From: a bacterium
GTDB taxonomy: Bacteria; Patescibacteriota; Minisyncoccia; Phycocordibacterales; CAIZIN01
Direction of reading: 5' to 3'
NCBI GenBank assembly: GCA_031409775.1
Contig: JANNXY010000034.1
Span: 1-63,426, forward strand
Length of the DNA: 63,426 bases
The notes beneath the pieces are model-generated. The model was not told the DNA's origin and made no database searches. It saw only the letters and a list, made by a program, of their open reading frames with translations. Positions 1 through 63,426 of the stretch are shown in pieces (the stretch's first letter is position 1; the number at the start of each line of letters is the position of its first letter). A program made the position numbers and the translations under genes.

Positions 1-226
1 AGACTATGTGATAGTGGGTATTGTATGCGCAGTGATTGCTTTTCTTGACCATGCATCTAGTATATCTGAAAACCAAGGGTTTTCAGACTTTCCTTAGCAG
101 AAACCCCGCCCTAGAAGGGACGGGGAATGGGGGAGATTCAAGGCAATATCTATTACTTTCATCACATATTATGTGAAAAATATACACAAGTCAATAGGGG
201 TGTGGTTTAATCTTTGTGGATAACTA

Positions 227-715
227 ATGCAAATAAACCCAACAAATACTGATTTAGCAACTCTGATAGTATCCTTGACAAAAGAATGTGAGACAGCGTT
301 CACCAAAGAAGCAGCAAGACTTGGCTTATTGAAAGCGGATGAACACATCGGAGTAAAAATAAATAAAGTGACATCCAAAAGATATCAAAGGGAGCTAGTC
401 TTTCCAGTAGCTCTAACCGAGGAGGATAGGAAACTAATCTTTTCATTTTATCGTTACTCAAAAGAAGAGAAAAGGTTTCTACGGGCTGTACTGTGGGAGA
501 GCTCTACTTATGACGTTTCAAATCGGCACTTTCAAAGCCGGGTTAATTTCTTAAATGACCTTCTGCGAAAAAAGGAATTTCCACTTAGACTTTATTGGTC
601 TAATAACAACGCTCATGTTTCCGGAAGGCTTTTTAAAGGAAGGTGGGAGATGGGAACAATAGTAAAAAGCAAAAACAGTTTAGCTCATGTAGCCATAATA
701 CATTTCGCACCGTAA
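227..715 (+). CDS. hypothetical protein (162 aa)
   Basis: Long ORF with no motif I recognise. A perfect DnaA box TGTGGATAA (215-223) lies just upstream of the ATG. Confidence 0.4.
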   Translation: MQINPTNTDLATLIVSLTKECETAFTKEAARLGLLKADEHIGVKINKVTSKRYQRELVFPVALTEEDRKLIFSFYRYSKEEKRFLRAVLWESSTYDVSNRHFQSRVNFLNDLLRKKEFPLRLYWSNNNAHVSGRLFKGRWEMGTIVKSKNSLAHVAIIHFAP

Positions 716-746
716 CCAAACACATAAACACAAACCTCGAAATAAA

Positions 747-1208
747 ATGAAAAAGCAAAAAAATCCCTTCAATAAAGCACTCCACCTCAATCCATATTCA
801 CTATCTACCATAGAAACACGTGACATATCTCCCAGAAAAAATAGGTGTGCAGACATACCTCCATTGAACAAATTAATCCGGGATCGGATGGAGGGATTGA
901 ATATTCCTCACCAGGTGATCCGTAAAGCTTTACATGTCTCGCGTTCATATGCTTATCGAATTAAACAAGGAATCTTCCCTACTTTCTATAAGCAAAAACT
1001 AGCTCTTTCAGAAATCATCGGTATTCCTCTAAAAACCTTAGTTCTCATGGAGCATGGTTTTGAAGTTGATATTCCTAAAAATAATTTGCCCGAGCTAAAG
1101 GAAAAACTTAAGGGGGATCTAAAAACACTTGCAGAGAGGCACAGTCTTCCCGGAGGCGTCATTGCAAGTCTTTTGAAGAAACAAGTTGATTCCAGGCGTG
1201 GATACTAA
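747..1208 (+). CDS. hypothetical protein with probable helix-turn-helix segment
   Basis: 153-aa ORF. The segment IPHQVIRKALHVSRSYAYRIKQG resembles an HTH recognition region. Followed by terminator 1309-1337. Confidence 0.4.
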   Translation: MKKQKNPFNKALHLNPYSLSTIETRDISPRKNRCADIPPLNKLIRDRMEGLNIPHQVIRKALHVSRSYAYRIKQGIFPTFYKQKLALSEIIGIPLKTLVLMEHGFEVDIPKNNLPELKEKLKGDLKTLAERHSLPGGVIASLLKKQVDSRRGY

Positions 1209-1308
1209 AGAAGTTGAAGAAAACTTAGGTCTCACAAAAAGTCAGTTTGCCATAGCACTCGTGGTGCAGTGGACAACGATTGATCTTGATTTCACGTTAG
1301 AAACACAG

Positions 1309-1337
1309 CCGCACCAAAAATAAAAGTGCGGTTTTTT
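1309..1337 (+). terminator. rho-independent terminator
   Basis: CCGCAC / GTGCGG stem followed by a T6 run. Confidence 0.6.
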
Positions 1338-1360
1338 ATATTTTTGGGGTATTTAAATAA

Positions 1361-1690
1361 TTATTCTACTTCAAAAATCTGTCTTATTTCCTTCGAAACC
1401 ATCTTTAACCTTGCTTTCTCTAAATTACCTATTTTCCCTATTAAAATTTTCTGATCCAGGGTTGCGATCTTGCTATATAGAATTATTGAATCCTCCTTCA
1501 GACCATCTAACTGATCCTTATCCACACCAATGCCCTCTTTTGATTTATTTTTACTTGTAATGAAAACAACCACAACGTCATCTAGATTTTTATGCATAAC
1601 CAAAACCGGTCGGACTTTGGCAGAACTGAGATCTGTAAATGGGAAAGGTGCCAGCGCGATATCTCCTTGTTTTATAGAAACTTTAGGCAT
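1361..1690 (-). CDS. type II toxin, MazF/PemK family
   Basis: N-terminal GDIALAPFPFTD...KVRPVLV pattern typical of the PemK/MazF fold. 109 aa. 8-nt overlap with the upstream antitoxin ORF. Confidence 0.8.
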   Translation of the reverse strand: MPKVSIKQGDIALAPFPFTDLSSAKVRPVLVMHKNLDDVVVVFITSKNKSKEGIGVDKDQLDGLKEDSIILYSKIATLDQKILIGKIGNLEKARLKMVSKEIRQIFEVE

Positions 1691-1934
1691 ATTTCGCTTT
1701 TATATCAGCCCTACTATAGGTATCCGGCTCGTCAGCGAGAAAATCGAAAGCTTGTCCATATGCATTGAGGTTGGTCACATCACTAAATGCTATAGAGTAT
1801 TCCCTGGGGAATTTAATGAGCACGGCCTCGATATTCTTTTGTCTTTTGATAGCAATGCTCTCCCCTGTCTCCCTGACTTCGTCGAGGAGGTCGCTAATGT
1901 ATTTGCGAGTATTACTTGAGGATATAGTTTTCAT
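1683..1934 (-). CDS. type II antitoxin, Phd/YefM-like
   Basis: Small ORF overlapping the MazF-like gene. The MKTISSSNTRKYISDLLDEV...ESIAI N-terminus is Phd/YefM-like. TTGCAC-N17-TGCTAAAAT promoter ends 6 nt before the ATG at 1934. Confidence 0.7.
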   Translation of the reverse strand: MKTISSSNTRKYISDLLDEVRETGESIAIKRQKNIEAVLIKFPREYSIAFSDVTNLNAYGQAFDFLADEPDTYSRADIKAKYA

Positions 1935-2005
1935 CACCAAATTTTAGCAGTTTTGTACAAATTGTGCAAATTATATAAAAACGCGTTTAAGAGACGCGAA
2001 AACTC

Positions 2006-2605
2006 CTATTCAGTGTCAACATACTCAGGAATCTTCATTTCAGAAACCTGTTTCAGCAAACTGCTCAGGTTTTTAAATTGCAGGGTCAATTCTGCGGGAT
2101 TTCTCCTCATAAACTTCTTAATATCTTCGATCAAACAGTTACAGAAAAAGAAGTAAGCCCTTCCGAATTGATCACCCGCGAAAAAGCGAGGATAATCCAC
2201 GATGCATCTGTTACGTGGATGATTAGTGAGGTGTATGCAGAGCGTTTCACCACTTGAAAGTGTGATAGTCTCCACGTTGTTCTGCTTTTGCTTGAGAACA
2301 TATTTCTTCGCCCCAATGGTTCGATAAGCCACCATACACAGAGCGGTAATAAAAATTTCTTTGTTGCTGAGCAATGTCGCTGAAGCCTCTGTGTATTCAA
2401 GGCCAATTTTATTTACAGTACCAAACACCTCCACGGAAGTTACCTGCTGACTTTCTACTTCCATTAGATGCTTTTTTGCTGAAGCAAGGTCCATTGACGC
2501 TGACCTTATGAGTATTAGAGTATCTTCCATATTATCCTTTCGCGAATAGTTGTTGATGTTAAGGGGAAGCACATTGCTTCCTGACAATTTAATATAAGCT
2601 AACAC
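2006..2605 (-). CDS. hypothetical protein (199 aa, GTG start in ORF track)
   Basis: ORF only, no recognisable motif. Lies between two TA pairs. Confidence 0.4.
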   Translation of the reverse strand: MLAYIKLSGSNVLPLNINNYSRKDNMEDTLILIRSASMDLASAKKHLMEVESQQVTSVEVFGTVNKIGLEYTEASATLLSNKEIFITALCMVAYRTIGAKKYVLKQKQNNVETITLSSGETLCIHLTNHPRNRCIVDYPRFFAGDQFGRAYFFFCNCLIEDIKKFMRRNPAELTLQFKNLSSLLKQVSEMKIPEYVDTE

Positions 2606-2636
2606 TATTATGACAATCTGTCAAATATCGCCTCCT

Positions 2637-2897
2637 CTATTTATACAAATTATTATGATTATCTATATCGAGAAAATGAACCAAGTCATCTGTGATAGAC
2701 TCAAAAACAGCCCTATAATCCCCTGTTACATTAAAGCTTTTACAACCTTCATATTTACCTTTGAGCTTATGGATATTGAGTATAGGGTCGTTCGATTCGA
2801 AAAGAAAAATCTTTAATCTATCTCTAAATGCTTGGCTAATTTTCTGATTGCCTCTCACGAGCTTTTTCTGAAATAATTTCGAGAATTTGACTTTCAT
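2637..2897 (-). CDS. type II toxin, RelE/YafQ family
   Basis: 86 aa. KLKGKYEGCKSFNVTGDYRAVFE pattern typical of RelE/YafQ mRNA interferases. Follows a DinJ-like ORF. Confidence 0.75.
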   Translation of the reverse strand: MKVKFSKLFQKKLVRGNQKISQAFRDRLKIFLFESNDPILNIHKLKGKYEGCKSFNVTGDYRAVFESITDDLVHFLDIDNHNNLYK

Positions 2898-2906
2898 AGT
2901 AAAAGC

Positions 2907-3176
2907 TTACTTCATTAACCATTCCATAGCTTTATCCGCATCAGTAAAGATAGGTGAACACTCTCCATCTTCAAACTCTTTGCGAGAAATAGCTATTGCT
3001 TTCTCAAGTTTAGCTGACATCTGCCTCGGAGCTTCTAGGACCAGTTCCCTATCGTTTATGAATTTCTTTAATAAACTGTTTACTACAATACTCATAGGCA
3101 CTCCCATTTCCTTGGCTACCTGGGTTGCATCACGTTTAATCTTTGCATCGGTTTTGACATTTAAAACTGTTTTCAT
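2907..3176 (-). CDS. type II antitoxin, RelB/DinJ family
   Basis: MKTVLNVKTDAKIKRDATQVAKEMGVPMS is a DinJ-like ribbon-helix-helix N-terminus. TTGACA-N16-TATACT promoter ends 5 nt before the ATG at 3176. Confidence 0.75.
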   Translation of the reverse strand: MKTVLNVKTDAKIKRDATQVAKEMGVPMSIVVNSLLKKFINDRELVLEAPRQMSAKLEKAIAISRKEFEDGECSPIFTDADKAMEWLMK

Positions 3177-3211
3177 AACCAAAGTATATACAGTGGTTAA
3201 ATGTTGTCAAT

Positions 3212-3601
3212 CTACAAAATCACATTCTCCATCCACTCTATTTTCTTGAGTTCGCTCTCCCCTGCTTGGTTTGTAGTGAGATACACGCAAGCCAGATCGA
3301 TCTGCCAGTCGGTGTCGTGGTATTGTCGGGTATTTTCCCCCAGGAATGTCTGGATAGTACGCTGGAGCTTGCGGATCTTGTCATAAGTCATATTCTCCTC
3401 AGCTCGAAATCTAGGATTCTCGACATATGTCACTGTTTTGACTTCTATGAAGTGAAGGTTGGTATTCCTATAAGCCACGATGTCGATCTCGCCCCATTTC
3501 TTGAGATAGTTTCTGGTGATAATTTCGTATCCCCTAGCCGTCAAGTCCTTGACCACGAAGTCCTCCCCAATATTCCCGAATTGTCTCTTTGATGAATACA
3601 T
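3212..3601 (-). CDS. yraN: YraN family (UPF0102) endonuclease-like protein
   Basis: GEDFVVKDLTARGYEIITRNY...GEIDIVA...HFIEVKT matches the YraN signature. Confidence 0.8.
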   Translation of the reverse strand: MYSSKRQFGNIGEDFVVKDLTARGYEIITRNYLKKWGEIDIVAYRNTNLHFIEVKTVTYVENPRFRAEENMTYDKIRKLQRTIQTFLGENTRQYHDTDWQIDLACVYLTTNQAGESELKKIEWMENVIL

Positions 3602-3837
3602 GATTGTTATATTATAAGGTTTATTTCAAATTTGGATATGTTTCACGTGAAAAGTAGTGGACATAACCTTGTAAAACCCAGGCTTATATTGTGTTAGCTG
3701 ACTTTTCCAAATAAGCCTTTAAATATAGGTTTCTAGACATATTAAGCAATTTATAGGGACAAATGGACAGGTTGACACTGTCTTTTAATACACACTATCC
3801 CCAGAGTTATCCACAACTTTGACAGCCTGTCTATCTG

Positions 3838-3908
3838 TGCGGCTAGGGAGAATCGAACTCCCGTCTAATCCTTGGCAAGGACTCGTTCTACCACTAAACT
3901 ATAGCCGC
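3838..3908 (-). tRNA. tRNA-Gly (anticodon GCC), no encoded CCA
   Basis: Hand-folded cloverleaf. Acceptor GCGGCTA/TAGCCGC, anticodon stem AGTCC/GGATT with loop TTGCCAA, T arm GGGAG-TTCGATT-CTCCC. Confidence 0.9.
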
Positions 3909-3947
3909 AATGCAAAAATTTTATCATATATGCTAATATGACGCTAG

Positions 3948-4019
3948 GCTCCTGTGGTGAAATGGATATCACAACGGTCTTCGGAACCGTTATTGAGGGT
4001 TCGAATCCTTCCGGGAGCA
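3948..4019 (+). tRNA. tRNA-Arg (anticodon TCG), no encoded CCA
   Basis: Hand-folded cloverleaf. Acceptor GCTCCTG/CGGGAGC, D stem GTGA/TCAC, anticodon stem ACGGT/ACCGT with loop CTTCGGA, T loop TTCGAAT. TGCTAATAT -10 box ends 8 nt before the 5' end. Confidence 0.9.
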
Positions 4020-4062
4020 CAAAAGTTCAGCAGAATTCTATGAGTGACCACAAAAAACTATT

Positions 4063-5520
4063 ATGAATAATAAAATCCCCCCAGAAGTCAGAGCTGTGGC
4101 AGAGACGCTAGAGAAAGCTGGCTATGAAGCATACCTAGTGGGTGGCTGCGTACGCGACCTAATCATAGGTAGGGAACCCAAGGATTGGGACCTAACTACA
4201 AATGCGAGCCCAGAGCAGATCCAGGCTCTTTTTCCACATACTTACTACGAGAATATGTACGGTACCGTAGGCGTTGTAAATGATGAAGCTACAGATGAAA
4301 GGTTGAAGAATATAGAAGTCACTCCATATAGGCTAGAATCGGGCTATAGTGACCATAGGAGGCCGGATAAGGTAGAGTTCGGCCAAAGTCTCGAAGATGA
4401 CCTAAAGAGACGTGATTTCACCATTAATGCCCTCGCTATGGACTCTAAAGGACAGATTATAGACTTATATAACGGACAAGCTGATGTAAATACCAAAGTC
4501 ATACGGACAGTGGGGCAAGCAGGGGAGAGATTTTCTGAGGATGCTCTACGTATGCTCCGGGCGGTGAGGTTCGCCTCGGAATTGGGGTTTAGCACATCAT
4601 CAGAGACCATGCAGGGGATAATGTTACATGTGAAACTACTCGGAGATATCTCATCAGAGAGGATTAGGGATGAATTCGAAAGGATAATAATGTCCAGAGA
4701 GCCCATGGTGGGGATGGTGATGTGTGAGAAGTTGGGGATATTGCCTTATATTAGCCCTGTCTTGATCAAGACTATCGGGGTTGAGCAGAACAAACAGGCC
4801 CACAAATACGGCGTCTGGGAGCATCTGCTACGATCCCTCCAACACGCTGCCGACAGGGGCTGGGGACTGGATATCCGTCTTGCTGCATTGTTCCATGACA
4901 TATCCAAGCCTGAAACCAAGCACCAGGTGGGGAATCAGACGACATTCTATGGCCACGAAGTAGTAGGGGCCCGTGTTACACGGGAAACATTGACTAACCT
5001 AAGGTTTCCCGTGAAACTGATAGAAAAGGTAACCAAACTAGTTCGCTGGCACATGTTCTTCTCTGATACCGAGCAAGTCACACTCTCTGCAGTACGCAGG
5101 ATGATAGCCAATGTGGGACGTGAAAACATATGGGATCTCATGAATGTAAGGTCCTGCGACAGGATAGGCACTGGCAGACCCAAAGAAAGCCCTTATAGAC
5201 TGAGAAAATATCATGCCATGATAGAGGAAGCCATGCATGACCCGATCTCGGTAGGTATGCTAAAGATTGATGGCAAGGGGATTATGGATGTTACACATGA
5301 AACTCCAGGGCCAAAGATAGGCTTCGCTCTCCATGCATTGCTAGAAGAGGTGATAGAGGACCCAAATAAAAATACAAAGGAATACCTAGAATCCAGGGCA
5401 GGAGAGCTAATGAAACTTGATGTAGGAGAATTACAGAAACTAGGGGAGAAGGGTAAAAGTGTAAAGGACAGAGAAGAAGAGAAGTTGCTCGAAAAGATAA
5501 AGAAGAGCCACGGGGTTTAA
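4063..5520 (+). CDS. cca: CCA-adding tRNA nucleotidyltransferase with HD domain
   Basis: GGCVRDLIIG...DWDLTT polymerase-beta motif, RRDFTINA motif, and HD-domain FHDISKPE. Confidence 0.9.
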   Translation: MNNKIPPEVRAVAETLEKAGYEAYLVGGCVRDLIIGREPKDWDLTTNASPEQIQALFPHTYYENMYGTVGVVNDEATDERLKNIEVTPYRLESGYSDHRRPDKVEFGQSLEDDLKRRDFTINALAMDSKGQIIDLYNGQADVNTKVIRTVGQAGERFSEDALRMLRAVRFASELGFSTSSETMQGIMLHVKLLGDISSERIRDEFERIIMSREPMVGMVMCEKLGILPYISPVLIKTIGVEQNKQAHKYGVWEHLLRSLQHAADRGWGLDIRLAALFHDISKPETKHQVGNQTTFYGHEVVGARVTRETLTNLRFPVKLIEKVTKLVRWHMFFSDTEQVTLSAVRRMIANVGRENIWDLMNVRSCDRIGTGRPKESPYRLRKYHAMIEEAMHDPISVGMLKIDGKGIMDVTHETPGPKIGFALHALLEEVIEDPNKNTKEYLESRAGELMKLDVGELQKLGEKGKSVKDREEEKLLEKIKKSHGV

Positions 5521-5860
5521 CTACAAAACCGCCTTTGCGACAAGCCTATAAAGAACAAAATTTTTATATGCCGCGTTGGCGGTTGAATGAGGTGAGTACG
5601 GTGTGCTTCTCTAGGCTTACTTCAGAAATTTATATAAGTCATGAAGTTCAAATTATTTATGTGTTTGGGAACTAATGCTTACACATTGAATCCGAATGAG
5701 ACCTATGAGACACCGATTCACTCGCGCTTTTTTCCGTCTACTCGACGGACAGACTATTTGAATGTACAACTGGCTCTGGATTGATTATCGCAAATCTATC
5801 GGACATGTAAAGGTCATTTACAAAATGACTGTGGATAACCCGCCTATCGGCGAGGTAAAC

Positions 5861-6541
5861 TTATAATTTCTTGTATAAAACCTGGAAAATATTCCTCTGG
5901 AAATCAGCGATCTTTTTATTCTCGATAATCACCGCAGTCTCTGAGTTGTAGTCGATGAATGCCACTTTATCCCCATAAATTAGCTCTGTAACATTGTGCT
6001 CAAATGCACCGAAATCCGATGGCATTACCTTGAGGAATCTCTCAACTTTTGGGACTTTTTGTTTAGCTGTCTGTTCGTTGGTTATAACTTGGCGTTCAAG
6101 CTTCTTGGCATCTCGCAGATTCCTATATGCCCGGGGCAGATACTTGTCCTTCTTTTCCACACCGTCTGTGTTGGAACTGAATCGATAGAATGTTGATCCA
6201 CGGGGGAGACTGCGGACGATGTCGTCGAAGACCCTTTTGGTACCATCGCGACCTTCGAGGAATCTTACCTTTAGCTTCTTGGTACTTGTGACATAAGCAT
6301 CCTCGAGATCGGGGAGAATGTTAAACAATTCGTATTTCAGATCTTCGAATATCGCCTCGAGTCTGTTCGGTGGCTCGGCAGTAAATACTGCATGTTTTTT
6401 TACTTTGTTCTCTGTTACGAGCTTCTTCTCTACAAGCTGGGGCAGGATCTTAATGTAACAGTTATAACTGAATCTGCTGTGAAATGGAGCTTGGAGAGGA
6501 AGGAAAATTTGCTCGTAGCAAAGCTTATGGAAGAATTGCAC
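5861..6541 (-). CDS. TrmB-like regulator paralog, N-terminal HTH apparently shortened
   Basis: C-terminal two thirds are collinear with the ORFs at 14512-15306 and 20384-21112. Only the wing/helix-3 part (ILPQLVEKKLVTENKVKKHAVFTAEPP) of the wHTH is present. Confidence 0.5.
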   Translation of the reverse strand: MQFFHKLCYEQIFLPLQAPFHSRFSYNCYIKILPQLVEKKLVTENKVKKHAVFTAEPPNRLEAIFEDLKYELFNILPDLEDAYVTSTKKLKVRFLEGRDGTKRVFDDIVRSLPRGSTFYRFSSNTDGVEKKDKYLPRAYRNLRDAKKLERQVITNEQTAKQKVPKVERFLKVMPSDFGAFEHNVTELIYGDKVAFIDYNSETAVIIENKKIADFQRNIFQVLYKKL

Positions 6542-6850
6542 GAATTATTCGACGAGTTTCTGAAGGGTGATCCCAATAAGGCCGCAAGCGAGGCTGGGGA
6601 TGTCCTCGATGTGATCAATGCGATTGAGTATCATGTACAAGAAACAAGGCCTGGTGGAAGAAGTATTTATAGTCCGCAGACAGGTGATTTGATCACTAGA
6701 GCCAGACATTTCATAGATTATGTCAATAGATACTTGAATAATCTGCATTTCAACGAATGGGTCAAGTCATCCAGAAGGGAAAAGAAAAGATCGAAAGACC
6801 TCTTCAAAAAACTGCTCATTGTGAGAAGTGAGCATAGCAATCCTTCCTAA
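6527..6850 (+). CDS. possible MazG-like NTP pyrophosphohydrolase domain protein
   Basis: MEELHELFDEF...EAGDVLDVINAI weakly resembles the MazG EExxE/D helix. Start chosen at the ATG at 6527 to minimise overlap. Followed by a hairpin plus T-run. Confidence 0.3.
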   Translation: MEELHELFDEFLKGDPNKAASEAGDVLDVINAIEYHVQETRPGGRSIYSPQTGDLITRARHFIDYVNRYLNNLHFNEWVKSSRREKKRSKDLFKKLLIVRSEHSNPS

Positions 6851-6882
6851 CCCGACCTCGCATTTTGATCGATGCGGGGATT

Positions 6883-7398
6883 TTATTTGAGCTTCCTATA
6901 AATCACACAATTTTCGCTATGCGCACCTGGGAGCACACCGATACTCATGAGGAACTCATTAACGATCTCGCCACCGGTGAATTTGAAAGTTTGTTTGAAA
7001 AGCTTGGTCCATTCTAGGCGCGACTTGCCGCGATGGGATTCGAGCCACCGCTCAAATGATCCGAATTCCCTTTGTAATCCCAATATCACATTGGCATTGT
7101 GAATCGTCGCTTCTACCTTGAGCCTGTTTCTGATAATCCCCGCATCAGCGAGCAACCTCTGCTTTTCTTCTGCACCATACTTGGCAATCTTTTTTATATT
7201 AAATTTGTCATAGGATTTGCGGAAATTCTTTTCCTTTTTCAGTATCGTATCCCAAGAAAGTCCCGCCTGGTTGATCTCGAGTATTAGCCTGCCAAATAAT
7301 TCATAGTCATCGTGAATAGGGAAGCTATACGCAGTGTCATGGTAAATACGGTGGAGGTTATCCACAGGCAGGTTTTTTACGTAGGTGCAGTAGGACAT
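6883..7398 (-). CDS. tag: DNA-3-methyladenine glycosylase I
   Basis: LILEINQAGLSWDTILKKEKNFRKSYDKF and the C-terminal GGEIVNEFL pattern are typical of Tag. Confidence 0.85.
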   Translation of the reverse strand: MSYCTYVKNLPVDNLHRIYHDTAYSFPIHDDYELFGRLILEINQAGLSWDTILKKEKNFRKSYDKFNIKKIAKYGAEEKQRLLADAGIIRNRLKVEATIHNANVILGLQREFGSFERWLESHRGKSRLEWTKLFKQTFKFTGGEIVNEFLMSIGVLPGAHSENCVIYRKLK

Positions 7399-7402
7399 CG
7401 GA

Positions 7403-8272
7403 TTATACCCCGATCATCCAAATTCCATTCTCTAGAAATGCTTCGATGCTTTGGCGATTGGCTTTATTGATTAGATTGGGATGGGAAATTTTGTTTTCTT
7501 TGGCATATTCTACGAGCTTGATAATCCTTTTACCCTCCATATATGCAAGCCTTTTGTGATAGCTGTTGGTCAATGCTTTCCCCACAATTTCTTCCATAAT
7601 TTCTGTCTTGCCTTCGGTTTGGAATTCTCTAAATGCACTGTAGTATTTCTGCCTATCTATAAATTTGATATTGATCGGCACGAAACCCTCCCTGATCAAT
7701 AAATAATTATTCAAAACTCTGCCGATACGACCATTGCCGTCGATAAATGGGTGAGTGTATTCAAAGGTGAGATGAAACTTGGCGATTTTTTTAATAATTT
7801 CGTTACTACTGCCGTAATACTCTGTAAACATCTTTTCTAGCCTCGGATGAATTTCTTGTGGTCCTGGAGCGATATGGTTACCTACTCTTACGTATTCTTT
7901 ATCTTTCCTGAACCTTCCTGCTATCTCATCTCGAATATTGGATATGAGTATTTTGTGAAGCAAAAGGATTGTGTCGAAATCTAACTCTCTTTCCTTTGCT
8001 ATTTTATTTATATATTCGACCACTCTAGCGAGATTCTTGGCCTCAAAAATTTCTCTTTCGGAAATATATCGATCAAGCTCTATTTGCAGCAAAATCCTGT
8101 CAGTTTCTTCGAGGCTTAGAGTACTATTCTCTATAGCGTTTGAGTTATAGACATGCTCAGGTATTTCTGCTTCGGAGAGAACCTTGATCAAAGACTCTTT
8201 GCCCGGAAGAGCATTCTGATACCTTTGTTTAAGTAAATCTATTTTTTTATAAACATTCAACCTTTTAGCCAT
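7403..8272 (-). CDS. Fic/DOC family protein
   Basis: Canonical Fic motif HPFIDGNGRIGR. Confidence 0.9.
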   Translation of the reverse strand: MAKRLNVYKKIDLLKQRYQNALPGKESLIKVLSEAEIPEHVYNSNAIENSTLSLEETDRILLQIELDRYISEREIFEAKNLARVVEYINKIAKERELDFDTILLLHKILISNIRDEIAGRFRKDKEYVRVGNHIAPGPQEIHPRLEKMFTEYYGSSNEIIKKIAKFHLTFEYTHPFIDGNGRIGRVLNNYLLIREGFVPINIKFIDRQKYYSAFREFQTEGKTEIMEEIVGKALTNSYHKRLAYMEGKRIIKLVEYAKENKISHPNLINKANRQSIEAFLENGIWMIGV

Positions 8273-8281
8273 ATGACTACT

Positions 8282-8309
8282 ATTATAGTCTTTTTCACAC
8301 TTTTGTCAA
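8282..8309 (-). promoter_or_regulatory. sigma-70-type promoter of the Fic gene
   Basis: Minus strand reads TTGACA-N16-TATAAT. The -10 box ends 9 nt before the ATG. Confidence 0.6.
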
Positions 8310-8393
8310 TTAAACCGTGAAAATCGACGAAAAAATGTGCTTTTTCATGGTTTTGAGCTGATCTAGACGAGATCATGTCGGCGCAACCGTCCA

Positions 8394-9170
8394 TTAGGCG
8401 CCGACGACAAGTTCTATCGGGCAGTGATCTGATCCATAAATCTCGTGGTGGATTTTGGTGGATTCGAGTTTTTTAATTAAATCAGGAGAGACGAAGAAAT
8501 AGTCGATGCGCCAGCCGACGTTGCGCTCGCGGGCAAATGTCTTCATATCCCACCAGGTATACGCGTCCTTCTTGTCGGGATAGAAGTGCCTAAATGTATC
8601 GATGTATCCGGCCTCGGTGACTTCGTCGAGCCATGCGCGCTCGATAGGGAGGAATCCTGTATGGTTCTCGTTCTCCCGCGGCCTCGCCAGGTCGATCTCT
8701 TGATGGGCGGTGTTCACGTCGCCGCAGAATATCACCGACTTGCCACTCTTTTTAATTTTGTTTATATATTTAAGAAAGGCTTTATAAAATTCTAATTTAT
8801 ACTTGAGCCTCTCGATCCCACCTCCGCCGTTGGGGAAGTAGGATGTGATAATTACAAAAGTTTTGTAATGAAGTGCAATCAGGCGGCCTTCTTGGTCGAG
8901 CGTTTCTACACCGACTTCGTATTCTACCTTCATCGGCAGATTGTCTTTACGTACATATATGGCTGTACCACTGTAACCCTTGCGACCCTTGCTATGGTCA
9001 AAGTAGGAAGTGTAGCCAGCGGGGGAGTGAAGCGCGAGGTCGAGCTGGACTTTCTCGGCTTTGGTTTCTTGCATACAAATAAAATCAGGCTTCTCTCCTA
9101 GAAGCCATTCCATGCCACCTTTCTTATTCCACGCCCTAATCCCGTTTACATTCCAGCAGATGAGTTTCAT
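8394..9170 (-). CDS. xth: exodeoxyribonuclease III
   Basis: MKLICWNVNGIRA N-terminus and SDHCPI C-terminal motif. 258 aa. Confidence 0.9.
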   Translation of the reverse strand: MKLICWNVNGIRAWNKKGGMEWLLGEKPDFICMQETKAEKVQLDLALHSPAGYTSYFDHSKGRKGYSGTAIYVRKDNLPMKVEYEVGVETLDQEGRLIALHYKTFVIITSYFPNGGGGIERLKYKLEFYKAFLKYINKIKKSGKSVIFCGDVNTAHQEIDLARPRENENHTGFLPIERAWLDEVTEAGYIDTFRHFYPDKKDAYTWWDMKTFARERNVGWRIDYFFVSPDLIKKLESTKIHHEIYGSDHCPIELVVGA

Positions 9171-9230
9171 GAGGGTATTATACTACGTCGCCGCTTAATG
9201 GACATCTTGGCGACGTCATTCTGCTGAATG

Positions 9231-9264
9231 AAAAAGGTGCAGGAGTCCGGGGGACTCCTGCACC
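9231..9264 (-). terminator. rho-independent terminator of the 9282-9662 gene
   Basis: 13-bp stem GGTGCAGGAGTCC/GGACTCCTGCACC followed on the minus strand by T5. Confidence 0.75.
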
Positions 9265-9281
9265 TTCGATTGGTGGCTGGC

Positions 9282-9662
9282 TCAGCAGCTGAGGTAGAAA
9301 CCTTCGTCCGCCGTGGCTTTGAATTTGCCTTTTAGGGCAGATTTGACTTGACCGACCATGCCTTCATCGAGTTTCACGAACACGATCGTGTTGTACCCCC
9401 CGGAACTGGTTTCCGGATCATACCTCTGACTGGTCACGAGGATACGATCGTTTTTGAAGACAATTCCTTGAGCGTCGATTTTACCCAAAGCTTCAAGGAA
9501 CTCACTGAGGTTACACTGTCGATTCCGCATCTCGGTAACATGCATCACATGACCATCTCTGACATGATCTTGGCCTGGGTAGACCTTGAGATCACCTTCG
9601 AGGATTATGATGGTTGCAAGCGCTGCGATTGAAGCGGACTTGGTACGACGTGATATTTTCAT
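9282..9662 (-). CDS. hypothetical secreted or membrane-anchored protein
   Basis: Start taken at MKISRRTKSASIAALATIIIL (signal/anchor-like). Upstream part of the track ORF ignored. Confidence 0.5.
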   Translation of the reverse strand: MKISRRTKSASIAALATIIILEGDLKVYPGQDHVRDGHVMHVTEMRNRQCNLSEFLEALGKIDAQGIVFKNDRILVTSQRYDPETSSGGYNTIVFVKLDEGMVGQVKSALKGKFKATADEGFYLSC

Positions 9663-9787
9663 AACTAACTCTGTCTTTCTTTGGTTTCTGACACGGAACA
9701 AGTTATAGTACGAGACACACTCCCGCACTAGTTCCGTTCCAAAGCTTACTCCTTTAAAATAATTTGTAAAGGGACTTCACGCACTTT

Positions 9788-10717
9788 TCATCTACCTTTG
9801 TTATGAAACCTCTTGTGGATATCTCGGAGATGCGAGTCGGTGATATGGGTATAGATCTGCGTTGTGCCGATGTTGGCATGGCCTAGCAGCGCCTGCACAC
9901 TACGGAGATCCGCACCGTTGCGCAGTAGGTCTGTGGCGAAGCAATGACGGATCACGTGGGGAGTAACCTTCTTGCTTATACCTGCCTGGGTAGCATAACC
10001 TTTGACAATTCTCTCTATCGAGCGACGGGTGAGACCTTCGCCTTCTTTCATCGCTTTGCGCTCGCTGCCGAGCTTTACAAACAAGGCTTCGTCGAGATCC
10101 TTCCTAATATTTAAATATTCTTTGATCCGAGCTTTGCATTCATCGGAGAGGAACACCACTCGGACTTTGCTACCTTTACCCAAGACTGACATCTCGTCGC
10201 TATGTAGGTCGATCTCGCGAGTGAGAGCACAGAGCTCGGATACGCGGAGCCCGGTAGAGAAAAGTAATTCAAATATTGCTTTGCCTCGGGCTTTTTTCTC
10301 GGGATCTTTCTCTTTATCCGGTGCTTCCATAAGCCTTTTTAATTCATGTTCTGATATTAGATCGAGTGACCTCTCGGGGACCTTGGCGAGCTCGATGGTC
10401 TCGGGGGAAAGGGTCTTGATATTTCTCTTGGCCATAAACTTGAGAAAAGATCGTAGTGCGATAAGGTAGTAGTTCTGTGTGCGTTTCTTCATCGTTGCAC
10501 CGGTCTTTTTATTATTCCCAGCACTCTGCCTGTTGAGCCATAGCCTGAATTCGCGGACTTTCTCGTGGGTAATTGCATCAGGAGTAGTCACTTTGGCAAA
10601 GTCCATAAATACTGTTAGGTAATGATCATAGTTCCTGGCGGTGCTTATGGCTCGACCCTTCTCGATCTCTATGTATTCGAGGAATTGCTGCTTTAGTTCA
10701 CGGAGATTGTGCGACAT
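9788..10717 (-). CDS. tyrosine site-specific recombinase, XerC/XerD-like
   Basis: C-terminal catalytic region HVIRHCFATDLL...LLGHANIGTTQIYTH. TACAAT ends 6 nt before the ATG. Confidence 0.9.
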   Translation of the reverse strand: MSHNLRELKQQFLEYIEIEKGRAISTARNYDHYLTVFMDFAKVTTPDAITHEKVREFRLWLNRQSAGNNKKTGATMKKRTQNYYLIALRSFLKFMAKRNIKTLSPETIELAKVPERSLDLISEHELKRLMEAPDKEKDPEKKARGKAIFELLFSTGLRVSELCALTREIDLHSDEMSVLGKGSKVRVVFLSDECKARIKEYLNIRKDLDEALFVKLGSERKAMKEGEGLTRRSIERIVKGYATQAGISKKVTPHVIRHCFATDLLRNGADLRSVQALLGHANIGTTQIYTHITDSHLRDIHKRFHNKGR

Positions 10718-10795
10718 GAGTCTATTGTAGCAAATTTGACATATTAGGCCTATTTAATATATGATATTATAATATTAACTTATAATACATTTATT

Positions 10796-11017
10796 ATGTC
10801 TACACTATCTGTTCCCATAACAGCCAAAATAGAGGAAGTGCTCGAGGATATGATAAGCAACGGAGTGGCCGACAATAAAGCCTCGCTTGTTCGCCGAGCA
10901 ATTGAAAAATTTGCCGAAGACACTGTAGTTGAAAGAATTCTCCGTGCCGAGAGAGATATAAACGAAGGTAAATTTCTGCAAGGAGATCTAGACAAGCTTT
11001 CTGCCAAACTAGACTAA
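10796..11017 (+). CDS. ribbon-helix-helix (CopG-like) antitoxin
   Basis: 73 aa. SVPITAKIEEVLEDMI...SLVRRAIEKF has an RHH pattern. Lies 4 nt upstream of a RelE-like ORF. Confidence 0.55.
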   Translation: MSTLSVPITAKIEEVLEDMISNGVADNKASLVRRAIEKFAEDTVVERILRAERDINEGKFLQGDLDKLSAKLD

Positions 11018-11021
11018 TCTC

Positions 11022-11282
11022 ATGATCGAATTATACTATGCCGTTTCGTTTATTAGGCAATATAAAAAGCTCAATCCAAGCCTCAAATCAGAAATAAAGG
11101 AAAAAATCCAGCAATTCAAAAATAAAAAGAATCATACGGCTCTGAAGGTCCATAAGCTTTCGGGCAGATTAGATGGAAAATACTCTTTTTCTGTGAATTA
11201 TAAAATCAGAATTATCTATAAGTATGGGGAGGACCAAAATGAAGCCTTCTTCCTCGATGTAGGAGACCATTCTATCTACTAA
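11022..11282 (+). CDS. type II toxin, RelE/ParE (YafQ-like) family
   Basis: 86 aa. KVHKLSGRLDGKYSFSVNYKIRIIY pattern. Confidence 0.7.
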   Translation: MIELYYAVSFIRQYKKLNPSLKSEIKEKIQQFKNKKNHTALKVHKLSGRLDGKYSFSVNYKIRIIYKYGEDQNEAFFLDVGDHSIY

Positions 11283-11328
11283 TTTCCTAACGCGCGAGAA
11301 ATTAGACAAAATCCATATATATGCTAGT

Positions 11329-11607
11329 ATGGCCAATATGTTAACCAAGACCAAAAAGACCAAGGTAATAAAGGAAGCCCAGATCCACGATGTGGACACT
11401 GGTTCTCCTGAAGTGCAGGTAAGCGTAATCTCCAAGCAGATCGACGAGCTAGCTAAACACCTCAAGAAACACCCCAAGGACAAGCATTCCCGCCGTGGCC
11501 TACTAGGCATGGTTGCTGCCCGCCAGAAGCATATGAAATACCTCCTCAAGAAAGACCCAAAGCGCCACGCAATCCTCGCCAAGAAAATCGATAACAAGAA
11601 GAAGTAA
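11329..11607 (+). CDS. rpsO: 30S ribosomal protein S15
   Basis: TGSPEVQVSVISKQIDELAKHLKKHPKDKHSRRGLLGMV is a clear S15 signature. Confidence 0.95.
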   Translation: MANMLTKTKKTKVIKEAQIHDVDTGSPEVQVSVISKQIDELAKHLKKHPKDKHSRRGLLGMVAARQKHMKYLLKKDPKRHAILAKKIDNKKK

Positions 11608-11610
11608 TCC

Positions 11611-11637
11611 AAACCGCCGCAAGGCGGTTTTTGTTTT
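11611..11637 (+). terminator. rho-independent terminator of rpsO
   Basis: AAACCGCC-GCAA-GGCGGTTT followed by TTGTTTT. Confidence 0.8.
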
Positions 11638-11710
11638 GAGAACAAAATGTCATACAATCATACATTAATTTGTTGTATTATTAGACAATTTGGTGTATAG
11701 TTATTTGTAT

Positions 11711-12508
11711 ATGGCAAACATACGAAGTATATTTATAAGAAATATGAGAGTGCAAAAGGGTTACTCCCAAGAAATGGTCGCCAAAGACCTCGGTATTTCT
11801 CGTGCGTCTTATATCAATATTGAAAGTGGGAAGAGGCAACTAGAACTCGAGGAAGCTGGCAACTTGGCTCGCATGTTTGAAATCTCAATTGAAGAATTAC
11901 TGCGGGGTAAAGTCGACGCAAAGGAAAAAATTTCATTGAGAAATGAAAGTTCAGAAAAAACCCCTAAGCAAAGCCGGGACGAAGAGAGAATTTCTGTACC
12001 CCAAGAAAAAGTAGACAAATTCAAGCAAGTTTTATTGTATATTTTGTCCAAAGTCGGAGGCAAGCCAAATATTGGCCAAACAGTATTGTATAAACTCCTG
12101 TATTTTATCGATTTTGATTATTATGAAAAATACGAGGAGCAGCTAATAGGGGCAAGATACATCAAGAATACGCACGGACCAACCCCTGTTATATTTTCAA
12201 AAATCACTGAAAACCTAGAATCACACGGTAAGATTGAGGCAATAAAAAGCAAATTCTACAAATATGACCAGACCAAATATCTCATAAATCCAGAATTAAA
12301 ACTTGATCTTTCTTCTCTATCTGCCCAAGAGCTGGCCCACATTGACTGGGAATTAGAAAGACTTTCTGATATGACAGCAAAAAAGATCTCTGATTTATCT
12401 CACAAAGACACCCCTTGGCGTATAGCAAATGATAAGGAGGTACTTAATTATAATTATGTTTTTTATCGCCCAGAAGAAACTTCTGTAAGAGAGTATGAGC
12501 CACTTTAA
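11711..12508 (+). CDS. XRE-HTH plus Panacea (DUF4065/SocA-like) domain antitoxin
   Basis: N-terminal XRE HTH (RVQKGYSQEMVAKDLGISRASYINIESGKR). C-terminal VLYKLLYFIDFDYY...THGPTP is typical of DUF4065/Panacea. 14-nt overlap with the next small ORF. Confidence 0.7.
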   Translation: MANIRSIFIRNMRVQKGYSQEMVAKDLGISRASYINIESGKRQLELEEAGNLARMFEISIEELLRGKVDAKEKISLRNESSEKTPKQSRDEERISVPQEKVDKFKQVLLYILSKVGGKPNIGQTVLYKLLYFIDFDYYEKYEEQLIGARYIKNTHGPTPVIFSKITENLESHGKIEAIKSKFYKYDQTKYLINPELKLDLSSLSAQELAHIDWELERLSDMTAKKISDLSHKDTPWRIANDKEVLNYNYVFYRPEETSVREYEPL

Positions 12509-12830
12509 TCATCTACCAGAATTCGACAGGGAATTCAAAAGGTTAGCAAAGAAGTATCGCACCCTAACCAATGACTATGCTGATTTCGAGAGAATGATCG
12601 CTCAAAATCCAACAGGTCTAGGAAAAAACTTTAGAATACTTCACGATTCATTGAGTGTAAAAATTATTAAAACTTATCTGTTTTGCGATTCTCTCAAAGG
12701 AAGGTCCCTCCGACTAATTTATGCTTTTCATAATGACAGACTTGATTTCATGTATATTGAAATATACTTCAAGGGAGACAAAGAAAACGAAGACAGGGAA
12801 AGGATCAAAAGCTACCTAAAATCAATATAG
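12495..12830 (+). CDS. putative toxin partner of the Panacea antitoxin (RelE/HigB-like pattern)
   Basis: 111 aa. FDREFKRLAKKY...KGRSLRLIYAFHNDRLDFMYIEIYFKGDKEN resembles the RelE/ParE-superfamily C-terminal pattern. Confidence 0.55.
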   Translation: MSHFNHLPEFDREFKRLAKKYRTLTNDYADFERMIAQNPTGLGKNFRILHDSLSVKIIKTYLFCDSLKGRSLRLIYAFHNDRLDFMYIEIYFKGDKENEDRERIKSYLKSI

Positions 12831-12877
12831 TTGTATTTATCCAAATATCAGGTATCCTTAACCTATAAACCAATCAA

Positions 12878-13471
12878 ATGACCGTAATCAAACACAAAGA
12901 ACAGCGCGTCGGTATATTTATAGATGCGCAGAACCTCTACCATAGTGCACGTAACCTATACAGTGCCCGCGTCAACTTCGCTGCGGTTGTAAAGGAAGCC
13001 CTCGAGGGTAGGGCTCTCATCCGTGCACGAGCATACGTCGTGTCTACCGAAGGTGGGGAAGAGAATAATTTCTTTGAAGCACTGGGCAAGAGCGGTATCG
13101 AGGTCAAGACCAAGCCTCTGCAGATATTTGCAGGGGGTCAGAAGAAAGCTGACTGGGACGTAGGGCTCGCGGTAGATGCGATAGCGCTCGCACCCAAGCT
13201 CGACACCGTGATCCTCGCCACAGGTGACGGGGACTTCTGTCCGCTCGTGGAGTACCTACAGATGCACGAGGGTTGTCAGGTAGAAGTAATATCATTCGGC
13301 AAGTCTAGCTCTGGCAAACTCCGCGAGATCGCAGACGACTTCATCGATATGTCCGAGGATCCCCGCAAATTTTTAATTAACTTCCGCCGCGGTCCTACTC
13401 GTAACCCACGAGGCAACAGAAACAATACCCCCGCACCAGCTCAAGAAGACTCTAGAAGGATTCATCCGTAG
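12878..13471 (+). CDS. NYN/LabA-like (DUF88) RNase-fold protein
   Basis: VGIFIDAQNLYHS ... ILATGDGDFCPLVEYL motifs of NYN/LabA. Confidence 0.85.
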   Translation: MTVIKHKEQRVGIFIDAQNLYHSARNLYSARVNFAAVVKEALEGRALIRARAYVVSTEGGEENNFFEALGKSGIEVKTKPLQIFAGGQKKADWDVGLAVDAIALAPKLDTVILATGDGDFCPLVEYLQMHEGCQVEVISFGKSSSGKLREIADDFIDMSEDPRKFLINFRRGPTRNPRGNRNNTPAPAQEDSRRIHP

Positions 13472-13980
13472 ACCAGCTCCATCTCGGGCATCGTAGTGCC
13501 ATTTCTCATAACTTCGCCATCGTATCTGTTGCCAGTATCTATAAATCCTAGTTTCTTGTAGAAATCCACCGCACTGGTATATGTAGCCACCCGAACGATG
13601 ATCCCGAGATGTGGATCTGCGAAATCCTTCGCAATCTGCCACAGGCTGTGCCCGACGCCTTGGCCTTGGTAACCCTCCAGTACATACATCGCTCTCAATT
13701 CATTGTGATCATGATGCCTCACCATGGTTGCTATACCTACGATATCTCCACCACACTCTGCGACCAGACGGCATTCGGTAGGCAGAGTGCTCGCAATCCT
13801 CGCTGACATTTTATCTATTTCACTAGGCTCCAATGAGTCCTTGAAGCTATATTTTATGTCTCCTCTCGTGATACCTAGGTCGGGGTTGGGATAAGTTGTA
13901 AGCCAAGTCTCACGTATTACCTCGAGTACACCGCGTGCATCATCCGGCACCGCCTTTCTGATAGTTATTTTTGGGTTCAT
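13462..13980 (-). CDS. GNAT family N-acetyltransferase
   Basis: VLEGYQGQGVGHSLW acetyl-CoA loop. TGCTAAAAT ends 7 nt before the ATG at 13980. Confidence 0.8.
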   Translation of the reverse strand: MNPKITIRKAVPDDARGVLEVIRETWLTTYPNPDLGITRGDIKYSFKDSLEPSEIDKMSARIASTLPTECRLVAECGGDIVGIATMVRHHDHNELRAMYVLEGYQGQGVGHSLWQIAKDFADPHLGIIVRVATYTSAVDFYKKLGFIDTGNRYDGEVMRNGTTMPEMELVYG

Positions 13981-14201
13981 GTGAACTATTTTAGCACTAA
14001 ATATAAAAAAGGAAGTTTTACGGTTAACTTCCAATCGATACGCCCGGAACGAATCCTGTCGATGTACTTATCTGACAACAGTATAACCTATTCGTCAATT
14101 ATTGTGCGGAATGATTACTGATTAATACATAGAATAACCTTTATTTGCAACATATTTGTATATATGCTATAATTTTGTTCGTAATAAGTAACAAAATACA
14201 T

Positions 14202-14426
14202 ATGGAAAAATTGTTTAATCCCTGGAATGAAAACAAGAAATCCCTTCACGAAAATGAAGAGAATAAGTTCTATCTGGGTCAGGTTGATGGTAGGGATGCA
14301 ACTGCGATCCTGTCGCAGGCAAAAGTATTTGATACAAAAAGATTGATTAGAAAGGTAAGTAGGATTGATGAAGAGAAATTTAACTTATTGGTGGTCAAGC
14401 TAAAAGAAGTGTTGTTTGGGAAATAA
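14202..14426 (+). pseudogene. PemK/MazF-like gene with in-frame internal deletion
   Basis: Retains N-terminal (WNENKKSLHENEENKFY) and C-terminal (VDGRDATAILSQAKVFDTKRLIRKV...) blocks collinear with the intact paralog 37975-38355. The central roughly 50 aa core is missing. Confidence 0.6.
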
Positions 14427-14503
14427 TTTTGCCCCCACTTGTGGTGGAGGCGAGCCCGAAGGCATTTATACATACATATTACACCAAGCATTATAATTGT
14501 CAA
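14427..14503 (-). ncRNA. candidate minimal promoter-hairpin unit, convergent with the PemK-like remnant
   Basis: Minus strand: TTGACA (14498-14503)-N16-TAATAT (14476-14481), then GCC-UUCG-GGC and an 8-bp hairpin (14431-14451) abutting the stop codon. Confidence 0.35.
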
Positions 14504-14511
14504 CCGAATTT

Positions 14512-15306
14512 ATGAACATCAAAAACCCTAATTTAATAATTAAAATTGAGAAAACTGGCCTCACAGACAAAGAAGCTTTAGTTTATTTATCATTACTCGA
14601 GCTAGGTGGAGCATATCCATCCAAGATTGCAGAGTACTCGGGACTAAATAGATCAACTGTCTACAAAATCCTCCTTAATCTAAATATCAGAGGAATGGTA
14701 AGCGAGATAGAGAAAAGTAATAAGCTATTCTACCAAATAGAAAATCCAAACAAACTTATCAAATATGCAAAAGGTAGGCTAAATATATTGGAAGATGAAA
14801 TAATTCATACGGAAAAACTTGTTCCGGAACTCGAGGGAATTTACAAAGGCTATGGAAATAGGCCAAAGATCAAATACTTCGAGAACACAGATGGATTGGT
14901 GGCTATTTACGATGACATGATTACAAATACAAAGAAATACGAAATGCTAGCGTTCTCTAACGTTGCAGAGTTGGAGAATGTCATACCCGCGAAGTTTTTC
15001 GCAAATTTCAGGAGAGAAAAGGAAAAGTTGGGGATTACTACTAGGGGAATTGTGCCAGATACAGCTGGGGATAGGGGATACAATGCCAAAATGTTTGTGG
15101 GATTTAAGCCAGAGATCGTACCGGTAATGCGATTTATAGATAAAGACAAATTCCCGTTCAAGGGAGAGATAACTATCTATGGTACGAACAAAGTAGCAAT
15201 AGTTAACCTGAACCAGGAATACCTCACTGGGCTAATCATCGAAGACGAAACCATTCATCAAATGATGAAGATGATATTTGAATTATCATGGGATCAAGTG
15301 CTATAA
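14512..15306 (+). CDS. TrmB family transcriptional regulator
   Basis: N-terminal wHTH LTDKEALVYLSLLELGGAYPSKIAEYSGLNRSTVYKILLNL plus a TrmB-like C-terminal domain. Start taken at the ATG at 14512. Confidence 0.75.
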   Translation: MNIKNPNLIIKIEKTGLTDKEALVYLSLLELGGAYPSKIAEYSGLNRSTVYKILLNLNIRGMVSEIEKSNKLFYQIENPNKLIKYAKGRLNILEDEIIHTEKLVPELEGIYKGYGNRPKIKYFENTDGLVAIYDDMITNTKKYEMLAFSNVAELENVIPAKFFANFRREKEKLGITTRGIVPDTAGDRGYNAKMFVGFKPEIVPVMRFIDKDKFPFKGEITIYGTNKVAIVNLNQEYLTGLIIEDETIHQMMKMIFELSWDQVL

Positions 15307-15416
15307 GTAACTAAGAATTCTCTGCCTCACCTACCTCTTCATCTTCTGAATCATTGGGGAGCACATCCCGATTACCGTCAAAATTATTATAGCCAGAGAC
15401 TTGTGTTGTGTCTTAA

Positions 15417-15644
15417 AAGGCAAAGTATAACGAAGAACCTGGATTCATCGCTGATTTTGGTTACGATATATTCAACACACTCATAGACGCATACGCTGAT
15501 ACAGATGAGAAGTGGGTAAGCAATATTCAGAAAGCCAATACTTCGGGAGTTTCTGGCCCGATATCATTCGATGGGAATGGAGTCCGCATCCAGTCGATTG
15601 TGATAAACAAGATAGAGGGAGGAAAGATTGTTCCGGTTGAGTAA
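15417..15644 (+). pseudogene. 3' remnant of a Liv-type substrate-binding protein gene
   Basis: Open frame translates to ...GFIADFGYDIFNTLIDAYADTDEKWVSNIQKANTSGVSGPISFDGNGVRIQSIVINKIEGGKIVPVE*. This is the typical C-terminus of a type-1 periplasmic binding protein. No N-terminal part or start codon. Confidence 0.6.
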
Positions 15645-15682
15645 GTAATGCCCCTTTGAGACAAAGGTGCTAAAATACCCTC

Positions 15683-16543
15683 GTGTCCATCCTCCCCCAA
15701 CTCATCATCAACTCTGTGATCGCGGGATCGATCTATTCATTGGTCGCGCTCGGATTCAACCTGATCTATGGCACCACCAAGTTCTTCAACCTCGCACATG
15801 GAGTGCTCGCGGCAGTTGGCGGTTATGCTGTCTTCTACTTTACTAAAGAACTCGGTCTACCTCTTATCCTGTCCGCAACTGTCGGAATCCTGATTGCAGG
15901 TCTCGTGGGGTATCTCATCGACAAATCAGTCTTTCGTGCTCTACGTGCGCGCAAGGCATCTGGCATGGTCTTTCTCGTAGCATCACTCGGTATCATGACC
16001 GCGCTCCAAGCAGTCATCGCTATTATTTTCAGTAGCCAGTTCCAGACGCTTTCGACTGGATCATTCGAGGTCTATGAAGTCGGAGGTGGGGTCATCACGC
16101 AAGTCCAAGTCATTATTCTAGCTCTTGTGATCGCGATCATGCTGGGACTGGCTGTGCTCCTCAAGTATTCACGATTCGGCAAAGCGGTGCGCGCCATCTC
16201 TGACGACGAAGAAGTTTCGAAAATTGTGGGAATTGATACCGAAAAGATTATTGGCCGCGTCTTCTTCATCGGTTCTGCGATCGCGGGGCTTTCGGGAATA
16301 CTTGTCGGATTCGACACCGGTATCGAGCCTGGTATGGGATTGTCACTACTACTCAAGGGTGTGATCGCGTCGATCATCGGAGGGATTGGCAATGTATACG
16401 GTGGAGTGCTCGGAGCATTCTTCCTCGGCTTTATCGAGAACTTCGGGATCTGGAAGATCTCTGGGGAGTGGAAGGATGCGATCGCCTTTGGAGTGCTTTT
16501 ATTATTCCTTCTTTTCCGCCCGCAGGGTATTATTAGAAAATAA
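15683..16543 (+). CDS. livH: branched-chain amino-acid ABC transporter permease
   Basis: LivH-like polytopic protein (LIYGTTKFFNLAHG). GTG start 6 nt after TGCTAAAAT. Confidence 0.85.
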   Translation: MSILPQLIINSVIAGSIYSLVALGFNLIYGTTKFFNLAHGVLAAVGGYAVFYFTKELGLPLILSATVGILIAGLVGYLIDKSVFRALRARKASGMVFLVASLGIMTALQAVIAIIFSSQFQTLSTGSFEVYEVGGGVITQVQVIILALVIAIMLGLAVLLKYSRFGKAVRAISDDEEVSKIVGIDTEKIIGRVFFIGSAIAGLSGILVGFDTGIEPGMGLSLLLKGVIASIIGGIGNVYGGVLGAFFLGFIENFGIWKISGEWKDAIAFGVLLLFLLFRPQGIIRK

Positions 16544-17409
16544 TGGAATACTTCATCCACCTCGGCATCCTCGTCTCTATCTACGCCATCCTAGCGATGT
16601 CACTTAATCTGGTGGTTGGTTACACAGGACTGCTCTCGGTCACCCAGGCAGCATTTTATGGAATCGGTGCCTATGCTACAGCCATCCTCATCACTTCATA
16701 TGATGTAAACTTCTTCCTCTCGATCCCGATCGGTATGGGAATCGCCGCGATAGTAGCATTCATTATTGGCTATGTGCTGTCGAAATTCGATGGAGATTAT
16801 TTCGCCCTCGGATCATTTGGCTTCAATATTATTATCTACAGCATCTTCCTAAACTGGCAAGGACTCACTCGCGGACCTCTCGGTATCCCTGGCATCGACC
16901 GGCCGGAGATATTTGGCTATGAATTCTCCGAGAACATTCCTTTCCTCATCCTCGCGGGACTCTTCGCAGTTGCTACTTATTTCTTCTCTCAGTTCATCGT
17001 GAACTCTTCATTCGGTCGCGTGCTCAAGGCTATCCGCGAGGACGAGGGAGCGATACAGATCTTCGGCTACAAGACACATTATTACAAACTCATCATCTTC
17101 ATGATCAGCGCTATGATCGCTGCAGTTGCTGGGTCACTCTTCGCTTCCTACATCACTTTCATAGATCCTTCGACCTTCAATCTCAATGAATCCATCTTCG
17201 TACTCTCAATTATTATCTTGGGAGGGTTGGCAAATAACAAAGGTGCTGTATGGGGCGCAGTATTCCTAATCTTGCTACCCGAGGCCCTGCGCTTCGTCGG
17301 CTTCCCGACCGATGTTGCTGCCCAGATGCGACAGGTGGTGTATGGGCTCATCCTCGTCTTCCTGATGCTCTATCGGCCGCAGGGACTCATGGGGGAGTAT
17401 AGGTTATAA
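16543..17409 (+). CDS. livM: branched-chain amino-acid ABC transporter permease
   Basis: LivM-like (NLVVGYTGLLSVTQAAFYGIGAY). Start overlaps the livH stop. Confidence 0.85.
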   Translation: MEYFIHLGILVSIYAILAMSLNLVVGYTGLLSVTQAAFYGIGAYATAILITSYDVNFFLSIPIGMGIAAIVAFIIGYVLSKFDGDYFALGSFGFNIIIYSIFLNWQGLTRGPLGIPGIDRPEIFGYEFSENIPFLILAGLFAVATYFFSQFIVNSSFGRVLKAIREDEGAIQIFGYKTHYYKLIIFMISAMIAAVAGSLFASYITFIDPSTFNLNESIFVLSIIILGGLANNKGAVWGAVFLILLPEALRFVGFPTDVAAQMRQVVYGLILVFLMLYRPQGLMGEYRL

Positions 17410-17433
17410 TTACGGGTATTAATTTATACAAAT

Positions 17434-18033
17434 ATGAACAAAAATCACTTCACACCATTCGAGTATTATCTACCAAATGGGGCCAAGATCGACATTGATG
17501 ACTTCATCAAAGCCTCAAGTATGAACTTAGAAGACGAAAATTCATTCCCCCAATTCTATCTCGATACACAGACGGGAAATATTTGCGAGGTCCTGACCGC
17601 AGAGGCCCTCGTCAACCTAGTGGAGAAAATAGGGATGTCAGACAGGTATCTGAGTATCAGTAGCATGACAGAAAAGAACTATGCAGAGATACTTGATTTC
17701 CTGATCGAGATGCCTGGCAATCCATTGTCTAAAGCCGAGAAGAAGAAGGCGAAAGACATGCGAGCCAAAGCAGGCTGGGAAGCTGCGGTAACCTATATCA
17801 CTAGCATCGCACCAGAGTTCCCACTTATCTTCGAATTCGAAGTGAGGGACTATATACTAGAATATGTAGAGCATTACATGGAAGAATTTCCCAAAGGAAA
17901 GATAGAGAAAAAGTTTCTTGGTTGCGGGAATTGTCCCGCATGTAAAAACCTCAAGGAAGGTAATGTAGGGATGAATCATGTTCGCGATGGGATGGCTGGA
18001 TTGTCATTTGCATCATTTCCGTCGAGGGGATAA
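17434..18033 (+). CDS. hypothetical protein (199 aa)
   Basis: ORF only. CGNCPACKN near the C-terminus. Runs into the degraded pRiA4b-like fragments. Confidence 0.35.
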   Translation: MNKNHFTPFEYYLPNGAKIDIDDFIKASSMNLEDENSFPQFYLDTQTGNICEVLTAEALVNLVEKIGMSDRYLSISSMTEKNYAEILDFLIEMPGNPLSKAEKKKAKDMRAKAGWEAAVTYITSIAPEFPLIFEFEVRDYILEYVEHYMEEFPKGKIEKKFLGCGNCPACKNLKEGNVGMNHVRDGMAGLSFASFPSRG

Positions 18034-18368
18034 AAGGTCAAACAATGAAATCTTCTTGGATAGCGGAGAACTCAATCTGGACGAGAGACAGGTGAAGGTT
18101 ACTGAATTTCTAAAAAAAGAAAAAGGTACTATCCTACATAGTTACTGGCAAAGGCATGTGTCCATGGGAAGACTCCGGTGGTCTCTGGGGATTCTATGAA
18201 AAGGTGAAGATTCTGAAGGGTAAAAAGAGTGAGGAGAGAGATGAGATTATAGAATGGTTGTGTGATTTAGGTGTACTAGATGGGGATGGAAATATCGAGA
18301 AACAAATAAAGAAGCTCGATTTGAGCAAGTTTGAAAATATTATTCTCACACCTCCCACATCTTCTTGA
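17975..18368 (+). pseudogene. degraded pRiA4b ORF-3-like domain gene (split over two frames)
   Basis: GWLDCHLHHF (one frame) and CPWEDSGGLWGFYEKVKIL...EIIEWL (another frame) are the two hallmark blocks of the pRiA4b ORF-3 family. The N-terminal part of the domain and the central block are absent. Confidence 0.5.
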
Positions 18369-19569
18369 ATGTTACCTCGCTAAACTTCTCTATATACTCA
18401 TCATCGGCATCGAGGTAAAAGCATATAAGCTTCGTGCATTCGAGTTCTCTCCCAGCTTCCTGAAGCGACGATAATTCTCTCTTGAAATTTGTTCTTTCAA
18501 GACTTGAACACACCTGAATGACTTCTACTATTTCACTGTTCTTCTTCAATACAAAATCAATTTCTTTATTGTTCTTGGTCTTGTAATAGAAAAGCTCTAG
18601 ACCTTGTTGCGCGGCTCTCTTGTACAGCTCGATTGCAACAAATGCCTCATAGATCTTTCCACGATCTTTGGTAATTGTCTTTTTCTTGGCTTCGATGTAG
18701 CCAGTGTCGATCGGGTAGATCTTGGAGTAGCTTTTTATCCCTTCCTTTATCTTCCTCGAAAATCTGGTCACCTTTATAATTGCAAAAACCTCCTCGATAT
18801 AGGCAAGGTATTTCTTGATGCTTTGTAAGCTTTTGATACCCAAGACTTTCTGAAGGGAACGCATAGTAACAGGTAGGGCAGGTGAGGCCAGAATGAAATC
18901 GGCAAGACTCTGCAGATCTACTACATTCCTCACTTTGTAACGATCGACAATGTCTCGGAGAATGAGTGAATCAAGCAAAGTGTTGAGGTAATTACTTAGA
19001 TTCGCATTCAATATAAGTTCAGGAAACCCACCGGTCTTTATATAGGCATCCAGAGTGCCGCTATCCCTTCTCTTGTTATGGACAGTAAGATATTCTTCAT
19101 ACGAAAATGGATAAATATGAATTGGCACATGCCTTCCGGTCAAGGCAGTAGAAAGCTCTCTGCTCAAGAGGCGCGAATTCGAGCCGGTGACGATGACATT
19201 CTTTCCGTTTCTATGAAGTTCATTTACAAGATATTCCCATTTGTCGAGATTCTGGATTTCATCGAAGAAATAATATTCGGTATTGCCATACACACTATTC
19301 AAAGCCTCGAGAATATCGACATGTAATGCTTTGTCGGATAGTACTTCATTATCGAAATTTGCATACGCACAGTCTAAGTCCTCTATCATCTTCACACAGA
19401 AGCTCGATTTGCCAGATCTCCGGGGACCGAGCACTACTTTAATAAGTGGTTGCGGGAGCAGGGTAGAGATTTTGCTGTCAATCTGGCGGGGCAGATATTT
19501 CTTGGATTTGAGCTCCGAAAGCTCATTTCTCTGGTTTTCTATTACTTTTTGGATGTTTTTGGTAGTCAT
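18346..19569 (-). CDS. AAA+ ATPase with DUF4143-like C-terminal domain
   Basis: Start at MTTKNIQK (ATG 19569). Walker A GPRRSGKS, Walker B YYFFDEIQ. The 5' extension in the ORF track overlaps livG and is rejected. Confidence 0.75.
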   Translation of the reverse strand: MTTKNIQKVIENQRNELSELKSKKYLPRQIDSKISTLLPQPLIKVVLGPRRSGKSSFCVKMIEDLDCAYANFDNEVLSDKALHVDILEALNSVYGNTEYYFFDEIQNLDKWEYLVNELHRNGKNVIVTGSNSRLLSRELSTALTGRHVPIHIYPFSYEEYLTVHNKRRDSGTLDAYIKTGGFPELILNANLSNYLNTLLDSLILRDIVDRYKVRNVVDLQSLADFILASPALPVTMRSLQKVLGIKSLQSIKKYLAYIEEVFAIIKVTRFSRKIKEGIKSYSKIYPIDTGYIEAKKKTITKDRGKIYEAFVAIELYKRAAQQGLELFYYKTKNNKEIDFVLKKNSEIVEVIQVCSSLERTNFKRELSSLQEAGRELECTKLICFYLDADDEYIEKFSEVTFKKMWEV

Positions 19570-19648
19570 AAGTGACAAAATTAATGATTTTTGTCCACTA
19601 TAGCGCTTATAAGTGACAAAGTCAATGAAAATGGATACTATAATATTT

Positions 19649-20383
19649 ATGCCTACCCTCGCTCTCCACAACCTCCAGAAGCACTTCGACGGGATCAAAG
19701 CAATGAATAACTTGTCACTCTCTTTCGAGCAAGGCAAGATCACAGGCCTCATCGGGCCCAACGGTTCTGGGAAGTCGACTCTCATCAACCTCCTTACCGG
19801 CTTTGTGCCATTTGATTCTGGAATTGTTGTTGTCGGGGAAACGACCAAACTCTCTCGGATAAGACCCTATGAAATTGCCTCGTTGGACATTACGCGCACT
19901 TTTCAAGATGTAAAATTATTTGAGCAGATGACTGTGCTCGACAATGTTCTCGTCGTTCTCACCGAACGCAATGTCTGGGGAGCGATTTTTGAAAAGCATA
20001 AGACCTATCATATTGAAAAAGCTAAAGAAGTACTCGAGCGTGTGGGCCAATGGGAAAAGTGCGACGAGCTCGCCGCCAACCTCTCCTACGGCCAGCGCAA
20101 GCTCCTCGAGATCGCGCGTGCTATGGCGATGGAAGCATCGGTCTATTTCTTCGACGAGCCGTTTGCTGGACTCTTTCCCGAGATGATCAAAGTGGTGACT
20201 TCTATTGTCAAGGAATTGCGAGACAAGGGGAATACGGTGATCCTCGTAGAGCACAACATGGAACTCATCCGCGAACTCTCCGATCATTGCATCGTCATGG
20301 ATTCGGGCAAACTCCTCGCGGAAGGGAAGCCTGAGGATGTATTGGCGAGGAAGGACGTGGTGGAGGCGTATTTGGGGGAGTAG
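19649..20383 (+). CDS. livG: branched-chain amino-acid ABC transporter ATP-binding protein
   Basis: Walker A GPNGSGKST, signature LSYGQRKLLEIARA, Walker B YFFDEP. Start chosen at MPTLALHNLQK. Confidence 0.85.
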   Translation: MPTLALHNLQKHFDGIKAMNNLSLSFEQGKITGLIGPNGSGKSTLINLLTGFVPFDSGIVVVGETTKLSRIRPYEIASLDITRTFQDVKLFEQMTVLDNVLVVLTERNVWGAIFEKHKTYHIEKAKEVLERVGQWEKCDELAANLSYGQRKLLEIARAMAMEASVYFFDEPFAGLFPEMIKVVTSIVKELRDKGNTVILVEHNMELIRELSDHCIVMDSGKLLAEGKPEDVLARKDVVEAYLGE

Positions 20384-21112
20384 TTACTGTGACTTAATTA
20401 GCTCCTCGATATACTTTCCCTGCTCATATCTCTTGCCATAAGCTTTGACAGCGTAGAAAACAGAGGAGAACAAGTCGAACATATGTTTGTTGGATATCTT
20501 CACTGCAAACTCTTTGTACCAGTCAATAATAAATATCTCATTATCGATAAGGAAGAATTCTGCTTTCTCATCTAGGAAGTCATTGGGCACCTTGACCATA
20601 TCTTCGAGACGCCCAGTAAAGGCCCTAGCCACAGTCACTGCTTCGGTGTCAAATCTCCGAAAGAGACTATAAGCGAGATCTTCATGCACGATAGCATCGA
20701 TAATAAAACGTCTGTTGCCTATCTCTTGACTTATACTCTGAACATCGGATGTCTTGCTTTTCCTAATAGCTTCGCTAAATGACTTGCGAGGCTGGATACC
20801 GATCAGTCTACTCTCTCTGGGCTTGGAGAGGATTTCTTTCCAGACATGTTCGATCGCATCGAGTCCTCGGTAAATGGTGATCCCAGGAAGTTCGAGCAGG
20901 GGGGTAGTGAGTTTGTGCATACATGCAACGGTACGCCCGGTTTTGAAGTACAAATTCCTTTTGCCAGACTTCTTCTTGCCAACCATCTTTTTCTGGATAA
21001 GCTTTCTCAGATTATATTCGACTGTTGAGCGCGGTAGCCCTGAGAGACGGGCAATCTCTGCTAGTAGTAGAGGTCTACTTAGGACCTGGAGAATTATTTC
21101 TTCATTATGCAT
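20384..21112 (-). CDS. TrmB-like transcriptional regulator
   Basis: N-terminal wHTH LLLAEIARLSGLPRSTVEYNLRKLIQKKMV. Start taken at the ATG at 21112. Confidence 0.65.
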   Translation of the reverse strand: MHNEEIILQVLSRPLLLAEIARLSGLPRSTVEYNLRKLIQKKMVGKKKSGKRNLYFKTGRTVACMHKLTTPLLELPGITIYRGLDAIEHVWKEILSKPRESRLIGIQPRKSFSEAIRKSKTSDVQSISQEIGNRRFIIDAIVHEDLAYSLFRRFDTEAVTVARAFTGRLEDMVKVPNDFLDEKAEFFLIDNEIFIIDWYKEFAVKISNKHMFDLFSSVFYAVKAYGKRYEQGKYIEELIKSQ

Positions 21113-21130
21113 GATGGAAGTATAGGCCAA

Positions 21131-21166
21131 GAATTACAAATAACCAAATTTGGTTATTTGTAATTC
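21131..21166. promoter_or_regulatory. perfect 36-bp palindrome, candidate operator
   Basis: GAATTACAAATAACCAAA|TTTGGTTATTTGTAATTC, 18+18 nt with no mismatch. Lies between the divergent TrmB-like gene and the binding-protein gene. Confidence 0.5.
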
Positions 21167-21230
21167 TAGCGTACCCTTATATAACAACATATATTGCAAC
21201 CCATGTCTGTGACTATAGTGAAAATAAAAA

Positions 21231-22235
21231 ATGAAGCGTAAGCTTAGAAGATATATGAAAAAATTAATTCCACTTGTTATCGCCGTCATTATTATCCTGT
21301 TCTTTGTTAGCAATAAGAAGGACGAAGTTCAGGTGGCCAAGATCGGTGTCATCGCACCGCTTACCGGTATCGTCGCCTCCTACGGTGAAGATATCCAGAA
21401 AGGTGTTCTTGCTGCAGAAATCAGTACCCCTTCTCTCATTTTCGAAGATGACAAATGTGAACCAGCATCTGCGGTGTCTGCTTTCAACAAGCTCATAAAT
21501 GTTGACAAAGCCACCATCATTATCGGCCCCGGCTGCGGATCTCCACAGGAAGCCATCGTACCACTTCTTAAAGACAAGGAAGCCGTGGTGATTGTCTCAT
21601 CGGCTGCATCACAGAATCTCTATGAGCAGAGCGGAGGTAAATTCTTCAATATCCAGTATTCGCTCGAATCTGAAGCGGCATTCCTTGCAGACAAGATGCT
21701 CGAACGAGATCTACAGAAAGTGTTGGTTATAAGTTATAAAAATGCTTTCTCACAAACTGTAGCAGATAGCTTCAAAGCGAATTTCAAAGGGGAAGTGGCC
21801 AGAGAAATCAAGTTTGCTGAGAACTCAAGTGATATTACTACCGAGATTGCCAAGCTGAAGGGCTTGGATTATGACGCGATCATCGTGACCGATATCACTT
21901 TCTTCTTTGTGCAAGGTTCGGAGAAGTTAAAGCAGTACGGAATCACTGTTCCTGTCTATGCATCATATGTTGCAGAACTTCCTGCTGTGAGACTACTTGT
22001 CGAAGGTGTGTTCTATTCGTACCCAGGAGGATTGAAGGGAGATAAGGGTGCAGTGTACGAGCTTTCCAAGGAAGCAGGGATAATGGCGAATGATGCAAGC
22101 GCGAAGTGCGGTAGTGATGCGGCTTGTGTGAAGAAGTTCTTGATGGATTCTGGAGAATTTGATGAGGTAGGGACTTCGAAGCGGGAGATAGTGTTGAAGC
22201 AGATTGTCGGAGGGGAGGCAGTAGAGGTCAAATAA
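21231..22235 (+). CDS. livK: Liv-type ABC transporter substrate-binding protein
   Basis: Signal/anchor (KKLIPLVIAVIIILFF) followed by KIGVIAPLTGIVASYGEDIQKG, typical of the type-1 PBP family. Confidence 0.8.
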   Translation: MKRKLRRYMKKLIPLVIAVIIILFFVSNKKDEVQVAKIGVIAPLTGIVASYGEDIQKGVLAAEISTPSLIFEDDKCEPASAVSAFNKLINVDKATIIIGPGCGSPQEAIVPLLKDKEAVVIVSSAASQNLYEQSGGKFFNIQYSLESEAAFLADKMLERDLQKVLVISYKNAFSQTVADSFKANFKGEVAREIKFAENSSDITTEIAKLKGLDYDAIIVTDITFFFVQGSEKLKQYGITVPVYASYVAELPAVRLLVEGVFYSYPGGLKGDKGAVYELSKEAGIMANDASAKCGSDAACVKKFLMDSGEFDEVGTSKREIVLKQIVGGEAVEVK

Positions 22236-22413
22236 TCACCTCCCACCTAGACATCATATCCAAGGAGTTCATTGCTCTAGGTCTCACCAATATCAGTACT
22301 TACTCACTATTCGCGATCAGTCCGACATCAGAGATATACCCAATGGAAAATGGGGTACCTAGAGTAGTTTCACAGATAGAACTCAAATAGGCTAAATGTG
22401 AGATAATGGTCTG

Positions 22414-23139
22414 ATGGAACATCCAAAAATACTTCTGAAGTTACTAAACATCAATGTACATTACGGTGGTGTGAAGGCTCTAGATGGGGCCTCGATCCAG
22501 GTGGGTGCGGGAGAAGTGGTGGCACTCATGGGTCCGAATGGCGCTGGCAAATCTACCATATTGAAGACTATTTTCGGCCTGGCTCCTATCGAATCCGGCA
22601 AGGTAATATGGGAGGGAAGTGAGATCGAGCTCAAGCCATATGAAGTGGTGGAACTTGGTATCTCATTCGTACCACAAGGCAGACGTGTCTTCAAGCACCT
22701 CACAGTCTATGAGAATATCGAGATCGGTGGACATGCTATCCGCAACAAGAAGGTGCTCAAAGAACGCGTCGAAGAAGTCTTGGCGCTTTTCCCAGCACTC
22801 AAGGAGAAGCTTCATCAGAAATCGGGTCAGCTCTCGGGAGGTCAGCAGCAAATGGTGGCTCTGGCGCGCGGGCTCATCACCGATCCCAAGCTTTTGCTTC
22901 TCGACGAACCATCACTCGGGCTAGCGCCAAAAATTGTAAAAGAGGTTTTTGCTAAAATTAAAGAAATAAACGAAAAAAAAGGTACTGCAATTATTGTCGT
23001 TGAACATAATATCAAATCTCTCCTAGGAATAGCAGGCAGGGTATATGTTTTAGACAAAGGAAAAGTGGTATCGGAGGGAGCAGGAAGGAACTTTATTAAT
23101 AGTGATATTCTGGAAAAAGTCTTCCTGGGAAGACTTTGA
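22414..23139 (+). CDS. livF: branched-chain amino-acid ABC transporter ATP-binding protein
   Basis: Walker A GPNGAGKST, signature LSGGQQQMVALARG, Walker B LLLDEPS. TGAGATAAT ends 6 nt before the ATG. Confidence 0.85.
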   Translation: MEHPKILLKLLNINVHYGGVKALDGASIQVGAGEVVALMGPNGAGKSTILKTIFGLAPIESGKVIWEGSEIELKPYEVVELGISFVPQGRRVFKHLTVYENIEIGGHAIRNKKVLKERVEEVLALFPALKEKLHQKSGQLSGGQQQMVALARGLITDPKLLLLDEPSLGLAPKIVKEVFAKIKEINEKKGTAIIVVEHNIKSLLGIAGRVYVLDKGKVVSEGAGRNFINSDILEKVFLGRL

Positions 23140-23203
23140 TTTGTTGGGTTGTACTATTTTTTGACTGTTTTGTATTCTATACCTTTGCTATAATTGAAGT
23201 CAA

Positions 23204-24427
23204 ATGAATCCCGATGAAATAAAAAGCCAAGAAAAGCCCAAGGAAAAGAGCAAGATTATATTCTCTGCACCACCTATGCGACCTGGCGGTGTAGTGACGA
23301 GCAGCCCAGCTCAGTCAGTAGAAGCAGAACACGCGAACAAAGAAAAAACTTCTGATATCCGTAGCTACGCATATGACGCTGGTTCGATCACAAAGGACAG
23401 ACATCTGGCACCGGACCAGAGAACTGTCGCAGCCAACAGAAATTTCGTCGAAGATTCTGGCACATCAGCACCGCTCGATGCTGAGACTAGGTTCAAGATA
23501 AGTAAAGGGCTAGACCTACGTAACCTATCTGAACCAGCAATACCTAGCACCACCGACCCTAATCCTTCTTCCAACATCCGATCCTTTGCTTATGATATCA
23601 AGTCAGAAGTAACCGACAACAACATATCGGTTGCACAGATGGTGCTAGCAGAGAACAGGCAGCGAGAAGAATCCGGTACTACCGCAGAGGACCTACAAGC
23701 CAAGGCAGCTAGTAGCGGGATCATGCGATCGCTCCTCATATCTATAGGGGCGATCGCCATACTCGGGGGAGCTGGTATGCTCGTATATACATTTATCCGT
23801 ACACAACCAGTACCAATACTTTCTGACACTCGTGCTCCAGAGGTACTGAGAGTAGACAAGACTTCTCCGATACTACTACCTGATGCGAGCAAACGAACTA
23901 TGGTTCAGAAAATCGCCGAGGCTAGGGGTGCGAGTGCACCGATCGATACAATCGTAGATCTAGAACCTACGCTAAATATAGATGGTAACAAACAGATACT
24001 TACTTCTGCAGAGTTCATAGCTATATTTGATTCCAATGTCCCAGAAGAGCTATCTAGAACTATCCAGGATGAATTTAGTTTTGGTATCTACGCACACGAT
24101 ACGAACTCGATATATATGGTGCTCCGCGCAGATAACTATAGCAATGCCTATGCAGGCATGCTAGCGTGGGAGAAAGACATGCGGAATGAAATCGGGCAAG
24201 TATTCTATGACAATTCTAGCTTACCCCTGTCTACGAGCGGAACCATAGTGAATGAATTCATCGACAAGATATACTGGAACCAAGACACCAGAGCAATACT
24301 GGGCAAAGACAAAGAGCCAGTATTCCTATGGAGCATAGTCAACCGAGACACTATCGTGATAGCCAGTAACGACGAAATACTCAGGGAAATACTAGACAGA
24401 CTAACGCTTTCCAATATCGTCAGGTAA
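23204..24427 (+). CDS. hypothetical single-pass membrane protein
   Basis: 407 aa. One TM (LLISIGAIAILGGAGMLVYTFI). Repeated IRS[YF]AYD motif in the N-terminal part. Confidence 0.5.
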   Translation: MNPDEIKSQEKPKEKSKIIFSAPPMRPGGVVTSSPAQSVEAEHANKEKTSDIRSYAYDAGSITKDRHLAPDQRTVAANRNFVEDSGTSAPLDAETRFKISKGLDLRNLSEPAIPSTTDPNPSSNIRSFAYDIKSEVTDNNISVAQMVLAENRQREESGTTAEDLQAKAASSGIMRSLLISIGAIAILGGAGMLVYTFIRTQPVPILSDTRAPEVLRVDKTSPILLPDASKRTMVQKIAEARGASAPIDTIVDLEPTLNIDGNKQILTSAEFIAIFDSNVPEELSRTIQDEFSFGIYAHDTNSIYMVLRADNYSNAYAGMLAWEKDMRNEIGQVFYDNSSLPLSTSGTIVNEFIDKIYWNQDTRAILGKDKEPVFLWSIVNRDTIVIASNDEILREILDRLTLSNIVR

Positions 24428-24441
24428 TGTATAATTAATAT

Positions 24442-24789
24442 ATGAATACAGAATATTTCAAAGAAAAATTACTAAATGAGAAAGCTAGGCTCGAAGCCGA
24501 GCTCGGCGGAATCGGTCGCAAAAATGGAGGTGAAGAATGGCAGGCCAAAAACACTGTGGACGCAGACCCAGCCGAAGACAGTGAAATGGCGGACAAGTTT
24601 GAAGAACTTTCGCTCAACGAATCTATCGTAAGCACACTCGAAGCACAGCTCAAAGACGTCGACGCTGCATTAGAAAAGATCGCAGCCGGAACCTATGGCG
24701 TATGCGAAGTGTCCGGCGACCCTATCGAACTCGACCGCCTCGAAGCCAACCCTGCTGCCCGCACTTGCAAGACGCATATGAATAATTAA
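24442..24789 (+). CDS. DksA/TraR family protein with an incomplete Cys4 finger
   Basis: Coiled-coil N-terminus and C-terminal GVCEVSGDPIELDRLEANPAARTC. Only 2 of the usual 4 Cys are present. Confidence 0.65.
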   Translation: MNTEYFKEKLLNEKARLEAELGGIGRKNGGEEWQAKNTVDADPAEDSEMADKFEELSLNESIVSTLEAQLKDVDAALEKIAAGTYGVCEVSGDPIELDRLEANPAARTCKTHMNN

Positions 24790-24805
24790 TATAAAACTTA
24801 AATTT

Positions 24806-25180
24806 ATGGAAATTCCACCAATAACAATTAGGGAAGGAGATGTAAATAGACCAGAATCAAGTAGTGGCGACCAGGAGAAGCTTAGGTTCTACAGTCACAT
24901 GAACGATTTGCTTGATAAAACGAAAAGGATCACCCTAGCAATGGCCGCACTCAGTGCAGCATTCCTGGCTGGCAAGCTTGAGGAGAAGGTTGGAGACAGT
25001 CTGAGGGAAACTGAGACCCAGTTACAAGAACTACGATCAAAAATCGAATCTACCAAGAAAGAGTTCCCACAGTATCAATATGAGGGAGATTTTTACTCTC
25101 CACAGCCCGAAATTCCAAAAATAGATGAAGGCATCGAAGTAGATGGTATTTATGAGCCCATAAAAGGTCTCGAGGCCTAG
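24806..25180 (+). CDS. hypothetical protein (124 aa)
   Basis: ORF only. Confidence 0.4.
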   Translation: MEIPPITIREGDVNRPESSSGDQEKLRFYSHMNDLLDKTKRITLAMAALSAAFLAGKLEEKVGDSLRETETQLQELRSKIESTKKEFPQYQYEGDFYSPQPEIPKIDEGIEVDGIYEPIKGLEA

Positions 25181-25266
25181 AACTTTATAAAGTTTCATGA
25201 TTTTTGCAAAATCTTATAAAGTTATGAAATTTGTCATTATACTTTAAAGGCGTATAATCTCTAATT

Positions 25267-26832
25267 ATGGCTAAATTCGCCCGGGTTCAGAGTGCTCATA
25301 CGTATCTGCTTAAAACTTATACCGTAGATGTCGAGACCGACATCACTCGCGGTATGCATCATTTCACGATCGTAGGACTCCCCGACAAAGGTATCGACGA
25401 AGCTAAAGACCGTGTGTCATCGGCGATCAAACACACCGGATTCCAGTCTCCCAAGCAAAAGAACGAGAAAGTAGTCGTATCTCTAGCTCCTGCTCATGTG
25501 AGGAAAGATGGCTCCGGGTTCGACATCGCTATCGCTCTGTCTTACCTAATCGCTGCCGAAGAGATCGAGTTTGATCCCAGAGGCAAGTTGTTTGTAGGTG
25601 AGCTCGGGCTCGACGGATCAGTGCGGGCAGTAAATGGAATCCTGGCTATTGCGCTGTTCGCGAGGAAGAAGGGTGTCAAGGAGCTGTATATCCCGGCTGG
25701 CAATGTAGCCGAAGCGATATTGGTCGACGATATAGACATATATGGGATAAATAATCTCAAAGAACTTGTCGAACACCTAGACAACGATATAGACAGTGAA
25801 ACTGATAGTGAGATAATGCGACTGAATCCCGTACGCGGCAGCGCCTCCGCCGCATCCGGCGCTGCCGCTCTCATACACGAAGAGATATTTGAGATAGCAG
25901 ACATCCAAGGCCAGGCAATGGCCAAACGCGCCCTCGAGATCGCGGCAGCTGGCAAACACAATGTATGTCTGTATGGACCACCAGGTACAGGGAAGACCAT
26001 GCTTGCCAAAGCACTTTCATCTATACTCCCAAATCTCCGTCACGAAGAAACTCTCGAGGCCACTTCGATCCACTCTATAGCAGGAATACTCGATAGAAAT
26101 ATCATAAACAGACCACCGATACGTCATCCGCATCACACTGCATCATATGTATCGATCATTGGTGGTGGATCCAACCCCCGTCCAGGTGAAGTCACACTGG
26201 CGCATCATGGAGTACTGTTTATGGACGAGTTCCCTGAGTTCGACAAGAAAGTGATCGAGGCTCTGCGCCAGCCGCTCGAAGATAAAGTGGTGACTATAGC
26301 GAGAGCCAAGGGCACAGCTACGTATCCAGCCAATTTTATTTTGATCGCAGCGATGAATCCGTGTCCGTGTGGCTACCGTGGGTCCAAGAAGAAAGAATGC
26401 AAATGTAAGCAGTCAGACATCGCCCGCTACGAGAGGAAATTGTCCGGACCACTCATAGACCGTATCGATATGTTCGTCGAGGTAAGCGAAGTAGATCATG
26501 ACAAGCTACTTGGTAAAAATAAAAGTGGAGAGGACAGCAGAACCATCCGAAGTCGCGTAGAAACTGCCCGAACGATCCAACAAAACAGAAATCCCAAGAA
26601 AGCCGGCGCCACCAACAGCGATATATCGAGCAAGAACATAAGCGAGGTTACACAGATGAGCCGCTCTGCCGAGGACATCCTCAAACTATTTGCACAGAGA
26701 CTCGACCTATCTGCCCGCGCGTTCCACCGCGTGATCAAACTCGCCCGCACGATAGCCGACTTGGCCAATAGCGAAACTGTCGAGGACAAGCATATACTAG
26801 AGGCACTGCAGTATAGGCCAAAGGTGAATTAA
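25267..26832 (+). CDS. comM: YifB/ComM family Mg-chelatase-like ATPase
   Basis: Lon-like N-domain, Walker A YGPPGTGKTM, Walker B VLFMDEFPEF, zinc-knuckle NPCPCGY. Confidence 0.9.
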   Translation: MAKFARVQSAHTYLLKTYTVDVETDITRGMHHFTIVGLPDKGIDEAKDRVSSAIKHTGFQSPKQKNEKVVVSLAPAHVRKDGSGFDIAIALSYLIAAEEIEFDPRGKLFVGELGLDGSVRAVNGILAIALFARKKGVKELYIPAGNVAEAILVDDIDIYGINNLKELVEHLDNDIDSETDSEIMRLNPVRGSASAASGAAALIHEEIFEIADIQGQAMAKRALEIAAAGKHNVCLYGPPGTGKTMLAKALSSILPNLRHEETLEATSIHSIAGILDRNIINRPPIRHPHHTASYVSIIGGGSNPRPGEVTLAHHGVLFMDEFPEFDKKVIEALRQPLEDKVVTIARAKGTATYPANFILIAAMNPCPCGYRGSKKKECKCKQSDIARYERKLSGPLIDRIDMFVEVSEVDHDKLLGKNKSGEDSRTIRSRVETARTIQQNRNPKKAGATNSDISSKNISEVTQMSRSAEDILKLFAQRLDLSARAFHRVIKLARTIADLANSETVEDKHILEALQYRPKVN

Positions 26833-27079
26833 GAAATAAAAATCCCACCATCATTCTGTGACAGTGGGGGTCCAAGGAATTGAAACTCTGTGTCGGACTT
26901 CGACAGGTATCAACATGCCACCTACAACCCGATCATAATGGGTTATGTTGTCACTGCTAGATTTCCAAGTAATCGTCAACCAATCATCTGTTGAAAACAA
27001 TAAAATTCTAATAGTGATCATTATTTCCCACAGGACAGATGTTTACAGTAAGCTAGAAAAAAGAATTTAGATACAAATC

Positions 27080-28072
27080 CTAAAACGGGTTTTTGCCGCC
27101 GCGGACTTCAAAGTGGAGATGGACACCGGTGGATTTGCCTGTGTTGCCCATAGTACCGATCTGAGCGCCCTGACTTACCTTGCTTCCTGCAACTATAGAG
27201 ACTTGGTTCAGATGGGCATACAGAGTCTGGGTACCGTTGCTATGTTTGATTACGATATAGTTACCGTAGCCACCATTCCAGCCACCATCAGCTCTAGAAA
27301 TGATCACTTCACCTCCTGCTGCTGCATAGATAGGTGCGCCGAGGTATGATGCGATATCTACTCCATTGTGACCATGGATGCCCTGGGTTCTGGTACCACC
27401 CTTGACTGGACGAGTAAACCCTGTGGTGCTCGGGCTGGATTTGGTAGGGGATTTGGTAGCGACAACTGCAGCCTCGGCATCTGGTATGATTATGACCTGA
27501 CCCACAACCAGACTACCGATGTCGTTGAACTGGGTGATTTCTGATGAATCTGCATTGTAGGATTTGGCTATCCCATCGACAGTGTCGCCTTTCTTTACCA
27601 CATATCTAACCCCAGTTACAGGTAATATTGTGAGAATCTGTCCCTCTGTGAGCCCGCCGGAGACATTGTTGGCCCAGCGGATCGTGTTTACTGATACACC
27701 GAACATCTTGGCGATATCTGCTAGACTATCACCTTTGCGGACCTCGTATATACTGATCTGATCAGCTTCGGGGATGTATTCGCCTAGAACCTCGCCAGAC
27801 GGGGTTGTGTTGCTCACCAGAGAATCTGATTCTACTAGGATATCTGGCTTCACTGTCGATCCCTCTGGACCACCTTCTGCCTCTAGTATCGGCATAGTCT
27901 GGATATTGCGAATAGGGGCAGATGCACTAGCTGAACTGCCTCCAAACATGCTACTAATAGCATCAAATATGCCCGCCTCGGCAAGCTGAGGTGAAATAAA
28001 ATAAGCAAAAACAAAAACCATAAGGACGATAAAATGAGTTGCTATAGGGGATTTGGGGTGAGGTTTTAACAC
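27080..28072 (-). CDS. LysM-domain M23 peptidase
   Basis: Two LysM repeats (YEVRKGDSLADIAKMFGVSVNTI; YVVKKGDTVDGIAKSY). M23 motifs HNGVDI and GNTGKSTGVHLHFE. GTG start in the track. Confidence 0.85.
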   Translation of the reverse strand: MLKPHPKSPIATHFIVLMVFVFAYFISPQLAEAGIFDAISSMFGGSSASASAPIRNIQTMPILEAEGGPEGSTVKPDILVESDSLVSNTTPSGEVLGEYIPEADQISIYEVRKGDSLADIAKMFGVSVNTIRWANNVSGGLTEGQILTILPVTGVRYVVKKGDTVDGIAKSYNADSSEITQFNDIGSLVVGQVIIIPDAEAAVVATKSPTKSSPSTTGFTRPVKGGTRTQGIHGHNGVDIASYLGAPIYAAAGGEVIISRADGGWNGGYGNYIVIKHSNGTQTLYAHLNQVSIVAGSKVSQGAQIGTMGNTGKSTGVHLHFEVRGGKNPF

Positions 28073-28275
28073 TTAAATATGATTGATTGGGAAGGGTGGA
28101 TTCTGTATAATGGCTTGGTTAAGCCATTTGGTCATGCGGAAATTCTGGCGACTTGTTAATACTACCGTTCCCATAATGTTTGTCAACCGCTCGATATCCA
28201 TCAAATGGGGATAATGATATGGGCAATTTCTCTATAGCCTTATATACTTAGGTTAATTAAACGCGCTTATCACCA

Positions 28276-30894
28276 ATGTCTAACGAACAACCTAGAAAAC
28301 CCAAGAAAAAAGATGTACATATTGCTGATTTGGTGGCTAGATTTGATAATCAAGATCATATGGAAGAGGAAAACGAGAGGATGGAGCGTTTTAGAAAACT
28401 AGAGAAAAAGCCATCTAAGGCAAGTAAAGAAACTAAGACTCAGGAAGAGTATTTAGATGACTTAGGCAGGGGACTGGAAAAAACAAAAAAGATAAGTGCT
28501 AATGCTAACGAAGCAATAAGAGATATTCACATGGCATTTAAAAAAATGAAGTTTGAAGACGAAACTGAGGACAACGCCCCAATTATTGATCCTGATGATT
28601 TGGAAAAAGCCAGTATAGAAATTAAAGAAAAAAACACAAAGGCAAGAGAGTTGTTTGATGATTTCAAAAAGCCCATCAACTTTACTCAGATCGATAAGGC
28701 AATGAGATTTGAGGGGTCGAGAAATGCTAAATTCATAGGCAACAGAGCTACCCCCCCGGCCGCCGAACCAGTTGAAACTGTGGTTGATGAGTGGGAAGAA
28801 AAGAGATTGGGAATGCTCCTACATCTTAGTGATTATATTAAAAGGGAGGAAGAATACATTAGTCGAGCACAAGGATTAATTGATTCTGATAAAGTCATCG
28901 GTACTTCGGTTACTAAGTTAGAAGAGGCGATAAGGGACTCAAAAAATGGTATAGTATCCTCCGCACGATTAGCTGAAATTACTGAAATGGATGCATCGGA
29001 GTATAAGTCATGGTTAGGGGAAGATAATAGTCCAAAAGATCCTGAACCAGTCATAGAACAAGCCCCTGCAGCAGAACCCGCCCCAGCTGAGCCGCCTCCG
29101 CTTCCGGATCCAGCTCTAGTAGAACCGCCCCCGCTTCCACCACCACTTCCTAAGCCCAAACCTCAGAAATCTCCCAAGAAACCCGTCGAACCACCACCTC
29201 TGCCAGTGTTCGACGAATACGCAAATCCAAATCCAAAACCACAACCAAAGAAGGTTAAAAATGAATACTTTGACCCATATACAGACGTATTAAATCCGCA
29301 ATGGAAAGTCGGAGGGGATTGGGAAAAGAAGGGGGAAGCGGCAGAGGCGATACACAAAGCAGCTGCAGATCTGCGGAAAAACGGTGTTGAAGAGGACAAA
29401 GTGAAGGCAATCGAGAAGCGAGAGGAAGAAAAGATGTGGGTACAAGAGAAGGAAGAAGCACAGAAGATGCTTGACGATGCTAGAGCTAGATTTGTAGCAG
29501 AACATCAAGCGGGGGAGAAGGCACACAAAGAGCGCCCAAGGCTCGAGAAGCTCAAAGACATGCTAAAGCTCACCGGACTTCGTAGAAGTCTCGGGTTCAA
29601 GGTAAAAGAAAAAGAACCTACCAATGAATTCAAATCTGCTCGCAAAGAATACGACATAGCCAAGAAGCGCTTCCAGAACGCAGAGTCGAACCTGATCCGT
29701 GGTAGGGAGGAGGGCAAGCCCGAGAAAGAGATCCAAGCACAGATAGCCAAGGAATTGTTGCTAAATGTCTCTGCCCGCGAATACAGCGAGCTCGCTAAAG
29801 CGAGGGTAGAAAATCTAACCCCAACAGAGAAGGGAAGTGTGAGGAAACTCCTCGATAGATATCGCAGAATGAGTCCAGGTACCAAGGTAATACTCACATC
29901 TACACTAATCACTGGTGTCACTCTAGTAGGGTTCGGTCCGGCAGTGGCTGCAGGTGTATTTACAGCTAGTGTGGGTAGGAAATTCCTCGCACTCGGATTG
30001 TCTACTGCTACAACAGCTGCCACCAAAGTATGGCTGGGTAATAAAAACGAAAAGGCAAGAATAGAAAAGCTTACCCAAGCCGAAGAAAGTTACTCTCCGA
30101 TAGGGGACATCAATACTTATGACACCATAGAGAACGAAGCAGAGACAAAGAGATTCAAAGCGGCACTATTGTCCGCAGGAGCAGGTGCAGCCGTAGCGCT
30201 CCTCATCACACTCACTGTCCGCGCAGAGGGACTCGACGATGCCCTAAGCAAGTCAGTGACAGATAAATTTATCCCAGACGAGAAAATACCTGGCGATGTT
30301 ATGCCGAAAGCCAGGATTGATATGAGATTGGAAAGGGATAATACGAGTGACACCGGAGCAAAACCTGTATTTACAAATGAAATAAAAGACTTCAAAGTTC
30401 ATGGCAAGGTGGTTAGTGACTCGGCAGAGCTATCATTGCGCAAGACCCTCGAAGGCAATGCAGAGAAATTCGGCTGGAAGCCAGAGTCCGGCATGACTGC
30501 TAGCAAATGGTCAGAGATCGAGATGGACAAATTTGCAAAAACAGAAGAAGGAGCAATGATTAGATATGCCCAGACTCATGATGGAAATAGGATAGTTGCA
30601 GAAGTTAAGCCCGAGGGGGGATTCACTGCTCGGGTAGAAGCAGGTGAGGGCAAGATGTATACATTCGATAAGAAGTTTGAGAAGCTGTTTGCCGAGAAGA
30701 AAACATTTGGCCCAGATGTGCCCGCGGTTAAATCCGTTGCTTGGAATGAATTGAATAAAATACCTAAAGCAAAACTATTGGATACCAAATTTTCTGTGCC
30801 AGAAATCATCCGCGAATACGCTCTGCGCGGCAAAGCAACACCAACTCAGGTCAGGGCATTTAGAGATCTAGTAATTAATAAAAAAATCGTATGA
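28276..30894 (+). CDS. large hypothetical membrane protein with proline-rich EPPPLP repeats
   Basis: 872 aa. K/E-rich N-terminus, Pro-rich tract (about 29041-29260), two to three TM segments, C-terminal globular part. Confidence 0.55.
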   Translation: MSNEQPRKPKKKDVHIADLVARFDNQDHMEEENERMERFRKLEKKPSKASKETKTQEEYLDDLGRGLEKTKKISANANEAIRDIHMAFKKMKFEDETEDNAPIIDPDDLEKASIEIKEKNTKARELFDDFKKPINFTQIDKAMRFEGSRNAKFIGNRATPPAAEPVETVVDEWEEKRLGMLLHLSDYIKREEEYISRAQGLIDSDKVIGTSVTKLEEAIRDSKNGIVSSARLAEITEMDASEYKSWLGEDNSPKDPEPVIEQAPAAEPAPAEPPPLPDPALVEPPPLPPPLPKPKPQKSPKKPVEPPPLPVFDEYANPNPKPQPKKVKNEYFDPYTDVLNPQWKVGGDWEKKGEAAEAIHKAAADLRKNGVEEDKVKAIEKREEEKMWVQEKEEAQKMLDDARARFVAEHQAGEKAHKERPRLEKLKDMLKLTGLRRSLGFKVKEKEPTNEFKSARKEYDIAKKRFQNAESNLIRGREEGKPEKEIQAQIAKELLLNVSAREYSELAKARVENLTPTEKGSVRKLLDRYRRMSPGTKVILTSTLITGVTLVGFGPAVAAGVFTASVGRKFLALGLSTATTAATKVWLGNKNEKARIEKLTQAEESYSPIGDINTYDTIENEAETKRFKAALLSAGAGAAVALLITLTVRAEGLDDALSKSVTDKFIPDEKIPGDVMPKARIDMRLERDNTSDTGAKPVFTNEIKDFKVHGKVVSDSAELSLRKTLEGNAEKFGWKPESGMTASKWSEIEMDKFAKTEEGAMIRYAQTHDGNRIVAEVKPEGGFTARVEAGEGKMYTFDKKFEKLFAEKKTFGPDVPAVKSVAWNELNKIPKAKLLDTKFSVPEIIREYALRGKATPTQVRAFRDLVINKKIV

Positions 30895-31202
30895 AGAAAA
30901 TCGCTGATATAAACTTGCTCAAGTCCCTCGGCCTCGATGCGCTACCTGTGGCAGACCAGGAAGCGATGCTTCTGCAGATAGGGGATGTGATATATGAATC
31001 GATCATATCGAGAGTCCTCGGTGAGCTCAAGTCGAAAGAAAAGACCGACCTCGACTATATGCTCACCCACAACCCGACTCCAGAGCAGATAGGCGAATTC
31101 ATGTCAGAGAAAGTTCCCCATATCGACCAAATAGCAACCGAAGAAATCGAAGCATTCAAATCCATCGCGCTAAAGAATCATAGGAAATTGGTGACAGCTT
31201 AA
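30891..31202 (+). CDS. hypothetical protein (103 aa)
   Basis: ORF overlaps the stop of the preceding gene by 4 nt (translationally coupled layout). Confidence 0.45.
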   Translation: MKKIADINLLKSLGLDALPVADQEAMLLQIGDVIYESIISRVLGELKSKEKTDLDYMLTHNPTPEQIGEFMSEKVPHIDQIATEEIEAFKSIALKNHRKLVTA

Positions 31203-31244
31203 ACCCACTTTGCATTATTGCTGATTTACTGATATACTGAATTC

Positions 31245-31490
31245 ATGACTAAAGTTATAACAATCAATGAAAGAGGGACACTCACTCTACCAAAGGAAAT
31301 GAGGAGCATCTTGGGAGTAGAAGATGGAGGACAAGTAATAATAGATACTTTAGCAGATGGAAGTGTTGCATTACGTGCTGGATACATGGTACCCCTAGAA
31401 ATATACTCTGATGACCGTATAGAGGAGTTCGATTTAATGAACGAAGAACCTCTTCGCAGCAGCAAATCCAAATGGCAAAAGAAAAATTAA
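31245..31490 (+). CDS. AbrB/MazE/SpoVT-type antitoxin
   Basis: ITINERGTLTLPKEMRSILGVEDGGQVII swapped-hairpin motif. TATACT ends 6 nt before the ATG. Confidence 0.7.
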   Translation: MTKVITINERGTLTLPKEMRSILGVEDGGQVIIDTLADGSVALRAGYMVPLEIYSDDRIEEFDLMNEEPLRSSKSKWQKKN

Positions 31491-31876
31491 AGATATTTCT
31501 GGATGCTAACATCCTATTTTCAGCTTCATTGCCAAATAGCTTAGTTTTTGAATATTTGAAATCCCTATCAGAAAAAGTGGACTTTACTACAAGCTATTAT
31601 GCAGTAGATGAGGCCAGCAGGAATATCAGAATAAAGTTCAAAGATAGACTAGAATTTTTCCAAGATTTGTCGTTGCTAATCGAGTCAACTCAAGCTAGTT
31701 TATTTGAAGTAGATGTAGAGATAAATAAAAAAGATTTACCCATAATCTGCGGTGCTATTTCAGCCCAAGCTGATTATTTGCTCACAGGGGACAAAAAAGA
31801 TTTTGGCCATTTGTTTGGTAAAACAATTCAAGGTGTGAAAATCGTAAATATCCAGATGTTATTAGATGAGTTATAA
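31472..31876 (+). CDS. PIN-domain toxin
   Basis: KIFLDANILFSA and LLTGDKKDFG acidic motifs. Overlaps the antitoxin by 19 nt. Confidence 0.7.
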   Translation: MAKEKLKIFLDANILFSASLPNSLVFEYLKSLSEKVDFTTSYYAVDEASRNIRIKFKDRLEFFQDLSLLIESTQASLFEVDVEINKKDLPIICGAISAQADYLLTGDKKDFGHLFGKTIQGVKIVNIQMLLDEL

Positions 31877-33833
31877 TCATCCCATGACTCATCTAGATAG
31901 CCTCAACGAAAAGCAAAAAGAAGCGGTCCTCCAGACGGAAGGACCGCTTCTGGTACTAGCGGGTGCCGGGGCCGGCAAGACCAAGATGCTTACTCATCGT
32001 ATTTTACATTTGATCAAAAACGGCGTGGCTCCGCGCTCGATTCTCGCCATCACATTTACCAACAAAGCAGCCAAGGAAATGCGCGAAAGGGTATACAAAC
32101 TAATTCACGAAGATCATGAATTAAATTTGCCATTAGCGTTTCATCAAAAAAATTCAGATGTGCCTTTCGTTAGTACATTTCACGCTTTGGGCGTGCATAT
32201 AATCAGAGAACAGAGCCAATTGCTCGGCCTGACACGCAACTTCACAATATTTGACAAGCAGGACGGTAGGCGCGCCGCCAAAGAAGCTGTGGTCAAAGCC
32301 CAACTCGATCCCAAGATCTATGACCCAACCAAGTTCCTCGGAATGATATCGCGAGAGAAGAGCAACATGGTAACACTCGATAAATACCTCGCGAACAACA
32401 GTGGTGACTACATGCACAACATACTCGCAGAGGTCTGGAAGCATTACGAAGCTATTCTGAAGAATGAAAAAGCTCTCGACTTCGATGACTTATTGCTCAA
32501 GACCGCTATGCTTCTAGAAAGCAACGAAACCGTCCGCAAATACTATCAATCAATCTGGAAATATATCCACGTCGACGAATACCAAGATACCAACAGAGTT
32601 CAGTACAAAATAGCAGATATACTTTCAGCAGAGAGTCGTAATATTTGTGTGGTGGGTGATATAGACCAAAATATTTATTCTTGGAGAGGAGCTGATATTA
32701 AAAATATTATCAATTTCGAAAAAGACTACCTTGGTGCAAAGATAGTATTGCTCGAAGAAAACTACAGGTCCACCCAGATCATACTCACAGCAGCCAACGA
32801 AATTATAAAGAAAAATACAAATAGACGAGAAAAGAATCTGTTTACCCGTAATGGTGAAGGCAGCAAGATAAAAATGATCATGGCTTATGATGAGAATGAC
32901 GAAGCGAGGCTAATCGGCGAGAATATCCAGACCATCATAGACTCCGGAACCAACCCTAGTGAGATATGTATACTATATAGAGCGAATTTCCAATCCCGTG
33001 TACTCGAGGAGTCGATGCTCCGTCGCAGTATCCCGTACCAGGTACTCGGCACCAAATTCTTTGAGCGCAAGGAAATCAAGGACATCATCGCATACATCCG
33101 AGCAGCTATGAACCCCGAGAGTCTAGGGGATTTGAAAAGGATCATCAACGAACCAGCTCGTGGACTGGGCAAGGTAACTGTGCTCAAGGTTATGTCTAAT
33201 CAGGCTCATGAATTACCTATTGCTACTCAGAGGAAGGTTAGCGACTTTATGTCATTGCTTAGAGAAATCAAGGAGGTTGCAGAACGTGAGCGTCCATCCA
33301 AAGTTGTCCAATTCATCCTCAGCGCTTCGGGGATGGAAGAGGCTTATGAACATGACGGACTCGAAGGCGAAGAAAGGCTCGAGAATGTGAGAGAGCTCGT
33401 AACCCTCGCCACCAAATACGACGCTATGCCCCAGGACGAAGGCCTAGAGAAAATGCTCGAGGAGGCCGCGCTCGCATCGGACCAAGACGAGATCAAAGAC
33501 AACCGAGACGCAGTGAAACTCATGACCATTCACGCTTCCAAAGGACTAGAATTCGAATATGTATTTATATCGGGGCTTGAGCAGGGATTGTTCCCACATG
33601 CAGGCCATGGCGAGAAGGACAGAGACGAGGAGGAAGAGAGGAGACTATTCTATGTCGCACTCACGAGAGCAAAGAAAGCTCTATATCTATCATTTGCCAA
33701 CATGCGTACCATATTTGGCCAGAGGCAGATCAACGTCCAGTCAGAGTTCCTCGGAGATATCAGCGAAGATCTCATGGATCGGGAAGAACGCCCCACATCC
33801 CAGAGCGCCAAGGATATTTTTATTGACTTCTAG
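31866..33833 (+). CDS. pcrA: UvrD/PcrA-type ATP-dependent DNA helicase
   Basis: Walker A AGAGAGKTKMLTHR, motif II VDEYQDTN, motif VI TIHASKGLEF. The true start may be the ATG at 31884. Confidence 0.9.
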   Translation: MSYNHPMTHLDSLNEKQKEAVLQTEGPLLVLAGAGAGKTKMLTHRILHLIKNGVAPRSILAITFTNKAAKEMRERVYKLIHEDHELNLPLAFHQKNSDVPFVSTFHALGVHIIREQSQLLGLTRNFTIFDKQDGRRAAKEAVVKAQLDPKIYDPTKFLGMISREKSNMVTLDKYLANNSGDYMHNILAEVWKHYEAILKNEKALDFDDLLLKTAMLLESNETVRKYYQSIWKYIHVDEYQDTNRVQYKIADILSAESRNICVVGDIDQNIYSWRGADIKNIINFEKDYLGAKIVLLEENYRSTQIILTAANEIIKKNTNRREKNLFTRNGEGSKIKMIMAYDENDEARLIGENIQTIIDSGTNPSEICILYRANFQSRVLEESMLRRSIPYQVLGTKFFERKEIKDIIAYIRAAMNPESLGDLKRIINEPARGLGKVTVLKVMSNQAHELPIATQRKVSDFMSLLREIKEVAERERPSKVVQFILSASGMEEAYEHDGLEGEERLENVRELVTLATKYDAMPQDEGLEKMLEEAALASDQDEIKDNRDAVKLMTIHASKGLEFEYVFISGLEQGLFPHAGHGEKDRDEEEERRLFYVALTRAKKALYLSFANMRTIFGQRQINVQSEFLGDISEDLMDREERPTSQSAKDIFIDF

Positions 33834-33850
33834 ATTTAAGGTGCTATACT
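33823..33850 (+). promoter_or_regulatory. near-consensus promoter with no downstream ORF start
   Basis: TTGACT-N16-(TGC)TATACT overlapping the pcrA stop codon. Confidence 0.55.
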
Positions 33851-33856
33851 AGTTGT

Positions 33857-34061
33857 AGTTCTTTCGAATTTCCTTGGTTGGGGCGTCCGGTGCATAATGT
33901 CCAGTGTGGACTGCAGCCACATCCGTTGGCACACACATTTTTGCGCCGGCGCTTTCCCTTGTTTGTTGATGATGACAGCTCCCTGCAGTCGGTGGAACCG
34001 ACTGCAGGGATGCATGCCAATTTCGCTCACCCCTCTATATGTTGTGGGTGAGTTTTGATTT
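33857..34061 (+). ncRNA. candidate structured small RNA of about 200 nt, identity unknown
   Basis: Bounded by promoter 33823-33850 and terminator CTCACCC/GGGTGAG plus TTTT (34027-34061). Locally GC-rich. Perfect 12-bp hairpin CCCTGCAGTCGG-TGGAA-CCGACTGCAGGG (33981-34009) and further stems. Confidence 0.45.
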
Positions 34062-34080
34062 AGGAGAAATTTTATTTAAT

Positions 34081-34872
34081 ATGTACGCAAAGAAATCATT
34101 GGGCCAAAACTTCCTCCTCTCTAGAGCTCCGATTCACAAGATGATCGGTGAATGTTTGGTTACACGCTCTGACACCGTGCTCGAGATCGGCCCCGGCAAA
34201 GGAATACTTACCCGAGAGCTACTAGCAACCGGTGCCAGAGTGATCGCGGTAGAGAAAGATGACCTACTCATACCAATACTCCACGAGACATTTAAATCTG
34301 AAACAGATTCAGGTCAGCTTAATCTAATTCATGGGGATATTTTAAACCTTTCAACTTCTAACTTACAACTAACAACTAATTCCTATAAACTAATTGCCAA
34401 CATCCCATACTACATAACCGGTGAGATCATCCGCAAATTCCTCGAGTCAGATAACCAACCATCCTGCATGGCACTGCTGGTACAGAAAGAAGTTGCAGAG
34501 AGAATAGTAGCGAGGGATGCCAAAGAAAGCATATTGTCCATAAGTGTCAAAGCATATGGAACTCCGTCGTATGGTGGCACCGTGAAGAAAACATCATTTA
34601 GACCAATCCCCAACGTAGACTCTGCGGTGATAGTGGTAAAGAATATAAATAAAAAGAATTTCGTAAATGTAACAGAGAAGGAGTTTTTCAAATTTGTTAA
34701 AACTGGATTCGCTCACAAGAGGAAGCAACTCGGTAGCAATCTGAAAGAATTGATTTCTGCAGAAGGTTTAGAGAAATTAAATATAAATCCCAAGGTTAGA
34801 GCGGAGGATTTGAAATTGAAAGATTGGCTAGCTATTTCAGAGATGTGCCAACACCGGGCAGGAACGGTATAG
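34081..34872 (+). CDS. rsmA: 16S rRNA (adenine1518/1519-N6)-dimethyltransferase
   Basis: KKSLGQNFL N-terminus, SAM motif VLEIGPGKGILT, NIPYYIT motif. Confidence 0.9.
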   Translation: MYAKKSLGQNFLLSRAPIHKMIGECLVTRSDTVLEIGPGKGILTRELLATGARVIAVEKDDLLIPILHETFKSETDSGQLNLIHGDILNLSTSNLQLTTNSYKLIANIPYYITGEIIRKFLESDNQPSCMALLVQKEVAERIVARDAKESILSISVKAYGTPSYGGTVKKTSFRPIPNVDSAVIVVKNINKKNFVNVTEKEFFKFVKTGFAHKRKQLGSNLKELISAEGLEKLNINPKVRAEDLKLKDWLAISEMCQHRAGTV

Positions 34873-35188
34873 GCCCAGTCACTGTCCCAAGAGCTGGGAT
34901 AGCTGTATTACCTAGTACACATACTCCTCCGAAGAAGGCCGTACCTATAATACTATTCCCTGGAAGCCACACATTGTAGTACTGGTTGAGGCGAGATATC
35001 TTGGGATCATAAATTATAGGTATAACGGTTTTGTATAGTAGGTCTAGCTCGTATATAAGCGTACTACCATCATTGCAGAATATAACTGATGCGACTCTGC
35101 CTCCGAACGGGAATGATGTCTGTGCATAAGTAAGCTGCGGCAGGACAATTCCTGCAACAAACAGTACCGCAATAAATATTTTCTTCAT
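34832..35188 (-). CDS. small secreted hypothetical protein
   Basis: Clear signal peptide MKKIFIAVLFVAGIVLPQLTYAQ. TGATATAAT ends 6 nt before the ATG. 41-nt convergent overlap with rsmA. Confidence 0.55.
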   Translation of the reverse strand: MKKIFIAVLFVAGIVLPQLTYAQTSFPFGGRVASVIFCNDGSTLIYELDLLYKTVIPIIYDPKISRLNQYYNVWLPGNSIIGTAFFGGVCVLGNTAIPALGTVTGPIPFLPGVGTSLK

Positions 35189-35218
35189 TAGTACATTATA
35201 TCATGTATAATTACATAC

Positions 35219-36181
35219 ATGAGCAACAGATCTAGTCCGAGCAAGAAAGTAGTAGCATTGGGTATCGTATGCCTATCGGTGCTTTCTGCTGTTGCGATAT
35301 ACAAATGGCTTCCTAGATACGAACCAGAGAACCCTATACTTACAACTATCAGTCCGGACTTGACCCTATCTATCACTGCCACCCAGACTGACAGGGACAG
35401 TGACGGTGACGGACTACTCGACTGGCAGGAGGGTCTGTGGGGAACCAATCCCCAGGAGAAGGATTCTGACAATGACAAGACCCCTGACGGTGCAGAGGTA
35501 CAAGCAGGCCGGAACCCTACACTAGCAGGACCAGATGACTTGCAGGCCACGTCATCGCTCGCAGCGGGGTTGTTCCCAGACAGCGTTGCCCAGGGATTCG
35601 ACAACAGTCTGTCTGGCAATATCACCAAAGAGATGTTTTATTCATTTATAAATACCAAACAGGACCGAGGTATCGCATTTAGTACCGAAGATATCACACA
35701 GATCACATCCGAGCTCACAGCGAGCGCAGAGAATAGCCGTGTAACATTTGAGAAATACTCCCTAGACTCCATAGGCACATTCCCAGATAGCGACCTAGAA
35801 AGGGCAGAGGAGTATGGTGACAAATTCGCACAGATATATATAGATACGGAACAGAAACTAAACAAGCTCTCCAACGATGATATAGAATCAATCCTCCGAG
35901 AGCAGATAGCACTGGCCAAGAGCCTGTCTATACTATATGTCCCACAGTCACTACAGAGATCCCACGCCCAGATAGTAAACGACACATACAACGCTGGAGT
36001 TATCTACGAAATCCTCAGTAATTATGAGAATGACCCCATAAAGGCGATAGTCGCCGTAAAGAGCCTACGGGCTATAGAGGAGCGCAAAGTCGAGCTGTTT
36101 ACAACTATAGCCAATTATTTCCGCCGAAATGCTATAATTTTCACTAATCCTACCACCAAAGCATTATGGGAAAATTTTTAA
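35219..36181 (+). CDS. membrane-anchored protein with thrombospondin-type-3-like Ca-binding repeats
   Basis: N-terminal TM. DRDSDGDGLLDWQE and DSDNDKTPDGAE DxDxDG-type repeats. Confidence 0.55.
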   Translation: MSNRSSPSKKVVALGIVCLSVLSAVAIYKWLPRYEPENPILTTISPDLTLSITATQTDRDSDGDGLLDWQEGLWGTNPQEKDSDNDKTPDGAEVQAGRNPTLAGPDDLQATSSLAAGLFPDSVAQGFDNSLSGNITKEMFYSFINTKQDRGIAFSTEDITQITSELTASAENSRVTFEKYSLDSIGTFPDSDLERAEEYGDKFAQIYIDTEQKLNKLSNDDIESILREQIALAKSLSILYVPQSLQRSHAQIVNDTYNAGVIYEILSNYENDPIKAIVAVKSLRAIEERKVELFTTIANYFRRNAIIFTNPTTKALWENF

Positions 36182-37965
36182 GTATCTTTTTAATACTGAT
36201 TTTATTTGCAGCTACTCTGCAGGTTAATGCTCAGACCACATCTGTGAAGCCATCTACCAACGCACAAGTGCAAGGGTTTACTAACGGTGCTACAAGTGGT
36301 AATTCTTCTAACAATGCTTTCGGTAATGCTGCGGCAGATGCTGTTGGTTGTGGAGCAGGACAACTCGTAGCAGGGTTAGCCAGGAATGGTGTATCTGCGG
36401 TAGTAGGATCAGTCAAAGGCTCCGCAACGAACGCCATAACAAGCCAGCTCAATGTTACCCGCGTGCCAACACAGGATGCTGATACACCAGCTATCCGTGA
36501 CGACAATGCCAAGTCTACTGGCAAAGAAACAGGTGGAGGGTCACCGACACTTACAGGATCGGTAGCGGGTGCATTCGACCTACCGTCATGGGACTCGGTT
36601 GGATACTGTCTGGCGAATGCTGCTATCCACTATGTTACACAGTCGACAGTCAACTGGATCAACTCAGGCTTCAAGGGTAGCCCAGCGTTTGTAGACAACC
36701 CGGAACAGTTCTTCATAGGCATTGCGGACCAGGAGGCGGGAGGGTTTATCGAGGAGCTCGGTCTAGGGTTCCTATGTACAGAATTCTCGCCCAAAGTCCG
36801 CATCGCTCTGGTAAACGACTATATGAAGAGCACCAACGGTGTCCCGTACAAGAACCGCGCCTCCTGCACCATGACGAATGCTGTAAACAATGTGGAGAAA
36901 ATCTCTGCAGATTTCCAACGTGGTGACTTGAGCTCATATGTAGAATACGTAGGCAACCCAGCCAACCGTGCAGCATCATCCTACCTCATGGCACATGACG
37001 AGCTCAACAGACGTGTGAGTGTGAACCAGGGTAGGGCCAATTTCGAGTTACGCACGACAGACTTCCTTAGTTTCAAGAAATGCGAAGACGTAACCAACAA
37101 AACAACAGGTAAAACCGAGCAGAGGAATTGTCGCACATACGGCCCCGGCAAGGTTATCGAGGACGAGCTCAACAACGCCCTCGGTGCCAAATACGATCGT
37201 CTAGCTATTGCAGACGAGTTCGACGAAGTTGTAACAGCACTTATAAATCAGCTTATAAAGACAGCACTGAGCGAGGTTCTGTCAGATGACAGTGGCTCAT
37301 CTAACTCATCTAATGACAGATTCAAAACTGATTCAGATAGCAACTCGAACTCAAACACCAATTCAAATACGAACAACAACTCACAACCAACCACTGTAGT
37401 AGATGGATCGACAACCGGTGGAACCCCCACCGAGCGTGTGATCACAGCTACCTGTACAACAGATGTAGTAGCGAGCACCCAGGTAGGCAAGCCTGTTACA
37501 TTTACCGCTAGACCGCGTGGTGGAGCAGTGAACCAGGACTACACCTACGAATGGCTGGATGTTCCAGATGCCAGGCAACATACTACGGACAACCAGCTCG
37601 TAACGTATTTCCAGTCCCCAACCACAGCAACACTCATGCGTGTACGGGTTACATCTGCCGGCAAGCGTGCTATCGCCACATGCCCAACACTCACTATCGC
37701 TCCCGCTGACCCCATAGTAGCGAGCTGCAAACCCAGCACAACCAATGCCAAAAAGGTCACCGAAACAGTCACCTGGACAGCACAGGCTACAGGAGGCAAC
37801 GGTCAGTATGTATACAACTGGTCTGGCGAAGGTCTCGATAACAAGACCGGTTCATCCACAACAACGATATATGATACCAAAGGCGACAAGACTGCATTTG
37901 TCCAGGTTATCTCCGGTGCCGAATCCATCGATGTCACTTGCAGTGAGACGGTAAAGGTCAAGTAA
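36166..37965 (+). CDS. secreted protein with Ser/Asn linker and two C-terminal Ig/PKD-like repeats
   Basis: Signal peptide (LFAATLQVNAQ). DSDSNSNSNTNSNTNNNS linker. Two roughly 85-aa modules, each bracketed by Cys (TATCTTD...ATCPTL; ASCKPS...VTCSETV). Confidence 0.55.
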   Translation: MGKFLSIFLILILFAATLQVNAQTTSVKPSTNAQVQGFTNGATSGNSSNNAFGNAAADAVGCGAGQLVAGLARNGVSAVVGSVKGSATNAITSQLNVTRVPTQDADTPAIRDDNAKSTGKETGGGSPTLTGSVAGAFDLPSWDSVGYCLANAAIHYVTQSTVNWINSGFKGSPAFVDNPEQFFIGIADQEAGGFIEELGLGFLCTEFSPKVRIALVNDYMKSTNGVPYKNRASCTMTNAVNNVEKISADFQRGDLSSYVEYVGNPANRAASSYLMAHDELNRRVSVNQGRANFELRTTDFLSFKKCEDVTNKTTGKTEQRNCRTYGPGKVIEDELNNALGAKYDRLAIADEFDEVVTALINQLIKTALSEVLSDDSGSSNSSNDRFKTDSDSNSNSNTNSNTNNNSQPTTVVDGSTTGGTPTERVITATCTTDVVASTQVGKPVTFTARPRGGAVNQDYTYEWLDVPDARQHTTDNQLVTYFQSPTTATLMRVRVTSAGKRAIATCPTLTIAPADPIVASCKPSTTNAKKVTETVTWTAQATGGNGQYVYNWSGEGLDNKTGSSTTTIYDTKGDKTAFVQVISGAESIDVTCSETVKVK

Positions 37966-37974
37966 ATTCCCATT

Positions 37975-38355
37975 ATGAAAGACTTTGACACCTGGAACAA
38001 TCTTAAAAAGAATATAGATCTGATATCAACCACCGTATTCTGTAATAAAAGAGACGTTTGGTGGACCTCACTTGGACTAAACGTAGGTGTAGAAATAGAC
38101 GGAAAAGGTACAAATTTCGAAAGGCCATTTCTAATTATAAAGAAAATAAACAAACATTCTGTATTGGGGATACCACTCCTAAGCAATAAGCCTAAATTTG
38201 TAAATGCAATATCTGTAATTGCAGGGACCAAGGAATCTTTTGTTGTATTTAATCAGATCAAGGTTTTAAGTACGAAAAGACTACTGAGGAAAATTGGTAC
38301 GGTAAGCGAAGATGATTTTAAAAGAATCATTCAAGGACTTCAAGAATGGTTATAA
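37975..38355 (+). CDS. solitary PemK/MazF-like toxin-fold protein (intact copy)
   Basis: 126 aa. RDVWWTSLGLNVGVEIDGKG..FERPFLIIKK and QIKVLSTKRLLRKIG match the solitary PemK-like family. No adjacent protein antitoxin ORF. Confidence 0.65.
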   Translation: MKDFDTWNNLKKNIDLISTTVFCNKRDVWWTSLGLNVGVEIDGKGTNFERPFLIIKKINKHSVLGIPLLSNKPKFVNAISVIAGTKESFVVFNQIKVLSTKRLLRKIGTVSEDDFKRIIQGLQEWL

Positions 38356-38441
38356 ATGCGAAACCCCCTCGCAAGGAGGGGGAATCTCGGAGGCCGAAGC
38401 CATAATGTGTATATTATAGTCTCCAGTATAAATTAAGTCAA
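38356..38441 (-). ncRNA. candidate antisense small RNA unit, convergent with the PemK-like gene
   Basis: Minus strand: TTGACT (38436-38441)-N17-TATAAT (38413-38418), then GGC-UUCG-GCC, then CCCCCUCC-UUGC-GAGGGGG (38364-38382) plus UUUCGCAUUU, ending at the toxin stop codon. Confidence 0.4.
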
Positions 38442-38464
38442 TATACCCACCACCACCATCTACC

Positions 38465-38527
38465 CTCCACCTGTGAATTAAAATAGTATTTATCGCCGTT
38501 TTTCTGATACAATATATGCAATGAAAG
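38465..38527 (+). repeat. repeat copy A (promoter plus ATGAAA start)
   Basis: CTCCACCTGTGAATTAAAATAGTATTTATCGCCGTTTTTCTGATACAATATATGCAATGAAA. Differs from copy C at 3 positions. Confidence 0.9.
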
Positions 38528-39003
38528 ATACTATCGCCTATATCGATGCTTCTAACCTAAGGTTTGGAATTGAGCAAAGTAGCTGGGAAATGGACTATAA
38601 ATCATTTAGGTCTTGGCTACGTGATAAGTTTGGTGTAAATAAGGCAATACTATTTATGGGTTTGGTTCCTGAATATGCCGACCTGTATAATTCTCTCCAA
38701 AGTATGGGTTATGATATTTCATTTAAGCCTACAATTAAAGGCTACAATGGTAAAACCAAGGGGAATGTGGATGGTGAACTAATACTTCAAATTAGCAAAG
38801 ATTACTATGAAAGCAGTGCTGCTTCGGTAGTTCTAGTTTCTGGAGACGGGGATTATCACTGTATCGTAGAGTTTTTAAAGGAAAAAGGGGTTCCAGTTAC
38901 GATAATCTCCCCAAACGAAAAGTATTTATCGCTTTTGCTTAAAAGAACCAATGTTCCTATCGTTATACTTGATCAATTTAAAGAGAAACTAAAGAGGAAA
39001 TAG
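38521..39003 (+). CDS. NYN/LabA-like RNase-fold protein
   Basis: IAYIDASNLRFG ... VLVSGDGDYHCIVEFL. Uses the duplicated promoter and start of repeat copy A. Confidence 0.8.
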   Translation: MKDTIAYIDASNLRFGIEQSSWEMDYKSFRSWLRDKFGVNKAILFMGLVPEYADLYNSLQSMGYDISFKPTIKGYNGKTKGNVDGELILQISKDYYESSAASVVLVSGDGDYHCIVEFLKEKGVPVTIISPNEKYLSLLLKRTNVPIVILDQFKEKLKRK

Positions 39004-39097
39004 CCATAAATGAAAAGGCCCTCGGGTATGCCGTGACATACCAGAGGTCCTTTTCTTGTTTATACATACATAATATCAAACTTATTTCAGGTGTCAA
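39004..39097 (-). ncRNA. candidate promoter-hairpin unit, convergent with the NYN gene (includes a bidirectional terminator)
   Basis: Minus strand: TTGACA (39092-39097)-N16-TATTAT (39070-39075), GTATGTATAAA leader identical to the unit at 14466-14476, then an 18-bp imperfect hairpin (39013-39054) flanked by A/T runs. Confidence 0.4.
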
Positions 39098-39111
39098 ATA
39101 AGAAAATCAAT

Positions 39112-39147
39112 CCCACCTGTGAATTAAAATAGTATTTATCGCCAGTT
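39112..39147 (+). repeat. repeat copy B (truncated)
   Basis: CCCACCTGTGAATTAAAATAGTATTTATCGCCAGTTTT. Ends at the stop codon of the minus-strand NYN gene. Confidence 0.85.
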
Positions 39148-39690
39148 TTAAGCCTTAAATAATTCCAGCTGATCATTTGATAACAAGATTCGATAGTCGC
39201 TTTCTTTGATCATACCGAGAGATGGCTCACTAGAAAATCCAACGTATTCTACAATTTTCCCTTTCGATCTAATGTACTTTACTGCCGGGATTAAATCTGT
39301 GTCAGAACTTACAATTACCGCAATATCGAAATTTTCCTCCACCGCACCAATCACCAAATCTATAGCTATTTGTACATCCACACCTTTTTCTCTAATTTTG
39401 TTATCGTAAACAATTCTTCCTCTTTTGACTTGGTAACCATCATTTTCTAAGCCGCTGAGGAGTTTCTGCTGGCTTTCCACCATCTTTTGACTTTTATCGC
39501 TCTTGTCATGGTTTCTCACTATACCAATGTAATAGTTTCTATAAATAACATTTCCGCCTCTAGCTAGAAACTTGGCAAATTTAATGTAATCAAATCTCGT
39601 CCCTTTGGCAAAAACCCCACTCTGCCTTATTCTCTGGTAGAAATTGCCGCCGTCAATAAATATTGCCACCTTCTTTCCTGAATTATCCAT
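39148..39690 (-). CDS. NYN/LabA-like RNase-fold protein
   Basis: VAIFIDGGNFYQR ... VIVSSDTDLIPAVKYI. TGTGATAAAAT ends 7 nt before the ATG. Confidence 0.85.
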   Translation of the reverse strand: MDNSGKKVAIFIDGGNFYQRIRQSGVFAKGTRFDYIKFAKFLARGGNVIYRNYYIGIVRNHDKSDKSQKMVESQQKLLSGLENDGYQVKRGRIVYDNKIREKGVDVQIAIDLVIGAVEENFDIAVIVSSDTDLIPAVKYIRSKGKIVEYVGFSSEPSLGMIKESDYRILLSNDQLELFKA

Positions 39691-39707
39691 TCTCTGTATT
39701 TTATCAC

Positions 39708-39792
39708 AGGATAAACAAAACCACCCTTACTCTCGCGAGTAGGGGTGGTGGTGTTAATAAATACATTATACACAACCCCCAGATTCATGCAA
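39708..39792 (-). ncRNA. candidate promoter-hairpin unit immediately upstream of the minus-strand NYN gene
   Basis: Minus strand: TTGCAT (39787-39792)-N16-TGTGTATAAT (39765-39774), about 20 nt, then a 12-bp hairpin (39721-39748) plus TTTTGTTT. Confidence 0.4.
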
Positions 39793-39795
39793 ATA

Positions 39796-39858
39796 CTCCA
39801 CCTGTGAATTAAAATAGTATTTATCGGCAGTTTTCTGATACAATATATGCAATGAAAT
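39796..39858 (+). repeat. repeat copy C (promoter plus ATGAAA start of the VirB6-like gene)
   Basis: CTCCACCTGTGAATTAAAATAGTATTTATCGGCAGTTTTCTGATACAATATATGCAATGAAA. Confidence 0.9.
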
Positions 39859-42851
39859 CGTTTCTACGCGCAATTTTCCTTACTTTAGCATTTGTGGTTA
39901 TTTTGGGTGGAATAAATAATATAAATAATGCAGAAGCATCTTTTAAAAAGGTAACTGAAAATACCTACACGATATACAACAACCTCCAACCAACTCAGGA
40001 AATAAATACTGTAACCATATCAAACAAAGCAGTTCCAGTAACATTTAATTCATTTACATATTTACAGGCAGGAACAAAAGAAAGCGGAGTGGGAGGGATT
40101 TACCACCAATCAAATGGAAAAAGGGTGGTCTTAGAACTTCAAGACAAAGGAAAATTTCATGTAACAGGCCAGAACGCTAGCGGCTATGATGACGATATCA
40201 TACTAGGCATGTATGTCAAAGGTCCCCAGCCAAATTCACCTGTTACATATTATGCCTTTAAAGATCCCCTACCGAAAAGTGCTACTGCCGCACTCGCTGC
40301 ACAAACTTTAGACGACGCTGGAAATATTGCCGGTATATCTGGTCCCGGCTTTGCCCAAGACTTCGGTTTTTCTGTAAACAATTCAGATAAAGGTCCGACA
40401 GTAAATACATCGCAGGAAGATCACATTAAAATTGTGAATGAAAAAGAGACTGAGTGTAATTTAATCCAAAGTAATTTAAATAATGCTTCTACAGATGCCG
40501 AGAGGTTATTCCTTCAAACAAAGCTGGCAACTTGCAAATCAGAGCTATCTGCCGCAACAACGAAACAAACAACTGAAAAGAAAGCTGAGAAAAAATTTAA
40601 TGAAGAAAAAATCGGTGTAAGTGGGGTTGGCCTCCCAAGCTGCGGAAAAATGTTCTCGGAAGCATTGGTTCCTGGAGGCAATGATGGTAGTCAAGAAATT
40701 GGCAACTGTGCAGCGGCAATCGCGAACTTCTTTGTCGAAGCATTTTCATTTCTACTGGTGCTCGCTGCGTATACATTCGACTACATGCTGCAATTTACGA
40801 TCGTAGACTTCAGTAGCTATGCTTGCGCAACTTGCAATAACGGCCAGCCAGGATCACTCTACGGACCGATCAGCATAGTCTGGACTCTGATCAAAAACAT
40901 TTGTAACTTGATATTTATCGGCACTATTCTATACATTGCCATAAAGACTATTGTAGACGGCAACGGATTCGGCGATCACAAGCTCCTGGGCAAGGTGATA
41001 ATAATGGCCTTCCTCATCAACTTTAGCCTACTATTTACCAAGCTAGCTATAGATGCATCCAATATCGCCACGCTCGAGATATATCGAGGTATCACGTCGT
41101 CTCAGAAAGCAGAGATCTCTGGTGCAGTGAGCGTCACAGGCAAGGCCGCAGACCTAGTAGGTATAAAGGATAATGAAGGGGGATCACTCGCTGCAGCATA
41201 CCTGAACAACATGCTTATAACCAAGGTTTATGATGGTACAGATACTAGTATCTCCTGGAACACCATAATCACGAACGGCATGCTCGCGATCGTGTTCATC
41301 CTCGTAGCTACATTCGTATTCCTCGCTGCATCACTCATGTTCCTCATGAGATTCTTCAAACTCATCCTACTTATGATGACGTCGCCTGTCGCGTTTGTGG
41401 GATCTATATTCCCAAATGCATCTAGCTACGCGTCGAGCTGGTGGAAGAATCTGCGGGAGAACCTACTATTCGCGCCTGTGTTCATGATCATGGCGTATAT
41501 ATCACTACAGATGCTTGCCGCGACCAAAGGCATCCTAGATGGTGGCGACAGAGTTTCCCTGGTCATCACCTATGCATTCACCATCATCTCTATGGGTGCC
41601 TGCCTCGTCGGGGCCAAGATGGCCGGGGGGCATGCAGGGTCAGCGGATTGGGCAACAAAAATGGGTAAAAGTATCACTGGCAGACTTACTGCAGGAACAG
41701 CAGGAGTGCTTGGAAGAAATACAATTGGAAGATTTTCGAATTATGCTGCAAAAAGCTCTGCACTAACCACTCTAGCCTCCAAAACTGGTGTGAGCGGCAT
41801 CGCTGGACGCAGCCTACAGAAACTTGCCGGAACTGGAGCCAAAGCAACTTATGATGCCAGAAATACGAAAACTGTTGGGGCACTCGGCCTAGGCAAGGCC
41901 GGCGGAGAAGGTGGTTATGCAGGCAGACAAGAAGAAGTAGCTAAATTCCAAGAGAAACAATTAAAGAGCATTACCGAGGGATCTAGAGAGGAGAAAGTTA
42001 GGAAGGGTTTGTATGATTACCATAAATCTCAGTCAGACAAAGTTAGAGATATTGATTTTATTATAAAACAGAACACTGATAATAAAGCTAAAAAGACCAC
42101 CGAACTTTCTACAATCAATAGCAATATCAAAGCTCAAGTAGATGAAGAGACGAGATTGGATACAGAAAAGAAAAAAATAGACAATAATAAGGAAACTGCA
42201 GAGGGGGAGCTAAAAACCACAGCGAAAGATACCGCAGAAATCATTGAAAACAAGACTGGTAAGTTCAGGGCCACTGAAATATCTGCTGCCAAAGCTAAAG
42301 TAACTGCAGCGGAAAGTAAACTTGAAGCAGTTCGTGCGAGTGAGAAGAGTCTGGACTACGATACCAAAGTTAAAAAAGTTCGCTCCGAACTAAAAACATT
42401 CCAAGATAATAAAAAGGAGGCAGAGGATGCTATCAAGAAGGCTCAAAAAGACATCGATGATGTTACTAAACTAAGCCCTGAGGACGAAAATAAAGGTGAA
42501 ACAAAGACCAAACAACAAAAAGCAGCAGATGAATTGAAAAAGGCAAATGAGAGGTTGGCTTCAGCTGGCTATAAAGATGCCTCTGAAATTGAAGGGTTGA
42601 AAAATGAAGTCAAGGATGCAGAAAAAGCAAGAAAGGAACTTCAGGAAAAATATCTAAAAGACCTAACAGCCCCCGGATCACTAGTAAAGACATATAGAGG
42701 AGTAATAGGAGAGAATACCGCCAATGAAGAAGCCCTAGTCAAATTCCTAAAGGATAATTACAAAAAAGACGAAGACAAGATGTTAGAAAAGCTCAAGAAG
42801 TCACTCAAAGATGATGAAAAGAAGGAGGAGAAGAAAGATGATAAAAAATAA
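39852..42851 (+). CDS. VirB6/TrbL-like polytopic membrane protein with large N-terminal ectodomain and K/E-rich coiled-coil tail
   Basis: 999 aa. Signal peptide, about 250-aa ectodomain, 6-7 TM helices (about aa 290-590), long charged C-terminus. It is the only polytopic protein in the T4SS-like cluster. Confidence 0.5.
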   Translation: MKSFLRAIFLTLAFVVILGGINNINNAEASFKKVTENTYTIYNNLQPTQEINTVTISNKAVPVTFNSFTYLQAGTKESGVGGIYHQSNGKRVVLELQDKGKFHVTGQNASGYDDDIILGMYVKGPQPNSPVTYYAFKDPLPKSATAALAAQTLDDAGNIAGISGPGFAQDFGFSVNNSDKGPTVNTSQEDHIKIVNEKETECNLIQSNLNNASTDAERLFLQTKLATCKSELSAATTKQTTEKKAEKKFNEEKIGVSGVGLPSCGKMFSEALVPGGNDGSQEIGNCAAAIANFFVEAFSFLLVLAAYTFDYMLQFTIVDFSSYACATCNNGQPGSLYGPISIVWTLIKNICNLIFIGTILYIAIKTIVDGNGFGDHKLLGKVIIMAFLINFSLLFTKLAIDASNIATLEIYRGITSSQKAEISGAVSVTGKAADLVGIKDNEGGSLAAAYLNNMLITKVYDGTDTSISWNTIITNGMLAIVFILVATFVFLAASLMFLMRFFKLILLMMTSPVAFVGSIFPNASSYASSWWKNLRENLLFAPVFMIMAYISLQMLAATKGILDGGDRVSLVITYAFTIISMGACLVGAKMAGGHAGSADWATKMGKSITGRLTAGTAGVLGRNTIGRFSNYAAKSSALTTLASKTGVSGIAGRSLQKLAGTGAKATYDARNTKTVGALGLGKAGGEGGYAGRQEEVAKFQEKQLKSITEGSREEKVRKGLYDYHKSQSDKVRDIDFIIKQNTDNKAKKTTELSTINSNIKAQVDEETRLDTEKKKIDNNKETAEGELKTTAKDTAEIIENKTGKFRATEISAAKAKVTAAESKLEAVRASEKSLDYDTKVKKVRSELKTFQDNKKEAEDAIKKAQKDIDDVTKLSPEDENKGETKTKQQKAADELKKANERLASAGYKDASEIEGLKNEVKDAEKARKELQEKYLKDLTAPGSLVKTYRGVIGENTANEEALVKFLKDNYKKDEDKMLEKLKKSLKDDEKKEEKKDDKK

Positions 42852-42871
42852 TTATAAATTAATCTAACTCT

Positions 42872-43498
42872 ATGGATACAGACACAAACCAAGCCGCACT
42901 AGATGCCAAATTTGCCCAGCTCCCATTAGCGATTCAGGAACTTATTTCTGATGGTGAGTGGAAGAAGTGGGTTGGGGAAATCGCAAAGAGAAACGGTCTG
43001 ATGATCGACCAGGCAGGGGAGCTTGAAACTGAGATATTTATACTAATGATTGGTATGCAGAGTACGTCAGACCTAGAAAACAATCTACACAATAGTGCCG
43101 GTATACCCAAAGAAAAAATCCCTCAATTACTTAGTGACGTAAACACAGAAATAATTCAGAGACTTAAAAGCAAATTGATGGCGGAAGTGGGTCCAGAAGA
43201 AAAAGTAATTAGTGCACCCGAAACAACCGTTGGCCCCGAACACCGAGACGCCATCCTCGCAGAGATAGAGAAGCCGACGGAGAGTGAGCATGGGGTGTTT
43301 TCTAATCCCAATATCATAACAGTAACACCGGTTGCACCAGCTACTATAGAGAAGCCGATTACTGTTCCACCTACTCCGATAAAAGTGGAACCCCTCCCAG
43401 CCAACATCCTCGAGACCAAGATGACAGCGGTGGTAAAGTCCGTACCAGAGACAGCACCGGCATCAAAGATTGATCCCTACAGAGAACTTCCGAATTAG
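42872..43498 (+). CDS. hypothetical protein (208 aa)
   Basis: ORF only. Pro/Thr/Val-rich C-terminal half. Confidence 0.45.
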   Translation: MDTDTNQAALDAKFAQLPLAIQELISDGEWKKWVGEIAKRNGLMIDQAGELETEIFILMIGMQSTSDLENNLHNSAGIPKEKIPQLLSDVNTEIIQRLKSKLMAEVGPEEKVISAPETTVGPEHRDAILAEIEKPTESEHGVFSNPNIITVTPVAPATIEKPITVPPTPIKVEPLPANILETKMTAVVKSVPETAPASKIDPYRELPN

Positions 43499-43552
43499 TT
43501 TTCCCCTCCTTTTCCAAGGAGGGGCCAAGGGGTGGTGTGTTAGAATATAAAA

Positions 43553-43720
43553 ATGATTAAAAAATTTCTAGATTGGATTAAGCTAAAAGAAAATCTGCAC
43601 AATGTTTCTTCTCATATTCCATTCGTGAAGGAAAGGGATGTTTGGTGGTCAAGTATTGGTGAAAATATCGGATCAGAAATAAATGGAAAGAGTAAAGCAG
43701 GCTTTCTGGGAACTTTATAA
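43553..43720 (+). pseudogene. PemK/MazF-like gene remnant (N-terminal about 46 aa fused to the last few codons)
   Basis: MIKKFLDWIKLKENL...ERDVWWSSIGENIGSEINGKS is collinear with 37975-38355 and then ends. Its own TGTTAGAAT -10 box sits 6 nt before the ATG. Confidence 0.6.
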
Positions 43721-43803
43721 ATAAATATTCCCTCAGTTTCCCGAGGGCCGCGGCTAATGCCGAATGTAAGTAAAGTATACTATAATTACCAAAAGTTAGT
43801 CAA
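43721..43803 (-). ncRNA. candidate promoter-hairpin unit, convergent with the PemK-like remnant
   Basis: Minus strand: TTGACT (43798-43803)-N18-TATACT (43774-43779), then CCCUC-N8-GAGGG (43730-43747) followed by an A/U-rich tail. Confidence 0.3.
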
Positions 43804-43819
43804 GTAATATAAAACCCCC

Positions 43820-44239
43820 ATGCGCTACCAAGTCCCACAATTCATCGAAATAGAAGACAAGATATTTGGACAGCTGACACTCAAGCAGTTTATCTACCTC
43901 GCTGGATGCGCAGGACTCGCATTCCTACAATACAGAGTATTGCCCAAGATATTGTCCCTACCTATCGGCATCGCACTCATCGGGTTCGGACTCGCGCTAG
44001 CATTCTACAAGATGGATGGGCATAGGCCATTTATATTTACTGTGGAGCAAGCACTCAAATACTTCTTCAACTCCAAGCTATACGTATGGCACAAGAAAGA
44101 CAAGAAGGTGACCCAGTCCGAGCAGATACAGACAGAGGTCAAAGTGTCTGATATGTTCGTGCCGAAACTATCCGAGTCCAAACTCCGCGAGCTCACATGG
44201 AGTCTCGATGTACACGAGAATGTCAATAAAATAAAGTAG
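43820..44239 (+). CDS. PrgI family (VirB3-like) T4SS membrane protein
   Basis: MRYQVPQFIEIEDKIFGQLTLKQFIYLAG followed by two TM helices. This is the PrgI-family signature. Confidence 0.75.
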   Translation: MRYQVPQFIEIEDKIFGQLTLKQFIYLAGCAGLAFLQYRVLPKILSLPIGIALIGFGLALAFYKMDGHRPFIFTVEQALKYFFNSKLYVWHKKDKKVTQSEQIQTEVKVSDMFVPKLSESKLRELTWSLDVHENVNKIK

Positions 44240-44255
44240 ATGGTATAATCTAGTG

Positions 44256-44897
44256 ATGGCTAACGAAGCGATCAATTCTAAATCAACTCAGGAATTTATT
44301 CCTATCAGAGAGATCCGTGATGGCGTCGCGATACTCAAAGACGGCGGCATGCGTGCAGTACTCATCGTGTCCTCTACCAACTTTGCGCTCAAGTCCGCCG
44401 ACGAGCAACAGTCGATCATATTCCAGTTCCAGAATTTCCTAAACTCGATCAACTTCTCGATACAGATATTTATCCAGTCTAGACGTCTAGACATACGTCC
44501 GTATATAGCACTACTAGAGAATAGGCTCAAGGTCCAGACGAGTGACCTAATGCGTGTGCAGATGACAGAATATATCAAATTTATCAAGACATTTACCGAG
44601 GACAATAACATAATGAAGAAAAGCTTCTTTATCGTTGTCCCATACACTCCCGCTGCACTCAATATTTCCAAAACACCTTCTATCCAGGGAATATTTGGCT
44701 CCAAGAAAAGTGCGACAACCAAGAACGAAGATTTCGAAGAGCAACGCACCCAGCTGGACCAGCGGGTCTCTGTAGTAGAGCAGGGGATTACGAGGTGTGG
44801 ATTGCGTACAGTGAGGCTCGGCACAGAGGAGCTTATCGAGGTTTATTACAAATTATTTAACCCAGGCGACGTGGAGAAGCCTATACCTACGAGATAA
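44256..44897 (+). CDS. T4SS-associated protein resembling a VirB4 N-terminal domain
   Basis: IPIREIRDGVAILKDGGMRAVLIVSSTNFALKS...FQFQNFLNSINFSIQIFIQSRRLDI parallels the N-terminal region of the adjacent VirB4. TGGTATAAT ends 6 nt before the ATG. Confidence 0.5.
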   Translation: MANEAINSKSTQEFIPIREIRDGVAILKDGGMRAVLIVSSTNFALKSADEQQSIIFQFQNFLNSINFSIQIFIQSRRLDIRPYIALLENRLKVQTSDLMRVQMTEYIKFIKTFTEDNNIMKKSFFIVVPYTPAALNISKTPSIQGIFGSKKSATTKNEDFEEQRTQLDQRVSVVEQGITRCGLRTVRLGTEELIEVYYKLFNPGDVEKPIPTR

Positions 44898-44901
44898 TAT
44901 T

Positions 44902-46722
44902 ATGGGAATTTTAGATTTATTTAAAAGCAATAAGAAAGTAGAGGAGACCAAAATAACTTCTTTCTTACCACAAGACATATACGAGGCTGGGGCGCTAGAG
45001 CTCAAAGACATCATCGCTCCTAGTGCTCTCAAGATCACCCCACGTGCACTAAACCTCGGGGACAAAATAGTTCGAACATTCTTTATTATTTCTTATCCAC
45101 GTTACCTGGCCGAGGGTTGGTTCGCTCCGATAATCAACCTAGACAAGATATTTGATATATCAGTATTTATCCACCCCATAGATACTGCCAAGGTTCTACG
45201 AACATTTCAGAAGAAAGTAGCCGAGGTGCAGAGCCAGATACACGAGAGGGAGACCAAGGGTCTCGTGAGGGATCCCATGCTCGATACAGCGTACCAGGAC
45301 CTAGAGAACCTCCGCGACAAGCTCCAACAAGCCCAGGAGAGACTGTTCGATGTAGGATTATATATATCGATGTATGCAGAGACCGAGGCAGAGCTAGACA
45401 AAGTAGAGTCCGAAATACGTTCCATCCTCGAGGCACAGCTAGTATATGTGAAGCCAGCACTGTTCCAGCAGGAAGAGGGCTTCCGCACCGTGGCCCCGCT
45501 CGGCACAGACTTGCTCCAAGTTCATTCCAAGCTGAACTCCGAGCCACTATCTAGTATTTTCCCATTTATTTCATTTGACCTTACATCTGACAAGGGAATA
45601 CTATTCGGGATCAATAGACACAATGCTTCACTCATACTATTTGACAGATTCAGTCTAGAGAACTACAACTCTGTGACATTTGCCAAGGCCGGATCCGGTA
45701 AGTCATACGCTACGAAATTAGAAATCCTGCGCACACTCATGTTCGATACAGAGGTTATCGTGCTTGATCCAGAGAAGGAATACGAATTCCTAGCCGAAGC
45801 AACAGGTGGTAGATACTTCAACATATCGCTTACTTCCGAGCATCATATCAACCCGTTTGACCTACCACCTGCCCGCGAGGATGAGTCATCATCAGACGTT
45901 CTACGATCCAACATTGTAAACCTCGTAGGACTATTTCGCATCATGCTAGGGGGGCTCACTCCAGAAGAAGACGCTATCATCGACCGTGCCATTACAGAGA
46001 CCTATGCGCTCAAAGACATCACCCCTGAATCCGACTTCCACAATGTCGAGCCACCGCTTCTATCTGACTTCGAGCTAGTACTTGCTGGTATGGACGGGGC
46101 AGAGAGTTTGTCTCAGAAGATCACCAAATATACCAAAGGTACCTGGTCCGGGTTCATCAACCACCCAACCAACATCGATATCAACAAGAAATTCGTAGTG
46201 TTCTCTGTCCGTGATATGGAAGACGAGCTCAAGCCTGTGGCGATGTATATCATCACACACTTCATCTGGAACACCGTCCGCAAGGAATTAAAGAAGCGCC
46301 TACTCGTCATAGACGAGGCATGGTGGATGATGAAGTCAGAAGACACCGCATCATTCTTATACGGTCTTGCTAAGCGTTGCCGTAAATACTACCTCGGCCT
46401 ATCGACCATCACTCAGGATGTAGAGGACTTCCTACGCTCACCATATGGGGTGCCGATTATTACGAACTCTTCTATCCAGCTACTGCTAAAGCAGTCTCCG
46501 TCGTCTATCGATGTAGTGCAAAAGACATTTAACCTCACCGAAGAAGAAAAGTATCTGCTCCTAGAGTCTGATGTAGGCGAAGGCATTTTCTTTGCCGGCC
46601 TCAAGCACGTAGCTATAAAGATCAAATCCAGCTACACCGAGGACCAGATCATCACCTCGAACCCTTCGGAAGTATTGGCAATTAAAAAGGCAAAGGCTGA
46701 GTTTGAGGGGGCGAATAATTAA
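44902..46722 (+). CDS. virB4: VirB4/TrbE-family T4SS ATPase
   Basis: Walker A FAKAGSGKSY, Walker B RLLVIDEAWWMM, C-terminal LSTITQDVEDF. 606 aa. Confidence 0.85.
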   Translation: MGILDLFKSNKKVEETKITSFLPQDIYEAGALELKDIIAPSALKITPRALNLGDKIVRTFFIISYPRYLAEGWFAPIINLDKIFDISVFIHPIDTAKVLRTFQKKVAEVQSQIHERETKGLVRDPMLDTAYQDLENLRDKLQQAQERLFDVGLYISMYAETEAELDKVESEIRSILEAQLVYVKPALFQQEEGFRTVAPLGTDLLQVHSKLNSEPLSSIFPFISFDLTSDKGILFGINRHNASLILFDRFSLENYNSVTFAKAGSGKSYATKLEILRTLMFDTEVIVLDPEKEYEFLAEATGGRYFNISLTSEHHINPFDLPPAREDESSSDVLRSNIVNLVGLFRIMLGGLTPEEDAIIDRAITETYALKDITPESDFHNVEPPLLSDFELVLAGMDGAESLSQKITKYTKGTWSGFINHPTNIDINKKFVVFSVRDMEDELKPVAMYIITHFIWNTVRKELKKRLLVIDEAWWMMKSEDTASFLYGLAKRCRKYYLGLSTITQDVEDFLRSPYGVPIITNSSIQLLLKQSPSSIDVVQKTFNLTEEEKYLLLESDVGEGIFFAGLKHVAIKIKSSYTEDQIITSNPSEVLAIKKAKAEFEGANN

Positions 46723-46729
46723 CATCCCC

Positions 46730-47185
46730 ATGCGACAACGTATAACCCCAGCAGAAGATTTCCAAATGAAGCTCGTAGCGGCGGGCTTCGATGTGATTGG
46801 CTTGATCCTCGTTGTGACAGGAGTAGGCGGTACTGTCTGGGGACTGTTTGGTGATGGAGCATTTATGCTATGGTATTGGTCCAAGGGTATGCCAGTATGG
46901 AGGGGGAGAGCTGCGAAAAGGGCTGGGATAAACTTCCTGATTGAACTTGTGCCTATTTTAAATAATTTCTACCCAGGCTTCTCTATATTCGTCTGGGGAC
47001 AAAACAAGATGGTGATGGCAGAGGATGCAGAGTATAATAAAGCAGAGGAATACAAGGTAAAGGAAACTCGCTGGAAGCAGAGCGAGAATGCCCGTATAGC
47101 AGAGGAGGGTAGACAACAAAGTGTATTAGAACAAAATGCAATTAACCAAAACCAACAGAATGAACAAGATCAAATCGCTGCTTAG
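46730..47185 (+). CDS. small membrane protein with Q/N/E-rich tail
   Basis: Two TM helices (VIGLILVVTGVGGTVWGLF; LIELVPILNNFYPGFSIFVW). Start chosen at the ATG at 46730. Confidence 0.45.
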   Translation: MRQRITPAEDFQMKLVAAGFDVIGLILVVTGVGGTVWGLFGDGAFMLWYWSKGMPVWRGRAAKRAGINFLIELVPILNNFYPGFSIFVWGQNKMVMAEDAEYNKAEEYKVKETRWKQSENARIAEEGRQQSVLEQNAINQNQQNEQDQIAA

Positions 47186-48179
47186 TCTGGTTGTGGTTGT
47201 TGGATTGGCTATTTCTACCAATTTTATTTATGCACAAACATCTGTTATCGCCCCACCGGGGGTAAACGACCAAATATCTGCAACCATAACACCAGAGATT
47301 CCTGGCCCAGATGCACCAGTAAGTATATTTATCGAGAGCTTCAGTGCAGATCTACAGAAGTCATATATAGTATGGCAAGTAAACGGCGTGACCCGTACCG
47401 AGGGAGCAGGACTAACAACATTTAACTTTGTAAATGGTGCAATAGGCAGCCTCACAACCATCACGGTATCTATCGACACTTCGGACAATAGATTTATTAC
47501 CAAATCATTTACCTTCCGCCCCGCTTCGGTAAACCTCATCTACGAAGGTCTCACCTACACTCCACCATTCTATCGAGGTAAGGCCCTGTTTAGCCCACAA
47601 TCATCTGTCAAAGTTGTAGCGCTACCACACATAATCCTAGAGTCTGGTGCCAAGGCCAATCCGTCAAACCTAGTATATACCTGGAAGAAAGATGGCAAAG
47701 TGATCCAGGAATCGTCCGGGTTCGGTAGACAATCTATCGTGATCGACAGCCCCATCATCACCCGACCGATGACAGTTACAGCAGAGATAACAGCTGTAGG
47801 TAGCAATGTAAAAACATCCCAGACTATAGAGATCACACCTACGGAACCTGAAGTTATATTCTACGAGAACAATCTACTATCTGGTGTACAGTGGAATCAG
47901 TCACTTGGCGACAGGGTGTTTCTAAATGCCAAAGAAATACAAGTTCAAGCCGAGCCTTACTACTTCTCTGTACCATTTGCACAGACAGGAGACCTACGAT
48001 ACACATGGGGGCTAAATGGTTCCAAGGTAAATCTCCCACAGAATCAGAATTTCATCGGTCTGCGCAACGAGTTGGATTCTTCTGGAAGTGCCAGAATATC
48101 ACTAACTCTAGAAAGTGGTTCCAAGATCCTCCAAGCAATACAAAAGAACTTGATACTAGAATTCTCTTCGCAGAATTGA
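47160..48179 (+). CDS. secreted hypothetical protein
   Basis: Signal peptide MNKIKSLLSLVVVVGLAISTNFIYAQ. Beta-rich sequence. Confidence 0.5.
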   Translation: MNKIKSLLSLVVVVGLAISTNFIYAQTSVIAPPGVNDQISATITPEIPGPDAPVSIFIESFSADLQKSYIVWQVNGVTRTEGAGLTTFNFVNGAIGSLTTITVSIDTSDNRFITKSFTFRPASVNLIYEGLTYTPPFYRGKALFSPQSSVKVVALPHIILESGAKANPSNLVYTWKKDGKVIQESSGFGRQSIVIDSPIITRPMTVTAEITAVGSNVKTSQTIEITPTEPEVIFYENNLLSGVQWNQSLGDRVFLNAKEIQVQAEPYYFSVPFAQTGDLRYTWGLNGSKVNLPQNQNFIGLRNELDSSGSARISLTLESGSKILQAIQKNLILEFSSQN

Positions 48180-48184
48180 TAATT

Positions 48185-49117
48185 ATGGCTACAAACTACA
48201 TCCCACTAACTTCTGGTTTCCCGGCATCAGTCTCTGTACAGGGTGATGGAGCAGGGCTAGCTTCGTTTGTAAACACAGCTTTCACCATAACGATCGGCCT
48301 AGTAGGGATACTTGCAGTGCTCATGATCATCTGGGGAGGGGTACAGTATGTCTCTACTGATGCTTGGTCAGGCAAAGAAGATGGCAAGAAGAAGATCCAA
48401 GCAGCACTAGGTGGACTTATACTTGCTCTGTCTACGTATCTCATACTCAATACTATAGATCCGAATCTCACCAAACTCACGTTCGAGGTGAAGCCTGTGG
48501 AGCTACGAGAAGCAGCGGGGGTCATAGTAGTCGACGGCCAAGCAGGTGACCCGGATTATGATCTGAATGAAAGCATTCACCTAGACCCAAGCGGTGGTGC
48601 AGTAGCCACAGAGGGTCCGACAGTAGAGACGAGTCTAGACGAAGGTTGCCAAGGCCTATCGGACTATAGGGCAGGGGGATATGTAGCAGCAAAGGACAAG
48701 GATAACGAAGTTGGGTCTGTTAGCCCGAGCATTGCCTGGCTTATGCAAGCCGTGCCAAAGAAATGGCCAGGACTGCAAGTATACAGTGGGTACAGGGGTC
48801 TCAAGCGAAACCTAATGAGTGCATATGGGGCATCCGAATCAACAGCCAACGCAGTGATAGCCGAACTCGCTAGAACAGACGGGAGTTATGCTGCTAGAGT
48901 TGGGATAGCTGCCAAATATGGTCTAAAAAAAGCGGCACTTACATCATTACATGTACGTGGTCTGGCGGTAGACTTCGGAGGACCAGGGCTATCAACAGGA
49001 CAGGCAGACGAGCTCCAAGCTTGGGCCAAGGCTGACCCATGCAGGATTGGGTTTGGGGAAATCCTATGGAGATCTCCGGGGCATACTAACCATATCCACC
49101 TAGGGGTCAGAAATTAA
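48185..49117 (+). CDS. T4SS pilin-like (TrbC/VirB2-type) N-terminal module fused to an M15-type zinc peptidase domain
   Basis: N-terminus LVGILAVLMIIWGGVQYVSTDAWSGKEDGKKKIQAALGGLILALSTYLILNTI is a T4SS-pilin hairpin. C-terminus has SGYRG, LHVRGLAVDF, GHTNHIHLG (H-x-D / HxH metal ligands). Track ORF upstream extension rejected. Confidence 0.6.
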   Translation: MATNYIPLTSGFPASVSVQGDGAGLASFVNTAFTITIGLVGILAVLMIIWGGVQYVSTDAWSGKEDGKKKIQAALGGLILALSTYLILNTIDPNLTKLTFEVKPVELREAAGVIVVDGQAGDPDYDLNESIHLDPSGGAVATEGPTVETSLDEGCQGLSDYRAGGYVAAKDKDNEVGSVSPSIAWLMQAVPKKWPGLQVYSGYRGLKRNLMSAYGASESTANAVIAELARTDGSYAARVGIAAKYGLKKAALTSLHVRGLAVDFGGPGLSTGQADELQAWAKADPCRIGFGEILWRSPGHTNHIHLGVRN

Positions 49118-49145
49118 AATTGATTTGATGATAGAATAAAGCAAT

Positions 49146-50423
49146 ATGAATAAAAAATCTTTTATTGGGATAATTATAGGAATATTGGTAGGGATCTTGA
49201 TTATCGGACTTATTTATTTCTTTTTCTTTTCTACTACTACCGACCAGAGCGGTAACCAAACGAGCCGTAACCCGTTTGCATCATTTTTCGGTGATGCAGA
49301 AACTCCAGTTGATGACCAGATAATAGACGATTCTCCCAACTTTGATAATCTACCCGATCTACCAGTAGAGGATGGGGTTGTATTGATACCCAAGCTACGT
49401 AACCTGAGCAACGAACCTATAAGTGGGTACACATCATTTATCCGTAGGGCAACAAGCACTACCACAACCACCGAGGCCGCTGTGAGGTACATGAATGTGT
49501 ATGCGGGACACATATTCGACACCAGCGACAGAACTCTCGAGTCTACACGTATCTCCAACACAACATATCCCAAGACTTATGAATCATTCTTCTTTGGCTC
49601 TTCTACAGTAGTAGCTAGGATATATGACGATGTTATAGGCTCGATCGATACGTTCCTAGGAAGTCTAGAGAAATCCAACTCGACTTCTACAACAGACACA
49701 GAATTCATACTCAAAGGCACATTTCTAAATAAAAACATCGCAACGGTTGTCGTAAGTAATACAAAACTATTCAACTTCTACAAATCTAACTCCGGGGGTA
49801 CAGGTTATGTACAGACTCCACAGAGGAATGGTGTGAGCAAAGAGGTACGAGTATACGACACACCTTTCTCGTCTTGGAATTTCGAGTGGATAAACAATGA
49901 TGTTATCAACGCTCTGACCAAGTCATCTGGTGGGGAACTGGGTTATATGTTCTCGGTCAACACTGTTACTGGTGCACAGAATCAGATCCTCGGACCCATA
50001 TCTGGACTAGTTGCCAAGTCAAACAGTGACCAGAGTGGAGTTGTATACAACAGGATTCTCACCGGAACTATAGAGACGTTTTATAGAAATATTAAAGACG
50101 GCACCATAATACAACTTCTATCCAACACTATCGTAGATAAATGTGTCTGGAGCAAGTCTGTTAAGACCACTCTGTACTGTGCCGTTCCTGAGTCATTCCC
50201 CAGAGCCACCTATCCAGATGACTGGTACAAAGGTAAAATCACTTTCTCTGATGCTATAGTGAGGATTGATATGGACAAGATCACAGAGACTCGTATCGTA
50301 AACCTCCGTGATGTATCAGGTGTGTCGATAGATGCTACAAACCTGACGCTTAGCCCCACCGAAGATTATCTATATTTTGTAAACAAAACCGATTCCAACT
50401 TGTGGAGCTTAGAGGTTAAATAG
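49146..50423 (+). CDS. membrane-anchored hypothetical protein (beta-rich ectodomain)
   Basis: N-terminal TM IIGILVGILIIGLIYFFFF. 425 aa. Confidence 0.5.
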   Translation: MNKKSFIGIIIGILVGILIIGLIYFFFFSTTTDQSGNQTSRNPFASFFGDAETPVDDQIIDDSPNFDNLPDLPVEDGVVLIPKLRNLSNEPISGYTSFIRRATSTTTTTEAAVRYMNVYAGHIFDTSDRTLESTRISNTTYPKTYESFFFGSSTVVARIYDDVIGSIDTFLGSLEKSNSTSTTDTEFILKGTFLNKNIATVVVSNTKLFNFYKSNSGGTGYVQTPQRNGVSKEVRVYDTPFSSWNFEWINNDVINALTKSSGGELGYMFSVNTVTGAQNQILGPISGLVAKSNSDQSGVVYNRILTGTIETFYRNIKDGTIIQLLSNTIVDKCVWSKSVKTTLYCAVPESFPRATYPDDWYKGKITFSDAIVRIDMDKITETRIVNLRDVSGVSIDATNLTLSPTEDYLYFVNKTDSNLWSLEVK

Positions 50424-51144
50424 CTTTCTTCTTCCTCAGATACAACTCTTGACCAATCATAAACAAGTTACCTACTATCCAATACAGAGGGAGTACAGCG
50501 ATCACAGAGGCAGAAACAACAGTCATAATAACAGGGAACACATACTTCATCTGGATCTGGAGACCTTTCATAAAATCATTGGAAAATGATTTGTTGTTGG
50601 GATCGATCTCGATTTTCCCACTACCGCTGAAAGCGAATTTGGCCTGGAAGAACTGGGTAATTCCCACAAGCAGTGCCGCCACAATACTTTTCTCTGCTAC
50701 ATTGAATACACCCAATAGCTCCATATTGGGGCTTGGTGGGATAGATATAAACGGATACAAAAGATCAACCTGGATCATTGGTAAACCTTTAGAAAATATA
50801 AAGTATAGTGCAAACACGAGTGGGATCTGGATAAGTATAGTGAGAAATCCGGCGAATGGGTTGATGTTGTTCCTTTTGTATACTGCCATAGTCTCTAGGG
50901 CTAGTTTCTCCCGGTTTTCTTTGCTTTGATATTGCTTTTTTAGGGCATCTATCTCTTTCTGAACACCTTTGACCTTGGTCTGAGTCTCTAGCGCCTTCTG
51001 TGATAGTGGAAATAGAATTAGCTTTACAAATATAGTCAGTATTATCACTGCGAGCCCTACATCTGCTGTTGGTATTATGTCGATGAGAAAAACCAGCGCG
51101 TTGTATAGTGGGTCGTAGAAGAAAAGATGAAAAAGGTATGACAT
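50416..51144 (-). CDS. yidC: membrane protein insertase YidC (short form)
   Basis: FPLSQKALETQTKVKGVQKEIDALKKQY and NPFAGFLTILIQIPLVFALY. Position next to rnpA-rpmH. Confidence 0.9.
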   Translation of the reverse strand: MSYLFHLFFYDPLYNALVFLIDIIPTADVGLAVIILTIFVKLILFPLSQKALETQTKVKGVQKEIDALKKQYQSKENREKLALETMAVYKRNNINPFAGFLTILIQIPLVFALYFIFSKGLPMIQVDLLYPFISIPPSPNMELLGVFNVAEKSIVAALLVGITQFFQAKFAFSGSGKIEIDPNNKSFSNDFMKGLQIQMKYVFPVIMTVVSASVIAVLPLYWIVGNLFMIGQELYLRKKKAI

Positions 51145-51153
51145 AATTTAAAT

Positions 51154-51477
51154 TTATTTTAAAATCCTACTTAAGTCATCTATTATACCTTGGACCAGGT
51201 CTTTGTGGGAAATCTCGTTTATTTGCTTGGTTTTACAATTGAGAATAACCGAGCCTTGGGGGATTGATTCGAACCTTTCTAGCACACCGAACACCCTTCT
51301 CTTCATCCTATGACGTAATACACTGCTTTTTTCAATTTTCTTTGGTACGACCACAGCTACCCTGGAAGGTCCATGTGGGAAATGGGTTACTAGTATATAC
51401 TTTCCTGCGAATTTACGCCCATTTATAAAGGCCTTTTGGAATTCCTCGGTACTGAGGCGCCGGGTTCTAGGTAGCAT
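51154..51477 (-). CDS. rnpA: ribonuclease P protein component
   Basis: 107 aa, basic. RLSTEEFQKAF...VVPKKIEKSSVLRHRMKRR. Canonical rpmH-rnpA-yidC order. Confidence 0.85.
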   Translation of the reverse strand: MLPRTRRLSTEEFQKAFINGRKFAGKYILVTHFPHGPSRVAVVVPKKIEKSSVLRHRMKRRVFGVLERFESIPQGSVILNCKTKQINEISHKDLVQGIIDDLSRILK

Positions 51478-51490
51478 TATTGTGGTGATA

Positions 51491-51649
51491 TTACTTGGAT
51501 CTCTGGAGCTTCTTGGAAACAGTTAGGGAAGCGCGTCCTTTGCGGCGGCGGCGAAGCAGAACTTTCTTGCCAGTAGCAGATTTGGACCTCACTAGGAATC
51601 CGTGGGTAGTTGCTCTCTTTCTTTTTTTTGGTTTATAGGTGAATGACAT
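51491..51649 (-). CDS. rpmH: 50S ribosomal protein L34
   Basis: Hand translation MSFTYKPKKRKRATTHGFLVRSKSATGKKVLLRRRRKGRASLTV... (52 aa, below the ORF-track cutoff). Confidence 0.9.
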   Translation of the reverse strand: MSFTYKPKKRKRATTHGFLVRSKSATGKKVLLRRRRKGRASLTVSKKLQRSK

Positions 51650-51728
51650 AATTTAAAGGTTATAGATATAGTATTAACATATTCACAGCTGTTTCACAAG
51701 TGTTCATTGCAGAGATAGGACTTATAAT

Positions 51729-53087
51729 ATGCACATGCTTGAAAATACAAAACTGTGGGAAACAGCATTAAATGAAATCGAGTTATCGGTATCCAAAGCC
51801 AACTTCAACACTTGGTTCAAAGATACATTCATACTACGTGAGGACGGGGGTGTGGTCGAGCTCGGTGTCCCCAACCTTTTTGTCAAAGACTGGCTCCACA
51901 AGAAATATCACTCTTTTATACTTAAAACTCTCCGTGATACAGCAGAGCATATACGTGCTGTAGAGTACATCATAGCCCCACCGAGCAAGAAAGAATCGGT
52001 CCAGAACATCCTGGTCACTCATAACAAGCAGAGTCAGGAACTCCCGCTCGGTGAGAACATCAACAAAGACGATAATCTGAACCCTAAATACACATTTGAG
52101 TCGTTTGTGGTAGGGCCATTCAACGAGCTGGCTCACGCAGCTGCCCAAGCCATCATCAGAGAGCCTGGTGCTATATACAACCCATTCTTTATCTACGGCA
52201 ACACAGGTCATGGTAAGACACACCTACTCCAAGCTGTGGGCAACCATATCAAACATATCTATAGGGACAAGAAAGTTCACTATATCACCTCGGAAAAATT
52301 TACCTCTGATCTAGTAACATCTATCCAGACCAATAAAATCGCTAGTTTCAAGGATAAATTTAGGAGGTTTGATGTTCTAATCATGGACGATGTGCAGTTT
52401 GTTTCTGGCAAAGACAAGACCCAGGAGGAACTATTTCATCTATTTAATTCCCTGTTCGAGAACAACAAACAAATCATCTTTTCTGCTGACAAACACCCCA
52501 ACTTTATCTCTGGTTTAGAAGAGAGGCTCCTGTCTAGGTTCAAACAAGGTATGGTGATAGACATCCCCAAACCAGATCATGAGAGCAGGATGGCAATACT
52601 GTCCGCCAAAGCCAGGTTTATGAACATATCACTGGCCAGTGATATAGTGAGCTTCCTCGCAAGCGAAATAGAGGGCAATATACGCGAACTAGAAGGAGTC
52701 CTAAATACTATCAGCTGTCACTTGAGGCTCAAACAAAAGGATATGACCCTCCTAGAAATTCAGAATTTGATAAAAAACAATTCCAAACCAAAGAAAGCTA
52801 TCTCGATCAAAGATCTGATCAAAATAATCGCCAACTTCTACAATATAGAAGAAAGTGCTATCGCCAACAAAACCCGTCGCAAAGAAGTAGTGAAGCCCCG
52901 CCAAATAATTATGTATATCTTACGTGAAGACTTCAACATATCCTATCCGACGATAGGGGAGAAGCTAGGTGGTCGCGATCACACCACCGTCATACATTCC
53001 TGTGAAAAGATAAAGACAGAGATAAAGACCAACAACTCCCTAGTCCAAGAAATAAACCAGATCCGCTCCCTCCTAAAGAGTGATTAG
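51729..53087 (+). CDS. dnaA: chromosomal replication initiator DnaA
   Basis: Walker A IYGNTGHGKTHLLQA, Walker B LIMDDVQF, C-terminal DNA-binding domain RQIIMYILRE...GGRDHTTVIHS. The second ATG (51735) lies 6 nt after TATAAT. Confidence 0.95.
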   Translation: MHMLENTKLWETALNEIELSVSKANFNTWFKDTFILREDGGVVELGVPNLFVKDWLHKKYHSFILKTLRDTAEHIRAVEYIIAPPSKKESVQNILVTHNKQSQELPLGENINKDDNLNPKYTFESFVVGPFNELAHAAAQAIIREPGAIYNPFFIYGNTGHGKTHLLQAVGNHIKHIYRDKKVHYITSEKFTSDLVTSIQTNKIASFKDKFRRFDVLIMDDVQFVSGKDKTQEELFHLFNSLFENNKQIIFSADKHPNFISGLEERLLSRFKQGMVIDIPKPDHESRMAILSAKARFMNISLASDIVSFLASEIEGNIRELEGVLNTISCHLRLKQKDMTLLEIQNLIKNNSKPKKAISIKDLIKIIANFYNIEESAIANKTRRKEVVKPRQIIMYILREDFNISYPTIGEKLGGRDHTTVIHSCEKIKTEIKTNNSLVQEINQIRSLLKSD

Positions 53088-53111
53088 TCCTGCGTGTAAT
53101 ATGTATAACTA

Positions 53112-53170
53112 TGTGGATAGGTAGTGGACAAACTGTATAAAATAGCTGAATATAAAGACAGTTATCCACA
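53112..53170. promoter_or_regulatory. DnaA-box cluster (oriC candidate) between dnaA and dnaN
   Basis: TGTGGATAG (53112-53120, 8/9), AGTGGACAA (53123-53131, 7/9), perfect TTATCCACA (53162-53170). AT-rich tract at about 53290-53345. Confidence 0.6.
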
Positions 53171-53345
53171 GGTTTAGTAATTAGTCTCAGAGTTATTCGG
53201 TTTGGTGGTGGGGTTGTGGGCTGGTTGTGGGACCATGATTTCTCAAAAATCCTTTGTTTACAAGGTTTGTAGAGATGTCCACTTATCAACAGCCCTAATA
53301 ATAGTAATAAGTATTTATATAACAATTCTATTAATTACATACTAT

Positions 53346-54443
53346 ATGAGAGCAGAATGCTTAAAAGAAAAACTAGTATCTTCTCTGGCCAAAGCAGAGA
53401 GGGTAACTAGCAAGAATCCGAGTCTAGCCATATTGGAGTCTGTTCTACTGGGTGCTTCTGACAACCAGCTAGTGATCAAGTCAACTAATCTGGAGGTTGG
53501 TGTGGAACTCACTGTTCCCTCCAAGGTTGTTGAGGAGGGTGTTGTTGCAGTAAACGCCGGCCCACTGCTGTCATTCCTGAACACTCTGCCAGAGGAGAAG
53601 AATGTATTGCTCGACGCAACTAGCAAAGGTGCACTCGTTGTTAATTGTGGCAAACATACAGCTTCGTTTAAAACCGTTCCATACGAGGATTTCCCGCATA
53701 TTCCTTCCCCGTCTGGATCCAACTACCAGGTTGACTGTGAGTCTCTCCTACAGGGACTACGGGATGTTTGGTATAGTGCCTCTGTATCCGGTATCAAGCC
53801 AGAACTGTCCAGTGTGTATCTGTATAACGAGGGTGATAGCCTGGTTTTTACCGCAACAGATTCATTCAGATTAGCTGAGAAGAAGATAAAGAGTAAAAAT
53901 CCTCCACATGATCTGTCTATACTGATCCCACAGAAGAATATTCCAGATATTATCAAAGTTCTCGAAGGTGTCCGTGGAGAAGCTTCTGTATCTATCGAGA
54001 ACGGCCAAGTTTCTGTCTCTGTTCCACACATATACATCACTTCTAGGTTGGTGATAGGGAACTTCTTCGAATATCGCAAGATTTTCCCCAAAGAATTCTC
54101 TACAGAGGTTGTATTGCTGAGGGATGATATTGTACAAGCACTACGTATGATGAAGATATTTTCTGACAAATTCAACCAAGTATCCCTGTCCATTGTTGGT
54201 TCCAAAGAGACTTGTGAGATAAAGAGTAAAAACAGTGATGTTGGTGAGGCGACATATGTGTTCAAGGCCAAGGTCAAAGGGGAAAGTGTTACTCTCAATT
54301 TTAATCATAAGTATTTATTCGACTGTCTGCAGTCTATCAAGTCCGATAGTGTGGTGTTTAAATTCAACGGAGCAGGCAAAGCACTGCTTGTCGAGGGTTA
54401 CAATGATAACTCTTTTATCTATCTAGTAATGCCGAACCGGTAA
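53346..54443 (+). CDS. dnaN: DNA polymerase III beta sliding clamp
   Basis: 365 aa starting MRAECLKEKL. Three-domain length and position after dnaA. Track upstream extension rejected. Confidence 0.85.
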   Translation: MRAECLKEKLVSSLAKAERVTSKNPSLAILESVLLGASDNQLVIKSTNLEVGVELTVPSKVVEEGVVAVNAGPLLSFLNTLPEEKNVLLDATSKGALVVNCGKHTASFKTVPYEDFPHIPSPSGSNYQVDCESLLQGLRDVWYSASVSGIKPELSSVYLYNEGDSLVFTATDSFRLAEKKIKSKNPPHDLSILIPQKNIPDIIKVLEGVRGEASVSIENGQVSVSVPHIYITSRLVIGNFFEYRKIFPKEFSTEVVLLRDDIVQALRMMKIFSDKFNQVSLSIVGSKETCEIKSKNSDVGEATYVFKAKVKGESVTLNFNHKYLFDCLQSIKSDSVVFKFNGAGKALLVEGYNDNSFIYLVMPNR

Positions 54444-54460
54444 TCTGGTAGAATCAGGTC

Positions 54461-54715
54461 ATGTTACATATTTCCCTCCTTCTGGACAAGTTCAAAGAAA
54501 TAGAAAACGTTCTCATGGGCGATGAGAATATGATGTTAAAGATCATTCAAGAAGAAACCGGTATAATCCTCAAGCGTGACAAAATAAAAATCACTCAGAC
54601 CGGGGTAAAGATCGACTGTTCCCCCATTGAACGCAGTCGCCTGCTCGAATCCCGCGAAGAAATTGAAAGAAAGATCAATGAGTTTCTGAAGAGGGTGGGG
54701 GCGAGGATAAATTAG
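54461..54715 (+). CDS. small hypothetical protein, possibly DUF721/DciA-like
   Basis: 84 aa directly after dnaN. The weak call rests on size and context only. Confidence 0.3.
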   Translation: MLHISLLLDKFKEIENVLMGDENMMLKIIQEETGIILKRDKIKITQTGVKIDCSPIERSRLLESREEIERKINEFLKRVGARIN

Positions 54716-55244
54716 AAGTAAATTTTATGCTCCTGAGCATTTCTTCTAAAACAAATTTATTTTGTTGGTCACCATAAAAAGCGATATCAATAAATTTATT
54801 TGAAGAATTTGGAATAGTTATTTTGTAGAAAATGTAGTTTTTGTTTTCAACAAAGTAAGCTTTTTGGCCTGAGATAGTGGTTTCTTTTGGGATATCTGGC
54901 GAATCTTCATATATTACCTGATCTGTATCAGAGACCCCAAAAGCGATTTTACTAGTGTCCTTTGAGAATACACTTCCACTCTGTGCTATAGATTCAGGAT
55001 AGTTAAATATTTGAGAGCCAGCATCTTCTCTCCAGGTACTTGGGTAAGAAAAACTAAATTTTAATGAATCATCCTTGTAAGTTTTCCAAGTAGAGACATC
55101 GTCTGTTTTAATTAATGATTTTGCTACCTCGTTTGCATAATAAGCATTAACCTCTTCATCAGCTAAAGGGGTGGGTGGGATGATTGGAGTTTGGTCTTTA
55201 TGATTTAGAAGAATTATCCCGATAACAACACAGGCCAGAACCAT
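54675..55244 (-). CDS. hypothetical secreted or anchored protein
   Basis: Starts directly with a hydrophobic helix MVLACVVIGIILL. An upstream ATG (55279) plus an A8 tract would give a canonical MNKNKKK n-region if one base were added. Confidence 0.5.
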   Translation of the reverse strand: MVLACVVIGIILLNHKDQTPIIPPTPLADEEVNAYYANEVAKSLIKTDDVSTWKTYKDDSLKFSFSYPSTWREDAGSQIFNYPESIAQSGSVFSKDTSKIAFGVSDTDQVIYEDSPDIPKETTISGQKAYFVENKNYIFYKITIPNSSNKFIDIAFYGDQQNKFVLEEMLRSIKFTSNLSSPPPSSETH

Positions 55245-55355
55245 TCCATATAATAATAGTTTTTTTTATTTTTGTTCATTTGTTTAGATTGGCATTTTGG
55301 TTAATAAATAAAAAGCTGATTTCTACCGAGAAACCAGTGGTGTGATCGATTTGTA

Positions 55356-56513
55356 TTACTTTTCGATATTGCTTGACGGGTAGTATACTGGCTCAGATTT
55401 TGGTGAGCCAAGTTTGTATGTCCACAGATATCGATCTTCCATTGTCACAGAATTTAGTTCTTTATCGTCACCGATACTCAGCCCATTGTCTGTGCCGTCC
55501 CAAATAGCTTTTGCTGTCGATCGGTAATAGAACGATACGTGTAAATGGGTGCCAAACGATATTCCAGTATTACCCATAATCCCAAGTTTTTGACCTTGAA
55601 CTACAGTTGAACCCTTTTTAACCAGAGGGGTGTCTTGCGTGTGGCCGTACACCGTTTGAAAGCCGGTCCTTTTGTCCCCATCTCCGTCGTGATCGATTTT
55701 TACATAATAACCATTTGGGTTGTTTCTATCATTACCAACCTCAAGCACGTATCCTCCAGCCATTGCCAGGATTGATACGTCAGTGGCTGTCACTACTTTT
55801 TTAGAAGAGGTTAGGTACCTTGGAACAAAATCAAGCGAGTAATGCTTCTCTCCTTTGTGATATGGATCGTCAGAACCACCATAGAATTTACCCCCCCCCG
55901 GTTCGACTGTTAGCTGCCAGCTCTTTCCACTTGGGAGCGGCATTTTGAAACTTGGAGGGGCTTCGGTGTAATTAACAACAATTCGAGGTTTACTACCTCC
56001 TCGAGCTTCTCGACTAGGGAAGTGATAGTAGTTGTTTCGCGTTTGGTTTGGTATCAAGGCAATTCCGTAATTGGACCCATTCATCCAGTTTTGGACGAAT
56101 TCCTTAGCATCGAAGGTGAAACCATCATTTTCGCTAAGCTTGATTTTGCCATAGTTGTTTCCACGAATATTGCTGTACCTCGTGCCATCTTCTTTCCAGG
56201 ATTTGGTAAGAAGCATGATGTCGCAAGAAGTTACAAGTTTGTTTTCCTTGTCATTTGCATCCTCGTCTGGATACATGTACAACCACGCATTGTTGATGAT
56301 ACTTCCCTTTGGGATGGTACTAACATCAAACCTCCAGAGACCGACATATTCATCTCCCCATCCACCGATGCGGATTGTTTTGGTGTCGCCGACGGTAGAG
56401 GTTTGGTACTTGCTCCCCACGAAGGCGTCCATTTCTGGGTAGATACGGACTATTTCCCCTATCACTGTCAGGGAAAATAACATTGCTGCGATTAAGCTAA
56501 CATATAGTTTCAT
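55356..56513 (-). CDS. secreted M23 peptidase with N-terminal beta-sandwich domain
   Basis: Signal peptide. C-terminal M23 motifs HYSLDF and GNTGISFGTHLHVSF. Contains a G9 homopolymer (55891-55899). Confidence 0.8.
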   Translation of the reverse strand: MKLYVSLIAAMLFSLTVIGEIVRIYPEMDAFVGSKYQTSTVGDTKTIRIGGWGDEYVGLWRFDVSTIPKGSIINNAWLYMYPDEDANDKENKLVTSCDIMLLTKSWKEDGTRYSNIRGNNYGKIKLSENDGFTFDAKEFVQNWMNGSNYGIALIPNQTRNNYYHFPSREARGGSKPRIVVNYTEAPPSFKMPLPSGKSWQLTVEPGGGKFYGGSDDPYHKGEKHYSLDFVPRYLTSSKKVVTATDVSILAMAGGYVLEVGNDRNNPNGYYVKIDHDGDGDKRTGFQTVYGHTQDTPLVKKGSTVVQGQKLGIMGNTGISFGTHLHVSFYYRSTAKAIWDGTDNGLSIGDDKELNSVTMEDRYLWTYKLGSPKSEPVYYPSSNIEK

Positions 56514-56728
56514 TTAGTTGTAACTTTCTAGTGTTCTGAACTGTTCGTTTTTTGAATTTCCTTTGACCACACGGACAGAGAAAAAGAATGATCAATGTTT
56601 ATTAAAGATCAAATCCAGAAAAACTATAGCACGTAACCTATAATTAGTCATTTTTTTATTCGGATAATCACCAACATTCCATATAAATGAATTTTTGAAA
56701 AGGGTCGGGGCGAAGATTAGGTAAACTG

Positions 56729-59158
56729 CTAGTCAGAAAGCTCAAATGATTTTTCTATATCTTCACGTGTGTTCCCAGGACCATAGAGCCTTACTTTGAT
56801 TCGGTTCTTATCTTTTATATTTTTTATATCCGCAGGAACAAAGGAAAAGACAAAAGGGTTTTTATTGAATGATCCAACAAACGTGTTGTTTACGAACACT
56901 TCTGCTTTGTCTATTACTGCTCCTTGGGGGATAGATAGTACAACAGGAATCTGGGTGTCACGGGGGTATTTGTTGGTGGGATATGGCGAGAGGATGCTCA
57001 CATCATCTAGCAGGTTCTCTGTAGGTGTGCTGGGGGTATTTGTTGTGCTGTCAGTGGTGGTTCCTGTAGGCTGTGCGCTTCCGAACCAGTTCCTCACACC
57101 ACGCTCCCACAGTCTGTACTGTGGATCATTGGACGGATTCCTAGGGGCTGGTCCCAATGGATCTCTCCTGCTTACGAAATGCAATATACTGTGGGCACCA
57201 CCTGATAAGTCACCTCTGATGATCGGTTTGACGTCGGGATCCTGCGGTTCTGGCGAAGAGAACGCCACCTCTTCGTTTCTAGATAGGGCATAGTTCATAA
57301 ACTCTGCCCAGAACGGTGCTACGATGAGTCCAGAAGTCTTCTTCTCCATCGATGTATTGTCGTTGTTACCAGCCCATGCACCCACTGATATATACGGTGT
57401 GTAGCCTATTATCCAAGCGTCTCTATAGTCGTTTGTTGTACCTGTTTTTAGTGCTACAGAACGGCCTGGGAAGCTCACTACAGAGTTGGAACCGAACAGT
57501 GGTATTCGTGCATTCCTGTCTGCGAGTATGCTTGTGACATTGAGTGCAGACTCACGGGGTAGAACTTCTTCTTCTACAAATTCTGCCTTATAAATTTCTT
57601 TACCAGACTTGTTCTGGATAGACAGGATGGATCTGTGGGGGTGCTTCTTACCCTCTGCAGCGAACACTCCATAAGCCCCAACCATATCTAGTAGCTTGAC
57701 CTCCCCACCCCCGAGTACTAGTGATAGTCCGAATCTAGAAGTGTCAGTGAGTCCTGTTATACCCATCTTGGTTGCCAACTCTACAGCACTGTCTATACCG
57801 ACCAGGTATAGCAGTTTCACCGCCGGGATGTTGATCGACTGGGATAGTGCTGCACGAAGGCTCATAGGCCCACGGAACAGTTCGTCATAGTTGTGTGGGT
57901 GGTAGCAGGTGCTTTCGTCAGAAGTGTTGCAGTTCGTTGAGAACTCGGTAGGAACGTCATATAGGATCGTTTCTGGACGATAGCCTATGTTGAATGCAGC
58001 TGCGTATACTATGGGTTTAAATGATGATCCCGGCTGACGTAGAGCCGTGGCGATGTTGTAGTTGCCTTGAATTTCTTTGTCAAAGTAGTCTCTAGAGCCA
58101 ACCATGGTTAGTATGTCACCGTTTGTGGGGTCGATCGATACTAGGGCTAGGTTCTCTGCGTTGAACTTTGTCTTATTCTCATTGGCCCACTTCTCTGCTA
58201 GATCTTCTGCCTTTTGCTCGAGGTCATAGTCAAGTGTAGTGATAACTTTGAGCCCACCTTCAGCGATGGTTTCTTCACCGAACATTTCTGTTAGTTGTTC
58301 TCGCACAAACATTACAAAGTGGGGAGCCTTGATACTACTGTTCTCTGCTGGTGCAAATGTTACAATAGCTGTTTTTGCTGATTCGAACTCGGCATCATCT
58401 ATTAGACCGTTCTTGTTCATCTGAGTTAGGACTAGGTTCTTTCTCTTGTCCAACGCTTCACGATGGCTTCCATACGGAGAGTAGTAGGTTGGGGCCTGAG
58501 GCAGTGCTGCCAGATAAGCCGACTCGACCAGTGTCAGGTCTACTGCTTTCTTGCCAAAGAAAACCCTACTTGCCTCCTCTATACCATAGACGTTGCCACC
58601 GTACGGGGAGCTGTTTAGGTACAGAGTGAGAATGTCTTCTTTACTCAGTATCTTTTCCAGTTTGAGTGCCAGGATCCACTCTTTTATCTTTCTTGTGATC
58701 GTCTTTTCGCGGGTAAGCAGGGCGTTTTTTATTACTTGTTGGGTTATGGTAGAACCACCTTGGCCGTATTCACCGGACAAGGCGTTGGCAATCACAGCAC
58801 GGATGATGGATGTTATCTTTATACCACCATGGCTATAGAAGTCTTCGTCTTCGATAGCGATAGATGCTTGACGGACATAGGGAGACATTTCTTCTGCTGG
58901 TACGTTGGTACGGCGGAAGTTTTTATTTATATCGAACAATACAACCTTACCAGTTCTGTCATATATCTTGGTCGATTCTGCTACTGTGATGCTCTCTGTA
59001 GAGTCGAGTGGTGGTAGTTCTAATGTAGTGATCCACAATGCTATCCCACCAGAGAACAGTAGTATCCCACCTAGGATCAGAGGGAGGTTTCTCTGTACCC
59101 ATTTCCATGTGTGAATCCACAAATGGTGGAACTTTTTACGGAGTTTGGATTTGATCAT
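56729..59158 (-). CDS. class A penicillin-binding protein (PBP1A-type transglycosylase/transpeptidase)
   Basis: GT51 motifs EDEDFYSHGG and GGSTITQQ. Transpeptidase motifs SSFKP (SxxK) and KTGTT. Confidence 0.9.
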   Translation of the reverse strand: MIKSKLRKKFHHLWIHTWKWVQRNLPLILGGILLFSGGIALWITTLELPPLDSTESITVAESTKIYDRTGKVVLFDINKNFRRTNVPAEEMSPYVRQASIAIEDEDFYSHGGIKITSIIRAVIANALSGEYGQGGSTITQQVIKNALLTREKTITRKIKEWILALKLEKILSKEDILTLYLNSSPYGGNVYGIEEASRVFFGKKAVDLTLVESAYLAALPQAPTYYSPYGSHREALDKRKNLVLTQMNKNGLIDDAEFESAKTAIVTFAPAENSSIKAPHFVMFVREQLTEMFGEETIAEGGLKVITTLDYDLEQKAEDLAEKWANENKTKFNAENLALVSIDPTNGDILTMVGSRDYFDKEIQGNYNIATALRQPGSSFKPIVYAAAFNIGYRPETILYDVPTEFSTNCNTSDESTCYHPHNYDELFRGPMSLRAALSQSINIPAVKLLYLVGIDSAVELATKMGITGLTDTSRFGLSLVLGGGEVKLLDMVGAYGVFAAEGKKHPHRSILSIQNKSGKEIYKAEFVEEEVLPRESALNVTSILADRNARIPLFGSNSVVSFPGRSVALKTGTTNDYRDAWIIGYTPYISVGAWAGNNDNTSMEKKTSGLIVAPFWAEFMNYALSRNEEVAFSSPEPQDPDVKPIIRGDLSGGAHSILHFVSRRDPLGPAPRNPSNDPQYRLWERGVRNWFGSAQPTGTTTDSTTNTPSTPTENLLDDVSILSPYPTNKYPRDTQIPVVLSIPQGAVIDKAEVFVNNTFVGSFNKNPFVFSFVPADIKNIKDKNRIKVRLYGPGNTREDIEKSFELSD

Positions 59159-59198
59159 ATATTTTTACAATCTTATCATAGAATGGTAAAGTAGCGAT

Positions 59199-60407
59199 AT
59201 GCTAAATAGTAAAATTGTGGACACAGATGAAAGAAAAATAGAAGAGCTTGTGAACCGGGGGGTCGAGGATGTTTTCGTAAAAGAAACTTTACTTGGGAAA
59301 CTTCGCTCAGGTAAACAGCTCCGGGTCAAACTCGGATTCGACCCAACTGGCCCCAACATTCACATCGGCCGCGCTGTAGTGTTGCGCAAGCTAAAAGCTT
59401 TCCAAGAGTTAGGACACAAAATTGTTTTTCTTGTGGGAGACTATACGGCCCAGATCGGCGACCCGTCCGACAAGCTAGAGAAGCGTCCGATGCTTACAGC
59501 TGCAAAGATCAAAGAAAGCTTAAAGAATTACAAGAAACAAGTAGGTAAAATTATTGATTTAAAAAAGGCTGAATTCCACTTCAACAGCAAATGGCTAAGC
59601 AAACTAAGTTTCCAGGAAATCTGCAATTTGACTGAGATATTTTCAGTTCATCAGATGCTTTCCCGTAGGAATTTCGCAGAAAGGTTCGAAAAAAAGCAAG
59701 AAATCTCTATACGTGAATTCATGTACCCGCTCATGCAGGGTTATGACTCCGTTATGCTCAAGTCAGATATAGAAATCGGGGGGTTTGATCAGCTATTTAA
59801 CCTCAAAGCTGGCCGAATTATTCAGAAATTCTATGGCCAGGCCGAGCAGGATGTGCTTACTTGCCAAATGCTCGAGGGAACTGATGGTAGGAAAATGTCT
59901 ACAAGCTGGAATAATGTAATCAATATCGTAGACGAGCCGAACGATATGTACGGCAAGATCATGGCTCTGCGCGATGAATTGATTCCCAAATATTTTTTGC
60001 TCGCTACAGATGTACCAGAGTCATATGTAAAGGAGATTGAAGACAAGCTAAAAGGTGGTCAGAATCCCAAAGAGCTAAAGATGGAACTAGCTTACGAGAT
60101 AGTCAGACTCTATCACGGTAATGTTCTAGCAGACAAAGCTCAATCTAGATTCGTTTCAGTATTTAGCAAGAAGAACATCCCCGATGATGTGAGAGTGGTA
60201 GAAGTCGCTACTGGAGCGATACTCCGCGACCTGCTAGTGGACACAGGTTATGTGGCGTCGAGGGCAGAGTGGGGGAGGCTCGTCCAGGCAGGGGCAGTTC
60301 AGAACATGAACACTGGTGCCAAGATAGAAAACCACCTAGTAGATGCCGAAACCCACACAGTATACCGTGTGGGCAAGAAGCATTTTGTCAAAGTTGTGGT
60401 CAAATAG
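59199..60407 (+). CDS. tyrS: tyrosine--tRNA ligase
   Basis: Class I motifs PTGPNIHIGR (HIGH-like) and KMSTS (KMSKS). C-terminal S4-like domain. Confidence 0.9.
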   Translation: MLNSKIVDTDERKIEELVNRGVEDVFVKETLLGKLRSGKQLRVKLGFDPTGPNIHIGRAVVLRKLKAFQELGHKIVFLVGDYTAQIGDPSDKLEKRPMLTAAKIKESLKNYKKQVGKIIDLKKAEFHFNSKWLSKLSFQEICNLTEIFSVHQMLSRRNFAERFEKKQEISIREFMYPLMQGYDSVMLKSDIEIGGFDQLFNLKAGRIIQKFYGQAEQDVLTCQMLEGTDGRKMSTSWNNVINIVDEPNDMYGKIMALRDELIPKYFLLATDVPESYVKEIEDKLKGGQNPKELKMELAYEIVRLYHGNVLADKAQSRFVSVFSKKNIPDDVRVVEVATGAILRDLLVDTGYVASRAEWGRLVQAGAVQNMNTGAKIENHLVDAETHTVYRVGKKHFVKVVVK

Positions 60408-60417
60408 TAAACCTGAT

Positions 60418-60603
60418 CTAGAAATCATCCTCGTCATCCATTGGCTCTATATCTAGACCCTCCTCATCTTCTTCTTCGGTGCCACCGAGTAGAGGGTCAG
60501 CTTCTAGAAGCGGGTCTACGATAGTGTCATCAACCACAACATCCTCGTCTATTTCTATAATCTTGTTATCACCAACATCTTTTATTTCATCTTCGTCTGA
60601 CAT
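60418..60603 (-). CDS. hyper-acidic small protein (61 aa)
   Basis: About half of the residues are D/E. Last gene of the yebC-ruvC transcription direction. Could be spurious. Confidence 0.35.
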   Translation of the reverse strand: MSDEDEIKDVGDNKIIEIDEDVVVDDTIVDPLLEADPLLGGTEEEDEEGLDIEPMDDEDDF

Positions 60604-60690
60604 TTGTGCAATTAAATTAGTTATAAATCTCCCAACCTATAAAAAGGTTGCACTATTTGTAACACAGCCAAATATTTTTGCAACTGTAGT

Positions 60691-61170
60691 TTATCCCCTG
60701 TTATTGTATGCGAAATACGTGAGTCCACAGGCAATAGCATCGTATTCGTCATCATGCTTGATTGGTCTATCAATTTTCACCAACAATGGGATCATTTTGA
60801 CCACTTGGCTCTTGTCACTTCTACCATTTCCGGTCACAGATACCTTGATCTGGAGTGGAGTAAACTCATAAACACCTAGACCTCTAGAAGCACACATTCC
60901 TATTATCACCCCACGAGCTTCGGAGACCTTGGTAGCTGTCTTTTGATTGGTATTAAAGAAAAGTTTTTCGATAGAAAGTGCTTCAGGTTTGAATTCCGCA
61001 ATGATTTTATCTATATGATCATGTATCTGACCGAGTCTCACATGATGTAGATCCTTGGCGAGGGTTTTGAAACATTCAGAATGAATCACAATCTCTTTGC
61101 CCCCCGCCACCTTTTCAATTATTGCAATCCCAAGCCTCTCGTAACCCGGGTCGATGGAGATGATTTTCAT
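60691..61170 (-). CDS. ruvC: crossover junction endodeoxyribonuclease RuvC
   Basis: IISIDPGYERLGIAI catalytic Asp motif and C-terminal DEYDAIACG. Confidence 0.9.
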   Translation of the reverse strand: MKIISIDPGYERLGIAIIEKVAGGKEIVIHSECFKTLAKDLHHVRLGQIHDHIDKIIAEFKPEALSIEKLFFNTNQKTATKVSEARGVIIGMCASRGLGVYEFTPLQIKVSVTGNGRSDKSQVVKMIPLLVKIDRPIKHDDEYDAIACGLTYFAYNNRG

Positions 61171-61171
61171 A

Positions 61172-61702
61172 TTATTCTACATTCGTAAATACTTTCTGAA
61201 CCTCGTCATTTTCTTCGAGTTCGTCGGTTAGTTTGTCGAGGAGGGCCAGGTCTTCATCTGACAATTCTGCCATCGTCTGGGGAACCCATTCCTGACCCAC
61301 CTTCGCAAATGCCCACAATGCAGAGCCTTGGGAGGCGAGCTCGAATCCGTTTTTAGATAAAATATGCTTGATCTCCTGTGCGGCTTTGTTGCGGTTACTT
61401 GTGAGTGTATCGATCACGATCGCACAACCTCCTGGTCCATAGGTTTCATAAGTCACTGCTTCCATGGATTCACCACCAGATTCGGTGCCTTTCTTTATCG
61501 CTCGATCTATGACATCTTTGGGTACGTTATCTTTTTTCGCAGCTTCTATGGCTGTGACGAGGGAAGCTGACAATAGGTTTCCATTAGCTTTTTTGGATTC
61601 CATAGTGATAAACCGGGCATGTTTAGAATAAACCTTGCTTTTCTGGGCATCAGTCTTGCCTTTCTGCCTCTTTATTTGTGACCATTTGTTGTGTCCAGAC
61701 AT
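61172..61702 (-). CDS. yebC: YebC/PmpR family protein (short, 176 aa)
   Basis: MSGHNKWSQIKRQKG N-terminal signature and YETYGPGGCAIVIDTLTSNRNK. Shorter than typical versions of about 240 aa. Confidence 0.8.
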   Translation of the reverse strand: MSGHNKWSQIKRQKGKTDAQKSKVYSKHARFITMESKKANGNLLSASLVTAIEAAKKDNVPKDVIDRAIKKGTESGGESMEAVTYETYGPGGCAIVIDTLTSNRNKAAQEIKHILSKNGFELASQGSALWAFAKVGQEWVPQTMAELSDEDLALLDKLTDELEENDEVQKVFTNVE

Positions 61703-61772
61703 GGAACCAGTTTATAGCGAAAGGTTGTAAGTTTCAAGTTGACAAAAGTATATACATGTATATACTTATTAT

Positions 61773-62018
61773 ATGACAACCAAACTTCAAAAGTGGGGCA
61801 ATAGTTCAGGTATAAGGATTCCCAAGCAGATGCTTACCAACCTCAACTTCAAAGAGGGTACAGTTTTAAGCCTTACTGAAACCCCCGAAGGAATTCTAAT
61901 AAAAAGCGCTAAACCCAGATATTATTTCGACATCAAAGATCTGGTCAAAGGCATGAATAAGAAAAATAGACACGAGCTTATAGATTGGGGTAAGCCAGTT
62001 GGCGAAGAAGTATGGTAA
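61773..62018 (+). CDS. MazE/AbrB-type antitoxin
   Basis: LQKWGNSSGIRIPKQM SpoVT/AbrB motif. TTGACA-N16-TATACT ends 6 nt before the ATG. Confidence 0.8.
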   Translation: MTTKLQKWGNSSGIRIPKQMLTNLNFKEGTVLSLTETPEGILIKSAKPRYYFDIKDLVKGMNKKNRHELIDWGKPVGEEVW

Positions 62019-62350
62019 AAGCCTTGCAAAGAGGGGATATTGTTTTGGTTAATTGCGACCTATTTATTGGTCGTGAGCAGAAAGGAATTCGTCCTGCTGT
62101 GGTTATGTCGAGCGAACTCTATAATTCTAGTTCAGATATTGTTATCCTTTGTCCGATTACGAGTACTTTTCGCAAGGATTCTTTCGTTGTTCCAATAATT
62201 TCTAGAAGTGGCAAAACAACTGGGTATGTTTTAGTAGATCAGGTAAAAGCGTTTGATAAGAATCAAAGAAAAGTAAAAAAGTTAGACAGTATTACGGACG
62301 AGTGTTTGGAAATAATAAAAGCTAAACTAGCAGCGTTGCTGATCCAGTAA
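62012..62350 (+). CDS. type II toxin MazF/PemK
   Basis: RGDIVLVNCD...GREQKGIRPAVVMS and LCPITS motifs. 7-nt overlap with the antitoxin. Confidence 0.85.
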   Translation: MVKALQRGDIVLVNCDLFIGREQKGIRPAVVMSSELYNSSSDIVILCPITSTFRKDSFVVPIISRSGKTTGYVLVDQVKAFDKNQRKVKKLDSITDECLEIIKAKLAALLIQ

Positions 62351-62359
62351 ATAAAATCA

Positions 62360-62386
62360 GGCGCAGCTTCCGGGGGAAGCTGCGCC
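62360..62386. terminator. bidirectional hairpin between convergent genes
   Basis: 12-bp stem GGCGCAGCTTCC/GGAAGCTGCGCC. Confidence 0.65.
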
Positions 62387-62399
62387 TGTTGATGGGGTA

Positions 62400-63098
62400 C
62401 TATTTAGTGAAGTATCTACTCCAATCCACAGAATTGTAGCCCAGAGCTACACCCAACTTGTCGGTTTTGTAGAACAAGTCGCGATTCTTTCTCTTGACAG
62501 TCTTGTGGCCATCTCGTTCTGCAGTTTTCACCTCGGCTGCAAACTTCACGAGCAGTCCTTGCAGGTGACTGGACAGTGATTCCTCAAGATTTTGTCCAAG
62601 GTAGTTGAATCCCATGAGCTCATTTTCGTATCGTTCATATCCAAATCGGATGCTGTCAGACAGCTCCTGAACCAAACCGATTTTCAATGCGACACTTCTC
62701 CACATCCTCCATTCCGACGCGACCATCATTGCCGCGTCACCTGGATGATAATTTCCAATAGACAGTCCGTGGATTTGGATGAAGGTTAAACCCCCGAGGA
62801 TGATGAGGGTATAAACCGTGGCGATTGATCCCAAAGAGAGAGCTGAGACGATTTTTAGTGCGATCAGAGTAATAATCACTGATCCTATAGCCCAGAATAT
62901 TCGCTTGTACCAAGTGGTTGACTCTTTTAGGCACTCTTCGGCAGATTTATTGAATCCGCCGAATTGTCTGCAGGAATCGTTGGTATCGATGAGGTGTTTA
63001 GTGAAGTGGGCTCCGATAACCACATGTGCCAAATGGTTGCTTCTGGTGGAAGTTATTTTTGGTTCGGTGGTTTTAGGGGTAGGTGTTGCTTTTTTCAT
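62400..63098 (-). CDS. hypothetical membrane protein
   Basis: Two to three TM helices (IFWAIGSVIITLIALKIVSALSLGSIATVYTLIILGGLTFI). Start taken at the ATG at 63098. Confidence 0.5.
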   Translation of the reverse strand: MKKATPTPKTTEPKITSTRSNHLAHVVIGAHFTKHLIDTNDSCRQFGGFNKSAEECLKESTTWYKRIFWAIGSVIITLIALKIVSALSLGSIATVYTLIILGGLTFIQIHGLSIGNYHPGDAAMMVASEWRMWRSVALKIGLVQELSDSIRFGYERYENELMGFNYLGQNLEESLSSHLQGLLVKFAAEVKTAERDGHKTVKRKNRDLFYKTDKLGVALGYNSVDWSRYFTK

Positions 63099-63126
63099 TT
63101 GTCGATGTACTTTTAAGCCGGTCAAA

Positions 63127-63216
63127 TATTAGATAGGATGCAATGTCCAGGATTATCTTGGCTGCCCGCAAAGGCAGGGTATCCGCAAAGATACCGATAA
63201 TCCTTGGTATCTAATA
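63127..63216 (-). promoter_or_regulatory. structured four-stem element in the 5' leader of the membrane-protein gene
   Basis: P1 TATTAGATA/TATCTAATA; P2 CCAAGGATTATC/GATAATCCTGG; two adjacent hairpins GGTATC-N6-GATACC and CTGCC-N6-GGCAG with identical loops (UUUGCG on the minus strand). Confidence 0.45.
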
Positions 63217-63245
63217 GGAAAACGTTGGCCTGATTTCCATCTGAT

Positions 63246-63274
63246 ATTGTACACCTAAAATAGTTACTTGTCAA
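63246..63274 (-). promoter_or_regulatory. consensus-like promoter driving the structured leader
   Basis: Minus strand TTGACA-N17-TACAAT, about 140 nt upstream of the ATG at 63098. Confidence 0.55.
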
Positions 63275-63352
63275 TCTCCAAATGTGTAACTATCCACACC
63301 TCCCACCACTCTCTCCCTAGTCAGTCAACCTTGACCATGGTAAAATGTAAAG

Positions 63353-63426
63353 GTGAAATTGACCCCAGAAGAAATCAAGATGCGCCTTCTAGAACTCTGC
63401 AATCTCCGAGTTCTTCACAAGAGAGC
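63353..63426 (+). CDS. partial CDS running off the window end (unknown product)
   Basis: TGGTAAAAT -10 box ends 6 nt before GTG 63353. The open frame MKLTPEEIKMRLLELCNLRVLHKR... continues to the window edge. Confidence 0.3.
   Translation, partial: MKLTPEEIKMRLLELCNLRVLHKR

What the first reader, a model, noticed from the sequence alone, without database searches (positions are those of the whole stretch)
37975..38441. Solitary MazF/PemK-fold gene with a convergent near-consensus promoter plus terminator unit instead of a protein antitoxin
The intact 126-aa PemK-like ORF has no adjacent antitoxin ORF. Immediately 3' of it, on the opposite strand, lies TTGACT-N17-TATAAT. It is followed by about 50 nt containing a UUCG-capped hairpin (GGC-UUCG-GCC). 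An intrinsic terminator follows (CCCCCUCC-UUGC-GAGGGGG plus a U-rich tail), ending within 10 nt of the toxin stop codon. Nothing else lies downstream of this promoter except the antisense of the toxin gene. The same layout recurs at both decayed paralogs (14427-14503 and 43721-43803). Convergent 3'-overlapping antisense RNAs are known antitoxins for type I systems, and RNA antitoxins for a MazF-related fold are known in type III (ToxIN). A convergent mini-sRNA paired with a PemK-fold protein is neither arrangement and could be an undescribed TA variant. The unit also contains a possible 17-codon leaderless ORF (ATG at 38401, MASASEIPPPCEGVSHL).
Basis: partly seen in the sequence, partly recalled or inferred. 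Interest (0 to 1): 0.7.

Follow-up and report, generated by a model that had tools for sequence, protein, structure and literature searches.

The report
PemK toxin with convergent sRNA partner
A MazF/PemK-type RNA-cutting toxin gene is paired tail-to-tail with a tiny, strongly promoted two-hairpin RNA gene instead of a protein antitoxin; this pairing is conserved in hundreds of ultra-small (CPR) bacteria and resembles a little-known RNA-antitoxin system on a Campylobacter plasmid.

Summary
ORF 37975-38355 is a MazF/PemK-family protein with no neighbouring protein antitoxin. On the opposite strand a near-consensus promoter (38441-38413) drives a unit of about 55 nt: a UUCG hairpin, an invariant UCCGA linker, a GC-rich hairpin and a U tail that ends on the toxin stop codon.

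This is a conserved gene pair, not chance. All 79 homologous loci that have downstream sequence carry such a unit. The stems covary (98-99% paired, 0/500 shuffles) and the promoter sits at a fixed distance. No protein neighbour is conserved. About a sixth or more of the RNA genes have outlived their toxin.

The window holds three RNA classes (A, B, C). Classes A and B track PemK clades. Nothing in Rfam matches.

The layout is probably not wholly undescribed. A 33%-identical PemK on C. jejuni pVir has a Northern-verified convergent sRNA (CJpv3) ending 5 nt from its stop codon. pVir is also where the "type I" pair cjrA/cjpT was reported; that these are the same genes is likely but unverified.

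The best reading is an RNA-antitoxin module. The mode of action (cis-antisense or direct protein binding) is unresolved. The 17-codon ORF is rejected. The window's only "intact" toxin has Leu at the near-invariant catalytic Thr.

The parts
37975..38355 (+). MazF/PemK-family toxin gene, 126 aa, subfamily with an N-terminal KDFDxWNxxK helix. Has Leu69 where 78 of 81 relatives have the catalytic-position Thr.
   Evidence: Pfam PF02452 E=5.6e-11. PDB profile hits are all MazF, E about 1e-5. AF2 model pLDDT 80.5 and Foldseek top 50 all MazF. Residue counts.
38413..38441 (-). Promoter of sRNA A: -35 TTGACT (38441-38436), 17-nt spacer, -10 TATAAT (38418-38413).
   Evidence: 11/12 match. In 123 homologous RNAs, 88 have at least 10/12 matches, against 11 of 2000 control windows. 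The -10 ends 11-13 nt before hairpin 1 in 111 of 123.
38350..38406 (-). Class A small RNA, about 55 nt. Leader ACAUUAU; hairpin 1 GGC-UUCG-GCC (38401-38392); invariant linker UCCGA (38391-38387); hairpin 2 (38386-38360); U-rich tail overlapping the pemK stop codon (38353-38355).
   Evidence: R1 hit 38348-38408, 55.7 bits (the window was in the seed). Covariation. Fold -21.4 kcal/mol, z=-2.4.
14202..14426 (+). Decayed pemK paralog B: N- and C-terminal parts kept, core deleted.
   Evidence: ORF list. Its best BLAST hits are all PemKs that carry class B RNAs.
14417..14503 (-). Class B sRNA gene. Promoter -35 TTGACA 14503-14498, -10 TAATAT 14481-14476. RNA about 14470-14417: GCC-UUCG-GGC, linker UC, hairpin GCCUCCAC/GUGGGGGC, AAA tail over the remnant's stop codon.
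   Evidence: R1 23.2 bits. 13 class B instances with promoters. Covariation 98% paired, 0/500 shuffles for percentage paired and covariation score. Fold z=-3.2.
43553..43720 (+). Decayed pemK paralog C: N-terminal 55 aa only.
   Evidence: ORF list. BLAST to family members E about 1e-11.
43716..43803 (-). Class C sRNA gene. Promoter -35 TTGACT 43803-43798, 18-nt spacer, -10 TATACT 43779-43774. RNA about 43767-43716: CGGC-AUUA-GCCG, linker CG, hairpin GCCCUC/GAGGG, U-rich tail over the remnant's stop codon.
   Evidence: Sequence. Three further class C instances (L052, L067, L074) with a covarying hairpin 1. Fold z=-3.3.

Best explanation
This is a two-gene toxin-antitoxin-like module. The toxin is a MazF/PemK-family endoribonuclease. 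Its only conserved partner is a constitutively and strongly transcribed two-hairpin RNA of about 50-55 nt. The RNA gene lies tail-to-tail with the toxin gene, so the RNA's 3' end lies on the toxin stop codon.

**Shown:**
- the RNA gene is real and conserved (promoter, covarying stems, strand);
- it is tied to this PemK subfamily in both search directions;
- no protein partner is conserved;
- RNA genes persist after the toxin decays.

**Inferred:** the RNA is the antitoxin (about 0.7).

**Inferred more weakly:** it acts as a cis-antisense RNA (about 0.5 of the total). The toxin transcript has no evident terminator of its own, so it probably reads through the RNA gene. The sRNA would then pair with the 3' end of the toxin mRNA, from the stop codon onwards or over the last codons. 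That would lead to cleavage or decay of the message, or to failed termination. This is type I-like logic applied to a large RNase toxin. An RNA-antitoxin pair on C. jejuni pVir, which probably includes the PemK relative found there, was reported as type I.

In this window the three copies are at three stages of toxin loss: a substitution at the catalytic Thr position, an internal deletion, and a truncation. All three RNA genes are intact.
For: **RNA gene is real.**
- Seed alignment of 28 sequences: 12 pairs, 98.2% paired, 9 pairs with double changes, 0/500 shuffles reaching the observed pairing or covariation score, and slid controls collapse.
- Independent metagenome set of 76 sequences: 99.3% paired, 149 compensatory cells.
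- About 30 G.U cells in that set would be C.A on the other strand, which fixes the strand.
- The promoter is conserved at a fixed distance.

**Association with PemK.**
- R1 hits abut the pemK stop codon in 68 loci at E<=1e-4 and in 76 at E<=1. The other 3 loci with downstream sequence have variant units.
- In the reverse direction, 63 of 81 pattern matches that have hairpin 2 sit next to a convergent pemK. None of 41 chance matches do.

**No protein partner.** Upstream ORFs range from 55 to 989 aa, and the largest cluster is 3 of 80. No small-ORF cluster exists.

**Asymmetry.** In the RNA-selected set, 12 of 73 have no pemK and 13 have only a partial one.

**Class tracks clade.** Nearest-neighbour concordance between RNA class and PemK clade is 71/71.

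**Geometry.**
- The stop codon lies 3-9 nt after hairpin 2 in 68 of 109 loci. In 31 of 109 the ORF reads through the RNA gene.
- The same geometry occurs on Campylobacterota plasmids. On pVir the sRNA CJpv3 is Northern-verified, 31119->31043, against the PemK CDS 30634-31038.
- cjrA is reported as a type I RNA antitoxin on pVir.
- An unrelated RNase gene (NYN) shows the same convergent layout in 5 of 5 cases. This favours a mechanism that depends on geometry rather than on the protein.
Against: - There is no expression or toxicity data for any CPR member.
- I could not read Shen et al. 2016, so I cannot confirm that cjpT is the PemK homolog. CJpv2 and a small ORF on pVir are an alternative.
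- A cis-antisense RNA needs no conserved primary sequence. Yet the single-stranded linker UCCGA, the closing G-C pair and hairpin 1 are invariant or nearly so across proteins only about 40% identical. This points to recognition by a protein.
- The UUCG tetraloop is a poor kissing loop.
- There is no cognate-specific pairing with the toxin 5' region.
- Intact orphan RNAs imply action in trans.
- The window's own toxin may be inactive (L69).
Confidence: 0.6

Rival explanations
1. Type III-like mechanism. The folded RNA binds the PemK dimer directly and blocks its RNA groove. The invariant single-stranded UCCGA, held between two hairpins, would act as a pseudo-substrate, or as a cleaved and retained substrate. 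The tail-to-tail gene arrangement would then serve only tight linkage and a shared terminator.
For: - C-UCCGAG...CG is invariant in 40 of 40 aligned RNAs, while both stems covary.
- RNA classes A and B track PemK clades.
- A subfamily-specific, invariant N-terminal helix (K2 D3 F4 D5 W7 N8 K11) is absent from the solved MazFs.
- Structurally intact orphan RNAs and occasional tandem RNA copies fit action in trans on a protein.
- There is no 5'-region pairing signal.
Against: - The strict convergent geometry ending at the stop codon holds across all RNA classes, across phyla, and for an unrelated NYN gene. A protein-binding model does not require it.
- Agreement between RNA class and protein clade is expected from simple linkage.
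- The RNA is a single unit with its own promoter and terminator, not a processed repeat array.
- An RNA-antitoxin pair on pVir, probably including the PemK relative, was classed by its authors as type I.
Confidence: 0.27
2. Not an antitoxin. Hairpin 2 is simply a shared bidirectional terminator, and the promoter gives a short antisense or insulator transcript. This transcript would limit read-through or transcriptional interference around a gene often embedded in unrelated operons.
For: In many copies hairpin 2 has an A-tract/U-tract lower stem (GAAA...UUUC), as bidirectional terminators do. pemK often lies 1-40 nt after unrelated upstream genes.
Against: This does not explain the invariant linker and hairpin 1, the near-consensus promoter at a fixed distance, the exclusive association with one toxin subfamily, or the retention of the RNA after toxin loss. 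About a third of the RNAs have a GGAC/GUCC lower stem, so the plus strand has no U-tract.
Confidence: 0.08
3. A DNA-level element such as a recombination site or cassette end (attC-like), or a small leaderless peptide gene (MASASEIPPPCEGVSHL).
For: The element sits at the 3' end of a small, apparently mobile gene, and its structure is more conserved than its sequence in stem 2. An ATG is present in the window copy. The neighbouring NYN cassette is flanked by a 37-nt direct repeat.
Against: - A sigma-70-type promoter lies at a fixed distance in 90% of copies.
- G.U pairs are specific to one strand.
- The tail is U-rich.
- 78 of 126 copies lack the ATG, ORF length ranges from 2 to 49 codons, and indels are not multiples of 3.
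Confidence: 0.03

Closest known systems
PemK/MazF homolog + sRNA CJpv3 on Campylobacter jejuni 81-176 plasmid pVir. Probably the cjrA (RNA antitoxin) / cjpT (protein toxin) 'type I' pair of Shen et al. 2016, Mol Microbiol 101:909.
   Same: - The toxin is a homolog: 33% identity, E=1e-15, with the same N-terminal FDxWNxxKK motif.
- It is the only annotated toxin on pVir.
- A 77-nt sRNA detected by dRNA-seq and Northern blot is transcribed convergently and ends 5 nt after the stop codon.
- It has its own -10/-35 promoter and a terminal GC hairpin.
- No protein antitoxin is present.
   Different: - The RNA has three hairpins and no detectable sequence or structure homology to the CPR RNAs. R1 finds nothing.
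- It is on a plasmid in Campylobacterota, not on a chromosome in CPR.
- I infer that cjpT/cjrA are these two genes but could not check the paper.
Type I toxin-antitoxin systems with convergent, 3'-overlapping antisense RNAs (txpA/RatA, bsrG/SR4, par/Fst of pAD1). Listed from knowledge.
   Same: The RNA has its own strong promoter, is transcribed convergently, overlaps at the 3' end, and shares or abuts a terminator hairpin. No protein antitoxin is present.
   Different: Those toxins are hydrophobic peptides under 60 aa. Here the toxin is a 126-aa MazF-fold RNase. The overlap with the coding region is only the stop codon in about two thirds of loci. The RNA has an invariant single-stranded motif that antisense action does not need.
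Type III toxin-antitoxin systems (ToxIN, CptIN, TenpIN).
   Same: The toxin is an endoRNase of a fold related to Kid/MazF. A structured RNA is the only partner. Multiple specificity classes exist.
   Different: The toxin is true MazF/PemK, not ToxN/AbiQ. The RNA is a single unit with its own promoter and terminator, downstream and convergent. It is not a tandem repeat array upstream in the same operon.
Canonical type II MazEF/PemIK.
   Same: Toxin family and fold. The catalytic Arg (R50 in RP) and, in relatives, the Thr are conserved.
   Different: No MazE/PemI gene is present. The protein has an extra conserved N-terminal helix. RefSeq's label 'type II' for the Campylobacter homologs appears to be annotation by family name only.

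Membership tests
MazF/PemK toxin family (Pfam PF02452) | Profile match above the curated cut-off | tested here: met
   43.0 bits against a cut-off of 23.1, E=5.6e-11, full-length domain. NCBIfam models gave no hit.
MazF/PemK toxin family (Pfam PF02452) | MazF/Kid SH3-like barrel fold | tested here: met
   AF2 model pLDDT 80.5. Foldseek PDB top 50 are all MazF, TM 0.60-0.77.
MazF/PemK toxin family (Pfam PF02452) | Catalytic Arg (RP motif) and Thr (B. subtilis MazF R25/T48) | tested here: inconclusive
   R50 is present and invariant. The Thr-equivalent is Leu69 in the window copy, while 78 of 81 relatives have Thr. The family meets the feature, but the window copy may be attenuated.
Type II MazEF/PemIK module | Adjacent co-transcribed protein antitoxin (MazE/PemI) | tested here: not met
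   No antitoxin-sized ORF in the window. No conserved neighbouring ORF in 80 loci.
Type I TA system | Antitoxin is an RNA from its own promoter, antisense to the toxin transcript | tested here: met
   Met at sequence level. The promoter is convergent, the RNA ends on the stop codon, and in 31 of 109 loci the toxin ORF spans the whole RNA gene. Transcription was not observed here.
Type I TA system | Toxin is a small hydrophobic membrane peptide (typical, with exceptions such as SymE and RalR) | tested here: not met
   126-aa soluble MazF fold.
Type I TA system | RNA-mRNA duplex blocks translation or triggers decay | not testable with these tools
   The only test possible was a negative one: no cognate-specific pairing with the toxin 5' region. 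3' complementarity follows automatically from the gene arrangement.
Type III TA system (ToxIN/CptIN/TenpIN) | ToxN/AbiQ-type toxin | tested here: not met
   The Pfam hit is PemK, not ToxN. No ToxN among the top 50 structural matches. No PADLOC hit.
Type III TA system (ToxIN/CptIN/TenpIN) | Antitoxin is a tandem array of direct repeats upstream of the toxin, separated from it by a terminator | tested here: not met
   The RNA is a single unit, downstream and convergent. Rare two-copy tandems exist (L023, L003, L001); in L023 each copy has its own promoter, in L003 only the first does, and L001 was not inspected.
Type III TA system (ToxIN/CptIN/TenpIN) | RNA binds and inhibits the toxin protein | not testable with these tools
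   Only indirect hints: the invariant linker and the agreement between RNA class and protein clade.
cjrA/cjpT-like (C. jejuni pVir) | Homologous toxin with a convergent sRNA ending at its stop codon | tested here: met
   33% identity, E=1e-15. CJpv3 at 31119->31043 against the CDS end at 31038.
cjrA/cjpT-like (C. jejuni pVir) | Homologous RNA | tested here: not met
   R1 with filters off gives no hit at the pVir, Nitratiruptor, H. suis or L. salivarius loci.
cjrA/cjpT-like (C. jejuni pVir) | cjpT is the PemK gene and cjrA is CJpv3 | not testable with these tools
   The paper is not held. Citing papers give only 'antisense sRNA, type I, pVir'. An alternative candidate is the CJpv2 region.
Any Rfam family | Covariance-model match | tested here: not met
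   Nothing at gathering score in the window or in 20 loci. Nothing relevant at E<=10 in 37800-38600.

The most novel reading that the evidence does not exclude
A true MazF-family toxin is neutralised at the protein level by a single-unit, self-terminated two-hairpin RNA. The invariant UCCGA linker of this RNA would occupy the nuclease groove. That would be a new RNA-antitoxin class for the best-studied type II toxin family. It would be widespread in CPR bacteria (at least 500 loci) and part of a wider habit of pairing RNase toxins (MazF-like, NYN) with convergent mini-sRNAs.
Probability: 0.27. Interest if true: 0.8.

Novelty: new variant of a known kind. Interest (0 to 1): 0.6.

Why it matters
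MazF/PemK is the textbook type II toxin. Databases label every family member as type II, including the Campylobacter homologs. This analysis shows that a whole subfamily has an RNA as its only conserved partner. At least 511 confirmed loci were found among GTDB species genomes, nearly all in Patescibacteria.

Consequences:
- It adds three or more RNA families that Rfam lacks.
- It gives CPR bacteria, which have almost no characterised sRNAs, a clear and testable one.
- It links an obscure plasmid-stability system in Campylobacter to a large environmental family.
- A single experiment, trans-rescue without complementarity, would decide whether MazF can be controlled like a type I or a type III toxin.

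The NYN neighbour suggests the design is general for RNase toxins in these genomes.

Tried and rejected
- **Rfam.** Gathering-score scan of the window, E<=10 scan of the region, and gathering-score scan of 20 loci. No family matched.
- **'pemK RNA motif'.** I recalled a motif of this name from Weinberg 2017. It is not mentioned in the main text, no supplement is held, and no Rfam hit appeared.
- **Literature.** Searches for MazF/PemK with an RNA antitoxin in CPR found nothing. A 2021 review of RNA-regulated TA systems mentions neither Campylobacter nor PemK, and MazF only in its reference list.
- **Shen et al. 2016.** The paper is not held. Supplements of a citing paper contain no cjrA. Cluster names give only 'type II PemK/MazF'.
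- **Trans pairing.** sRNA against the pemK 5' region: cognate -16.9 and non-cognate -17.4 kcal/mol, p=0.75. Rejected.
- **Conserved protein partner.** Upstream ORFs, small ORFs and the NYN neighbour (3 of 80) were all rejected.
- **Small peptide.** Rejected.
- **Phage origin.** No relatives in IMG/VR.
- **Defence-system models.** No PADLOC hit.
- **Extra R1 hit.** The weak hit at window 12011-12073 (E about 1.4) lies inside a coding region with no promoter or hairpin 2. Treated as chance.
- **Raw metagenome matches.** Half of the 18-mer pattern matches were chance hits in GC-rich coding DNA and were filtered out by requiring hairpin 2.

Full report
**What is in the window**

ORF 37975-38355 (+) encodes a 126-aa protein that matches Pfam PemK_toxin over its whole domain (E=5.6e-11). 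A family profile hits only MazF proteins among solved structures. The AlphaFold model (pLDDT 80.5) matches MazF structures in all top 50 Foldseek hits.

The upstream gene, 599 aa, ends 10 nt before the start codon. The next gene downstream is an NYN-domain gene. No antitoxin-sized ORF exists.

The minus strand carries, in order:
- TTGACT-N17-TATAAT at 38441->38413, matching 11 of 12 positions;
- ACAUUAU-GGCUUCGGCC-UCCGA-G AUU CCCCCUC CUUGC GAGGGGG UUU C-GCAUUUAU.

The last U's of this RNA are the complement of the toxin's TAA. The simple terminator scan does not call the second hairpin because its tail has only 4 T in 8.

**Is it more than chance?**

A scan of one genome per GTDB species for relatives of the protein returned 511 confirmed loci. 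I kept the best 80, almost all of them Patescibacteria/CPR MAGs. Reading the strand opposite each gene's 3' end showed the same unit again and again.

An alignment of 40 units has C-UCCGAG...CG invariant, while both stems vary. Evidence for the two-hairpin structure:
- On a 28-sequence alignment, 98.2% of cells pair, 9 of 12 pairs show double changes, 0/500 shuffles reach the observed pairing or covariation score, and slid controls collapse.
- A covariance model (R1) finds a minus-strand match abutting the pemK stop codon in 68 loci at E<=1e-4 and in 76 at E<=1.
- Of the other four loci, one has no downstream sequence and three have variant two-hairpin units with good promoters.
- An independent set, fetched from metagenomes by an 18-nt RNA pattern, gives 99.3% pairing and 149 compensatory cells in stem 2.
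- About 30 G.U cells in that set would be C.A mismatches on the other strand. Together with the promoter and U tail, this fixes the transcribed strand.

**Promoter and geometry**

In 123 non-identical RNAs, 88 have at least 10 of 12 matches to TTGACA-N16-18-TATAAT. Only 11 of 2000 control windows do. The -10 ends 11-13 nt before hairpin 1 in 111 of 123.

The complement of the pemK stop codon lies 3-9 nt after hairpin 2 in 68 of 109 loci. In 31 of 109 there is no stop codon there, and the toxin ORF runs antisense through the whole RNA gene, giving a C-terminus of ...KIENPLTGAFSEAEATN.

**Association in both directions**

- Starting from the protein, every locus with downstream sequence has an RNA unit.
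- Starting from the RNA pattern, 63 of 81 matches that have hairpin 2 lie next to a convergent pemK. None of 41 chance matches in GC-rich coding DNA do.
- Among RNA-selected loci with room for a gene, 48 have an intact pemK, 13 a partial one and 12 none.
- So the toxin never occurs without the RNA, but the RNA often occurs without an intact toxin. This is the pattern expected of an antitoxin.
- No neighbouring protein is conserved. Upstream ORFs range from 55 to 989 aa and the largest BLAST cluster is 3 of 80. No small-ORF family exists. NYN neighbours occur in 3 of 80 loci.

**RNA classes**

| Class | Defining features | Instances |
|---|---|---|
| A | UCCGA linker, long hairpin 2 | 57 of the 80 loci by motif pattern (more by model R1) |
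| B | same hairpin 1, linker UC, hairpin GCC...GGC, AAA tail | 13, stems covary |
| C | CGGC-AUUA-GCCG, linker CG | 4, hairpin 1 covaries |

RNA class follows the PemK tree. Nearest-neighbour concordance is 71/71, and class B is a single clade.

The window's two 'decayed paralogs' carry intact class B (14417-14503) and class C (43716-43803) RNA genes. They are not decayed copies of class A. The best hits of remnant B are all class B toxins. All three window RNAs fold as two hairpins.

**The toxin itself**

The catalytic Arg (R50, in the RP motif) is invariant. The near-invariant Thr aligns with the catalytic Thr of the solved MazF structures (T48 in B. subtilis MazF numbering, from knowledge). 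It is Thr in 78 of 81 relatives but Leu (CTA) in the window's gene, the only such case. All three copies in this window may therefore be toxin-defective to different degrees while keeping their RNA genes.

**Precedent**

tblastn against plasmids finds homologs at 31-36% identity on Campylobacter, Helicobacter, Nitratiruptor and Ligilactobacillus plasmids, annotated 'type II ... PemK/MazF'.
- On C. jejuni 81-176 pVir the gene is at 30634-31038 (+) and is the only annotated toxin.
- Dugar et al. 2013 list sRNA CJpv3 on pVir: minus strand, 31119->31043, 77 nt, detected on a Northern blot (PMC3656092 Table S12). It is convergent and ends 5 nt after that stop codon.
- The DNA shows TTGATT-N17-TATAAT and a terminal GC hairpin.
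- The Nitratiruptor and H. suis homologs show the same layout, with two and three hairpins.
- Two papers cite Shen et al. 2016 for an antisense sRNA, CjrA, as the antitoxin of a type I system on pVir (PMC7826846, PMC10470494).
- I could not read that paper. The identification cjpT = PemK homolog and cjrA = CJpv3 is my inference. The alternative is CJpv2, opposite a 35-aa ORF.
- R1 does not recognise these RNAs. The architecture is shared; the RNA sequences are not.

**Mechanism**

That the RNA is the functional partner and antitoxin is a strong inference. How it acts is open.

For cis-antisense (type I-like) action:
- the strictly conserved tail-to-tail geometry holds across RNA classes and phyla;
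- some toxin ORFs span the whole RNA gene;
- no plus-strand terminator is evident, so the mRNA should carry the RNA's complement;
- the authors of the pVir study classed their RNA-antitoxin pair as type I;
- the unrelated NYN RNase gene next door, and 4 of 4 of its homologs in hand, have the same convergent promoter-hairpin unit ending at their stop codon. This argues for a mechanism that depends on geometry rather than on the protein.

For direct protein binding (type III-like):
- the invariant single-stranded linker and hairpin 1 have no role in cis-antisense pairing;
- the UUCG loop is a poor kissing loop;
- orphan RNAs keep intact structure;
- the subfamily has its own invariant N-terminal helix.

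No cognate-specific pairing with the toxin 5' region exists. I put antisense at about 0.5, protein binding at about 0.27, and non-antitoxin readings at about 0.1.

**Rejected readings**

- The 17-codon ORF is rejected.
- A phage origin is not supported.
- No defence-system model matches.

**Verdict**

It is best filed as an RNA-antitoxin module with a MazF/PemK toxin. It is a variant of known RNA-antitoxin logic with a probable characterised relative in Campylobacter. The RNA families are new, the CPR distribution is large and previously unrecognised, and the mode of action is unresolved but testable.

Noticed in passing
window 38521-39003 (+) and 39006-39097 (-): The neighbouring NYN-domain gene also has a convergent near-consensus promoter (TTGACA-N16-TATTAT, TG-extended). 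It drives an RNA of about 60 nt with a long hairpin and a U tail that ends about 3 nt from the NYN stop codon. All four NYN1 homologs in fetched loci (L110, L134, L156, L049) have the same layout, with a shared ACGAAAGRG-like motif. In L110 and L156 an 'orphan' class A RNA sits directly upstream of it. Convergent mini-sRNAs may be a general partner of RNase toxins in CPR genomes.
   Followed up: partly
window 38467-38503 and 39113-39149: A 37-nt direct repeat (95% identical, spacing 646 nt) brackets the NYN gene plus its convergent sRNA unit. This looks like the footprint of a cassette insertion or duplication.
   Followed up: partly
window 38179-38181 (codon 69 of the PemK ORF): CTA (Leu) where 78 of 81 relatives have Thr, the position aligned to the catalytic Thr of MazF (T48 in B. 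subtilis numbering). The 'intact' toxin may be attenuated.
   Followed up: yes
L001, L005, L009, L014, L015, L020, L028, L029, L035, L039, L047, L069, L080 (about 3375-3480): In 31 of 109 loci the pemK ORF lacks the usual stop codon and is read antisense through the entire sRNA gene, adding 25-30 residues (...KIENPLTGAFSEAEATN). If the transcript ends at the shared hairpin it would be a non-stop mRNA.
   Followed up: partly
L023:3375-3526, L003:3374-3499, L001:3379-3531: Two class A RNA units lie in tandem downstream of one pemK. In L023 each has its own promoter and terminator. In L003 the first lacks a proper hairpin 2 and the second lacks a promoter. L001 was not inspected.
   Followed up: partly
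L074:2886-2935 and 3396-3457: A decayed pemK with an intact class C RNA lies immediately upstream of an intact pemK with a class A RNA. This is the same 'RNA outlives toxin' pattern as in the window.
   Followed up: partly
L205 (Ligilactobacillus salivarius plasmid, 568-1017): A PemK homolog (31% identity) lies directly after a DUF3800 gene, with no clear convergent promoter-hairpin unit downstream. The RNA partnership may not extend to Firmicutes members.
   Followed up: no
window 39148-39690 (-): A second NYN-domain gene, convergent with the first, with no recognisable convergent sRNA unit of its own.
   Followed up: no
window 3837-4020: Divergent tRNA-Gly(GCC) and tRNA-Arg(TCG) genes. These are the only Rfam hits in the window.
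   Followed up: no

Follow-up and report, generated by a model that had tools for sequence, protein, structure and literature searches.

How did three small RNase-like genes, with copies of one promoter and start codon among them, come to lie inside a T4SS-like gene cluster, and what are the short promoter-hairpin units that adjoin them? We addressed these questions in a stretch of 63,426 nucleotides (the window, meaning the whole stretch of DNA that was analysed) from a Patescibacteria-like (CPR) host; this kind of cassette is present in dozens of related metagenomic genomes. The genome is leaderless, with essentially no Shine-Dalgarno motifs, and a -10 box lies 6-9 nt before the start codon in about two in five of the genes examined.

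The insert and its repeats before the VirB6-like gene

The junction between the upstream gene and the VirB6-like gene measures 55-68 bp in the three closest relatives found; in the window the same junction holds 1.9 kb of AT-rich DNA with a PemK-like gene and two NYN genes (Table 1). The gene order in the relatives (L001-L007) is KsgA...314 aa-615/737 aa-VirB6-like-PrgI-TraC-VirB4, with the cassette genes absent at the junction, and the 599-aa gene of the window has a C-terminal sequence similar to those of its 615/737-aa counterparts, which also lie directly upstream of the VirB6-like gene. The relatives with an empty site are remote (32-36% identity to the window in their VirB6-like proteins), but the short junction agrees with the initial annotation in placing an insertion inside the T4SS cluster, as does the G+C content of the insert, about 36% (0.35-0.39), compared with 45-53% (0.45-0.53) in the flanks. 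The VirB6-like protein itself matches PF04610 at 21.2 bits, below the cut-off of 25.9; its tentative assignment is supported by the neighbouring genes, which include PrgI, TraC-like, VirB4-like ATPase, and T4SS pilin genes.

Table 1. Features of the insert and its surroundings in the window, and target duplications at loci in other contigs.
Feature	Position	Strand	Remarks
PemK-like remnant ORF (74 aa, putative) of a second PemK-type unit	14203-14426	+	translation read against PemK C-terminus
Convergent promoter and two-hairpin unit (predicted) at the second PemK-type unit	~14427-14510	-	fold
599-aa gene of T4SS-like cluster, left flank	36166..37965	+	matches 615/737-aa gene of L001-L006
PemK/MazF-like RNase gene, cassette 1	37975..38355	+	PF02452
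PemK-associated RNA unit, convergent with PemK	38356..38441	-	-35 38441-38436, -10 38418-38413
Repeat copy A	38465-38526	+	duplicate of native virB6 intergenic promoter plus ATGAAA; reference copy
NYN-A RNase gene, cassette 2	38521..39003	+	PF01936
NYN-A-associated RNA gene	39008..39097	-	-35 39097-39092, -10 39075-39070, RNA ~39064-39008
Repeat copy B, partial	39111-39149 (37-39 nt)	+	5' part of virB6 intergenic region
NYN-B RNase gene, cassette 3, inverted	39148..39690	-	PF01936
NYN-B-associated RNA unit, upstream, same strand	39709..39793	-	P1 -35 39793-39788, -10 39770-39765
Repeat copy C	39796-39857	+	promoter and leaderless start, still joined to VirB6-like gene
VirB6/TrbL-like membrane protein (999 aa), right flank	39852..42851	+	PF04610 weak match
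NYN-A, same T4SS junction	L008-10		≥35 bp duplication, promoter plus ATG
NYN-A	L029		35 bp duplication, dnaG codons 1-12 fused in frame
NYN-A	L043		18 bp duplication
PemK	L047		~105 bp duplication
NYN-B	L015		~33-40 bp duplication plus partial tRNA
NYN-B	L070		≥33 bp duplication

All three inserted genes encode proteins of 126-180 aa with predicted RNase folds. The PemK-like gene (PF02452, E=5.6e-11, 43 bits with the cut-off at 23.1) begins 9 nt past the 599-aa gene and has a -10-like TAAATT 6 nt before its ATG; no ORF with antitoxin features was found around it (37975-38355), and no protein antitoxin gene at the two other PemK-like loci, L047 and the 14.2-kb copy. The ORF of that second copy is putatively PemK-like as well, judged by eye against the PemK C-terminus. 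The genes flanked by the repeats carry NYN domains (PF01936), as had been proposed, with scores of 59.3 bits (NYN-A) and 75.4 bits (NYN-B) against a cut-off of 24.2. Two NYN cassettes had been described; both stand, and the PemK-like gene to their left makes a third cassette. A recent duplication of one NYN gene is ruled out, since NYN-A and NYN-B are only 22% identical, and we take the two to be separate acquisitions. Asp 9, 84, 109, and 111 are invariant in 29 NYN-A sequences, so the catalytic Asp residues of the NYN fold appear intact in NYN-A; its AF2 model (pLDDT 88) is closest in the PDB to 2qip (TM 0.77, a PIN-like fold), which was also the sole match in a PDB sequence search, a search that returned no match for NYN-B or the PemK-like protein. 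NYN-B matches the PADLOC system HEC-09 (E=1.8e-16) and has an extended -10 of its own, TGATAAAAT, whose TAAAAT hexamer (39703-39698) lies 7 nt before the ATG. PADLOC gave NYN and HEC-09 matches only over the locus; Pfam gave NYN and PemK_toxin only over the cassette genes, with no ToxN/AbiQ, CptN, or TenpN family; and NCBIfam gave nothing above any curated cut-off.

The repeat copies A and C are 95% identical, with 3 mismatches in 62 nt (the mismatch count given initially is correct; the length is 62 nt, not 63). The 29-mer CCACCTGTGAATTAAAATAGTATTTATCG occurs at exactly three sites in the window (38467, 39113, and 39798), and a 27-mer that contains the extended -10 TGATACAAT (38505-38513 in copy A) and ATGAAA occurs at two; the -10 box, the ATG, and the first Lys codon are indeed all part of the repeat. 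Shuffled sequence gave 0 matches to either. Over 39113-39149, copy B is a match to the initial 37 nt of copy C; it reaches the NYN-B stop codon (39148-39150) as reported, but its end lies at 39149, so that it overlaps this codon by 2 nt. The intergenic regions of three relatives (L001, L005, and L006) align with the repeat (CTGTG.ATTAA ... TGnTAnAAT ... AATGAAA), which upholds the view that copy C is the native promoter and copy A a captured duplicate. By this alignment, the repeat is the VirB6-like gene's own promoter together with its leaderless start. The triplicated repeat is the native intergenic region, duplicated as the cassettes went in: copy A provides NYN-A with its promoter and a leaderless ATGAAA start, and through copy C the VirB6-like gene remains intact. 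The 37-nt match of copy B would be explained if NYN-B had been inserted second, at a later time, into the downstream copy.

Small-RNA units associated with the RNase genes

Each cassette has a minus-strand unit with a near-consensus promoter, namely TTGACT/TATAAT for PemK (first hexamer starting at 38441; 11/12 consensus matches), TTGACA/TATTAT for NYN-A (39097; 11/12), and TTTGCA/TATAAT for NYN-B (39793; 10/12). Folding of the three units, from left to right, gives stable hairpins of -21.4, -27.2, and -26.0 kcal/mol (z-scores -2.3, -5.1, and -4.7), with a T run behind each. The RNA predicted for the PemK unit is about 50 nt long and forms two hairpins, one with a UUCG loop and the other a terminator (38364-38382) extending to the PemK stop codon; the NYN-A RNA gene is convergent with NYN-A, the two having a bidirectional terminator hairpin in common; and in the NYN-B unit the single hairpin is followed by UUUUG. 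No tandem repeats were found in the RNA units, and no Rfam family matched at the locus, by gathering score or by E-value. A possible sequence similarity among the three hairpin units was dropped, since their alignment shows a common layout only. The string TATGTATGTATAAA, noted earlier for the units at 39070-39080 and 14466-14479, is shared as stated; its positions are 39059-39072 and 14465-14478, both on the minus strand.

Comparison of loci provides the evidence that these units are genes. In 33 NYN-A loci the ORF is followed by a TTGACA-N17-TGnTATACT promoter and a hairpin RNA of about 55 nt; the -35 hexamer and the TG-extended -10 are kept in the 33 loci, with variation in both spacer and discriminator. 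The hairpin comprises 18 pairs; on the minus strand 594/594 stem cells pair (87 of them as G·U), compared with 507/594 on the plus strand, where the 87 G·U become C·A; six pairs have changes on both sides, and 0/500 shuffles reached the observed values. The mean column identity of the RNA is 92%; the loop and the A·G and U·U/U·C mismatches are conserved too. Conservation begins at the NYN-A start codon and stops about 90 nt past the beginning of the hairpin, with no conserved sequence found upstream of NYN-A across the loci. A covariance model of this RNA (R1) has just one site in the window (minus strand 83.9 bits, plus strand 40.5), detects the RNA in 15 further NYN-A loci, including ones whose homologues are only 42-44% identical, and has no match in 14 loci without NYN-A.

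The other two units rest on small samples (five contexts for NYN-B, three for PemK). For NYN-B, the promoter P1, the hairpin, the T run, and the second -10 are conserved in 5 contexts; the RNA unit is kept upstream of the gene in L015, L065, L071, and L075, with 3 compensatory pairs, and its covariance model (R2) has a single site in the window (74.5 bits). The PemK-like genes at 37975-38355, at 14203-14426, and in L047 share the same convergent two-hairpin architecture (n=3), and a PemK-like gene adjoins NYN-A in L047 and L048. The units are thus conserved together with their genes in other genomes, which supports the initial annotation in treating them as real, and they are best described as predicted small-RNA genes, each with a sigma-70-type promoter and a terminator hairpin.

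What would these RNAs do? The gene layout suggests that they would be antidotes or repressors of the RNases, which would make each cassette a toxin/RNA-antitoxin (addiction or defence) module. Since the PemK and NYN-A units are convergent with their genes and overlap the stop codon and terminator, their RNAs are by construction complementary to the mRNA over about 50-55 nt there, and could destabilise or silence it; for NYN-A the complementarity is to the 3' end of the mRNA only, not to the start. The NYN-B RNA lacks such complementarity and cannot pair with its mRNA, so it would have to bind the protein, or work through read-through or promoter occlusion. With the three units placed differently relative to their genes, one common mechanism is not obvious.

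The same anatomy would be seen if the RNAs were not antidotes but cis regulators or insulators that set the RNase level by convergent transcription or by keeping out read-through from neighbour genes, and the RNases were beneficial proteins (in defence or RNA turnover) instead of addictive toxins. The failure of the NYN-B RNA to pair with its mRNA and the pairing of the NYN-A RNA with a 3' end only would both fit, and a terminator between P1 and the leaderless P2 of NYN-B would suit promoter occlusion. However, a terminator or roadblock would not need 92% mean column identity with conserved mismatches and loop, and the layout is found again at a gene of the MazF fold, a fold best known from toxins, where a protein antitoxin is absent. 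We therefore regard this alternative as rather unlikely, though it deserves a real share of the probability, and retain the antidote reading in what follows.

Horizontal spread and mode of entry

NYN-A homologues are 66-78% identical across Patescibacteria, and the listed NYN-B homologues 54-80%; the best VirB6-like homologue is 36% identical, compared with 54-80% for the homologues of the two NYN proteins. Both are short single-domain families, found here almost only in Patescibacteria-like metagenomic contigs. The cassettes occur in many contexts, among them behind rpoC, rnc, or RNase J, in the fusA-tuf interval, beside a tRNA gene, and before dnaG, and their G+C content (0.33 ± 0.03) is lower than that of the flanks (0.39 ± 0.045; n=30) in 28 of 30 loci. 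We conclude that the PemK/MazF-like, NYN-A, and NYN-B cassettes are horizontally acquired, AT-rich elements. A large share of the NYN-A loci is found in one neighbourhood (rpoC-NYN-A-...-dnaG), which indicates that NYN-A is also stably inherited within a clade. Searches with the exact NYN-A and NYN-B proteins (no record) and with a 22-mer of the repeat (absent from genome contigs and metagenome contigs) found no empty or alternative allele in the same species; the VirB6-like protein had no relative among genome contigs, the region no match to plasmids by blastn, NYN-A none to phages by tblastn (NYN-B had one weak match), and NYN-B none among viral contigs.

It could be argued that these are resident housekeeping RNase genes with bidirectional terminators and chance promoters, and that the repeats arose by local tandem duplication with no horizontal insertion. 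Promoter-like matches are frequent in AT-rich DNA (16 found in the region, 8.7 expected), a strict terminator scan of the region found no hairpin terminator, and part of the NYN-A family does sit in the stable rpoC...dnaG neighbourhood. But chance promoters are difficult to reconcile with hexamers conserved in 33 loci while their spacers vary, or with stem changes that keep pairing on the promoter strand only; and residence with related clusters that lack these genes at the junction, with many unrelated contexts, with identities far above those of backbone proteins, and with the G+C difference given above. We consider this explanation quite improbable.

Flanking duplications are also present in other genomes. 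They consist of local target sequence that differs between loci and is about 18-105 bp long (with those of the window included, the lengths are about 18, 35, 37, 62, and 105 bp), and they often join the first codons of the target to the RNase. In most NYN-A loci a flanking repeat was not seen, and in some loci donor flank of variable length accompanies the cassette. No recombinase was found within about 25 kb of the array; the sole one found in the window is a Xer-like tyrosine recombinase (9788-10717), about 28 kb away, which confirms an earlier remark that none lies nearby. Inverted repeats at the cassette ends and a transposase were looked for and not found; with duplications of variable length as well, the insert is not a transposon or insertion sequence. 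Three further candidates were rejected: an outward cassette promoter in the conserved stretch AATTTATAAGCTTA, 3' of some NYN-A cassettes, belongs to a neighbour gene of the rpoC...dnaG clade (in L029 it came along as donor flank); what looked like one more cassette, upstream of NYN-A in L030, consists of the rpoC 3' end and, behind it, a hairpin that we read as the rpoC terminator; and the target gene of L047, taken for a transposase, has only a weak Pfam match to a PD-(D/E)XK nuclease.

A site-specific, integron-like array, built by an integrase acting in trans with the repeat as attachment site and the hairpins as attC-like single-stranded DNA sites, would account for several features: one site close to a promoter holds a stack of cassettes that measure about 600 bp and carry a single gene and an imperfect hairpin apiece; in the window, the right end of each of the three cassettes meets an intergenic copy at the same left edge; the hairpin is constrained on one strand only; and a tyrosine recombinase is present. 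However, the repeats at other loci are unrelated to this one and match the local target (dnaG codons, tRNA leaders) over 18 to about 105 bp, no sequence upstream of NYN-A is conserved, donor flank of variable length travels along, and the recombinase is both distant and Xer-like. In addition, the constrained strand has a conserved -35 and -10 upstream of the hairpin, correctly spaced from it, and these point to an RNA and not to a DNA site. We judge such an array very unlikely. That the repeat is an artefact of mis-assembly of a mixed population, a possibility allowed for at the outset, is hardly credible: contigs L008, L009, and L010 do all stop exactly within the second copy of the repeat, where repeats or strain variation disturb assemblies, but the three copies here differ by point changes at specific positions, unique DNA with intact ORFs separates them, independent assemblies of other organisms have this kind of structure as well, and long contigs from unrelated samples (L029, 188 kb; L043; L047) contain comparable structures in their interior.

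The explanation that we favour, and hold to be somewhat better than evenly supported, is that RNase/RNA-antitoxin-like modules without defined ends spread horizontally and were inserted illegitimately before the VirB6-like gene. Imported DNA most likely entered through illegitimate recombination, which homology may have facilitated or which may have proceeded by template switching. The RNA always has a complete strong promoter, NYN-A relying on one captured from the host; and selection would keep those duplications that include a promoter and 5' end, since in these events the target gene is preserved and the RNase is expressed. For transforming DNA, homology-facilitated illegitimate recombination is known from Acinetobacter, Streptococcus pneumoniae, and Pseudomonas stutzeri. 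It resembles the present case in inserts without defined ends, variable donor flank, slightly diverged repeat copies, and insertion beside conserved anchors (dnaG, tRNA, the virB6 start), and would fit; template switching during replication would fit equally well. Random illegitimate insertion alone does not predict the common left edge of the three right ends.

More tentatively, as a possibility that we rate below an even chance, the cassettes could represent a new class of mobile addiction or defence modules in Patescibacteria: an NYN- or MazF-fold RNase with a dedicated single-hairpin RNA antitoxin that is neither classical type I nor type III, spreading without a recombinase of its own. 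The insertion sites of such modules would be leaderless starts of resident and often essential genes, with duplications of variable length that hand a promoter and start codon to the RNase and regenerate the target gene. In a stronger form, the NYN nuclease or the RNA itself may participate in insertion.

Comparison with known systems

Convergent RNAs with a bidirectional terminator are known from toxin-antitoxin (TA) loci of type I, such as par/Fst-RNA II of pAD1 and bsrG/SR4 and txpA/RatA of Bacillus subtilis. As in these, a short RNA with its own strong promoter is directed towards the toxin gene and overlaps the 3' end of its mRNA (NYN-A and PemK). Unlike type I toxins, which are small and usually hydrophobic peptides, the present proteins are predicted RNases 126-180 aa long; no complementarity was seen to the start of translation; and the upstream region is host-derived and variable. 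The gene at 37975-38355 has the PemK/MazF fold of type II MazEF/PemIK systems, but a convergent RNA unit in place of an adjacent protein antitoxin ORF.

The ToxN fold is related to PemK/MazF, and an RNA partner that accompanies such an RNase fold is a point in common with type III TA systems. In the latter (ToxIN, CptIN, TenpIN; PMC3401426, PMC5086642), the antitoxin upstream of the toxin is made up of direct repeats of about 34-45 nt arranged in tandem. At NYN-B, the RNA gene upstream on the same strand with a terminator between repeats that order, as the initial annotation had pointed out, but the likeness stops there: tandem RNA repeats are absent, the proteins are NYN or PemK and not ToxN/CptN/TenpN, and the NYN-A and PemK units are convergent and not upstream. 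Similar to integron cassettes, these are small single-gene hairpin units stacked beside a promoter, with NYN-A lacking one of its own; they differ in having no integron integrase and no conserved attC, in repeats that are variable-length target duplicates, and in a hairpin that is predicted to belong to a transcribed unit.

The cassettes have the look of a toxin/RNA-antidote module not described so far. To our knowledge, few small RNAs have been described in Patescibacteria; those found here match no Rfam family, and the comparative support for the NYN-A RNA is unusually clean for about 55 nt. If the RNAs are antidotes, RNA-controlled toxins would extend to NYN nucleases and to MazF-fold proteins without MazE, and two small protein families found here almost only in Patescibacteria-like contigs would gain a function. 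The duplications show how foreign genes can enter tiny, leaderless, gene-dense genomes while sparing essential genes (dnaG, a secretion gene), and, by including promoter and start codon, make promoter capture directly readable from sequence.

Among known RNases, NYN-A and NYN-B resemble the NYN/LabA-DUF88 proteins (HEC-09 and the NYN RNase domain of MARF1) in their Pfam domain and conserved aspartates, in the HEC-09 match of NYN-B, and in the closeness of the NYN-A model to 2qip. HEC-09, the one NYN candidate examined for phage defence, showed none, and the preprint that describes it mentions no associated small RNA (bioRxiv 10.1101/2024.01.29.577857). Distant NYN genes also occur on 4.2-kb Klebsiella plasmids.

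Two NYN cassettes at the VirB6-like junction

The window is chromosomal: it encodes DnaA, DnaN, UvrD, KsgA, ComM, a class A PBP, YidC and TyrRS, together with a T4SS-like cluster (a PrgI-like gene, a VirB4/TraG-like ATPase and a T4SS pilin-like gene), and the named database matches for its proteins are to Patescibacteria/CPR, including Jorgensenbacteria, Pacebacteria, Taylorbacteria and Kaiserbacteria. Domain matches agree with the gene calls of the initial annotation: an NYN domain in the products of both NYN-A and the inverted NYN-B, and a weak TrbL/VirB6-like match in the 999-aa product of the downstream gene. The upstream gene is PemK/MazF-like (here PemK), and no protein antitoxin gene was found around it. 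The NYN active-site aspartates are intact in sequence comparison, and the nearest match to the modelled NYN-A fold is the NYN protein 2qip. NYN-A and NYN-B share only 22% protein identity, which rules out a recent duplication of one from the other.

The triplicated repeat described from the sequence alone was recovered by repeat search as a 62-nt family with two long copies and one partial copy (copies A to C in the table). The 63 kb contain its first 29 nt, CCACCTGTGAATTAAAATAGTATTTATCG, exactly three times and its last 27 nt, TTTTCTGATACAATATATGCAATGAAA, twice; shuffled sequence gave 0 matches to either end. Copies B and C differ by one mismatch, B and A by two, and A and C by three. The match of copy B to the others runs to GTTTT (39149), so that the stop codon of NYN-B (39148-39150) shares two bases with its end.

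The three closest VirB6-like homologues found are 32-36% identical to the window protein, and their clusters share with the window the gene order KsgA ... 314 aa - 615/737 aa - VirB6-like - 257 aa - PrgI - TraC-like - VirB4-like. In these relatives the upstream gene is separated from the VirB6-like gene by 55-68 bp, with no cassettes, versus 1.9 kb in the window, where the inserted DNA has 35-39% G+C versus 45-53% on both sides; this comparison, which the initial annotation had proposed, bears out its reading of an insertion inside the T4SS cluster. The relatives' short intergenic regions align with the window repeat (invariant: CTGT.ATTA, TGnTAnAAT and AATGAAA), the ATG lying only a few bases past the -10; by this alignment, the repeat unit is the entire native intergenic region plus the first two VirB6-like codons, and copy C was rightly taken as the VirB6-like gene's promoter. 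Since Shine-Dalgarno motifs are practically absent from the genome (whole window) and about two-fifths of the genes examined have a -10-like box whose end lies 6-9 nt upstream of the start codon, leaderless mRNAs appear to be the rule in this organism, and a -10 box plus ATG would be the minimal expression signal.

Features of the window, and target duplications at the window and at comparison loci from other genomes (L handles)
Locus	Position (strand)	Feature	Details
Window	3838-4019	two divergent tRNA genes	40 nt apart; Rfam 71.6 and 63.2 bits
Window	7403-8272	Fic/DOC protein	
Window	8394-9170	endonuclease/exonuclease/phosphatase-family protein	
Window	9788-10717 (-)	tyrosine recombinase, SAM-like N-terminal domain	only recombinase found in the window
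Window	11690-12508	HTH + SocA/Panacea antitoxin-domain protein	second small island (11690-13471)
Window	12495-12830	111-aa ORF, no family	overlaps SocA/Panacea-domain gene
Window	12878-13471	third NYN-domain gene	E=7.8e-36; same island
Window	13462-14034	GNAT acetyltransferase gene	convergent with the 11690-13471 island
Window	14203-14510	second unit	74-aa ORF with PemK-like C-terminus; convergent promoter, two-hairpin unit
Window	37975-38355 (+)	PemK	
Window	38465-38526	repeat copy A	reference copy
Window	38521-39003 (+)	NYN-A	
Window	39111-39149	repeat copy B	partial
Window	39148-39690 (-)	NYN-B	
Window	39796-39857	repeat copy C	95% identical to reference
Window	39852-42851 (+)	VirB6-like gene	
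Window		NYN-A, NYN-B	62 and 37 nt of virB6 intergenic region duplicated
L008, L009, L010		NYN-A-like, same junction after KsgA-309 aa-834 aa genes	at least 35 nt duplicated
L029		NYN-A	first 35 nt of dnaG duplicated
L043		NYN-A	18 nt, including start of secreted-protein gene
L047		PemK	~105 nt, including promoter + 17 codons of downstream gene
L015		NYN-B	~33-40 nt beside tRNA-Ala + partial tRNA copy
L070		NYN-B	at least 33 nt

Small-RNA units beside the RNase genes

The minus-strand promoter-hairpin units noted at first reading are present: three promoter-like sites match 11, 11 and 10 of the 12 consensus positions, and folding places a stable hairpin with a T tail downstream of each. NYN-A homologues (66-78% identical) occur on many Patescibacteria-like contigs, and we obtained 46 further loci, to which exact-protein look-ups added seven. 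A conserved block of ~90 nt lies 3′ of the NYN-A ORF in almost every one, with the consensus CTTGACA - 17 nt - TGCTATACT - 7 nt - (C/T)ATAAACAAGAAAGAGACCCCTGATATGTTACGGCATATCTGGGGGCTTTTTCATTT on the opposite strand. Both hexamers and the TG are conserved and the spacer and the bases past the -10 vary freely, as would be expected if the promoter is functional. An increase in information content marks the start codon of NYN-A, and background is reached ~90 nt past the hairpin start, just beyond the -35.

Pairing in the hairpin was counted over 33 sequences and 18 pairs. Read as the minus strand, all 594 cells are standard pairs, 87 of them G·U; the plus-strand reading turns these 87 into C·A and leaves only 507 of the 594 paired, so that all of the stem variation is tolerated only in the antisense transcript. 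At six stem pairs both partners have changed. Neither the observed pairing nor the covariation was attained in any of 500 shuffles (a count that is not a probability, since the sequences are related), and all slid controls were far lower; we consider the strand asymmetry the stronger argument. The hairpin also has conserved non-canonical positions, A·G (in 32 of the 33 sequences) and U·U or U·C. A covariance model of this RNA has one site in the window, with scores of 83.9 bits for the minus strand versus 40.5 for the plus strand, and matches the RNA beside 15 further NYN-A genes outside the training set, including homologues of 42-44% identity, with no match in 14 loci without NYN-A; no Rfam family matches it. 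Some members (L008, L021, L042, L049, L058 and L059) have no TGA stop, the ORF continuing into the hairpin (…KKPPDMP); in the remaining ones the stop codon and an ATG share bases (ATGA), and this ATG opens the same 8-codon frame. Directly 5′ of NYN-A in L021, L032, L042 and L046 is a conserved, non-coding-looking stretch (…gtgcgtgaggactga…cagttttgtctgtttccccttttgcaaaca), possibly a structured RNA or the end of a gene.

The NYN-B unit was compared in five distinct contexts (the window, L015, L065, L071 and L075), all with the same order: the promoter P1 (-35, 17 nt, TG-TATAAT), 6-7 nt, the hairpin block ATTAACAyCACyGCCCCTACTCGCAAGAGTAAGGGCrGTTTTG, 10-20 variable nt, a second -10 box, 6-11 nt and the NYN-B ATG. 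Three stem pairs show compensatory changes. Conservation of the cassette stops at the stop codon, and its bounds in the window are exact: repeat C (2 nt past the -35) and repeat B (at the stop codon).

For PemK, three genes could be compared: the window gene, the 74-aa remnant (14203-14426) and a 36% identical gene in L047. A convergent TTGAC(A/T)-N17-TAtAaT promoter lies 3′ of each, and the transcripts contain a 3-4-bp hairpin (tetraloops UUCG, UUCG and GUUA), followed by a GC-rich terminator hairpin extending to the PemK stop codon; with n=3, the support here is weaker. The 14-mer TATGTATGTATAAA, which spans the -10 to +1 region of the NYN-A RNA promoter and of the unit in 14203-14510, is indeed common to these two units, at 39059-39072 (not 39070-39080, as initially placed) and 14465-14478. 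Because the corresponding stretch of the NYN-A unit is variable in other genomes, the shared 14-mer points to exchange or homogenisation inside this genome.

Proposed function of the small RNAs

In all three cassettes, then, the RNase gene is accompanied by a tiny RNA gene with its own promoter and terminator. The RNA promoter is complete; NYN-A lacks one of its own, and a -10 box is all that NYN-B has. At NYN-A and PemK, the RNA shows full complementarity to the part of the mRNA that contains the stop codon and the terminator. We infer that the small RNAs restrain the RNases in the manner of toxin-antitoxin modules; the main rival reading is that they are purely regulatory. A toxin-antitoxin-like check could operate by antisense pairing at the mRNA 3′ end for NYN-A and PemK, and by RNA-protein binding or promoter occlusion for NYN-B; with the RNase under RNA control, loss of a cassette would be difficult, which could account for the spread of the cassettes.

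The type I loci par/Fst and bsrG/SR4 have a convergent layout. The NYN-A and PemK units are similar in this respect, but their proteins are not small peptides. PemK has the MazF fold, yet the module is not type II. In type III loci an RNA gene and a toxin gene are arranged in tandem (PMC3401426, PMC5086642); the likeness to them drawn in the initial annotation holds for the tandem layout of NYN-B but not beyond it, since there are no tandem RNA repeats and no ToxN-family toxin. NYN-B matches the PADLOC profile HEC-09, whose NYN candidate is embedded in defence systems and gave no defence when tested (bioRxiv 10.1101/2024.01.29.577857). Full-text literature searches on NYN proteins with toxin-antitoxin systems or antisense RNA, or in Patescibacteria, turned up no description of these RNAs. 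Overall, the comparisons carry the finding well past the window: they point to RNase-plus-small-RNA cassettes not described before, common across Patescibacteria-like genomes and with a characteristic promoter/5′-end duplication, and they essentially support the original interpretation.

Spread of the cassettes and mode of insertion

The NYN homologues listed are 54-80% identical, versus 36% for the best VirB6-like homologue; we take this far stronger conservation than that of the backbone proteins as evidence of movement. The NYN families occur in many unrelated contexts: downstream of rpoC, of an RNase J-like gene or of a putative rnc (read from C-terminal sequences), upstream of dnaG, next to tRNA-Ala, and between fusA and tuf. 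The G+C content of the NYN-A cassette is 0.33 ± 0.03, lower than that of its flanks (range 0.31 to 0.47) in 28 of 30 loci. One clade retains rpoC-NYN-A-...-dnaG, and therefore inheritance is also vertical within a clade. Genes for distant NYN-B relatives (~27% identity) lie on ColE1-type plasmids of 4.2 kb that carry few genes in all, such as the 4232-bp Klebsiella plasmid NZ_CP058964.1 (L081) and similar records, and occur on Leptospira plasmids too.

Target sequence is duplicated around cassettes of all three kinds (see table); the longest chance match in shuffles was 9-15 nt. The repeat in L008-L010 is unrelated in sequence and contains a -10 box, an ATG and codons; in L029, 12 dnaG codons form an in-frame fusion with NYN-A and a complete dnaG lies downstream. 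Most NYN-A loci lack a flanking repeat of this kind, which would fit decay after older insertions. N-terminal extensions differ widely within the NYN-A family, as expected of fusions to different host starts. The L029 cassette carries ~65 nt extra that correspond to the NYN-A downstream neighbourhood of the rpoC...dnaG clade, indicating a transferred fragment without a fixed end.

From these sequence features, we infer that the best fit is an illegitimate insertion of imported DNA. Homology to conserved genes may have provided an anchor on one side (homology-facilitated illegitimate recombination); alternatively, the insertion may have come about by template switching during replication. Events that spare the target gene and supply the RNase with a promoter and a start codon would be favoured by selection. 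The variable length and target specificity of the repeats, together with the lack of fixed ends, exclude both a fixed-stagger transposase and an element-borne attachment site. For the window, one order fitting the copy differences would be insertion of NYN-A first, with the 62-nt duplication, and then of NYN-B into the downstream copy, with the 37-nt duplication; this order does not explain why all three cassette right ends adjoin the same left edge of an intergenic copy.

L008 (4636-4670), L009 and L010, independent assemblies of one organism, end at the identical base inside the second repeat copy, which suggests strain-level variation or further repeat copies beyond. In L065-L070, NYN-B is flanked by what look like copies of a short repeat element whose ends are conserved (ACAACAAAAA ... 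AAGCTCGGnTTTyCGTTTAAGAA) and whose interiors differ; the NYN-B protein encoded in L070 is identical to that of L065, but the sequence downstream is not the same. Just past the NYN-A cassette of L029, 5′ of the regenerated dnaG, is a perfect DnaA-box-like TTATCCACA (2560-2575), which is also found in the window before the ORF at 1530 and before dnaN (53202).
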